DNA of 63,956 nucleotides, filler included, from Reclinomonas americana ATCC 50394 (Eukaryota), in the NCBI GenBank assembly GCA_048213135.1. It is 13 parts of 13 records of this genome, joined end to end, with 100 filler letters (N's around TTAATTAATTAA, not from the genome) between each part and the next. Parts side by side here need not be neighbours in the genome. Positions count along the whole stretch, not along the records: positions 32,193 to 48,034 come from AFZH01019751.1; 12 more parts are not named here. One strand, 5' to 3'. The position numbers and the translations under genes are program-made. The notes below the pieces were generated by a model, which was not told the origin of the DNA, ran no database searches, and saw nothing but the letters and a program-made list of their open reading frames with translations. This document shows, one piece after another, positions 1 to 63,956 of the stretch (position 1 is the stretch's first letter; each line of letters opens with the position of its first letter).

Positions 1-176
<176 letters not shown>

Positions 177-217
177 TCCCGAACAGCACGTCTCACACAC
201 AATGCCGTGTGTGCAGG

Positions 218-3200
218 GCGCTGGTCGGTTCCGTGTATTTCGACTTTTATGAGCAGGTGGCGCACCAGTACGCACTGGTGCTGCGATGGCTCTCCAAGTA
301 CCGCCTGGCCAACATTGTCAACTCGCTGCGTGGCCTGGTGCTTTCGGCGCGTCTCCCGGTCGAGGATCTGAAGGCCGTCTACCACGGCATGCGCATGCTG
401 TGCATGAGAGTGCGTCGCTGTGTGTTGATGTTGTGCTACCCGCTGGCCCACCTCACTCTGGAATCCACGCAGCCACATTCCGCGGATGGCTCAGCCGTGC
501 AGGACCTGCTGGGATTCTTCCTCACCCAGCTGAACGAGCTCGGCTCAAAGCACAACCCGATCCGTGGAGTCCTCGTGCGCACCTTGACCTCGCTCGTGCA
601 GCAGCTCGACTTTAGCAACCCCAACATTAGCGACGTCACTGCCAAGGGCGTGCTCGATCAAGTGCGTGAGATCTTCAACAAGGCCAACGCTATGCTCAAG
701 CACCCCGAGTTGGCCTCCTCGTGCTACAGTCTCATGACGGCGTACATTATCAACTCGCCGCTCGACGAGTACCGCGCCGGCGGTGTGCAGTACTTTGAGG
801 ACACCATCCTCGGTGCGTTACTCTCTTGTACTCACAACGGTTCGCGCATTGTGTCACTGACAATACTTCGTCGATTTTTGTGTGCGCAGGCGTGGCACGC
901 AAGCGCCCCGACTTTGTGGTGGAGTCGTGCTTGGCGTGGCTGCGAGGCCAGTTCTACTCGGCACGCATGTCTCACGAGCTGGAGACGCACTTGTCGGGCC
1001 CACTGCCGGCTGCTCTCCGTCGCAACTTGCTCGACGTGTTTTTCAACAAGGTCGGAGCGTTTGATCAGTTGAGTGCAACCGACCTCGTCAGCACAGACCG
1101 CCAGTCGCCTCAACGCCTGACCTTTGTGTGTTGTTGCTTTTTTTTTCAGGGACCACTTCCGCAGCCGCCTGGCCGTGTCGCGGCCTCGCGACCCCGATTT
1201 CTTCATGGACGATGGCCAGGTGTTCCAGTGCGTCACTCGCTCCGACCAACCCGGCAGCCCGTCGGGTGGTCTGGTTCCTGCGTCGGCCATCACGGCGCTC
1301 GATCGCGTGTTCTTGCTGTTCTTTGCCGCAAAACACTCGAGTGCGCTGATGATCAACGACGTCTCCATCTACTCGGATCTGTTGGTGCAGATTGCCGTCA
1401 TCAAGTTTCGTTGCTACGCACCCACTCGTTTCTTCCCCCTTGTTGCTCACCGATGCGTGCTTGCCAGCTTTGAGTTCTTCCGCGATTCGGTGATTCCGCG
1501 CGTTCAGTCGGGGCAGGTGTCGACCGAGTTCCTGCTGGTGGCTTTCCGTGCACTGCGCGTGGTCCTCGATCCGGACTACCGCTTCTTGGCAAATGTTGTT
1601 CGCGCACCAACTGTGGGCTCGTCGTACAATGTCATGGAGCAAAAGGTACGTAGTGCTGTACGCGTGGGGACGAGCGGCTTCAAGCGGACTGACAGTGCGA
1701 TTGATGGCAGTTGGAGAGCCTCCGCGAGGTCTCGCAATCGGTCCTCTTCTCGATGGTGCAGGGCTGCGAGTCGCGTGTCGGCATCACACAGCTGGGCATG
1801 CAGGGCATCAGCACGCCCATCACGTCGTACCGCACGGAAGGCGACGCTGTCGTCAACATTGAGGGTCTTTACGAGCCGCAGCAGACCGGTGCTGCCGAGA
1901 CTGCCGAGTCTGAGATCAAGACTGCGGACGACTACTGGCTGCGCTACGGTGGCAAGGTGCTCTCCCGTCACCGTCTGCCAGAAGAGGTCTGGTGTCGTTG
2001 ACGAGCTGTGTGACGTGGAAGTCGTGTGTGCTGAAACTGCTGCCGTTCGATAGGAATTGTTGCATGAGGCATTGCAGTACTACCAGCGCGAGGCAGGCGA
2101 GCTGGTGTATCCGGATTTGGCGTACGAGCAGTCGCTGAATGTGCGTGGTATTCTTTGTTCTTCTTTCTCTCTCTGTCTATGCAGTCGGATTCACGTTGCA
2201 TGCCCACCACAGGCCAACTTTATCGAGCTGTACAAGCGACGCAAGGCTATCAAGCCGGCGCAGCAAATCTTCTTGGATCTGTACCGCGAGCTCGTGCGCT
2301 GCGTGCCAGTGGTGCGTTGTCGCGTGGAAGAGCCCTTCCCCTCCTTGTCAGTTTGACGACTCACAATCTCACTCTTGCATGTGTGACGCGCGCAGATGAC
2401 ACCGATCCAGATCATCACCACTGAGGACATTCGTGCTTTTGTAGGCATGCTGCTGGTGCATTTCGACGCAGGTCTCAGTCGCGCCTGCTCCCACGCGCTG
2501 CAGCGCCTGGTGTTTGAGCAGGGCAGTCTGCGATTCCGCGTGCTCGAGGTCTCGTTGTTCTCATATGTGTGTATGTATGTCTTGTCTTCCGTTTGCTGAC
2601 GATGCGCGTCTCTGTTGCAGAACGTGATGAGCATTGCGCTGACCAACGAGCTGGAGACATTCCAGATGCTGACGATTGCGGAGAACACGCGCGTGCTCTT
2701 CAAGGAGCTGCTTCAGGCGCTGGAGGAGGAGCAGCGAGCCAGCGGCGGGCAGCTGTCACGCGAGCAGCGTATCCGAGTCGAAGATCTGGCCATCAAGGGC
2801 GACGCCACGGCCTTCCGCTTGCTGACCATTGCTCACGTCGAGGTGCGCAAGATCGGTCTGAAGATCGCCAAGCAGGTGGCCGAGGCCCGCCGCTTCCTGG
2901 AGGAGGGCGACACACCAATGCTGACCACCTTCTCCATCGACAAGCACTTTTGGTACATGCATGTCACTGCTGGTGTGTGTCGAGCGCTTCTCCATGCTCA
3001 CTCAGTCGCCTCCTCCTCTTCCCCTTCAGCTTGGAAGCCATCATTGAGCGATTTGGCGAGGACATTTATCGCAGCGCAGTGCAGCGCATCCTCGAAGTGT
3101 GTCCGCTCTCGCCTGCTCGAGTGCCCATTGTTGCGTCAGCCGCTGTCACGTCGCAGGCGTTGCCTGCGTGTTACTGACCGCTGTGCACAGACCAAGGACT

Positions 3201-6200
3201 TCCCTGCGCGCAAGTTTGACATTCTGGCCGAAGACCTGTGGACCGTCCTCTGGCCGTTCATTCTTGGCGAGCTGGCGGTGGTCTTTGCCAAATATGTGCG
3301 TTGTTTTATCCTTATCATGCGTGCACTGTTTTTCTTTTGCTCACGCATGCAAATGCAGGGTTTCCCGGCCACGGTGTTGCACGTGCAACATGTGATGATG
3401 TGGCGCGCAGGCGAGCTGATTGCTCAGGCACCGCTGACGCTGCAGGAGGCGGCAAAGACGCCTGCGGTCCACAACAGTCGCTGTTGCGTACACTCCCTTT
3501 ACTGCTGCTCGTGTTCATCTGTTGAAACTCACGTTGTATGTTTACTTTTTCGTGCAGACATGCTGAAGCAGCTGGCAGAGCTCGTGCTTCTGTACGCGCC
3601 GTTGTATCCGCGCTCCTCCACCGAGTACGAAGAGGGTGAGCGGCTGCTGTCATTGCTGTCCCCGTTACACAATGAATCAGTGGCATTAACTCCTCTCTCT
3701 GTGCCACAGAGATTGTGGCCGGCGACGCCGATCTGCGCCTGCACTCTGCCGAGTTGCGCGCGCAAGTGGCTTCGCAGGAGCAAATCACACAGATCATTCG
3801 CCGCAACTTTGATTACCTCCGCTCGGAGATTCAGTGGCACCCGCTGGTCAAGACGCTGGCCTCGTACTTCCTCAACACACGGTCGGTGCCGATTGCGCTT
3901 CTCGTGCTGGACGACTGGTGGCAGGTGCACGAACGCCAGCGCCGTCGCTCAACCAAGAAACTCGACGTGCTCTACTACCGCTATCATGCGGTGTTTAGGT
4001 GCGTATCGACCATCCACCGTGCAGAAAGACGAGGCGTGCCACTGACTGTGTGTGTCTCTTCAGCGCCATCATGACCAATCTGACCGTCGGTGGCCGCATG
4101 GTGCACGTCGAAGCGCTGTTGCCGCTGATCCGTACCGAGCATGCCAAAGTCACTCAGCTGGTCGGCAGCAACAACTTTATGGCCGCGCAGAGCCCCGAGG
4201 CCGTTCTCATGTTGCAGGTGTGCACTGCTGTGTCTGTCTATTACATCAGCTCCTGTGTGTGTGTGTGTGTACTCATCATGGATGATGCAGAGCTCGTGGC
4301 TCGACTTGGTGATTGTCAACCTGTCGATTGCTCGTGCATTCAATCGCCTGCGCCGTTGCGTCGCCCGACTTGCACCCTCCTTGTGCTGCAAGTGAGTTCT
4401 CATCGTGTTGGCGCGCAGGTGATGAGCGTCAGCAGCTGTTGGAGAACGTGTGGAATCTGCAGGCGCGCCAGACCATCATCCACGAGCTGTCGTACCTGTG
4501 GCGTGAGCCAGGCGCTGTGGTGCGTTCGCCGCCTCGTACCCGGTATGGCGTGTGCTGATTGATTGATTGTCTAACCCGTGTTGTCCGTCGATGCAGGATG
4601 GCACGGAGCGCACAGCACAGCTGCTCGGCAAGAAGACTGATGGCGACGCCCGTCAGAACTACGTCCTGCTTCACAAGGCCTATGTGCGCAAGATTGCGCA
4701 GACGGCCGGGTTGGCACTGGAGGAAGTGATCAAGCTCGGTCCGTGCCTCAACCCGATTATTGTGCGCGGTGACGGTGCGACGGGCATCGGCAACTATCCC
4801 ATTCAGTACTCTTCGATCCAGTCGCTCGACCGCACACTCGCCGATGGTGTGTATTGTCTATTCTGTTTTTCGTATCACAAGTTTGCGTACTGATCCAACT
4901 ACCGGCATTTTTGCAGGCGAGGAGCGCGGTCACCGCATCGATCGACTTCCGACCACGGCCATGCTCAATGGCCGACTGAATCTGTTCTCGCACACTGATG
5001 ACCTTGCGCTTCTCGATCCGTACATTGCGCTGGAGGAGACCGGCTTGCGGTGCGTGTCTCTCTCTCCCCGCATGAACGTGTTCCTCCTATGCTAAACTGT
5101 GCGTGCGGGATTGTGTGGTGGCAGTGTGCTTGGATCTGTGGCCGAGCATCACAACTGGCTTCTGCCGCTCCTCATCACCGGCTTCTTCCAGAATGTGAAC
5201 TCGCAGCGCATCATCAACTCCATTTTCCACACCATGTCGTGCATGTTTATGCACATGCCGAACGAGTCCGACGCCAATGTGTCGTCGGGCATCCTGCGCG
5301 GTGCGTGCCGCCTGTGCATGGAGGGCATGGCTTTTGAACCCCGATCTCTCACTTGTGATACTCGCAGAGCGCTTCCGTCGCCTGGGCGAGTTGAAGAATC
5401 GCGAGGACTTGGGTATCCCGCCGCGCAAGCACCTGGCGCAGGAGACAGTCGAGCGGTTTGTTTTTGTGTGCCTGGTGGCGGCGCTAAAATGCTGTGTTGC
5501 GTACTGACACTATTGGTGCTCGTGCGTAGATGGAAGGAAGCACGTCACGGCATGCTGCAAATGTGCCTGTTCATGCTGGGTGACTTGGAGCTGGAGAACC
5601 GCTGCAAGGCCTTTGACCTGTTGCTGGCGTTTAGCAGCCTGTGGGAGGACGGCTCCACTGGCGCCAGCTTTGACAGCACTCTGCGACCGTACCACGTGGC
5701 GTTCCACACCAGCGCACACGCGCAGGTGCAGCAGGCGGCGCACGAAGTGGCAGAAGCCGTGTCGCGTCACCTGGAGGCATTCTCGCGCGTGGTTCTGGTC
5801 GACGGTTTCACGTTGATGCAGTTGCGTCGTGGTAGCCCACCACCCACCGCCATCCACTCAGTGTTGACTCACTCGACTTTCTGCTTCACAGAAACACCAT
5901 CGACCAGCGCAAGAAGGCGTGGATTGCCGAGTACCTCGAGCCGTGGGCCATCAACGTTGACTTGACGGGCACCGATGTGAGTCGTTTGCAGCCGCCCTCC
6001 CCTCCACCTTTCCCCATTCTCATGCTTCTGACACGTCTCTGCAGGACGACTCGTTCCTTCTCGCGGCCTGCTACACGGCCTCGCGCCATCTGCACGACCA
6101 CTTTTTGCAGAATGCCGCCTCCGCCTTCTGGGAACGTTTGGCCGAGCGACCGCACGACAACCTCGGCACCGTGGTGCACTACTTGATGCAAAAGACGTTG

Positions 6201-8960
6201 CTGTCGGACCGTGATACGGAGCTTTGTGGCAAGATTTTCGGCAACATTTTCCGCTTCGAGCGCGGCGTGCTGCTCGAGCTGATGCTGTCGGAGATTTCGC
6301 CCGAGCGCTACCAGCAGGCCATGGACGTGCCGCATGACGAGGGAGCACTGGGTCGACAGCATCCACGGTTTGTCCATCTCTCCGTCGCATCCATCCATCG
6401 TATCCAGTCCTTGTCCTTACGCGGTTCTCTTTGCACAGACGACCAAACAATGGAGTGAGTTGCTTGTATTACTGAGTACCTTTGCCCGTCGCCTTTCTCA
6501 CTCGCCTCGCTTCTATTTTTCTTCATCTCTTCAGGAAGTACCACCGGAACAAGGTGTGTGTTGTGTGTGCGGTTTGGTCGTCATTCTACTTTGCACTGCA
6601 TACTCACTCTCGTGTTTTTTTGCAGTGGTCGATGCATTGGACCGTCGCCGAGTGGCCGAGATCAAGGGCAAGCGTCTCGCCGAGATGGACATTCGTCGCC
6701 GCGCCGTCGTCCGCCTGCTACCGTCTGTGCTCACGCAGCTGCACACACGCGACGAGTTCTTGGAGATTCTGCCGCGCGTCTTTGTTTACGCGTTGCTGTC
6801 GATGGGCTGTTGCGTCTCTGCCCTCAAACAAATGCCACCCTGCGCGCATATGCGCACACACAAAACTGACTCTTCCTCTGCACTGCAGCTGACACGGAGC
6901 GCACTTCGAATCCGCACAAGCTGCTGCTGACCATCATCCACCAGCTGATGGTGTACTTTGATGGTGAGTAAGAAGGAGAGGAATACTTCGTGCATCACCG
7001 TCACCTCATATTTCACGTGTGTCGACAGAGGGTTCCGCACCGTCGCGTACGCTGGCCACGCTGAAGATGTACCTGGAGAGCCCCACATTCCGCCTCAACT
7101 GGCGCTGCGAGTCGTCACAGCGTGTGCACGAGCAGTTCAACGACGATGTTATTCGCGAGTACGTGCCGGCATCGCAGCAGGAGCTGGTTCAGTTCCAGCG
7201 ACTGTACCCGGTGGTGCTCGGCGAAGTCGACGCCGTCATGTTTGTACAAAAGTTCTGCTTCTGCATCTCCGGACTGTCGGAGACTCTGCAGAGCGACATT
7301 GGCAAGGAGTGCCTCAGCTGGGCCCTCCTCAGTGGCGAGTCCCTCATGCGTGTCAAGGCCGTCACGGTGTACCGCTCCATTCTGTCGCCGCTGAGCCGCG
7401 ACTGCGTGCACGCACTGCTGAAGATGCTGCACAAGGCGTGCGAGACTGTGGAGCGCGGATGGCGCACTCGCCACCGCAAGACAGACTCCGTTCGCCAGCG
7501 ATTCATCTGGCGCATCTTGGCACTCGGCGACAGTGCGTGCTTTGCGCCGGGTCTGGTGGAGGCTCTCGAATCACTGAGCGCGCTGAGTGTGCGTGCATGT
7601 CTTCTTTTTCCCCCGTTGCGTGTGTTTTGCTGACCTTTCGTGTGCAGGACATTGCGCTCTTCCTGCGCGCCAATGGACGTGGATCCGACTTCCCTGAGAT
7701 TGTGTGGGCCGCCGTGGCCGCAATGCGCGCCCCGCTGCCTGCACTGTATCAGCCCGCGGTGCGCCTGCTGCAGACGCTGGCCTCCGATGTCGGTGTGTTT
7801 GAGAAGCTGTTTGTCGGCAACGTGCAAGACAAGCGACAGCTGTTGGCCTATGTGGACGGGTGGGTGCCGGCGTTTTCGGGCATCCAGCCCATGCTTCTGC
7901 GTGGCCTCATGGACCCTGCTCTGGAAGAGGACACGTACAACTTCCTCGCCGGCCTCATCCAGGCGCCGTGCCGTGAGATGGTCGACAGCAGTCCGTCACG
8001 CATGTTTGTTGCGTCAGCACGCCGTCCACCCAGCCCGCCGCTACTCCACTTCTTGCTTGTCACACTCACTGTGTGCCCTTTTGCAGATGACGGTGCTGGC
8101 CTTCCTGCCGGTCATTTTCCGTGAGTTCGAGCTAAACGCGGCCGCCTTCTCCACGTTCTCGACGTACGACATGGCGCTGTCGTTGGTGGATCTCTTGAAG
8201 GCGTGGGACGCGCAGCGTTCTGTGCGCCTGGTCAATCTTTTTGAGCAGTATCGAGTGCAGGAGATCAGAGTGAGTGCAATCTTCTTCTTTATGGAACGCA
8301 TCATCCATGTCACACCACCGTCTCACGCAAGTGTGTGTCTCTCTGTGCGTGTGTGTGCAGCACGCTGATGTGTGGTTTGCCGAAGTGTGCCGTGAGATGG
8401 CACGCCTGTTCTTGCCGACGCATGCGGTGCTTGCTGCCGGTGTGTGTCCTTGCGCTCACTTATTCGCACTCCACTTGGCCTGTGTGATGCTGACGATCCC
8501 CGCACACAGATTTCCTCACCAACATGTTCGTGTCGGGCCCGGAGCACAACCGCCTGCCTGTCATCAAGATCACCGCGTGCTTCCTCAGCGCCGAGAATGC
8601 ATCGTCCATTGTGCAGCACTTTGGTGGCTTGCTCAAGGTATGTGGTGATGCATCGTCACCCTTTTTTTGATAAGTTACTGACTCGATTGGTGCAGCTGGT
8701 GACACTACACGTGCAAAGCCAGTCGCTCACCGCTGCGGTGGGAGAGTTGCTGGCCTTTGCGGTGCGCGCGGCCACCCCGCCCGACGCTCCATGCCTGTCG
8801 GTGGGCAGTTCATCGGAGCCACTGCGCGCATCAGTACTGCAGCACGATCGCCGTCGTCTGTCGTTGCGTCGAGACTGCCGATCACAAGCGTTGGTGCTCT
8901 CTCGTTGCTAACTAACTGCGCTCCACAGTCACGCACTGAGTGGCCTGTCACGCGTCATCC
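218..8960 (+). CDS. Furry/Tao3/MOR2-PAG1-like cell morphogenesis HEAT-repeat protein (partial, roughly 35 introns)
   Basis: Spliced translation gives Furry-like segments: IGKECLSWALLSGESLMRVKAVTVYRSILSPLS, FPEIVWAAVAAM...YQPAVRLL, WVPAFSGIQPMLLRGL and EFLLVAFRALRVVLD. The frame is continuous across short GT-AG introns. Confidence 0.75.
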
Positions 8961-9019
8961 TTCACAACCAGTCGTTTGTGAACAATCCGTCGATCGCGTT
9001 TGCCCGGCGTGACATCTCT

Positions 9020-9119
9020 NNNNNNNNNNNNNNNNNNNNNNNNNNNNNNNNNNNNNNNNNNNNTTAATTAATTAANNNNNNNNNNNNNNNNNNNNNNNNN
9101 NNNNNNNNNNNNNNNNNNN
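9020..9119. other. Artificial contig linker (N-TTAATTAATTAA-N); also at 15301, 19487, 25087, 32093, 48035, 49332, 52296, 54971, 56906, 58965 and 62746
   Basis: Identical 100-nt spacer with stop codons in all six frames, seen 12 times. Confidence 0.99.
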
Positions 9120-10436
9120 ACGCTGCCGATGTTTGCACGGGGCGGAAGCCAACCGCGCCAGGTCGCTGCCGTTGCGCCACCGCCATCACGACCGGTGGAC
9201 ATGGCGCGCCCCGTGTCCATGTCTGGCGGAAGCATGATGTCTCCGCAATCGGCGTCGGTCGCCCGCGGCACACCAGCCAATGGCAGTGCGTCGTACGGCA
9301 ACGCCTCTTCTGCGCAAGTGCGCCACTCACAATTGGCGTCACCGCCACCGAGTCGTGGGTCAGCCATGGCTGCCGAGGCGCCGCCACGACCCGAATCACG
9401 TGCACCACCAGCTCGCGCTCCTGCGTTTGTGCAAGATCCCAGTGGCCAGTCGGTGAGCACACTCTCCCTCCCGCGTTCTCTCCACTTCTACAAAGAGACA
9501 CGCCCTCACACATCTGATGCGATTCACACAGCCTATGAAGCGCCGGGGCCCCTTGTCGCCCGACCGCGGTGCCGACATTTCCGCGCAAGAGATCGAAATC
9601 GATCTCGACAGCGACGAAGACTACCAGCCAGTGCGTCGTCCCTGTTCCACTGATGCGCGCCCGAGTGATCTTGTGACTGATCTATTCTTGCCCCCGCTGC
9701 AGCCAATCTCCCATCGATCCAACGCCTCACACGGCTCGCTGACGCAGTCGGCACTGGCGTCGCACAATCGCGCTCCATCACCTCCAAGAGGCGGCCGCGG
9801 TGGCGCCCCGATTCAGAAGGAACCACCGGCGCTGGTGCAACTGCTGCACAATCCGGTCTTGCGGCCGTACTTCCAGCGCTTTGTCAGCCAGAACTACGAG
9901 ACGTTGCGTCGGCGAGAAGAGAGAGAAATGCCTTTGTTTTTGTCTGTTGGTGCTCATCGATGTTTTGCCTTGCAGTGACGGCCTCAATTTCTATCTGGCT
10001 GTGCGCGACTTCGTGTCGGAGGTACGACAGTGATGATCGTCGTCGTGGTTTTTGCGGTGGGACACAGTCACTCATCCATTTCGCACGCACAGCCAAATGT
10101 GACCAAGCAGGCGCTGAAGGCTCGTGTTATCATTGAGCGATTCATCTCGCTGGACTCGTTTGACACGCTCAGTTGCGTACCGACAAGTGTGCTGTCGGAT
10201 GTGTGTGTGTGTGAGCAACCACAACAGTCTGTGCTCATTCGCCGTCGCGCGCAGACATTTCCGACTCAACTCGTCGCCAAGTGCTGCACGCGTTCTCGGT
10301 ATCGTCGCTGACGCCACCGCTGTCGCTGTTCGATGTGGCACAGGATGAAGTGTTGCAATCCATGGCCTCGGAGGTCTACCCCATGTTCCTGCACTCGCGC
10401 GAGTACGCCTCCATGGTGGAATCCGGCAAGGTTTAA
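9120..10436 (+). CDS. 3' part of a gene: Ser/Pro-rich linker followed by a C-terminal RGS domain
   Basis: Spliced: LVQLLHNPVLRPYFQRFVSQNYETDGLNFYLAVRDF...KARVIIERFISLDSFDTLNISDSTR...LFDVAQDEVLQSMASEVYPMFLHS, a typical RGS pattern. Stop is TAA at 10434-10436. Confidence 0.85.
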
Positions 10437-10655
10437 GCCGACCTTGTTAGTCCGTTTGTGTGTGTGTGTCAAGTTCCCGTTGCGGTCACCGCGCCGCCAC
10501 TGTTGTGCATTTTCTACTACCGTTGTTTCTCTTTTCTTCTTGTGTCAAATCGCTTCGCTGTGCAGTAACCTCCTCCTCCCACTTTTACAACCATTGCGTA
10601 CTTTATAAAAAAGACAACAACTACGCTTTCGTACAAGTTGATTTGCGCGTGTCTC

Positions 10656-13600
10656 CTACCGCCGCCGACTCTGCTGCGTGCCAACCGTGCTGCTCGCCGC
10701 CGAGTCAATGTCACTGCCACTGTCGTCGTCGTCGGACGACATCACATCGCTGATGGTTGGCCGGCCCTGCGACATCATCGGGCCAACAGGCAGCGAGTAA
10801 TGCACGCACTCTTGCTGTGCGCGCTTCACACAAGCGTTCTAGCAGACGCAGCAGCACAGTGAGATCACGCAATAGACAGAAGAAGGACATTAGACGAGTA
10901 GCACACCTTTTCGTGCACCACCTCCAGTTGTGCCGACAGCGTGGCCCTGCCCAGGTCTTCCAGGTTGTGCCGCGGCCAGATTTCGGAGACCACATCGAAA
11001 AAGTAATGCAGCTGTGCCGACGATGTGTCCTCGATCTGCACGACATGGACGACACGTCAGACATGGCAGGCACAAGCGGGAATGATTACACACACATTCA
11101 CGCAACTCGACTCATGCGACCGACGCCAAGTGTCGGTGTCATGCCACGCGCCTCGCGGTGGAACGACCTGAGCACAAAGTCAGCTTATGCATCCGTGCAA
11201 CTGCAAAACAAGCAAACACCCACCCGCGGAGGGCAGACGCCGGCGGCAGTGGAACGAGAGGTTTCGGACTGAGACCACTGTCGAATCTGGCAGTGTTCCT
11301 CTGCAAATCAGCAAGCACCTGTTTGCTCGTCACGAGTGAGTCTTCAGCTCAAGCGAGTGGTGCAAGCGTGCGTGTAACCCACCTCGGCATTCGGTGACAG
11401 AACGCCGACGGCTGACGCCGAAGCAACGGTCGCCATCTTGGCTTGCTTCTCCTCCTCCTCGACACGCTCCTTCATCTCCAGCAGCGAATGCGTCTCGAGA
11501 AGTGTGCGCGACACTGCGCGCTCTTCTTCGTACAACTCGCGCAACAGACGAACCTGCAGCAGCAGCAAGAAGAGATGAAAAGGGGTGCACAAGGACAACT
11601 GCTTCCCAATTCGACGAGACCTTGGATCGCAGTTGCTCGACGGTGGTGCCGAGCTGCTCGAGATGAATGAGGTCGGGATCCGCGCTGCCATTCTCGGTCA
11701 CCAAGGGCGGCGCTGGTGGCTTTCTCGACTTGCCAGAGCCCTGTCGGCCACCAGCCGACGACGCACTGGACCTCGACGTTCGACTGGACAGCGATGCGAG
11801 GTCGTCGTCCGTCGACTCGCTGTTGAGGCTGGCAAACGAGTCGAGATCCCATTGAATCTCCGCTGTTTTCCCCTGCACGTGTGGGAGAGGAAGGTGGGAC
11901 GGAGAATGATCAGTGTCCGCACAACAACCGTGGCAAACAAATGCACAACGAAACAACACTGTCCGGTGCGTGTGGTCTTGTCAGTGCCACCAGCTTGCCC
12001 GAGATGCGCTTTCGTTTCCGTATGGAACCTTGCGCCTTTTTCAACATCTTCTCAAACTGCAGGCCCATAACATGTGTGAGAATTAGATGTATATAGTGAC
12101 TGCAACACACGTAGGAGTACCTGCTTCTGAACGGAGCCATTGACCAGCGACAAGGCATTGTTGCACACCACAGTGCCCGAGTGTGCCTCAATGTCTCGCA
12201 ACAGTCGATCCTGCCCGACTTCCTTGATGTGAAACAGCTCATACACGCTGCGACCACAGATTCAGTCAGCTCCCCCTGAAGACCGACACAGAGCAGAACA
12301 TGCTGCGTTGATAGCAACTCAACTCCTTCATCTGCACCTGCCAGTGGCTGCTCGACATGTACGGTTCCAGCACACAGTCGTGTACGTGATTCTCCTGCGC
12401 GCATAGCGGTGAGGGCAAATGAACACGCATGTACACACATACATATAGCAGCATCGAGTGACAACAAAACTCGCGTCAACAGTGTCATGTTCATGTGATG
12501 CGCACAGAGACGCATGTTCGGCCGCGTGACATCCACCTCGTTCAAACAGTGCAGCCACTCGCACAGTTTGGCGGTGTACTCCAGGGAGAGGGTGGCGCGC
12601 TCTGTGGACTTGTCGCCGTCGTCGCCGTCCTTGTCGCGATGCTTCTGCAACGGCGATTGGGTGGGGAATGGCCGGAAATGTGTGTACGGGCTCAGCTGTG
12701 AGCCACGTCCATCGGCTCCGCCCGCATCGCTGCCCCACGGTTGCACGTCGGAGTGTGCCTCGCTCAGCATCGATCGAAGACCGCCGGATGCCTGCGCGAT
12801 CGTCAGTCTGTAATGCACACACAGCGACTCACGCGGACCACCGTCGCACCTTGCGCTGCAGACCCTGCGACTGCGGCGCATCTCGTCTACCGTACAACGG
12901 AGTGGCCGCCAACCGGAACGGCGAGCCATCGTCACCAGTGGGCGTTGCACCCGCCATCAACAGCTGATTCGGCGACGGCGAAGGCAGGCCCAGTGGCTTG
13001 GCCGCTGCCGTTGGCGCGAGACGAGCCATCGACGGCATCAGTTGACGATGTGCGTTCTGCACCAACCGCACATTACATGTCGTCAGCGCACGACACTCAC
13101 TAGAACCAGTAGAATGATGACGAGCGTACCTCTTCGTCTCCACCTCCCTCCCCTTTGGCACCGGCGCCGCCCTCGGACACCGTGTCGTCGGTGTGCAGTC
13201 CAAGCTCCTTCTCGACGGCCGCAACCATGGCCGCATGACCTGTCTCACGCTTCTGCGCTTGCACCTGGTCGTCCAGGAAGGCCGCATTGTCCGTCTCCGT
13301 CATGAACTGCACGAGCACCTGCGCAAACTGCAGCTTCGGCGGCTCCTCCTCCGCGAGGTACGGCGGGTACAGCCAGCAGTATCGGTAGGTCCACCGACGT
13401 CGCTCCTGCTGCGGTGCCTCCGGGAAGCAGGCGGTGCCGCAGTTGGGTGCCTCGCTCGGTTCACGCACCACATACACCGTGTACAATTCTTGCAGCTGGC
13501 GGTCGGACAATGCAAACACTCGCGATCGGCGACCCGGTTGTACCGACACCAGATAGAGATTGCTCAGCAACGCCATGGCACTGTTGGCGGCATACGAGCC

Positions 13601-15300
13601 GTACACCTCTTGCAGCAGCTGGCGATCCGAAGGCCGCACGTGCAGGCAGCGGCGATGCGCCACACTCAGCAACTCGCGCACCGTGGCAGGCGCAAAATGC
13701 AGCCGATGTGCTGCACAGTGAACCAACACAGCGAGATCAGCAAAGTGCGTGACGAGAGTGGCCGGGGAGAGAATGACGCAACGACCATACTTGACAATGC
13801 GCACGTCGGTACTCTTCTTATTAAGAGTCCACAAAATGCGTCGACCAATTACTTTACATCTGTCAAACTGGCTGCGTTCGCGGAAGAGTTCCGCCAGTGG
13901 TGAGAGCGGATGTGGACACATGGATTCGGGGTACTCCTCGTCTTGGAAGCCCTGCGAAGAAGAGGTAAGCAGTGGCCTGCGATGAACGGTGACTGACAAG
14001 CAAGAGGGAATACACACCAGTTCGCGGAGCCACACCATGCGTTCCTAACGGAACGAGAACAGTGAGACGCGAAGAAGGGGTGAGCGCACACTGCACAACA
14101 CAGAATTGTCAACCTCAATGCAGAAAAATACTCGCGAGTCCATGATGGGCGACTGAAAGCTCAGAAGCCAGCCGAGCACTATGTGAAGATGAAGATGAGC
14201 ATCCATTCTTTTCGGTGTGCGCGCTGCCGACAATCAGACCTTTTGAGGTGAGTGGCGTGTGGACCTCGAGATCCGGTAACCGCGCAATCGAGCCCACAAA
14301 CGATCGACTGTATCCATTGGCCATGGCCTCACGAATCAAATCTGATGAGGGGCAGGGCGACAAAGTCAGCGCTGCTCGTTCGGTGGCGAAAAATGTCGCA
14401 CAGACCCTTCTTGTTGTGCGCAGCGCCCGACATGGACATCATAAGGCTGTTGAGGAGCTCGCGCATGTGAAACGGCGTGGCGGTGACTGCAGCGCGCAGA
14501 GGCATGTGAGCGACCACCTCGCATACGAACACAAACATCCATGGCGACGACGCAACAGAATTTGGAGATGCGTCGCTTCGTGTCGTGCCCGTCGGTGACA
14601 TCGATGGGATGGCCGGCCACATCGAGCACCGCAATTCGATGCACCACCACTCCGTCGCCTGTCGCGAGTGTGAGCCTTCTTTTCGCTTGACCACCCACAA
14701 GCACACACCACAAACATACCGTCGACTTTGATGCGTCGCTTCTCCAGCGTCGACTGAAACACCTCCACCCATCGCTCAAAATCGGCCGAACCACGCTCCA
14801 CATCGCGGACCTCGATCAGTGCTGCAACCGCCCCACCATCAAACACGCCGTACGACACAGAGAGAGAGAAGGATCGCACGCCACACCTTGCGTGTCCTCC
14901 ACGATTCGCAGCAGAAAATTGCGCCAGTGATAATCGTCGAGAATGTTGGCGCGCTCAAAGGGCACCAGTGCGCGCAGCTTGTTGCACTTGTCGCGCAACG
15001 CCAGCAGCACCTTGATGCTGTAGAGCACGCACGAGTTGAACGAGTTCTGCGACTTGACAAAGAGCTGCTTGATCGCCTGCAGCTCGGCCCACTGATGCAA
15101 CAAGAGAAGAACGCGCGATCGCGAAAGCACCCAGCGAATGCGTCGCCAGCATTGAATCTGCGCTCACGTGTATCAGCGATGATGCCTTGCGTGTCCACAG
15201 TGTCCACATGAGGAGGAGGAGGCGGACCTTGCGCTCATTGGCAGCCGCAATGTGCTCCTCAGAGGTGATGATCAACGCGGCATGAGAGACATCCTCGTGT
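10656..15300 (-). CDS. Large multi-exon hypothetical protein (5' end missing), helical with a C-terminal coiled coil
   Basis: Chain of codon-biased minus-strand exons (e.g. 13100-13650, 14880-15200) with GT-AG introns, ending ...VGTQQSRRR* at 10656. No family recognised. Confidence 0.6.
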
Positions 15301-15400
15301 NNNNNNNNNNNNNNNNNNNNNNNNNNNNNNNNNNNNNNNNNNNNTTAATTAATTAANNNNNNNNNNNNNNNNNNNNNNNNNNNNNNNNNNNNNNNNNNNN

Positions 15401-17261
15401 CGTTGCGAAAGCATGAGCAAATCGGGCGAGAGGTGGGGAGTCGGAAAAGGACGGCGAGCTGCAACACACCGTCGACAGAGTACGGTTGCAGATCGGTGAG
15501 CAGCGATGGCCGGACTTGTGACAGGTCGGCCCACGTGCCGGCAGACTGCATCGCACAGCGGAACACAATTGGAATGAGCTAGCAGCACAGGCAATCGTGG
15601 CTTTGGGGAAGAGTGGGGTGGCGCACCAGTGGTTCGAATTTGTTGCCACCCCACAAGCGAATGTACACCAGCGACGGACAGCCGCCGTTCATGAGCGCCC
15701 TCCCGATCTCGGCAAGTCCCGCATCGGGGATCATGCAATTGGTCAAGAACAGTCTGTGGTCACCCCACTGTGTGTCAGCAGCAATCAGGAGAATCCAACT
15801 CCAACCCACGCGCCACGAAGCTGTTCGAGGGAGCGATTTTGTTGCAGGGCGCGCGCCAATGCCGTCGCACCGGCACGGTCGATCCGATTACCGCTGAGAT
15901 CGAGATTGCGCAGCGTGCTATTCTGCTGCAACATCTCCGCGAGCACCTCAATACCGTCCATAGTGATCTTGTTGCTGGTGGGTTGAGGGAGAAGCAGGTG
16001 AGTTCCTCCTGTCGAGTATCAGCAGCGCAGCAACCGCATCGCAACTTGGACAGATCCAGCGTGCGTAGTGTTGTGTTGCGCTTTAGTGCGGTGCTCAGCC
16101 ACTCGGCGCCACCGTTACCGATGCCAAGTCGACTCAACCCGAGATCCTCCAGTGTGCAATTGTCGCGAATCATGTTGGCCACGTGCAGTGTCGTTTCCTC
16201 CTGTCGCCACAGTCAGATCAACTGTGCTGTGGAGGTGGGCGGCGATAAACGGCTGCCACTCACTTCTGCACTAAAGAGCAGCGCATTGGAGATGTTGAGT
16301 GATCTCAGCGTCGAGTTCTCCTCCATGAGAATGTTGGCCAAGTGCACCACTGTGTCGGTCTTGATGTCGCAGTTGCCAATGTCCAGTTCCTCTGCTAGCG
16401 GTGTGAGCAACACGCACGCAAATTGAGTACCGATCGTCTCACGAACCGAGTGTTTCGTTCTCGCGCAGCATCTTGGCCAGGGCCAGACCACCGGCCTCGC
16501 CAATCGGATTGCCAAAGAGCGACTGCACACGAGACTGGATTACGAGCAGATCAATGGAGGCAGAGAGCAGAGAGTCACGCTCACCAGCATGCGAAAGTGG
16601 TAGTTCTTCCGCAGTGCAGTGGCCAGCGCAATGGCGCCCTCCTCCCGGATCGAGTTGCTGGCCAGGTTGAGCGACGTCAACGCTTGATCGCTCTGCGTGC
16701 GCCACACTTGTGAGCAACAACAACGACGACGACAACAACAACACACTCTTCTGCAACAAGAACCTTGACGAGGCGCGCCAGTGCCGTCGCTCCCGCATCC
16801 TCTAGAGATTGATGGTGAGCTCGTAAGAACTCTCGTCACTGTGTTGTTGATCGCACGCAACGGATCTGATTGAACGACAAGTCGATCGCGGAGAACACGT
16901 TGGCCTCCTCCAGAGCCTCCACCAAGCTGCACACGACGACGGATCAATCACTGTTGTCTTTCTGATGAAAGAAACATATCACGTTACCTGTACAACTCAT
17001 AATCCTGCATCCGCTTATTGAACGAAGGCGTGCGACTGCCTCTCAGATCCGCAAAGTCGGGCACCACTCCCGCACTCGCCGCCGCCTCCAGCTGCTCAAC
17101 AAACTCGGCACGCGGCTCAACATCATACTCCTGTTTGACAGAAAGAGCGAGTCACAGTCACAGTCAGAGAGAGGCAAAGAGAGAGAGAGAGACACACACA
17201 CTGCTTGCTCATTGCACGCAACTGTGGCCGAGTCGCGGACGGCCGCAATCAGTGCGCGCAT
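15401..17261 (-). CDS. LRRC34: Leucine-rich repeat protein, LRRC34-like (RNI-like LRR, cilia-associated)
   Basis: LDIGNCDI...LNISNALLFSAEEETTLHVANMIRDN...NKITMDG...IRLWGGNKF...DLQPYSVDG follows the LRRC34 motif order. The ATG is at 17261 and the 3' end is near the gap. Confidence 0.75.
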
Positions 17262-17317
17262 TGTATGATGTTAACAGACGCGGATGAGTCATTCCGCGCA
17301 TCTGTCCTTCGCGTTTG

Positions 17318-19440
17318 ATGACGGAGTGTGCAGGCATTCTTCTTCATGAGCTGTCCGGCAACGACGAGCTGCAAGCGCTGCTCGCTGTTGCACGACAGGT
17401 TCTCTCTTTGTGTGTTGTCACACTCTGTGTAACAGTGATCGTGTATTGATCCGCGCGCGCGCAGACTCCTGACTCGCTGTTGATCCTCTATGCCTTTGGC
17501 CTGGTGTGTGTGTATGTGTGTCTGTGACACAGAGAGAGTGAGTTAGTGAGTGAGTCTGATCTGTGTGTACAGTGGTCGCCAAAGTGCTTCAAGGTGTCTC
17601 CCGAGGTACACTCTTTGCCTGCTCGTGTCTCTCGCAACTGTCTCGACACTCAGTGGGTGGTGCAGGTGTTGAATGCGTCTGCCGCCTACCCGAATGCGCT
17701 GTTTGTCAAGGTGATCTTTGTGTGTGCGTGTGATTGCTCTCCTTCTCTACTCGCTGTGATCTCATCCCTTGTGTCGATGCAGATGAACGCCGCCAAGCAC
17801 GAGGTGTGACGACGAGCTGCTGTTGCTGCTGCTTCGCCTGTCGTCTTTCTCTCTCACATGCACATGGATGCTCCCCCAGCGTGCACTGCGCGGGCTTGGC
17901 CTCACGTGCGTGGAAAACCGACTTGTCTCGCGACTGTTCATCGCAGTTGTGCCTCACAAAGTGTTTGGCAGATCGTTCCCCTCAGCGGTGGTCTTCCGCG
18001 GTGGCGAGTGTGTCTCGCTGTTTCCGGAACTGGAGGCTGGCCAGATTGCGACGGAGCTTGAGCATGCCGAGCAGTCGCATTCTCCATGTTGCGTCCCGAA
18101 GAGCGTCTTTTTTAGGCCAGCTGTGAGGATGACGAGTGTGTGTGTGTTTTCTGGCAGTTTTGTTGCCACCGTGCTGCCCGCTGTCGGCGCTGGAGACCGC
18201 CATGTACGACGCACTGAAGGCAAAGTTTCTGCGGCAGCAGGCACATCGCCAGAAGCCTGCGCCAGGCAGTTGCGTCGAGCGAAAACGTGTGCATGTTGAT
18301 CGCGCCCTGATCGTCGTCTGATTGCTGTGTCGCGTGGCAGCCCTTTATGCCCCTGGAAACCTCTTCACAATCTCAGAAGAGTGCTCAGGCTCTGTGCAGA
18401 TTGTGGTACATACCTGCATCAGTGGCATCCTCTCCTTCCCGTCTCTCTCACTCATCATCAACACAGACGCACGCAGGTTTTCCACGTGATCACGACGTCC
18501 TCACCGTCAGTCAGACATAGTGCGTGCCGATGTGTGTTGTTTTCAGGCGTGTCGGCACTCACTTTCACTTGCTGGCAGCGCATGGGATATCAATGTTGAT
18601 ACCACTGGCCCGTCGCCCGTACCAGCAGGCGTCTACGACATTGTGATGGAGCTGTGTTGTACAGCGAGCAACAGTTGTTGCGTGAACACACATCTTCTGT
18701 GCGCGCGCACTGGTCATCTGCTGAGAGTGCGTGTGCAGTCTCTGGAACCTACATTACCATTCGCGGTGTCAAGCCTCTGCAACCCGGTGCAGAGGAACCA
18801 GAACGTGTGGACATTGCCAGCCGGCGGTTCACAGAGTCTGACGGCCCAGCAGCCGATCATCCTCCGGGTACAATGGATACGCACATCACCGCAATCTCGC
18901 TCCTCCTGCTTACTTTGTTCACCAGATGAGTACTATTTCGGCACAATCGGCACGGTGAGTGTTGCCGAGGGTTTCGAGAAGATCAACTTCCATTTGCACA
19001 ACCCGAGAGGAGACTACGTGTATGGTAAGTTCACAGGACGGTTTGTGTGTTCTGCTGCATTGTTTTCTCGCCGCTGTAACCCTTCTTGCTGCTACTCGCA
19101 GGGATGTTTATTGGCAGTATACGCATGGTACCGAGCGCGGAGACTCCAGCCTCGAGGAATGAGCCCACGCCCGGCAGTTGCGTCCTCCCTCCCATGAGCA
19201 GCTCTGCGCGCACGTTCATCTCGCACTGACGGTGTGATCAATGCCACAGCCGTGTATGCACCGGCTGAGGGCTTTGACGGTCCTCATGTAGGCACGGAAC
19301 ACATACTGATTCAGGTGAGACTTGTCGCAGTCGTTTCTAGCACATGTGAAACCTGCCTGTTTGACTCGTTGCGGTCGTGGCAGAGGGATATGTCTTTCCG
19401 TCGCGACCACCAGGTATTGTACATTGACAACGTGTGGTGC
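17318..19440 (+). CDS. Thioredoxin-like N-terminal domain (WSPKC motif) fused to an uncharacterised beta-rich region (3' partial)
   Basis: Spliced: ELSGNDELQALL...LLILYAFGLWSPKCFKVSPEVLNASAAYPNALFVKMN...FPSAVVFRGGECV, a Trx-fold pattern. Confidence 0.55.
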
Positions 19441-19773
19441 GTACGCTTGCGACTCCCTGTGACACCATGGCACCCGCACACTGATCNNNNNNNNNNNNNN
19501 NNNNNNNNNNNNNNNNNNNNNNNNNNNNNNTTAATTAATTAANNNNNNNNNNNNNNNNNNNNNNNNNNNNNNNNNNNNNNNNNNNNACACACACACACAC
19601 ACGCACACACGCTCGATGCTCTGATGAACCAACCAAGTGTTGGAGGAGGATGTGGAGAAACCTTGGACTTTGCTTGGTGAGACACAGCCAAATAAGGCAA
19701 CCCTGGAGAAAACCCTGGGGTTCCAAGGCAAATTCCAGCCTTTTCCAACAAACCTGCTCCGTCGTCGATCCAC

Positions 19774-21157
19774 ATGGACGCCGCACGCACTGCGTTTCTG
19801 GAGCGGCAAGTCGACGCACTCAGTCGCGAAAACGCCGCACTCGGACGTGTCGTCGAAAGCCTGCGCAATGCAAGCCAATCCGCCGATGTCGAAGTTACCT
19901 GGCCTTTCACTCGCCCCCGCTCTCTGCTCTGACTCACACTCGACACAAGCACAGGTTCGCGAGTGGCGTGATCGCGATCTGCGACAACGCGATCTGCACG
20001 AGCGACTTCGCGATGAGGTGCGACAGTGGCGCGAACGTGCAGAGAGCGCTGAGCGGACTGTTCGCGCGCAACAGAGACAACTCAAACGCGATCGACGCGT
20101 CGAGCGACGACAAGCCAACGCAGTCTGTGACTCACTCACTCACACTCTCCTCTGTGTCTCTGCGATCTGATTGGTCTGAGCGAGCGCAGGAGGAGGTGGC
20201 GTACTGGCAACGCGAGGCCACTGCGCACGCGCGACGAGCAGAAGACGCGCTGCGAGGGCGTGCAGAGGAGGCCTCGCGTGCGCATCGACTGAGTCAGCAG
20301 CTGGAGGCAGCCATGGCGCGAGTCACCGAGACTCGCGAGGAGTACGCGACAGTGGTCAATGAGCTGGCGTTTCGTGGCTTGATTGCCTGCTGCTGTCAAT
20401 GGTCTGCTTGTTGACTCCTTCAGCGTGTATAGTGAGACGCGTGCGATATACTGTGAGCTGCGGTTGTCGCACCGGCTCGAGTCGGCGAGGAGAGTGCGCG
20501 ACGATTTGCGGTATTTGGTCGGCGATGAGCCGCTGACGCCGACCAATGAGGCGGCGCTGTTGCTGCTCAAGACCGAGGTCGATGATGAGCGGCGCTTGTC
20601 GGCCACACTGCGCAGTATGTGTGAGACGGCGGAGAGCGAGCGGAGGGCGTTGCAGGAGGAGATGGCCGAGGCGCAGTCGCGGATCTTGGAATGTTGCGTC
20701 CTGGCTCGAGAATGACTGCCTCGCCGCAGGGAGAGACTCAGTGTGTACTGGGACAGTGCACTCGACGGTGGCCATGCTGCAGAACGACTGCAAGACGCTC
20801 AGTGCGGCGCGGCTGGCCGACGCCGAGATGATTCAGCAGCTGCAGAACACCGTGACGCACTTGCACGGGGTGCTGGCGGTGGTCCGCGACGAGCAGGATC
20901 AGGCGCGGTTCGGCTCAGCTGTTGATGTCTACGACGATGACGACGACGACGACAAGCAGAGAGGTGGAAAAGGAAGGCAAGTGGAGGAGGCAGAAGAGAA
21001 CGACGACGACGACGATGAGCAGCAAAGGAGGAGGAGCAGCAGCAGCACGCAAGGGCATCGGAAGCTGATGGCGCGGCTGAGCTCACCAACGCGCAAGAGA
21101 CCAGCAGTGCCAACGCAATCGAGACGAGCATCACAGCAGAGAGAGCAGCAGCGATGA
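19774..21157 (+). CDS. Coiled-coil hypothetical protein
   Basis: MDAARTAFLERQVDALSRENAAL... with heptad-rich exons and short introns; TGA at about 21155. Confidence 0.55.
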
Positions 21158-21388
21158 AAGATGGTAATTAATGACACACGGAAGGGATGAAGAAGAGCCA
21201 TATCACTTGGATGGATCATGCTTTTGCAGATAGGACAGGTGCACAAGAGGAGCAGCTGTTCCTCTACTTAGTCTGTCAGCGCTGGAGTTCGCCAGCTCCA
21301 CAAGGAGAAGGCCAGCTGCACACAGGTCCAACTGCACCTCATCGTACACTGCACGAATCTCTGCTTTCTCTTCCTCCTTCACACTCCT

Positions 21389-21755
21389 TCACCTCCTCTG
21401 CGCAGACGACTCCTCCGCAGGTGCACCAGGCGGCCGCAAAACAAGCTCAGGCGGAGGCGCAGTCAGAGGCTGCTGCCCTGACTGATAATGATAATGCGAC
21501 CCTCCTCCTCCTCCGCCTCCACTGCCCTCTCCGCCACCTCCTCCAATCCGCGGGATGGGAGGCAGGTGGAACTGCTGCTCCAGGTACACACCAGTGGTTA
21601 CTGAGCGTGTGTGTGTGTGAGTGAGAGTGAGAATGAGAGAGACAGTGTGAGTTAGGCCTCTCTCTCAAACCTCCTGTGAGAAGCCCGGCACCGACTGCGG
21701 TGGAGGCGACTGCACGCAATGCAGTGAGTGGCACAAGCAGCTTCAGCCACAACAT
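21389..21755 (-). CDS. Small protein with an STMP1/C7orf73-like segment
   Basis: Two exons give MLWLKLLVPL...GLLTGVTTGVYLEQQFHLPPI, resembling the STMP1 GxxxGxYLAQxYxxP motif. Confidence 0.35.
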
Positions 21756-21894
21756 CTTTGTCGCACGCGCACGCGTGTGCCGGAATAACAAAGAGCGCGG
21801 ATCAACGAACGCGATTTCACTCGTTACGTGCAGTCTCTCTTCTCCGCTCATTTCTCGCTCCTCGTACACAAAGGCATGATGGGAGGAGATCGCA

Positions 21895-24800
21895 TCAATA
21901 GTCGCCGCCATCGAGACCGCCTGGTGGAGGAGCCACGGCGAGCTTCTTGCCTGGCAGGCGACGAGCACCGGGGCGTGCACGGGCGAGCGTGGCTGGCTCG
22001 GCGGGTTCTGGTGGTGGTGCGGCGGCGGAGGCTGCTGCTGCTGCTGCTGCTGGTGAGGAAGCGCTGCCGGCATCGGCTGCATGTGCGTGCCGTGGTGGAG
22101 GCGGGGGTGGAGGAGGCTGGCGTGGTCGTGCAGGAGCGGGTGGAGGACCGGCGGCGCCCATCAGTGGGACGGCACCAAGGCGTGCCATGCGCTCCTTGAC
22201 GGACAGTGGTCGCGCCGGCTCGTCCTCGTCAGGAGTGGCGACCGTAGCCTCGGGTGGCGGCACTGCAGTGTCGGTGTTGGGCGCGAACGGTTCGGGCTTG
22301 ACTGCGGCCGTGGGAGGTGTGCCGGCGTTGGCCAGTGGATTGACAGTGAGGCGCGCGGCGGCGGCTGCCTTTGGTGGTGGCGGCGTGGGCGCGGGGGCAC
22401 CGAAACCAGCGGCGTTCAGACGTGCCATGCGCTCCTTGAGGGTGAGCGGGCGTGAAATGTCGTCGTCGTCGCTCGGAGGTGCAGCGGCTGGCGTCGACTG
22501 GGGGGTTGATGGGGTGGTCGGGGTCGTTGGTGACGCCACAGCAGGGGCAGGTGTCGCAGCCGGAGTAGTGGGTGTGGCGGGAAGGGGGGCACGGGCAGCA
22601 GCAGCAGCCGGAGCAGCAGCGGGTGGGGCCGGCAGAGGGGCACGAGCGGCGACAGGAGCTGGAGCAGCGGCAGGAGCGGCGACAGGAGCAGGAGCAGCAG
22701 CAGGAGCGGCGGCAGGAGCAGGAGCGGCGGCAGCGGGAGCAGGAGCCGGAGCGGCGGCAGCAGCAGGAGCAGGAGCAGCGACCGGAACAGGAGCAGGAGC
22801 AGCGGCAGCAGGAGCAGCGGCAGCAGGAGCCGGTGCTGGAGCAGCAGCAGGAGCAGGAGCAGGAGCAGGAGCAGCAGCAGGGGCGGCGACAGGAGCAGGA
22901 GCAGGAGCGGCGACAGGAGCTGGAGCGGCAGCGGCAACAGGCGCCGGTTGCGTGACAACTGCCGGTGGGGTGACAGGCTTTGGTTGCTCCGCAGCAGAAA
23001 CAGCAGCAACAGTGGCCGGTGACACAGGTGAGTTGACATTCTTGGCTCGTGACGGTGGCAACGGTGGCGGAGGAGGCCGAGAATGTGATGATGCTGCGCT
23101 CGGTGCGGCAGCTGCCGTCGCCTGCACTGGTGGCACAACGATGGCTACAGGAGCAGCCGGCGGTGGCGGAGGCGGGCTGTGCGCGTCCTTGGACTCCAAT
23201 GATTCGACCGACGGGAGCATCGCAGCCTGGTGGCAGACTGGCGCGTCAGTGCCATAACGCAAGAGGGTGCCAGAGAGGAAAGGCTGAGCACGTAACTACG
23301 CTGCGAGGCGGCTTGATGGGTGACACGGAGCGTGGTGGCTTGATTGGCGAGGATGCGGGAGCCGCTGCTGATGAGCCAATCTCAGCCTTTGGTGGTGATG
23401 GCGCACGAGCAGGAGCCTGTCATGCGAAACATCAGCACACACAAGTGCGTGAATACAGCGAAGGATGCTGGAACGAACCGCTTCGGTAGGGGATGTGATG
23501 ACGGTTGTGGGTGCGGGAGACGGCTGGAGGCAACAAAGCAGTCAGTATCCATGAACGAGTGCGACGAGGCGCTGTAGAGGGCAAGCGTGCCTTTTCCTTT
23601 TCTGCCACCTCCACAGGATCCGGTACTTCGGCGACAGCTGCCTGCGCTGTTTCGCTGTGGCTCACAACATTTTCCAGCACCTGCCACCTCCCGAGTGAGC
23701 ACGCCGATCAACAATCCGCAATAAAGATCAAACACAGACCTCTTCCACCACGAGTGTGGGTGAGGCGAGGGCCCCCTGCCGAAATAAAGCACAAACGTCA
23801 AGAGAGCTTCGGTGCAAAATGACCTTCTCATCAACACGCACCGGTGAGTCAGCCGGTGGCTCCGAGTCGGTGCTGACCACAAGAGCAGGTGTTTTGTCAC
23901 TACGGAACGCAATTAATCGCACATTCACACGAACGAGCAGACTATCACACGCGACGAGACACACCTCGGTTGCGAGGCCAGATTCAAGCTGCCGCTGCTG
24001 GCAGTTGCATTACCAGATCTGTGTCACACAAGCTGGGCATCAGAGAGAAATCCAAAAGATCGCAAACAAGACGGAGACGAAACGCTGGTGTACTCTGCAC
24101 AGGCGTCGGTTCCAACGAGGAAGTGCGTGAAAACCGTGAGGGAATGACAGGCGCTGCGAATGCTGCAAGGAAAAATGAGAGTGAGGCACAAGCCGCAAAG
24201 TACTCATGTTATTCCAGCCACCGAGAAACACACATACCAGGCGCCGCGTCTCCGAATTTGACAGTGCCATGCATGACCATCGACTGAGGTCGTGGACGCA
24301 TGCCGCCCACCGCCAGCGACGAGGCTGCACCAGTGGCAGCAGTCGGTGCCTCCTGCATGACCATGAGAGAGTGTGATGAGGACAAGCGACACTCCAGGCT
24401 AAAGCAGATGTAGTTCGTGAAGAAAAGGATGAACATCCATCTCTGATTAGAAGTGTGACTCGTGTATGTGCATGTCCTCGCAGTGCGATCCTATCTGCAA
24501 GAGGACACTTGACACAGACAGGAGTATCACATCACGTCTCAAATTTCTGTCGTGCACAGTGCTTGACTCGTGTGCGTGCATGTATTCGCTAAGCAAGATA
24601 TACAGCGTGACCCTATATGCGAAGAAGACAAGGATGAAACAAGAGTATCAATCCCCGTCTGTCTCTGTCGCGCACAGTACGCCTAACTGGTGTATGTGCA
24701 AGCCATCGCAATGCTGATATACAGTGTGCCCTGGCATGCACAGTATGCTTGACTCGTGCGTACGTGCGAATGTGTCTCATTGTCATCTGTGTGTCAACCT

Positions 24801-25086
24801 GTGACGCAGAACAAGACTTCATCTCTCTGCTTCCCGCACACTCGCACATCCCCGATCAAGGCCAGTGCTACATCTCTCAATAATCCCGCGACGAACTCGC
24901 CGACTCGACACACACTCTCCTGCACCCACTCCCACAACAATGCACGCAACATGCGACAGCGTTCGCGTCACTGGCGGCGGCGGAACTGGAGGTTTGACAG
25001 GCGCCGCAGCCGGCTTCGGTGCCGCCGCCGCAGGAGCAGCTGCTGGCTTCACCACCGGCGCAGGAGCCGGAACCGGAGCCGGATCC
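21895..25086 (-). CDS. Pro/Ala-rich protein, putative actin/capping-protein regulator (5' partial)
   Basis: A 455-codon terminal exon with PA repeats, two RPLxxKERMARL motifs and C-terminal TLARARPGARRLP; several upstream short exons. Confidence 0.55.
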
Positions 25087-25186
25087 NNNNNNNNNNNNNN
25101 NNNNNNNNNNNNNNNNNNNNNNNNNNNNNNTTAATTAATTAANNNNNNNNNNNNNNNNNNNNNNNNNNNNNNNNNNNNNNNNNNNN

Positions 25187-25243
<57 letters not shown>

Positions 25244-25435
25244 TGTGTGTGTGCGTGAGAGAGAGAGAGAGAGAGATAGATGGAGGGAGGGAGAGTGAGT
25301 CCGAGTGTGTGCGTGTTGTGAGTGCATGTGAGTGAGTGAGTGAGTGAGTGAGTGTGTGTGAGTGTGTGTAAGAGAGAGAAGAGTGATCTGTGCCCTTGAC
25401 TCTCTCTCTCTCTCTCTCTCTCTTGTCTCTCTCAG

Positions 25436-28424
25436 ATCACTGATGTTTGCGAGTGCGACTACGGCACTGCACGTGTTCGTCTTCACCGGCGACTGATGCA
25501 CACGCTCGGTGTTGGATGCGGTGATGCAGTGCGAGTGCATTGTGGCGATGGCGATTGCGAGTTCTTGTGCTTTGTGTGGCCGCTGGCGGAGGAGAGCGAG
25601 CGTGTGGATCATGGGTGGATGGATGTGCGGTTGGTGTGGCGCGGGAGCAAGGGGTTGGTGGAGAGGCCAGTGGCGATGCGTGCGTGTGAGGTTGGTTGAA
25701 AAGGGAAAGGCTGAGAGAAACGATTGAGGGAGAGGAATGGGAAGAGGAACGTCTTCTTTTCCCACTTCTCCATGTTCTTGTTCTTGTTTTTTTCTTCTTC
25801 CTCTTGTTGTTCTTATGGTTCTTCTTCTTCTTTTCTTGTTCTTCCTCTTCTTGTTCGTGTTCCTGCCTTCTTTGTCATCTTCTCCAAGTTTGCACATTCC
25901 ACTCCTTCATGTCAACTTCTTCTTCTTCTTCTTGATGTTGTTGTTGTTGTTGTTGTTCTCCTTCTTCTTCTCCTTGCTTCCTCTTCTTCTTATTCTTCTT
26001 CTTATTCTTCTTCTTCTTCTTCTTCTTCTTCTTCTTCTCCTTCTTGTTCTCCTCTTTCTCGTTGTTGTATTTCTTCTTCTTGTTCTTCTCCTCCTCCTCC
26101 TCCTCCTCCGCTTCCTCCTCCTCCTCCTCCTCCTCATCCTCTCCCTTTCCCCTTCCTCCTTTCCCCTTCCCCTTTCCCCTTCCTCCTTTCCCCTCCCCTT
26201 CCCTGATCCCTCCCCCGCAGGCCACCATTGACGTGCTCACATCTGGCCGCCCAACCCCTCGCCGCGCCAGCTCCGTCACAGTACACTGCCCTTCGTCGTC
26301 GTCATCTTCTCGATCACCCGTCGACGCCGCCCGCGTGCAAGCATTCCTGCGTCGCTTTCCGCTGCTGGAGGTCGGTGTCACGGTGTTGATGCCGGTCGGT
26401 GATGATGATAAGGCGGCGGCTGACGTGCTTCCACTGCATGTGGCGAATGTGCGCTTCTCGACAGCGGTGGCGGCCGAGGCCAGTGCTCCGCCCGATCGCT
26501 TCTTTTTCGTCACCGCCAACACTCGGCTGCGGTTACAGCAGCAGTCGTCACCAGGGAGGTCTCCTTCCCCTCTGTCGGAGGATGATAAGGACGAAGAGGA
26601 GGAGGAGGAAGAGGAGGGAGAGTTGCTGGGAGGGCTCGACTCTGTCCTCCGCTCCCTGCGCGAACTGGTGGTGCTGCCGCACCGCGTCCCCGAAGTGTTC
26701 ACTCGACTGGGTGTGCGTCCACCGCGTGGTGCGTTGCTCACGGGGCCTCCAGGCGTCGGCAAGACCAGTGCTGCGCGTGCTGTGGCGCGCGAGTGCGGCG
26801 CGCATGTGGTGTGCATCGACTGTGCGTCGGTCACCGACGACACCATGGGTGAGACGGAGCGCCGGTTGCGTGAAGCGTTTGCGGAGGCACGCGAAGTGGC
26901 ATCGCGCAATCGGCCCGTGGTGATTTTCATGGATGAAATCGACGCGCTGTGTCAGCGGCGCGACTCTGTCGGCAGTCATTACGGCGCACGCATCGTCGCG
27001 CAATTGCTGACGCTGATGGACGACCTCGATCACGCGCCCGGCGAACACAGCTCAGGAGTGGTGGTGCTGGCGGCCACCAATGCCGCATCACGGTTGGATC
27101 CCGCTCTGCGCAGGCCCGGTCGTTTTGATCGCGAGATCGAGATACCACCACCGTCACTCGACGGCAAGGTGGCCATCCTGCGTGCGCGCACCTCCCGCAT
27201 GCGACTGGCAGACGATGTTGATCTTGGTTTGCATGGATTGCTTGCTTTTCCATCATTGCCCTTTTCTCCTCTCACTATTGTTTTCCTTCAGTGACGATTG
27301 CCGAGTCGTGCGCTGGATTCGTGGGTGCCGATCTGGCCGAGTTGTGTCGCGTTGCGTTTCTGGCCGCCGACGCAGAGGCTGTCGCCGCCGCCGCCAATGT
27401 GCGCGTCGGGCGGTCGCACTTTGAGCATGCGCGGTCGGTGGTGCGTCCGTCGCTGCATCGAGAGGCCGCCGAAGTCGGCGTGTCGGCACCGGTGGCGTCG
27501 TTTGACGACATTGGTGGCCTGGAGGACGTGAAACTGGCACTGGCGCAGGCGATCCAGTGGCCGCTGCGGTACCGGCACACGTTTGAGCGCATGGGTCTGT
27601 CGCCACCGCGCGGCATTCTCCTGCACGGACCGCCCGGTTGCGCCAAGACCAGTTTGGCGCGGGCTGTCGCGGCCTCTGCGTCGCTCACCTTTCTCCACAC
27701 CAGTGGTGCCACCGTGTACTCGCCATATGTCGGCGACGCCGAGCGGTACATTCGCGAGCTGTTCAAGAAGGCCGCCCTGGCCGCACCGTCCGTCATTTTC
27801 CTCGACGAAATCGATGCACTGGTCGGCAAGCGTGGAGATGGCGGTGATAGTGGGGGCTCAGATACCGTACGAGACCGCATTCTCACGGCACTTTTGAACG
27901 AAATGGACGGCGTCGGTGCGCTGCGGCGAGATGTGCTGGTGATGGCGGCGACCAATCGACCCGAGATGGTGGACGCCGCACTGCTGCGCCCCGGGCGCTT
28001 CGATCGCCTGCTGTTTGTACCACCACCCGATCTGGAGGCTCGTGTCGCCATCTTGAGAGTGCACACGCGTGGCATGCCGCTCGACGACAGGCTGAACCTC
28101 AGCAGGATCGCCGAGCAGGTGAGATGCTCGTTTTTTTCTCCGTCTCTCTCTGCTCGGTGCACTGAGACATGTTGCGTGCAGACGGAATTCATGACGGGAG
28201 CCGAGCTCAAGGCGCTGTGCACAGAGGCCGCCATGTCTGCGCTCCGGAGAGATATGAATTCGGCAGTGGTGGTGCGACACAATGCCCATAGACCTCCCTT
28301 CCAACTCATACTCACTCTTGATAACGCGCAGTGCACGGCGGACTTTGACTGCGCACGACGAAAGGTTACACCCTCGCTCAACGCCGAGCTGGTGGAAGAG
28401 TATCGCAGTCGGTGTCCGGGATGA
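25436..28424 (+). CDS. AFG2B: Double AAA+ ATPase, AFG2B/SPATA5L1-like (5' partial)
   Basis: D1: GPPGVGKT/FMDEID/ALRRPGRFDRE. D2: GPPGCAKT/SPYVGDAE/FLDEID/ALLRPGRFD. The N-domain RLHRRLMHTLG...FLCFVWP resembles SPATA5L1. Confidence 0.8.
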
Positions 28425-28474
28425 GAAAAATAAACAAGGGGGTAAAACAAAGTGTACACTGCACAAGAGGAGAA

Positions 28475-31400
28475 CTACGCGAATCCAAAGCCAACACACT
28501 GCGCAATCGCCGTCCGCAACACACGACCGAGCACCTCGGCCGACGAGTGATGCCAGCTGAGATCCAACTGCGGCACACAGGTGTGCGCCGTCGGGAGCTC
28601 TTCGACACCAGCCGCCGAGGCCACCACCAACACCGGTCGCGGATGCCCGAACGGCAGCCCCGGCAGATTGGTGACAAACTTGAGGAACTGGCGCAACTCA
28701 TCTTGTGTGAACTCGCGCAGCGCCTGGGCCAGTACATGGGGTGCCTCGCTCGCGTCAGGAAAGTGCTCAAAGCGCAGCAGGTCGATGAGGGCCTCGGCAT
28801 CTGTGCGAGCGGTGAGCGATGCGGTGGTGGGAGGGCAGATTGTAGAAGAAAAAAAAGAGACGCACCGACAGACTCCTGCGTTGCCGGCAGTGCGCGCAGC
28901 CATTCAAAGGCGCCCATGGAATTGAGCAGCTGCAGCATATTCGAGAAGAAATGAGTGCCATGAATAACGATTTGTCGACAACGCGTGCGCGCACACACAC
29001 CTGATCGCCCAACGCGGGTGCCAGACAATCCCGGACTCCGCGCTTAATTATTGAGATGGCGTCCAACCGGCCCTGACCCAGCAACACCGTGCGAGCGCGG
29101 GCACAAACGTACGACAAGCGATTCTCCTCCGTGACGCCATCACGTGCATCTGTGTTGCGAAGCAATCTCGTGAGCCACCCGCCATTCCAATCCCATTCTC
29201 CCAACCCGCACGCAACTGACAGTGCTTGGCAAAAACTCGGGTACAACATCGTCAAAGAACAACATGGAGGCCTCGAACTGCACCAGAGTGAAGCGCAAGC
29301 TCCTGGCCACCGACGGCACAATCACTTCGAGTGCGCGCAGCAGCGCCTCGGCAGCGTCGGCCGTCACATCATTTGGATCGCAAAACATGCGCGCGCGTGG
29401 AGTCGAGCCGAGCAGCTCCAGAATCACGTCCGAGTACAGGGGAGCCGGCAGCGCCGCGTGCGCCTCCGACAGACACTTGGCCAGGGCGCGACCGAACGCC
29501 AGCAACGTCAGCTCCGCTTGCTCTCGGTGTTCGCGCGACATGACGTGCAGCGGCGCCACGTGGTAGTACTGCGCGTCGTGCTCGTCCTCCCGCACGAATG
29601 CGTTCGATTTGGTGCACAGTTGCTCGAAGAACTGCAAGAGGAGCGGAGGGGGTGAGAAGGGTGAAGGGTGAAGGGAAAGAGACGCGAGGAAAGAATCAAG
29701 AAAAGCAACAGCAGAAAAGGAGCGAGAAGGGTAACGGGAAGGGGATGTGAGGAAAGGATCGCGTGTTGGGGCGACAAAGAGGATTATGAAAAGCAACAGT
29801 TGGAGAGGAGCAAGAAGGGTAACGGGAAAGAGATATGTGAGGAATGGATCGCGTGTTGGGACGACGGAGAGGATCAAGAAAGGCAAGGGCTGGGAAGAGC
29901 GAGAAGGGTAACGGGAAGGAGATGTGAAGGAAAGGATCGCCTGTTAGGGCGACAGATAGGATCAAGAAAGCAACAAGGGAAAGAGATGCGAGGTAACGAT
30001 CGCGTGTTGGGACGACAAAAAGGATCAAGAAAGGCAAGTGCTGGGGAAGAGCGAGAATGGTAAAGGGAAGGGGATGGGAGGAATGGATCGCGTGTTGGGA
30101 CGACGGAGAGGATCAAGAAAGCAACAAGGGAAAGAGATGCGACGAATGAACTGCGTGTTGGGACGACAAAAAGGATCAAGAAAGGCAAGAGCTGGGGAAG
30201 AGCGAGAAGGGTAACGGGAAGGGGATGTGAGGAAAGCATCGCGTGTTGGGATGACAAAGAGGATCAACAGGCGATGAGAAGAACAGTGTGTTCACAAACC
30301 TGAGCGAAAAACTCCGCAGTGAGGCCGCCCGCATCCACTCCTTCCTCGCCCAAAAACGAGACACGCAGTGGCACAATCCAGTTCGACGGCTCCATGGACA
30401 GGAAGAACGAGGCGCCATCGGTGACCAGTGATTCGCGCGAAACTTGAATCTGTGCAAGCCCACAGTTGAGTCACTCAGCCTCTTCGACAAAGAAAAATCT
30501 CTGCATGCCCGCAACTGGCATAATGTACGGTCCGGCGTGTGTCCTCATGCGTGCGAGTTGCTCACGAATCGACTGTACGCGCTGCTCGGCCAGTGAAGTG
30601 GCCGCGTCGACGGCATACGCCGGTAATGAGTGGAGGCGGAAGAACGGGTGCGCCAGTGCGTCGAGCGCCGAAATGCGTTTCTTTGGATCGGGTTCAACCT
30701 GCGTGCCGCAGCAGTGAGACAACACACGACAAACACACACGCGTGCACACATCACTGACCAGCGCCAGAACGAGCGACAGAAGCGTGGGCGAGGTGATGG
30801 CGGCCTGATCCAGATGGACCTCCCAGCCGCCGCTGGCACCCGCGGGCACCACCGACACTGCTCGATCCATGCCGACCATCGCCTGGAAAAGCATAACACC
30901 CAGAGCAAACAGGTCGCGCGATGGCTCCGTGGAGGCCAGCAGGCCATTTCGCTGACGGGCCATGCACTCGATCACCTCGGGTGCGAGGAAGCCGTCGGAG
31001 CCTTCGGCTGTGTGAGTGCAGGGAGAGGTGAGTGCAAATAGTGGGGAAGCAGCGTGCATAGCAGTACACACCTGCCACTGCCAAGCGGCGCGTCAGCGGT
31101 CGAGGACCATCGGCAATGTCGTAGTCGACGATGCGCGGCTGCCCGTCGGCACTGATAATCACATTCTCAAAGTTCAAGTCGCAATGCACCACGTCGTGCT
31201 GATGGAGAGCCACCAATCCCTGCATCATCCCCCGATGTGTGTTCAATTGTGGTCTCTCACAACTGGCAACGATGTGCAAGAACAACCGCACCTGCAACAA
31301 TCCAAAGAACACCTCGCGGATCTCGCTCTCCGATCGCTGTTTTTCGCGGCACCATGTTGTCAACGAGCGCAGTCCCGGGTAGGAGAACACGGCAATCACA

Positions 31401-31790
31401 TCCTCGGCGCTCTTGTCGCCCAAAAAGTAACCGCGCAGGCGGACCACGTTCGGGTGTTGTACCTGCAAGAGAGAGTGAGAGAGAGAAAAGGGACAGACAA
31501 AAAGAAACAATGAAACAAACCTGTCGAAGAATGCTGACTTCGCGGAGGAAGCGGTGGCGTGCCTGCTCGTCGCCGAGCGTGTATCGCTTGAGAATCCATC
31601 GACTGCCGTCCTCTCGCAACCTGTATGACAGGAATTAGCGCCGCGAAGCAAGAAAAGAGACGAGTGAGGTGACGCACCTTGCGCGATACACGTTCCTCCG
31701 ACCCGCCACCTCCTCCACGTCGACGAACGCGTCCTCGCGTACCGTCGGCATCAGGAAGGGGCTTCGCAGTAGGACGGTGGGGATGACGTG
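28475..31790 (-). CDS. Protein kinase-HECT E3 ubiquitin ligase fusion (5' partial)
   Basis: Kinase: WILKRY, FLREV, HPNVV, VHCDLNFEN, VDYD, FLAPE, DLFALGV, DPKKRISALDALAHPFF. HECT: VSFLGEEGVDAGGLTAEFF, FLKFVT, LPTAHTC, terminal GFGFA*. Confidence 0.85.
29690..30270. repeat. Intronic minisatellite, about 7 units of ~63-90 bp
   Basis: Core GATCGCGTGTTGGGACGAC..AGGATCAAGAAAG recurs near 29757, 29847, 29935, 29998, 30086, 30153 and 30238. Confidence 0.85.
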
Positions 31791-32023
31791 CTGAGGTGGT
31801 GGAAAAGAGAGCGGGTGAGGAAAAGGGGGGGAAGGGGGAAGGGGAAGGGGAAAGGTGGAAGAGGAAGGTGAAGGGGGAAGGTGAAGGGGGAAGGTGAAGG
31901 GGAAAGACGAAGGGGGAAGGTGAAGGGGGAAGGTGAAGGGGGACGTCTTCGCTTCCTCATTCTGCAAATTCTCATCCTGTTCCTTCTGTTAAGATCACCA
32001 CCAACCTCTATCGTTCCCCCTTC

Positions 32024-32063
<40 letters not shown>

Positions 32064-32699
32064 GTCGTCGTCCACGCACGACGACGGAGTAGNNNNNNNN
32101 NNNNNNNNNNNNNNNNNNNNNNNNNNNNNNNNNNNNTTAATTAATTAANNNNNNNNNNNNNNNNNNNNNNNNNNNNNNNNNNNNNNNNNNNNGAGAGAGA
32201 GAGAGAGAGAGACAGGCCGAGACAGAATCGATGCACAGACAGGCGCAGCAGGAATTGAAAAAAGGGACAAAGAAAGAGAGAGGGAAGGCAGTCGACGTCA
32301 GAACTCAAGAGAGATGAAGACGAAGAGAACAAGAAAGAAAATGAAGAAAGAAAGAGCGAAAGAAAGAAAGAAAAAAGAAAAAATGAGAGAGCAACAAGGG
32401 CGATGCACAGACAAGTGCAGCAGGACTGAAAAAAGAGACAAAGAAACAGAGAGAGAGGGCAGGGCGGTGACAGAACTCAAGAGAGATGAAGACAAAGAGA
32501 GAACAAGAAGGAAAACGGAAGGGAAAAGAAAGAATGAGAGAGCAACAAGGGCAATGCACAGACTGGCGCAATAGGAACTGAAGAAAAAGTGGACGAAGAA
32601 ACAGAGTCGGTGACAGAACTCAAGAGAGATGAAGACAAAGAGAGAACAAGAAAGAAAATGAAGGAGAAAGAGAAGAGAGCCAGAGAGTCTGTGTGAGGG

Positions 32700-35474
32700 G
32701 CCACGACAGACTGGTGCGGCAGGAACTAAAGATAAAAAGAAGACAGAAAAGAAAAAGAGAAGGGAATATGCAAGCTGTGCATAGATGAGCTGCCAGTGGG
32801 AGAAAGAGCGTTCAGTGCAGGCTTCAGGAAGCTGCACGTCAGCCCCCACCCCCCTTCTTTCACGCGCCTTCCCCGTTCCCTCCTCCCTGTGCTCCCACAA
32901 CGCACCTCCGTGACCACACTGACAGTGCCCCCCTCCTCATTCTCTCTTTCCCTCTCTTCCTCTCTTCCTCCCTGTGCTCCCACAACGCACCTCCGTGACC
33001 ACACTGACAGCCCGCAACACCGACGGAATGCACAACGAATGCAGCTGCCGCCGCATTTCCACCACCTTGCGGTGCATCTCCGCAATCGGGCTGCTCTGTG
33101 CGTCGGCACTGGAGCTGCCCTGCGGTGGACTCGATTCGCGATCCCCATTCCCCGACGACGAGTCGCCTAACGAGCAGTGTGTCAGGCCACCACAATAATA
33201 ATAATAATACCCCATTTTCTTGGTGACAGAACGCAACTGCCGGAACCGCCCGACAACGGATCGTAGCGCTGCCGTAATTGCGCCAGCTCGGCCTCGGCTC
33301 GCAACCGCGCATCCCGCTCTCTCCGCAACTCCGCGCGCGCCTCGTCGGCCATCTTCCGTGACTCACTATTCCGCTTCTCCAGCTCCTGCTGTCGCGACCG
33401 CAGCTGCTCCTCGCGCTGGCGATGCACGAGCTCATTGCGCTCATGCGCCTCCCGTTCCGTGGTCAGTATCTGAATGAAATTCGCTTGCAGCTCCTCGCGA
33501 GCAGCGCGTGCGGCGGCATCGGAGCTCTCCAGGATCATACGCGCTTGGATGAGCGCCGTCTCGTGTTCTTGCAATGCACGTTGCAATTGAACGACATCAT
33601 GCGAGCCTGTGGAGCACAAATTGTTGGACATTCGAACACGAAGAATCTTAATGGGGTGAGGGCGAATAACATCGATTAGAATGAGAAACGAGGTGAGTGA
33701 GAGGCAATGGGAGACGGGAAAAGGCGGTAGGGAGGAGACGGGAGGGTAGGAGATGGGAGCACGTGAATAATATGCGACCAGAATAGGAGTGTTCGAATAA
33801 AGAGGAATAGTGGTCGCCAATGGTATCGGAGAAAGGCGGTGATAGCTGGGCGGGTGGCAGCATCAGTAGAGAAGAGAATAAAGTGAAGGTGGGAGGCGTG
33901 CATGAACGCGCAACAGAAGGAAAAAAAAAAGAGTAACGGGAGGAAATGAGCAAAGGGGAAAGGGGGAGTTTTGCGACACCAGCGGAGTGATGCACCACCA
34001 CCATCCCCATTGAGCCTGACGAAAAGAAAAGAAGAATGCCATGCACACAGAGAGGGAGAGAGAGAGAGGCAAAAGAAGGGAAAGAGAGAGAAGAGCGGAA
34101 ACGAATGAGGGTATATTCGAAAGAGGAAAAGAGGAGAATGTGCTCGCAGGCACAGTGTGGAGAAACAGGCACAACAAGGTGGCAAGTGCCAGGCACGAGC
34201 GCGCGCGTGTGAGTGCGTACGTGACGTGGGAGGAGGAGAAGCAGGAGGAGGACATCAACCCGCCCACCACCACCGCAACCACTCACGACGCCCGCCGCCC
34301 AAAACCAAACAACAAACCACCGTGTTTTTGATGATCTTCTGCAGACGACGACGAAGAAGACTGACCGGCAGACAAGTGCTCCATCAGCAACTGCTGCAAC
34401 ACCTCGCCCGCCATTCGATTTCCCATGGCGCGCGCCACATCCGCCGGCGTTCGCTCGTGCGCGTCTCGCACCACCAACAACCACGGTTGCTCATTCACCA
34501 GCCACCTAACACGCCCACGATCAAAGTCAGAAACGGCGAATACACAAGGAAACGCTCTTCTTGTGTAACACGCTACCGTATCATGTCAGTCTCGTCGAGC
34601 TGCGCCGCCAAATGCAACGGCGTCGTCCCGGCAACGTGCGGCGGCACAGGCACAGCAGCGTCGCCGTCAGCTTGTTTCTCGTCCTGGTGGAGGTAGGCCA
34701 GCAGCGACTCGACCGGGACTCCATTCGCGCGCAGCATCATGGCCTTGAGCAGGCGTCGCTGCGAGGCCAACTGGCGCACCTCACTCGACATGGCGGCGTC
34801 GGGTAAGTCGGCTTTGAAGAGCGCGCGGTTGCGGTAGAGGATGAGTCGCGCCTCTTCAATGTCGCCCTTGGCAATGGCCACGCTGAGGGCGGCCGCCTCC
34901 TCGGACGAGTAATGCTGCGGGAGCACGAGTGTGGAGGGCGAGATGCGCACCACACCAACTGATGACGTCGATGATGAGTCAGTGGCGACTTTCTCCACTG
35001 CTGCTGCTGCTGCTGGTGGAGGTGGAGGTGGAGGTGCGGCATCGACCTCAGTTCTGTATTTGAGGCAAAGCGAGTGAGTGTGTCATACGGAGTGAAAAGC
35101 GAGTGGGCGTGTCTAACACTCAAATATGGTCTCACACGGTCTGTGCCCCCACTCACGCACACGTGCGACTCATTGTCTCTCTCGTGCGCGCGCTCACAGG
35201 CGCATGTGCGCAGAGACAAGTGTGTGAGGGAAAGAGAGCGTGTACAAACGATTTTTGAGAGGAGAGAATGTCTCATTTGGGCTGAGCAGAATATCCATTG
35301 CCATCACACACACAGTGGCGATATGCCTGAGGGTGCGAAAGGAATGTGTTGCTCTGTGGGAGAGCAGAGAGGAGGTGGTGTGGTGCATGTGCGTGTGTGT
35401 GACAGGGGGAGGAAGAAAGAGAGAGAGTGGTGCGTGTGGTGTTTAGCTCACCCTGTGGACATGGCCGCGGACAT
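32700..35474 (-). CDS. Ankyrin-repeat plus coiled-coil protein (3' end uncertain)
   Basis: GTTPLHLAAQLDETDMIRWLV...RDAHERTPADVA ankyrin motifs; a downstream coiled-coil exon at about 33240-33610. Confidence 0.6.
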
Positions 35475-35993
35475 TTTCACACTCTCGCGCGCACACACAC
35501 TTGTGCGATGACGTCGCTCTCTCTCTCTCTTGTGTTCACTCACTCGCACGCTCACGCTCACTCACTTGCGCAAACAGAGAAATGACAACAGTGGGAGTGT
35601 GAGTGTGGTGTTTGCGTGTTTTCGTGCGCACAACGACAATCGCTGACTCCGCCGACAATTGGAATGTCCAAAAGCCGCGCTGGGAATACAGAAGTCTTCT
35701 TCTTCTCTTTGTGATCCCACACGCTGCCTTTGGCAGTGCGAGTGTGTCGACTTGCACGTGTGGCCGCGCAAGGCATCGACAGAGTCCTTCCGTGTTCGAA
35801 TTTGCGCATGCATGTGTATTGATAATGATTGGCGCGCGCCTTTCCCTTCTAATGCGCAGGCGCCCAAGCATTCAAAGCGCTTTGGGGAAGTGTGCCGACA
35901 ACCGGTCACTGGTGGTTGCAGGAAAAAGTCGGCCGTTGTGGCAGAAAAATCAATGCCGGCGCCGGCCTCTCGCCATTCAAAACAGTTCGCGCT

Positions 35994-38142
35994 TCACTCG
36001 CTCCACTCGTCACCCGTGCCACCCAGCGCCTCGTCCAATCTCGCCAGCTGCTGGCGATTGAATCCGCGGTCTGTGACAAAGCGCGACGGACTGGGGTACT
36101 TCTCCACGAAACGCATGTCGACGCATGCAATCCCACTGCGCGCCAGCTCCGAGGCCGGGATACCGGTCTTCAGATCGTCGTCCGAGTCGCACGGCTTGCT
36201 CGGCTCATTCATGAACGACAACAGCACTTGTCGCACGGGTTCTCTCGATGACGATGATGACGACGAAGAGCCTGTTGCGCCGCACAGTGAGTTGCAAAGG
36301 AGAAGCCACTTATCGGTATGACTGCAACGCACCACCACCACTGCCGAGCACCCGACGAAAGAAGGTGCGAATTTCGTCGGTCTCTATCCGACCCGACACG
36401 CGCAGAGCAACCAGAACTGCGTCGATGTGGCGAGGACGATCGGCCAGGGAGACCACTCGGAAGGCACCTGAGGCGATTCTTCGTGTTGAGTACACTCACT
36501 CCACCTCCAATCCTCTCAGTGTTGTCTCCTCACGTACCTGCAGCTTGCAACGCTCGGCACACCTCGGGCAGGCAGTACGCCGACGTAAAGTCACGCTCTG
36601 CAATTTGTGAGCACACCACAACAATCCGCGGAACGTACATCATCCGCGGCACTGGCGACATGATGGCACGCTCGGCATGCCCGTCGTCGTCGTCGAGTGC
36701 AAACTCCATGTCGGGTGCTCGAGTGCGATTCACGTGGTCCACAGATTCAGCAGGTGGCGGAAGTGGTGGGAGAGGTGGCGAGGGTGGAGTTGGAGGAGGC
36801 GGTGGTGGTGGTGGTGGTGGTTGCACGACAGGCTGACGTGCTGGCGGTGGCAATGGTCTTCCGGTCGCGCTCGGTGCTGCGCCAGTGCCTCCAACTGTAA
36901 CCTGCTGGAGATTGGTGTGGTGAAAACAAGAGAAGGCATCAATGCAAGAGTGCAGGTGGACAGACGCACCAGCAGCGATGGCACGGCGTGTAACTGGCGA
37001 AAGGCGGAGTTCTCAGCACACAGACTCTGGATGGAATCCTGCTGGTAACATAGCACGGTGTGCAGCTTTGCCAACAGGTCATCCACATTGGGCAGCTGCC
37101 GCAGTGCGCTGACACACTGGTCGCTCTGCCCGCTCAACGCCTGCAGTTCAGACAGGCGGTGTGCAGGCAGCGACGGTGGAGGTGCGGCTGCAGTGGAGCG
37201 CGCATCAAGTTTTCGAAGTGGCTCGCCGCCTGTACCACGGAATCAGAAGCACGACGCAGACCACCGAGGGAGTGCAATGAACCTGCGACCACGGCATACA
37301 CAGCGAGTTGCACCACTTGCGAGCCGGTGCTGCTGAAGAGCTCGGGATCAAGTCGCCTTGTGTGATCGTCAAAGGGTTCGAATGAGTGGCCCGGGTTGCT
37401 GTGGCACGCAAACAGTGGCATTGAGTGTCGAGTCGTGGTGGATGCACAGCACGGCATGCTCACCACACCACGAGCAGTGTGTCTTGTGCTTGATACGTCG
37501 CAGCACTGGAAAACATACTACGCGATGGAACAAGCAACACACCGTGCTGCAACGCGAGATCCTGCGCCACTGCACTCAGCACGCGCGAGGAAGAGACGGC
37601 CATGACAGTGCATATAGTAGACGCTCACCGGACCAGCGCCAAAGCCAATCACTCTCGAGTCCACCTGTGGATGCTTCCGAACCAATCCGCACGCATAATC
37701 TTGATGCCTCGCGACACCTGCATTCTCCAGCACACACGCCACTGGTTGACCGCCCACTGCCAGCTGGAGTCCACACGTCAGAGACTCACAAGAGCTTCTG
37801 CTTTCACACGAGCGCGCAACTGCAAACAAGAACGCATGTGGGTCACATCGCGCGGCTTTCCACGAACGTGTTGTGTATGCGCCCACAATCGACTGATTGG
37901 CGGTCCACAACACCACAAACAACGACGAGGAAGCGTATCGCTCGGCGACATTCGCCACGTCAGCAGTGGAGAACCCCGAGCGACCACTTCGCGACGAATG
38001 CAACTCGTGAAGACGAAGTCGTTGCCTGGAAAACACAAGTGAGCATGCAGTGGTGCAGAAGAGTGGCATGTGTGTGTGCGCGCGCGCACCCATCACGGCC
38101 AATCCAGCACAGCAGCTGCAACTGTTGCTCGTCAGAGAGCAT
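35994..38142 (-). CDS. TLDc domain - helical/poly-Pro linker - uncharacterised alpha/beta domain, copy 1
   Basis: Spliced: MLSDEQQLQLLCWIG...LRLHELHSSRSGRSGFS...SLFVVLWTANQSIVGAYTTRSW...DPHAFLF...IGFGAGPDL...VVQLAVYAV, a divergent TLDc. C-terminal domain RIVVVCS...DAVLVALRVSGRIETD...RQVLLSF...CVDMRF. Confidence 0.7.
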
Positions 38143-38382
38143 TGGATAGGAAGCGGGAAATTGCGTCCTGTCTGCTGCAGCTGGGCAGTTGGCGCGCTTC
38201 TCAAAGACGCACTCTCACTCACAGTCTCTCAGACTACAACACACACCAACAGCGGCAACGAGACGCACTGAGATTCTGTCGCGTTTCGAAACAGTCCTGT
38301 CAATATCCACCAAGACGGGAATGCATGTCCTGTCGCATGCAAACGGAATCACAATTTTCTCTGTATTTTGTGTGTGAGAGCC

Positions 38383-41300
38383 ATGGCAAGCGGATCTCGT
38401 CCTCGTCGCCAAATTCTGCCTGTGGTGGAGAGCGCGCTGTTGACTGAGGCCGATGTGACGGCCATTCAGAACTTTCTCGGATACTCGTCGTGGTGCGCTC
38501 ATGTCTCGCAACACACACTCTCTTCTTCTTTTTTTTCTTACCTCTTCTAACCTCTCTCTGTGTGTGCACGTGTGCATCAGTCGTCTGCGCCTGGTGTATC
38601 GATTCACGCGAGATGGTTCCGCCTATGGAACATTCCATCAAAAGACGGATGCCTCCGGCCTGCGCAACACCATCACCATTGCCGGAGGTGGCAGTGGTGG
38701 GTCGCAGTTCCTGCTTGGTGGCTTCAAGACCACACACGTTGCGTCAATCCATCCGTCATGTACAAATGTAATTGATCTGATTTTGTGTGTTCCATTAGTG
38801 GGGCACTCACGGGCAGTACCATTACGACTCGGAGGCGTTTATCTTCTCCGTGAGTTGCTGTCTCGGTGCAGTCATTGATTGGTGTTGCTCGTTCTCATCT
38901 GTCTTCTTGAATACATAGTTGATTGTGCAAGGCAAGCGTGATGAGCGCCGTTTCGACCAGTTCCAGAACCAGGCCAGTGCGGTGTACCACCACAATAACT
39001 ATTTCGGCGCCTGGGGGAGCAATCACGTTGCGCTTCCATTGCCAGCTCGTGCGTTTGCAGTCAGCAGGAGAAATTCTCACCTTGCGCATGCTGTCGCATG
39101 TTTGCAGGATTTGTACTTCAACAGCAACAACCACGTCTACGTGTGAGTGTCTCACTTACTTGGACCATGCTGTCCATCCTGGCTAATGTGCCTCTCCTCC
39201 CCTCGTGCAGCAACGTCGGCGGAACATACAGCCCACAGGGTTTGGCGGCGAACTGGATGCTCGGAGGCAACGGTAGTATGGCCTGGACGGAGCTGGAGGT
39301 GCACGAGATCATCGGTAGATCTCCTCGTATGCAGCTTCTCGTGTCGAAGCACTGATCCGTTTCCGTGTCTGCAGACACCACGGTCGACATTGGTGCGTTC
39401 GAGCGCTTCTTGGAGGAGCGACTTGGCGAGCGGGTGGATGAGATTGTGCATCGCGTTCTCCCCGACGCCCTGCGCACCATCCTGCCGGAGGCCATCAAAT
39501 CTGCGCTCCCCGCAGCGCTGCCCGCGGCACTGCCGCCGGTGCTGAACGAGCTGCTGCCCAACACGATCAATGGCCTCGTAGACCAGAAGCTGCCGCCGGC
39601 GATGCAGCGACAACTGGCCGACGGCCTTGCACGCGCATTGCCGCAGGCCGTGCAGCGTGACCTGCCCGCCGCACTGTCCGCCGCTCTGGACGACACTCTC
39701 CCGGATGCCATCCAACAGCCCATTGCCGATGCTGTAGCTGAGGAGCTGCAGCGCCGCCACAAGGAGGTTGCAGCTCGCATTCTGCTACAGGCGCAGCACG
39801 AGGCGCCCGGTGGAGGACTCGTGGACGAGTTGAGTGTGTCGCCAGTGAGTTGTGTTTCATTGTCTGCTGACTTCCCTATCGTGGCAGACGTGAGCAACTG
39901 CTGCAAAAGCTGGCCAACACCACGCGCCTGGAGTATCTGCGTCAGGTGTTTGGCCCCAAGTTGCGCATCAATTTCTTGGTGGCCGGCGAGGTCAAGGCCG
40001 GCAAGACGTCGCTGCTGAACACCCTGAAGAGCATTGGGCTGAACTCGCCGGTAAGATCGCTGCTCAAAGCAGGTGGCCACCGTCTCCTGATCTTGTATGC
40101 ACAACATCACAGGGCGAACGTGTGGCTTGCTCTGGTGACTCCTCCACGAGCCTGACGCAACGACTGATGGTGCACAAGGCGCTGCGCGACCCTCGGTTCC
40201 AGCACTTGGCGTTCCTGGACATGATGGGCTGGCAGAAGGGATTGTATGAGCGCGGTGAGACCCCTCTGTGCTCTCGAAGTGGAAGTAATGCATGATATTG
40301 ACAGAGTGCTGTGCAGACGAGCTTGCGTACATTGTGCAAGGCAAGGCCAAAGCCGGTTGGGACTTCCGCCGCATGGGCCGCGAAGACCCGACGTGCTTCA
40401 ATCCCCACCCAACTGTTTGTGACGAGGTGAGACTTGAGCGACAGGCGAATTCACAGCGTTCATCAGCCACCCTCTTGTTCTCTTTCCCTATGTCACTCTT
40501 CTGCCGACTGCTCATTCAGGTTTTGGGTTGACTTGCATTGTGTCATTGCAGGTGCACTGCCTGCTGCTCATCATCCCGGCCGACAATGTCGGCAATGGTG
40601 CCACCCGCGAGAAGATGCTGACCTTTATCTCGCGTGCCCGCGATGCTCTGCCGCCGGGTTCGTAGACGTTGTTGGACAGTTCTCATCCATGCATGGATTC
40701 ACCACTCACTCACTTTCTTGTAGACGGCATCCCCACCATGATTCTCGTCTCCAAGGTCGACCTGCTGGGCGGCGAGTTTACCGGCAATGCGTTGCTGGCC
40801 GAGGCGCACGCCGACACCATGGCCATGCGCGACCGCATGTGCGCTTCGGGTGACGGCGGCTACGGTGTGCAGCGCGTGCGCTTCATCCGCACCTACCGCG
40901 ACGAGCGACTCCAAGACCTCGACGTGGAGGTGTCGGTGCTGCGTGCCATTCACGAAGCCTACCTCCTCGCACTCAACAATCTGGAGACGCTGGCCGAGCA
41001 GATGGAAGAGAATCCCGCCGCTCTCGGCTCTAGTGGTCGCTTCCCGACTCTGGAGCAAGCCTATGGCGCCGGCTCGGAAGTCGAGCATGACAGTGGACAC
41101 TCGCCGCTCAGCTCGAGCGCCCACAGCACCAGTGCTGTGATCTCTCCGCAGTCTGTGGCCTCTGGGAGTGGATCTGCGGTGCCGGTGCCGCAGCCAGTCA
41201 GTGCGTGGGTGAATCCCAATGGGCCGGGTGATGTGCCGGTGGCGGGTGAGTGGCGAGGAGAAGGAGGAGGGGGGAAGAGGAGAAGGGGAAGGGGAAGGGG

Positions 41301-41943
41301 AAGGAGGAGGGGGGTGGGGGAAGGGGGACGAGGAGAAAGAGGAGGAGGAGGGGAAGGAGGGCAAAGAGGGGAAGGAGGAGAAGAAGAAAAAGAGGAGGAG
41401 GAGGAGGAGGTGGAGATCGAGGTGGAGAAGGAGGAGGAGAAAGACGAGGAGGAGGAGTAGGAGGAGGAGGAGGAGGAGAAGAAGAAGAAGAAGAAGAAGA
41501 AAATGAAGAACAGAAAGAAGGAAGAGGAGGAGAAGGAAAAGAAGAAGAGGAAGAAGGAGAAGGAAGAGGAAGAAGAAGATAGGAGAAGACGAAGGAGACA
41601 GAGAGAAGAAAAATGGACGTGGAAGAGAACAAGAGGAAGTAACAGACTGATCTTTGGTGTGCTTGCAGATTTCCTTCGCCAGTACCTGCAGCACTTGTGG
41701 GAGCCGGAGACATGCGCACAAGTGGCTCAGCATTTGCGAAGCAAGGGAATCTATGATGCCGAGGTGAGGGCAGCGTGGAAAAGGAGTGTTGCGAGCGTAA
41801 CTGAATCCGTCGTGTGGATGCAGAGCTTGTGCGAGACGTGGCGTGAGGATTCGACGAACGAGGACAACTTCCCCAGCAGTGTCTTCAATGCGGGCATGCG
41901 TAAGACGTTGGAGAAGCAGCTGAACAAGGCGTTTTCGACTTGA
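38383..41943 (+). CDS. IFI44/IFI44L-like protein: TLDc - LP-repeat helical linker - P-loop GTPase - extra C-terminal domain, copy 1
   Basis: TLDc: LRLVYRFTRDGSAYGTFHQKTD...LLGGFKTTHW...DSEAFIFS...ELEVHE. GTPase: INFLVAGEVKAGKTSLLNTL, FLDMMG, VHCLLLIIPAD, ILVSKVD, TYRDERLQDLDVEVSVLRAI, in IFI44 motif order. Confidence 0.8.
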
Positions 41944-42403
41944 AGGGGGAAGGGAGGAAAAGGGGGAGAGAGGGAGAGGGTGAAGAGAAGGGCAATGTAT
42001 GGGTGCCCCGAGCTTTTTGAAGCATCTGTAACTTGCAGAAGAAGAGACAAGAGCTAGCACGTGATGCTCATTGTTGACATAGGTCTATGAGTACTTGTAC
42101 TTTGGGCGCGACAACAACCATCCAAACACAGCAGCATGATGATCGCCATCTTGAGTGAATACCAAATGGAATGACGAATATTACGCACTGAAATCGTGTT
42201 GCCGTCGCCGCCGGTGGTTGCGTTGAACAAAACAGCTGGTAAATGCGTTGAGCAAGACTGCTGATTGCTTGACGGTGCATAAATGCTAATCATGATCGAA
42301 GTCCCAGGCTTCAGACCTCCAAAAGAGCACCTGCTGCTGGCATGCCGTCGAGATTGGATTCGTCAACGCCGGTGCCGCTCGCTTCTTAAACAATCCACAC
42401 TGT

Positions 42404-44545
42404 TCACTCGTCACCCGTGCCACCCAGCGCCTCGTCCAATCTCGCCAGCTGTTGGCGGTTGAATCCGCGGTCTGTGACAAAGCGCGACGGACTGGGGAAC
42501 TTCTCCACGAAGCGCATGTCGATGCATGCAATCCCACTGCGTGCCAGCTCCGAGGCCGGAATACCGGTCTTCAGCTCGTCGTCCGAGTCGCACGGCTTTC
42601 TCGGCTCATTCATGAACGACAACAGCACTTGTCGCACGGGTTCTCTCGACGACGATGATGACGACGAAGAGCCTGTTGCTCACCACAGTGAGTTGCAAAG
42701 GAGAAGCCACTTATCGGTATTACTGCAACGCACCACCACCACTGCCGAGCACCCGACGAAACGCCGTGCGAATCTCGTCAGTCTCTATCCGACCCGACAC
42801 GCGCAGAGCAACCAAAACAGCGTCGATGTGGCGAGGACGATCGGCCAGGGAGACCACTCGGAAGGCACCTGAGACAATTCTTCGTGTTGAGTACACTCAC
42901 TCCACCTCCAATCCTCTCAGTGTTGTCTCCTGACGTACCTGCAGCTTGCAACGCTCGGCACACCTCGGGCAGGCAGTAGGCCGACGTAAAGTCACGCTCT
43001 GCAATCTGTGAGCACACCACAACAATTCGCGGGATGTACATCATCCGAGGCACTGGCGACATGATGGCACGCTCGACATGCTTGTCGTCGTCGTCGATTG
43101 CAATCTCCACGTCGGGTGCTCGAGTGCGATTCACGTGGTCCACAGATTCAGCAGGTGGCGGAAGTGGTGGGAGAGGTGGCGAGGGTGGTGGTGGTGGAGG
43201 CGGTGGTGGTGGTGGTGGTGGTGGTGGTTGTACGACAGGCTGACGTGCTGGCGGTGGCAATGGTCTTCCGGTCGCGCTCGGTGCTGCGCCAGTGCCTCCA
43301 ACTGTAACCTGCTGGAGATTGGTGTGGTGAAAACAAGAGAAGGCATCAATGCAAGAGTGCAGGTGGACAGACGCACCAGCAGCGATGGCACGGCGTGTAA
43401 CTGGCGAAAGGCGGTGTTCTCAGCGCACAGACTCTGGATGGAATCCTGCTGGTAACATAGCACGGTGTGCAGCTTTGCCAACAGGTCGTCCACGTTCGGC
43501 AGCTGCCGCAGTGCGCTGACACACTGATCGCTCTGCCCGCTCAATGCCTGCAGTTCAGACAGGCGGTGTGCAGGCAGCGACGGTGGAGGTGCGGCTGCAG
43601 TGGAGCGCGCAGCAGGTTTTCGAAGTGGCTCACCGCCTGTAACACAGAATCAGAAGCACGGCGCAGACAAAAGAGAGAGTGCAATGAACCTGCGACCACG
43701 GCATACACTGCGAGTTGCACCACTTGCGAGCCAGTGTTGCTGAAGAGCTCGGGATCGAGTCGTCTAGTGTGATCATCAAAGGCCTCGAATGAGTGACCTG
43801 GGTTGCTGTGGCACGCAAATGGTGGCATTGAGTGTCGAGTAGTGGTGGATGCACTGCACAGCATGCTCACCACACCACGAGCAGTGTGTCTTGTGCTTGA
43901 TACGTCGCAGCACTGGAAAACATACTACGCGACTGAACAAGCAACACACTGTGTTGCAACGCAAGATCCTGCGCCACTGCACTCAGCACGCGCGAGGAAG
44001 AGACGGCCATGACAGTGCATATAGTAGACGCTCACCGGACCAGCGCCAAAGCTAATCACTCTCGAGTCCACCTGTGGATGCTTCCGAACCAATCCGCACA
44101 CATAATCCTGATGCCTCGCGACACCTGCATTCTCCAGCACATACGCCACTGGTTGACCGCCCACTGCCAGCTAGAGTCCACACGTCAGAGACTCACACAA
44201 GCCTCTGCATTCACACGAGCGCGCAACTGCAAACAAGAACGCATGTGGATCACATCGCGCGGCCTTCCACGGACGTGTTGTGTATGCGCCCACAATCGAC
44301 TGATTGGCCGTCCACAACACCACAAACAAAGACGACGGAGCGCATCGCTCGGCGACATTGGCCACCTCTGCAGTGGAGAACCCCGAGCGACCACTCCGCG
44401 AAGAATGCAACTCGTGAAGGCGAAGTCGTTGCCTGGAAAACACGAGTGAGCATGTAGTGGTGCAGAAGAGTGGCATGTGTGTGTATGCGTACCCATCACG
44501 GCCAATCCAGCACAGCAGCTGCAGCTGCTGATCTTCCGAAAGCAT
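42404..44545 (-). CDS. TLDc plus uncharacterised alpha/beta domain protein, copy 2
   Basis: Paralog of 35994-38142 with the same exons (MLSEDQQLQLLCWIG...LDEALGGTGDE*). Confidence 0.7.
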
Positions 44546-44648
44546 CAAGGACAACAGGCGTCCTGCACGACACTGAGTAACTCCTGCTCTGCCTACTATG
44601 GTCGCCGACTGCTGACCACTGGTCACCAACAAGACCTGTCTGTCTATA

Positions 44649-44749
44649 CTCGACGTGTTTTCGACTGTCAGGTAGTCGACGTGTTTTCGACTCGACTGTC
44701 ATAAAGTCGACGCGTTTTCGACTGTCGCACAGTCGACGCGTTCTCGACA
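44649..44749. promoter_or_regulatory. Four-copy GTCGACGYGTTTTCGAC motif array in a bidirectional intergenic region
   Basis: Copies at ~44650, 44675, 44706 and 44732, between the divergent ATGs at 44545 and 44791. A regulatory role is inferred from position only. Confidence 0.4.
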
Positions 44750-44790
44750 TTGTCGTGAGATTTGGACTTTCTTTGCATTGTGTGAGAGCC

Positions 44791-47700
44791 ATGGCAAGCG
44801 CTTCTCATGCTCGTCACGAGGCGCTGCCTGTGGTGGACAGCACTATGCTCACGGAAGATGATGTGACGGCCATTCAGAACTTCCTTGGATACTATTCGTG
44901 GTGCGCGCTTGTGGAGCACACTGTCTTCTTCTTGCTGCGTCTCAGTGTGCATCAGTCGTCTGCGTCTGGTGTACCGGTACACACGAGATGGTTCGTCGTA
45001 TTCGACATTCCATCAAAAGACGGATGCCTCTGGCCTGCGCAACACCATTACTGTTGCGAGTTGTGGCAGTGGGAGATCACAGTGCCTGCTGGGTGGATTC
45101 AAGACCACACACGTTGCGTCGAATGGATTTGACATGGTATCTCCCCGGCACTCGCATTCACCAACGCAGCACACGCGTGCAGTGGGGCACTCACGGGCAG
45201 TACCACTACGACTCGGAGGCGTTCATCTTCTCCGTGAGTAGCTGTCTGGGTGCAGTCATTAACTGATAGCTCTTGCTCTCAACTGTCTTCTTGCATGCAT
45301 GCGCACAGTTGATAGTGCAAGGCAAGCGCGATGAGCGTCGTTTTGACCAGTTCCAGAATCAGGCAAAGGCGGTGCACCACCACAACAGCTACTATGGTGC
45401 CTGGGGGGCCAATCAGGTTGCGCTTCCATTGCCAGCTCGTGCGTGTGTATCGGAAGGAATTCTCACTTTGTTCGTCGCATAATCGTAGGATTTGTATTTC
45501 AACAGTGACAACAACGTCTATGTGTGAGTGTCTCACTGTTTAGCTTTCGGTCTGCGCTGTTGACAATGGCTGAGTATCCTTTCCTCCCCAGCAACGTCGG
45601 CGGAACGTACAACCCGCAGGGTCTGAATCAGTACTGGATGCTGAATGGCAACAGTAACATGGCCTGGTCGGAACTGGAGGTGCACGAAGTTATTGGTAAG
45701 TCTCTTTGCATGCAGCTTCTCGTGTCGAAGCACTGAACCGTTTCCTCTCCACAGACACCACAATCGACATTGGTGCGTATGAGCGCTTCTTGGACGAGCG
45801 ACTGAGTGAGCGGGTGGGTGAGATTGTGCGTCACGCTCTCCCCGACACCCTGGCCGCCATCATGCCGGAGACCATCAAGTCCGTGCTCCCCGAGGTGCTG
45901 CCGCCAGTGTTGAATGAGCTGCTGCCCAAAACGATCAGCCGCCTCGTGGACAAGAAGCTGCCGGCGGCTATAGACCGGCCGTTGGCCGATGGTCTCGCGT
46001 GCGCATTGCCGCTGGCCGTGCAGCGTGACCTGCCTGCCGCACTGTCAGTCGCTCTGCAAGCCACTCTTTCGGATGCCATCCAACAGCCCATCACGGATGC
46101 CGTGAGCGAGGAGTTGCGGCGTCGCCACAAGGAGGTTGCAGCTCGCATGCTGCTGCAGGTGCAGCGCGAGACGCCCGGTGGAGGACTCGTGGACGAGTTG
46201 AGTGTGTGACCCAGGATTTGTGTTGACTGGCTGCTGACTTCCATATCGTGGTAGACGTGAGCAACTGCTGCAAAAGCTGGCCGACACCACACGACTGGAG
46301 CATCTGCGTCAGGTGTTTGGCCCCAAGCTGCGCATCAATTTCTTGGTGGCCGGCGAGGTCAAGGCCGGCAAAACGTCGCTGCTGAACACCCTCAAGTGCA
46401 TTGGCATGAACTCGCCGGTGAGATTGGTGTCCGAGAGGCATCGCAAGAGGTCGTTCTCATCTCGCAGTCTACAACATCACAGGGCGAGCGTGTGGCTTGT
46501 TCTGGCGAGTCTTCTGTGAGCCTCACGCAGCGACTGATGGTGCACAAGGCGCTGCGCGACCCTCGGTTCCAGCACTTGGCGTTCCTGGACATGATGGGCT
46601 GGCAGAAGGGACTGTATGAGCGCGGTGAGACCCCTCTGTGCTCTCGTAGTGGAAGTAATTCATGATATTGACAGAGTGTTGCGCAGACGAGCTTGCGTAC
46701 ATTGTGCAAGGCAAGGCCAAAGCCGGTTGGGACTTTCGTCGCATGGGCCGCGAAGATACGGCGTGCCACAATCCGCATCCGACTGTTTGCGACGAGGTGA
46801 GTCTCGAGCGACACGCGAATTCACAGCGTTATGCAGCCACCCTCTTGTTGTCTTTCCCTAGATCCACCAGAGAGAAAGAGAGAGAGAGACGGGAGTCACA
46901 CAGCTCAAAGTACACTCGTCTACGGGCTCCGCGTCCCACACGAGGCCGGGCTTGTCAGACGAGGCGGATCTCTCGAACGGGTTCGAGTAGCTGCATGCAT
47001 GAGAAGGGCACGACGGGCAAGATATGGATAGCGAGAAATGTGTGAGAGGGAGACAGGGAGATGGACAGAGGAAGAGAAACGAATGGAAAGATACAAGCGA
47101 GGGAGAGAGAGAAAGAGAGGAGAAGAGAATGAAGAAGGGCGATGTAAGTGATTCACAAAGAGATGCGACACGTACAAGGCACCCATGACCACCCCCCTCT
47201 CCACTCTTCTGCCGACTGCTCATTCAGGTTTTGGGTTGACTTACACTGTGATAATGCAGGTGCACTGCCTGCTGCTCATCGTCCCGGCCGACAATGTCGG
47301 CAACGGTGCCACCCGCGAGAAGATGCTGACCTTTATCTCGCGTGCCCGCGATGCTCTGCCGCCGGGTTCGTCGACTGCGTAGTGTTTTGTTCAGCGCATC
47401 GTCTCACCACTCACTCCCTTGTAGACGGCATCCCCACGATGATTCTCGTCTCCAAGATCGACCTGCTGGGCGGCGAGTTTACCGGCAATGCGTTGCTGGC
47501 TGAGGCGCATGCAGATACCATGGCCATGCGCGACCGCATGTGCGCATCGGGTGACGGCGGCTACGGTGTGCAACGCGTGCGTTTCATCCGCACGTACCGC
47601 GACGAGCGACTTCAAGACCTCGACGTGGAGGTGTCGGTGCTGCAAGCAATCCACGAAGCCTATGTGCTGGCGCTCAACAATCTAGAGACGCTAGCCGAGC

Positions 47701-47956
47701 AGATGGAGGAGAATCCTGCTGCTTTCGAGTCTAGCAATCGCTTCCCGACCACAGAGCAGGCATTGGACCGTGAGTCTGTCACTCCCGGCGCAGATGCCGA
47801 TCGTGACGGTGGACACTCGCCGCTCAGCTCGAGCGCCCACAGCACCAGTGCCGTTCTTTTCCCGCAGTCCGTGGCCTCTGGGAGTGGGGTGCCGGTGCCG
47901 CAGCCAGTCAGTGCGTGGGTGAATCCCAATGGGCCGGGTGATATGCCAGTTGTCGG
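44791..47956 (+). CDS. IFI44-like TLDc-GTPase, copy 2 (last exon lost in the gap)
   Basis: Paralog of 38383-41943; GEVKAGKT, FLDMMG and SKID are intact. Confidence 0.8.
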
Positions 47957-48163
47957 TGAGTGACGAGGAGAAGAAGGGGGAGGGAAGGGGGGGGGGGGCG
48001 GTGAGATCGCGACGACGACGACAGGGAGTAGGAGNNNNNNNNNNNNNNNNNNNNNNNNNNNNNNNNNNNNNNNNNNNNTTAATTAATTAANNNNNNNNNN
48101 NNNNNNNNNNNNNNNNNNNNNNNNNNNNNNNNNNGGGAGAGAGGGAGAGGGAGAGGGAGACAG

Positions 48164-49155
48164 CGAGCTTGCTGGGCTGAGGCGGATGCGCGAAATGTTC
48201 CAGAGTTCGAATGTATGTGACAGAGATGAAAGAGGAGCTGATTGAAAGAGAGCAGGTGATGTGTAGAGAGAGGGAGGAGAGAGAGAGAGAGAGAAGTTAA
48301 AAAAGGATATCGCACCGCCAAGACTCAACGAAAACTGCGAGATGGGAGCGAGAGGCGCAGCATGCATCGCTAAGCTCACTGAGATGCTTAACGAGTGAGA
48401 GTGGTCGTTGCACAACGAAGTCTGGTCGAATTTTGCAGAATGGTGCAAGAGAACACAGGATTGCATCGCACAGCGATGGCGCCGCTGAGCAGCAGTTTCC
48501 AGAGATTTTCGCGCTGTAGTCAGCTTGTCGCATGTACTTTCCATTCCCTTTCTCACTCTCACTCTCTCTCTCTCTTCCCTCTCTCTTGTCTCTCCCTCTC
48601 CTCCCTCCCTCTCCCTTCCCTCACTTCCCTCGGATCCACAGGAGTTCGCTCCCGGCCGAAGTGCCGTGGTGTCGACCATGATGGGCATCATTTGCATCCA
48701 CGAGCAAGATTTTGACACGGCGATCAAGTACCTGCACACGCGAGACACGCCGGAGATGGCGGCGCTGCTGGCGGAGGTGTATCTGCGGATGAACCGTGTG
48801 GATTTGGCAGAGCAGGTGCTGAAGACGCTGGACGAGGATTCGGTGGTGTCGCAGTTGGTGGGAGCGCAAGTTGAGTCGGATAGGGAGAAGGAGGGAGGGG
48901 GAGAGAGAGAAGAGGCGACACCTAACGCCGTCCATGGTCAGCATGGCGTGTGTTAGTGCGAGTGAGTGCGTTGGTTTGAGTGAGAGAGGTGGAGAAATTG
49001 ACACGACCTGAAAGCTGCCTGAGCGTCAGCGCCTCACAAGTCAACGATGGCGTGTGTTAGTGCGAGTTAGTGCGTTTACGGAGAGAGAGAGAGTGGAATT
49101 AGCATGAATGTAGTGAGAGCGCGCCTACATTTGTAGGTGACACACACGCACACAC

Positions 49156-49217
<62 letters not shown>

Positions 49218-49286
49218 CGACGACGCGCGCGTCGTCGTCGTCGTCGTACGTACGTACGTACGGTCGGTCGGTCGGTCGGTGGTCGG

Positions 49287-49331
<45 letters not shown>

Positions 49332-49482
49332 NNNNNNNNNNNNNNNNNNNNNNNNNNNNNNNNNNNNNNNNNNNNTTAATTAATTAANNNNNNNNNNNNN
49401 NNNNNNNNNNNNNNNNNNNNNNNNNNNNNNNTGTAGGTGTAGGAAGTGCGACGTAGTCGTAGGTCGTGTGTGTCGAGAGAGC

Positions 49483-49539
<57 letters not shown>

Positions 49540-50303
49540 GATATGGCAGCGAGCCTGGGCGTCGCCTAAGGCGCCCGAGAGTCAGGGATGGTATGTGTGT
49601 GGGAGTGCGTGTGAGGCAGTGAGAGCGCACGTCTACGTGTGGTGTGTGCGTGAGAGCGAGAGTGAGTGACGACGCGTGAGATATGGAGTGTGTATATGTT
49701 GATGAGAATGAGAGTGGATGTACTGGTGCGCATTTGTATGCCTCTCGCTTTCCCCTCCCCTTATCCCCCCTTACCCCCTTCCCCCCTTCTCCCCCTCGCA
49801 GATCCTTCTGGCCAAGGGCGGCTCGCAGGCCGCCTCCGAGGCGCACTCCATGTACGAGGAGCTGGCACAGAAGCACGGCCAAACGGTGCTGCTGCTCAAC
49901 GGCATGGCGCTCAGCAAGATGGCGCAGGGCGAGTACGCCGAGGCGGAGAAGATTCTCATGGAGGCACTCAACAAGGTGCGTGTCTCAATGAAAGGGGACG
50001 CCCAGCGAAGAGCGGCACTCACACGCTCTCTGTTTTGTGTGTGCACAGCGTTCTAGCGACCCGGAAACGCTGATTAACCTGGCCGTGTGCGCGCAGCACT
50101 TGCAAAAACCGCAGGAATTGATTGGCCGCTACGTCGCGTTGCGTGCATATCTCCTCCTTCGCCCCGCCTCTCTTCGCCTTCCTTATCCCTCCGCGCACAG
50201 ACAACTGAAGAGCTCCGTGCCGAATCACCAGTGGGTGCGCGATTACACAGCCAAGGAGGAGGCGTTTGTGCGAGCGTGTGGCCAGTTTGGCGCCTCGGCA
50301 TGA
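48164..50303 (+). CDS. COPE: Coatomer subunit epsilon (5' partial, spans a linker)
   Basis: EVYLRMNRVDLAEQVLKTLDEDSVVSQLVGAQ/ILLAKGG...YEELAQKHGQTVLLLNGMA...EAEKILMEALNKRSSDPETLINL...RYVAQLK...HQWV. The first visible exon boundary is tentative. Confidence 0.9.
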
Positions 50304-50399
50304 GCTCTTGGTGGTAGTTGTGGTTGTTGAATGAGGCGTTTGAGAAAATGCAGTCGTCTCTCTCTCCCAATCTTTTTGTCAACATCATTTGGGTTTTAT

Positions 50400-62846: not shown

Positions 62847-63956
62847 AGCGTGATCGCCGCGCCGGTGATGGGTGATCTCGGCATCGGGCCGGCCGAGTTC
62901 GGCCTGTTGGGGGCCGCCTGGTTCATCGCCTTCGCGCTGGCGCAGTTCCCGGTCGGCTGGGCGCTCGACCGGCTCGGGCCGCGCCGGACGGTGGCGGTGA
63001 CCATGGCGATCGGCTCGGTCGGCGCCTTCCTGTTCGCGCAGGCGGGAAATGCCGACCTCGCCACTGCGGCGATGGCGCTGGTCGGCATCGGCTGCTCGCC
63101 CATCTTCATGTCGTCGCTCTATCTGTTCGCGCGGACGGAGGCGCCGGCGCGTTTCGGCCTGCTGACCTCGGTCTTCATCGGCCTCGGCTCACTCGGCAAT
63201 CTCGTCGGCGCTGCGCCTTTGGCGCTGGCGGCGCAGGCGTATGGCTGGCGCCCGACCATGTTCGCCTTCGCCGTGGCCTTCCTGCTCGCGACCGTGCTCG
63301 CAGCCGCGCTGGTGCGCGATCCGCCTGAGGTCACCGACGCCTCCGGGAAGCATGAGGGCCTGCTGCAGGGACTCAGGAGCATTGCGGCGATCGGGCCGCT
63401 CTGGCTGCTCGCGCCGATCACCCTTGTCGGCTACGCCATCATCGCGACGGCGCGAGGTCTCTGGATCGCGCCCTATATGACGCAGGTCCATGGGCTCGAC
63501 GGCATCGCCGCCGGCCATGCGGCGCTCGGCATGGCGACGATGATGGTCGTCGGCGCCTTCGTCTATGGCGCGCTGCAGAAGCGGGCCGGCCGCAGCAAGC
63601 CGCTGGTCGCCTGGGGAACCGCGGCCACGGGCGTCGCCTTCGCGCTCCTGGCGCTGATCGGCGCGCAGTCGCTGGCCGGTGCCATTCTGCTCTTCGCCAT
63701 CATCGGCGGAACGGGCTTCACCTACGCGATCCTGATGGCGCATGCGCGCCAGTTCTTCCCCGAGCATCTGGTTGGGCGCGGCATGACCTTCGTCAATTTC
63801 CTGTTCATTGCAGGAGCCGGGCTGATCCAATGGGGCTCCGGCTGGTTCGTGGCAGCGCAGCGGGCCGCCGGGCAGGGGGCGGCGGTCGCCTTCGCCAACA
63901 TGCACTGGGGCTTTGCGGCGCTGCTGCTGGTCTCGACCGCGATCTACCTGGCGACG
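62847..63956 (+). CDS. Bacterial MFS transporter (partial at both ends, alphaproteobacterial-like)
   Basis: Intronless high-GC frame SVIAAPVMGDLG...QFPVGWALDRLGPRR (MFS motif A)...YGWR...LVRDPP, with many TM segments. Not in the ORF track because it lacks a start and stop. Confidence 0.88.

Follow-up and report, generated by a model that had tools for sequence, protein, structure and literature searches.

IFI44 is an antiviral protein of animals, and in plants RRS1/RPS4 and RGA5/RGA4 are examples of sensor/helper NLR pairs encoded head-to-head. IFI44 is described in bioRxiv 10.1101/2025.05.24.655954 as the sole TLDc protein with this domain at the N-terminus, its TLDc domain is reported to be very divergent (~15% identity to other TLDc domains; PMC5614904), and oyster IFI44L has been assigned TLDc and MMR_HSR1 domains (PMC11682996). 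Among the V-ATPase-binding TLDc proteins (OXR1/Oxr1p, NCOA7, NCOA7-AS, TLDC2, TBC1D24, mEAK7 and Rtc5p), an isolated TLDc domain is reported to bind the B subunit and to be sufficient on its own (PMC8608904). In this group of proteins the TLDc domain is C-terminal, and its partners are LysM, TBC or EF-hand domains.

The window analyzed here, a stretch of 63,956 nucleotides from Reclinomonas americana, is made of contigs chained by N44-linker-N44 joins. One contig (32193..48034), with such a join on either side according to the listed N runs and the linker read between them, holds the whole locus: two tandem copies of a divergent, intron-rich, protein-coding gene pair. Each unit of ~6.4 kb contains a minus-strand gene, here called M, and a plus-strand gene, G, arranged head-to-head. 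Unit 1 (35995..42395, 6401 bp) runs from M1 through the intergenic region to G1 and its 3' flank, while unit 2 (42396..48034) is visible over 5639 bp, the rest being truncated by the contig end. In pairwise alignment the units are colinear from 35995/42396 up to the contig end and unrelated to the left of these positions, and all 15 direct-repeat families have two copies, spaced 6367-6716 nt and 81-97% identical. The preliminary description, according to which the pair had been duplicated together as a unit, is thus borne out, as are its positions for the start codons: 38142 (minus) and 38383 (plus) are separated by 240 bp, 44545 (minus) and 44791 (plus) by 245 bp. Its first coordinate, 35994, falls on the stop codon of M1 (35994-35996). 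That the tandem arrangement could be an assembly artefact, with two haplotypes or dispersed paralogues misjoined, is extremely improbable. The assembly is certainly fragmentary, the 64 kb being joined from contigs at 12 places, and unit 2 stops at a contig end within a low-complexity tract; however, both units and the junction between them (41943-42404) lie within one gap-free contig, and the copies differ by a dS of 0.13-0.59, a 338-nt intron indel and their intergenic regions, which exceeds usual allelic difference. Around the locus lie genes of common housekeeping kinds (AAA ATPase, HECT, kinase, coatomer epsilon, MOR2/PAG1).

Gene models were built by hand from the genomic sequence, with 13 exons for G and seven for M. 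G1 (38383..41943, plus strand) encodes 782 aa. Exons 1-6 (38383-38492, 38581-38737, 38799-38849, 38919-39026, 39108-39142, 39211-39314) correspond to a TLDc-like domain, exon 7 (39375-39828) to a helical LP-rich linker of ~150 aa, exons 8-12 (39888-40050, 40113-40254, 40305-40426, 40552-40657, 40724-41245) to a GTPase and exon 13 (41669-41943) to a helical tail. The TLDc-like core begins in exon 2 (38581..38737), whose sole Pfam match was TLD, at E 0.038 for the exon and E 0.012 for the ORF (14-16 bits versus a cutoff of 24.5). Exon 8 (39888..40050) carries the P-loop, with the G1 motif GEVKAGKT. Its top Pfam match was IIGP (12.6 bits, E 0.073), the best Pfam matches for the GTPase being IIGP, Septin, SRPRB, EF-Tu and Dynamin, and when it was compared with PDB sequences, IRG-type GTPases accounted for 13 of the 16 matches at E<=10 (best E 0.12). 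A DxxG sequence, DMMG, was read as the G3 motif in exon 9 (40113..40254), and SKVD, of the NKxD type, as G4 in exon 12 (40724..41245), which ends in a low-complexity tail; neither exon had a match among PDB sequences, and no relatives were found for exon 12. The last intron (41246..41668) contains a purine-rich (GAG/AGA)n tract. G2 (44791..47955, plus strand) shows 12 exons, 690 aa and no stop; its last exon is not visible because the contig ends (48034) inside the last intron, in a tract matching that of G1. Intron 10 is 338 nt longer in G2 than in G1.

The predicted domain order of G (TLDc-like domain, helical linker, P-loop GTPase, helical tail) is that of animal IFI44. The likeness to IFI44/IFI44L, judged on a TLDc-like domain at the N-terminus and a P-loop GTPase after it, extends to the divergence of the TLDc domain, a trait of IFI44 and G alike. 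Unlike IFI44, which has ~450-480 aa, G has ~780 aa, with the LP-rich linker between its TLDc-like and GTPase domains and with a long low-complexity region as well as the helical tail. Among solved structures, the P-loop exon looks most like the IRG/IIGP-type GTPases by sequence. The resemblance to the IRG/p47 proteins Irga6/IIGP1, Irgb6 and Irgb10 extends from the helix preceding G1 through the P-loop into the residues after it, and, as in IRGs, the GTPase domain of G is flanked on either side by helical regions and has an xKVD G4 motif; the resemblance is nevertheless a sub-threshold match (E 0.07-0.12) in a single exon of 54 aa, with exons 9 and 12 giving no PDB match, and IRGs have no TLDc domain. 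The description of G as TLDc plus an IFI44-like GTPase stands as regards domain order and the G1, G3 and G4 motifs, although no match reached a curated cutoff.

M1 (35994..38142, minus strand) encodes 570 aa in seven exons (38142-38090, 38025-37629, 37505-37283, 37229-36970, 36904-36538, 36467-36333 and 36271-35994), with GT-AG borders at its six introns. The protein starts with a TLDc-like region (~aa 1-225), and a proline tract lies between a predicted coiled coil and the C-terminal domain, which spans about 170 aa (~aa 400-570). The TLDc-like core lies in exon 2 (37629..38025, 132 aa), where Pfam TLD scored 12.1 bits (E 0.19-0.21) versus a cutoff of 24.5 and, at E 0.19, ranked below the top row, Baculo_VP91_N (E 0.13); Pfam gave no family for the M1 read-through. 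All domain matches of M and G stayed below threshold because the queries were single exons. In Atlas, which reports language-model neighbours, PF07534 was the family of all 30 nearest named clusters of exon 2 (scores 0.92-0.93), with a recognition value of 2020, under the 2300 mark, and with the reservation that one third of shuffled proteins also show unanimous family agreement. With phmmer, exon 2 matched no TLDc protein among 1.84 billion representatives, the sole match being a spurious one to a bacterial CARDB protein, and it matched no TLDc sequence in the PDB; the AF2 model had a pLDDT of 33 and was unusable. The alpha/beta domain that had been proposed for the C-terminus of M found no significant support: the sole match, at E 1.1, was an FMN reductase with a flavodoxin fold.

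M2 (42404..44545, minus strand) has the same seven-exon layout and 94% protein identity to M1, and stops three codons earlier. Its modelled exon 2 contains an in-frame TAG (44171-44173), located in the copy-2 counterpart of a 72-nt segment (37718..37789 in M1) that may be an additional in-frame intron, GTGAGT...CAG; splicing would remove the TAG, and the segment aligns opposite a gap in G. Both visible copies had been described as looking intact. This holds in so far as the GT-AG introns are kept in both, but not for the last exon of G2, which lies beyond the contig end, nor, unless the 72-nt segment is spliced out, for M2 with its in-frame TAG.

In both copies of M and G all introns of the hand-built models are GT-AG. 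The exons of G1 and G2 are 87% identical and their introns 80%, with 479 of the 512 gap columns being intronic; dN/dS is 0.23 overall and 0.11 in the GTPase part. M1 and M2 also give a dN/dS of 0.23 (53.7 synonymous and 37.3 non-synonymous differences). Since the GT-AG introns are present in both copies and dN/dS is ~0.2, M and G are constrained coding genes, and all copies are under purifying selection. By domain, pairwise dN/dS ranged over 0.1-0.4 for G and 0.14-0.66 for M; this pairwise test, which is weak, gave no indication of diversifying selection in any domain of either gene. The introns of M1 and M2 are as similar as the exons, and therefore similarity by itself is no proof of constraint in M.

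As judged from exon structure and sequence, the 5' halves of M and G are anciently paralogous, and each gene encodes an N-terminal TLDc-like domain. Three of the six introns in the TLDc region of G have a counterpart in M with the same phase and within 0-2 alignment columns: M aa 17 and G aa 36 (phase 2), M aa 150 and G aa 142 (phase 0), and M aa 224 and G aa 188 (phase 1). In an hhalign comparison of M with G the core motifs were paired (E 0.32, not significant). BLASTP of M1 against G1 detected no significant similarity (best E 4.2, in unrelated regions), and their global alignment had a z of 1.2, with 35 of 300 shuffles scoring equally high. The structural premises of the preliminary description, an N-terminal TLDc in both genes among them, are largely upheld, with Pfam scores for the domain below cutoff. 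For M the assignment as TLDc-like, based on the 12-bit Pfam match, the Atlas neighbours and the three introns in common with G, is provisional.

Chance matches in an M N-terminus that is not TLDc, or a decaying pseudogene in the place of M2 or of both M copies, its likeness to the other copy being maintained by gene conversion, would mean that there is no real TLDc pair. The phmmer, PDB and AF2 results for M, its 12-bit Pfam score for TLD, which was not the top row, the TAG in the simplest M2 model and the equal conservation of M introns and exons would fit such a case. We consider it very unlikely, however, given the dN/dS between M1 and M2, the intron positions and phases common to M and G, the agreement of the Atlas neighbours, and the position of the TAG inside a plausible GT-AG intron opposite a gap in G.

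The explanation we favor, tentatively and at slightly less than an even chance, is a duplicated unit of paralogous TLDc-like genes that would have originated by inverted duplication and whose products may dock on the V-ATPase by analogy. The M-G pair would have arisen when a set of TLDc exons was duplicated locally in inverted orientation, with M and G later gaining different C-terminal modules. In endolysosomal or phagosomal membranes the V-ATPase may be the docking site of their TLDc domains, by analogy with all TLDc proteins tested, docking on the B subunit being taken from those proteins as described in PMC8608904 and 10.1101/2025.05.24.655954. At the membrane, G might conceivably be a GTP-driven switch or an oligomerizer, and one may speculate that M would be an adaptor or effector carrier. 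The likeness to the V-ATPase-binding proteins is one of domain family, and provisional; none of them has been described with a GTPase, IFI44 excepted, or with M's succession of coiled coil, proline tract and C-terminal domain.

The sequence between the divergent start codons bears on how far the two genes may act together. Intergenic region 1 (38143..38382, 240 bp) and region 2 (44546..44790, 245 bp) are not conserved in their core, with 56% identity and 91 gap columns, and region 2 contains a tandem repeat of 26-31 bp at 44650-44748 that is absent from copy 1. In the preliminary description M and G had been read as possibly forming a co-regulated two-component defence system; such a cell-autonomous module of sensor and executor would have a bidirectional promoter and tandem expansion under pathogen pressure, and would resemble the head-to-head plant NLRs. 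The resemblance to paired plant NLRs is one of layout (related divergent genes, a short common upstream region, a duplication-prone locus), M and G having no NB-ARC, LRR or TIR domains and no integrated decoy. The proximity of the divergent starts, the joint duplication of M and G, the IFI44 domain order of G with a P-loop closest to IRG immunity GTPases, and a mosaic divergence between copies that is typical of tandem arrays would all agree with a defence module, as would the report that NCOA7-AS, a TLDc protein, is an interferon-induced antiviral factor (PMC8329711; 10.1101/2025.04.01.646557). Nevertheless, the differing intergenic cores, together with a dN/dS of 0.11-0.66 across domains without diversifying selection (a weak pairwise test), argue mildly against the co-regulated two-component claim. 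PADLOC models matched none of the M or G exons, no recognized effector signature was seen in M's C-terminal domain, and only two copies are visible. We regard the defence module as improbable; that the pair may have an immune role is suggested solely by analogy to IFI44, to IRG proteins and to NCOA7-AS.

A less improbable possibility, although still an unlikely one, is that M and G are independent neighbours, each with a role of its own (such as housekeeping regulation of V-ATPase, lysosome or oxidative stress), and that the 6.4-kb duplication merely spanned both, the head-to-head layout being a remnant of how the paralogues arose, by local inverted duplication in a compact genome. The genome is indeed locally compact, with short introns (50-125 nt) and convergent G1 and M2 whose stops are ~460 bp apart; the housekeeping nature of the surrounding genes, the different promoter cores, purifying rather than diversifying selection and the mostly non-immune roles given for characterized TLDc proteins in PMC5614904 and PMC8608904 point in the same direction. 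On the other hand, a paralogue pair with a short common 5' region has survived duplication with both members still constrained, and the IFI44/IRG-like architecture of G has so far been tied to defence in animals.

No relatives were found in any of the collections searched. The M copies, whose dS is 0.13 and whose introns are as similar as their exons, became homogenized later than the G copies (dS 0.36), pointing to gene conversion within the tandem array.

The M/G pair lies wholly within one gap-free contig (32193-48034), in which pairwise alignment revealed a similarity that is colinear from 35995/42396 to the end of the contig (48034); the flanks to the left of 35995 and of 42396 are unrelated to each other. 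Two tandem units can thus be delimited, unit 1 at 35995-42395 and unit 2 at 42396-48034, the latter being cut by the end of the assembly. In agreement with this alignment, the repeat search identified 15 families of direct repeats, all of them with two copies, spaced 6367-6716 nt apart and 81-97% identical, so that the duplication of the pair as a unit, claimed in the preliminary description, is confirmed. Each unit carries M, a minus-strand gene coding for a TLDc-like N-terminus and a C-terminal domain, and G, a plus-strand gene coding for a TLDc-like domain and a GTPase. They are arranged head to head, with the start codons at the positions originally assigned to them (38142/38383 and 44545/44791), leaving spacers of 240 bp (M1-G1) and 245 bp (M2-G2). 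The linkage is present in 2/2 copies within the window, both derived from one duplication event, and tblastn of the gene models against the window revealed no third copy of either gene. The DNA is eukaryotic, with a G+C content of ~57%. The contigs chained in it are 1-16 kb long and the 24 runs of N correspond to 12 joins within 9020-62845 (e.g. 48035-48134), in each of which two runs of 44 N enclose a 12-base linker with a stop in every frame; the order of genes from one contig to the next may be artificial.

Gene models were built by hand from reading frames, GT-AG sites and the alignment of the two copies. According to them, G1 (38383-41943, plus strand) has 13 exons and encodes 782 aa, and M1 (38142-35994, minus strand) has 7 exons and encodes 570 aa. 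All introns are of the GT-AG type (12/12 in G1 and 6/6 in M1), with the sites kept in copy 2, and their lengths are between 50 and 125 nt, with the exception of the last G intron (423 nt, purine-rich); introns this short and genes this closely spaced are compatible with many microbial eukaryotes. The models are supported by the higher identity between G1 and G2 in exons (87.1%) than in introns (79.5%), by the location within introns of 479 of the 512 gap columns in the alignment of the G copies, and by low dN/dS values: 0.23 for G1/G2 overall (0.19 in the TLDc part, 0.41 in the linker and 0.11 in the GTPase) and 0.23 for M1/M2. Two candidate sites, 9 nt apart, exist for the donor of G intron 7. 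The only public run touching the locus provided one 430-nt contig (38550-38979), which lacks splice joints and was rejected as RNA; since it is colinear straight through two introns, it corresponds to genomic DNA.

Both copies had been considered intact, a view that holds in part. The conserved GT-AG sites and the low dN/dS are in its favor, while G2 is open over 690 codons and the contig end falls inside its last intron, and the simplest model of M2 contains an in-frame TAG at 44171-44173. This codon could be a recent nonsense mutation, but it falls within a stretch of 72 nt that could be an in-frame GT-AG intron (37718-37789 by the coordinates of copy 1), and the translation of this segment of M aligns to a gap in G; on balance we lean, by a modest degree, towards an unrecognised intron. 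The stop of M2 is located three codons before that of M1 because the duplication breakpoint is within the last codons of M. As for low-complexity sequences, the last G intron (41246-41668) harbors a purine-rich (GAG/AGA)n tract with TRF periods of 3 and 26, and it is in the corresponding tract of copy 2 (47956-48034) that the assembly is interrupted, so the array may extend past the contig end. Intron 10 of G2 (46797-47259) is 338 nt longer than that of G1 (40427-40551) because of a GA-rich insertion; the exons flanking it are 90-97% identical between G1 and G2. The proline tract of M corresponds to a plus-strand (GGT)n/(AGGTGGTGG)n repeat (36752-36821 and 43153-43228, with M on the minus strand), 6 bases longer in copy 2, which makes it a length-variable low-complexity linker.

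Divergence between the two units is not uniform. M1 and M2 are 94-95% identical, in introns no less than in exons, with a dS of 0.13; for the G copies dS is 0.36 over the whole comparison, with 0.59 for the TLDc region and 0.25 for the GTPase region, and the spacer between start codons has 56% identity between copies, with 91 gap columns. A mosaic of this kind is typical of tandem arrays undergoing repeated gene conversion or unequal exchange. The spacer of copy 2 contains a 26-31-bp tandem repeat (~3.6 copies, 44650-44748) whose counterpart is absent in the M1-G1 spacer, and being private to copy 2 it makes the upstream sequences of M1-G1 and M2-G2 different. The mosaic pattern implies that the promoter core is not conserved between the two pairs, and the idea of a conserved bidirectional promoter was dropped on these grounds. 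The TLDc domain of G was also considered as a target of positive selection, an idea discarded given its dN/dS of 0.19, and the pairwise test with the G and M copies gave no sign of diversifying selection.

Family scans were run exon by exon on contiguous translations, which have low power, and results for TLD were referred to the Pfam profile (PF07534, 170 positions, gathering score 24.5 bits). The ORF of G exon 2, a single ORF, reached 16 bits (E 0.012, profile positions 14-60) and exon 2 alone 14.4 bits (E 0.038), TLD being the sole family reported; both scores are below the cutoff. G exons 4 and 6, scanned singly against Pfam, had no match. The score of M, also below the cutoff, was 12 bits (E 0.19-0.21, profile positions 35-94); it was not raised by joining exons 2 and 3 by read-through, and in one Pfam scan TLD ranked second behind an unrelated baculovirus family. 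No TLDc protein was retrieved with M exon 2 in a phmmer search against 1.84 billion representatives, the sole match being a 2498-aa bacterial CARDB/DUF11 surface protein that was rejected as spurious, nor was there any PDB sequence match for this exon. An AF2 model of M exons 2 and 3, read through with the intron between them and with X in place of the stop, reached a mean pLDDT of 33.4 and was unusable for judging the beta-sandwich fold expected by comparison with the solved TLDc domains of zebrafish OXR2 and NCOA7-AS. In the ESM-Atlas, 30 of the 30 nearest named clusters of M carry PF07534, with scores of 0.92-0.93, a result of low recognition value; according to the tool's warning, neighbours may also be unanimous by chance.

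Direct comparison of M and G gave no significant sequence similarity (BLASTP E 4.2; global alignment z 1.2), and hhalign paired the core motifs with an E of 0.32, also not significant. The evidence for a relationship comes from the introns. In an M/G alignment made without reference to them, the three firm introns of M in the region (3/3) match three of the six of G in phase, within 0-2 alignment columns: those at aa 17 (phase 2), aa 150 (phase 0) and aa 224 (phase 1) of M correspond to those at aa 36 (phase 2), aa 142 (phase 0) and aa 188 (phase 1) of G. As a rough estimate, the chance of such a three-intron coincidence would be ~1e-4. The positions and phases of these introns indicate that the N-terminal domains of M and G have a common descent, and M and G are constrained, divergently oriented paralogues that were duplicated as a unit. 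We consider it quite likely that the two N-termini are anciently paralogous and probably of the TLDc type. The assignment of a TLDc domain to both genes in the preliminary description is plausible: in M, the intron match, the Atlas neighbours and the motifs aligned by hhalign speak for it, but Pfam TLD stays below 24.5 bits in both genes. The existence of the M/G pair is a solid observation; the domain calls are plausible, with scores below threshold.

In the GTPase part of G, the G1 motif (GEVKAGKT) is in exon 8, the G3 motif (DMMG) in exon 9 and the G4 motif (SKVD, SKID in copy 2) in exon 12. Both copies have, as judged from the agreement of these motifs and their order with GxxxxGK[ST], DxxG and [NTS]KxD, the signature of a TRAFAC-class P-loop GTPase, and the set appears intact. 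The Pfam rows for exon 8 were IIGP, Septin, SRPRB, EF-Tu, Dynamin and FtsK (E 0.07-0.2), five of which are GTPase families; MMR_HSR1 was absent from the six rows of this P-loop exon. The score against IIGP (PF05049, cutoff 24 bits) was 12.6 bits and covered profile positions 34-60 only. In the PDB, 13 of the 16 sequence matches of exon 8 at E<=10 were IRG proteins (best E 0.12), namely structures of Irga6/IIGP1, IIGP1C, Irgb6 and Irgb10. Exons 9 and 12 had no PDB sequence match, the read-through of exons 11-12 retrieved unrelated PDB rows only, the NCBIfam scan generic P-loop rows only, and exon 12 had no named Atlas neighbour above 0.77. Exon 7 encodes a helical, LP-rich linker; DUF445 and a NACHT N-terminal helical domain, the only families it matched in Pfam, scored weakly, and these matches are probably compositional.

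In the hand models of both G1 and G2, the TLDc-like exons (1-6) precede those of the GTPase (8-12) in a single frame chain, which results in the domain order of IFI44 and predicts one polypeptide with an N-terminal TLDc domain, for which the call is weak, followed by a GTPase. IFI44 and IFI44L, widely used interferon-signature genes whose molecular mechanism is poorly understood, have this domain order in common with G and are the closest known architecture, the likeness being one of domain order; G differs from them in its long linker and tail, in the organism it comes from and in being paired with a divergent paralogue. The structure searches returned no solved IFI44 structure. As to the GTPase having been described as IFI44-like, the domain order agrees with that description; among solved structures the P-loop exon is nearest to IRG proteins, below the cutoff, and the G domain may be of IFI44 type or of IRG type. 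The literature search, mostly of titles and abstracts, found no report of divergent TLDc pairing, in line with the initial remark that no description of it was known, and among the matches listed no title or abstract dealt with an IFI44-like gene or a TLDc-GTPase from outside animals; in the papers covered, the layout of a TLDc domain plus a GTPase is reported for animals alone.

Beyond its TLDc-like domain, M has a heptad-like region, the proline tract and then ~170 residues in which strands and helices alternate, alpha/beta by eye. A TIR-like domain was considered for this C-terminus. Scanned singly, M exons 5-7 had no Pfam, PADLOC or NCBIfam match at E<=10, and exon 7 had no PDB sequence match; the sole PDB hint for the C-terminus was a flavodoxin-fold FMN reductase (E 1.1), limited to the first strand. 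PADLOC gave no match to any exon scanned. At the exon level, a TIR or other flavodoxin-fold effector is not supported by these scans, and of the alpha/beta domain first proposed there stands the alternation seen by eye, against the lack of a library match other than the FMN reductase hint.

Binding to the V-ATPase B subunit is described as requiring no more than an isolated TLDc domain (PMC8608904), TLDc proteins are presented as regulators of V-ATPase assembly (10.1101/2025.05.24.655954), and NCOA7-AS is introduced as an interferon-induced antiviral TLDc protein (PMC8329711; 10.1101/2025.04.01.646557). Because of these three properties, the most economical model would be one in which M and G are both anchored, through their TLDc domains, to the V-ATPase of endolysosomal or phagosomal membranes; G might work there as a switch under GTP control, and M might be an adaptor or carry an effector. 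M and G may act together and may have a part in defence, but neither idea finds support, the promoter core not being conserved and the pairwise test giving no diversifying selection. The most elaborate version, a pre-animal, IFI44-type cell-autonomous defence working as a two-gene system, with G as TLDc-GTPase switch and M as TLDc adaptor with an effector domain, expressed from a shared divergent promoter, both docked through TLDc on the V-ATPase of phagosomes that contain pathogens and forming a heteromeric sensor/executor, seems to us improbable. Were it true, it would provide IFI44, whose mechanism in animals is unclear, with a partner of ancestral origin as well as a defined target. Finding this layout in an unrelated microbial eukaryote rich in introns would place the origin of the architecture further back in time, the adjacent paralogue would suggest that TLDc serves to bring two different C-terminal activities to a common platform (the V-ATPase, for instance), and a simpler organism would serve to test the docking idea. 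If M and G are ordinary neighbours, the locus would still illustrate cleanly how an exon set is duplicated, how domains accrete and how gene conversion acts within a tandem array.

Relatives were also searched for elsewhere. The word-indexed protein search with G exon 7 and G exon 12 gave none, and none was confirmed among 468 pattern matches in metagenome contigs. In viral contigs, 118 pattern matches led to two loci (L001 and L002), with 33% identity; the first was rejected as a relative, its ORF being a phage Mtd-type tail protein. With respect to the surroundings, ORFs at 34283-35082 (minus strand), just downstream of M1 and on the same strand, are ankyrin-like by eye only, and the one at 34576-35082 had no Pfam family at E<=1e-4. 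There is no sign of a larger defence island: the coatomer epsilon exons at 48489-50053 (plus strand), on the two contigs that follow the pair, and the C-terminal domain of MOR2/PAG1 (cell morphogenesis) at 6949-8121 (plus strand) are housekeeping. A neighbouring contig carries a protein kinase (30755-31750, minus strand), the C-terminus of a HECT ubiquitin ligase (28478-28903, minus strand) and a two-domain AAA ATPase with two long exons (25936-28421, plus strand; AAA E 1e-38 to 1e-39). The search with the exons of the latter retrieved mostly archaeal CDC48, the named eukaryotic rows being a jakobid (52% identity) and Closterium (45%).
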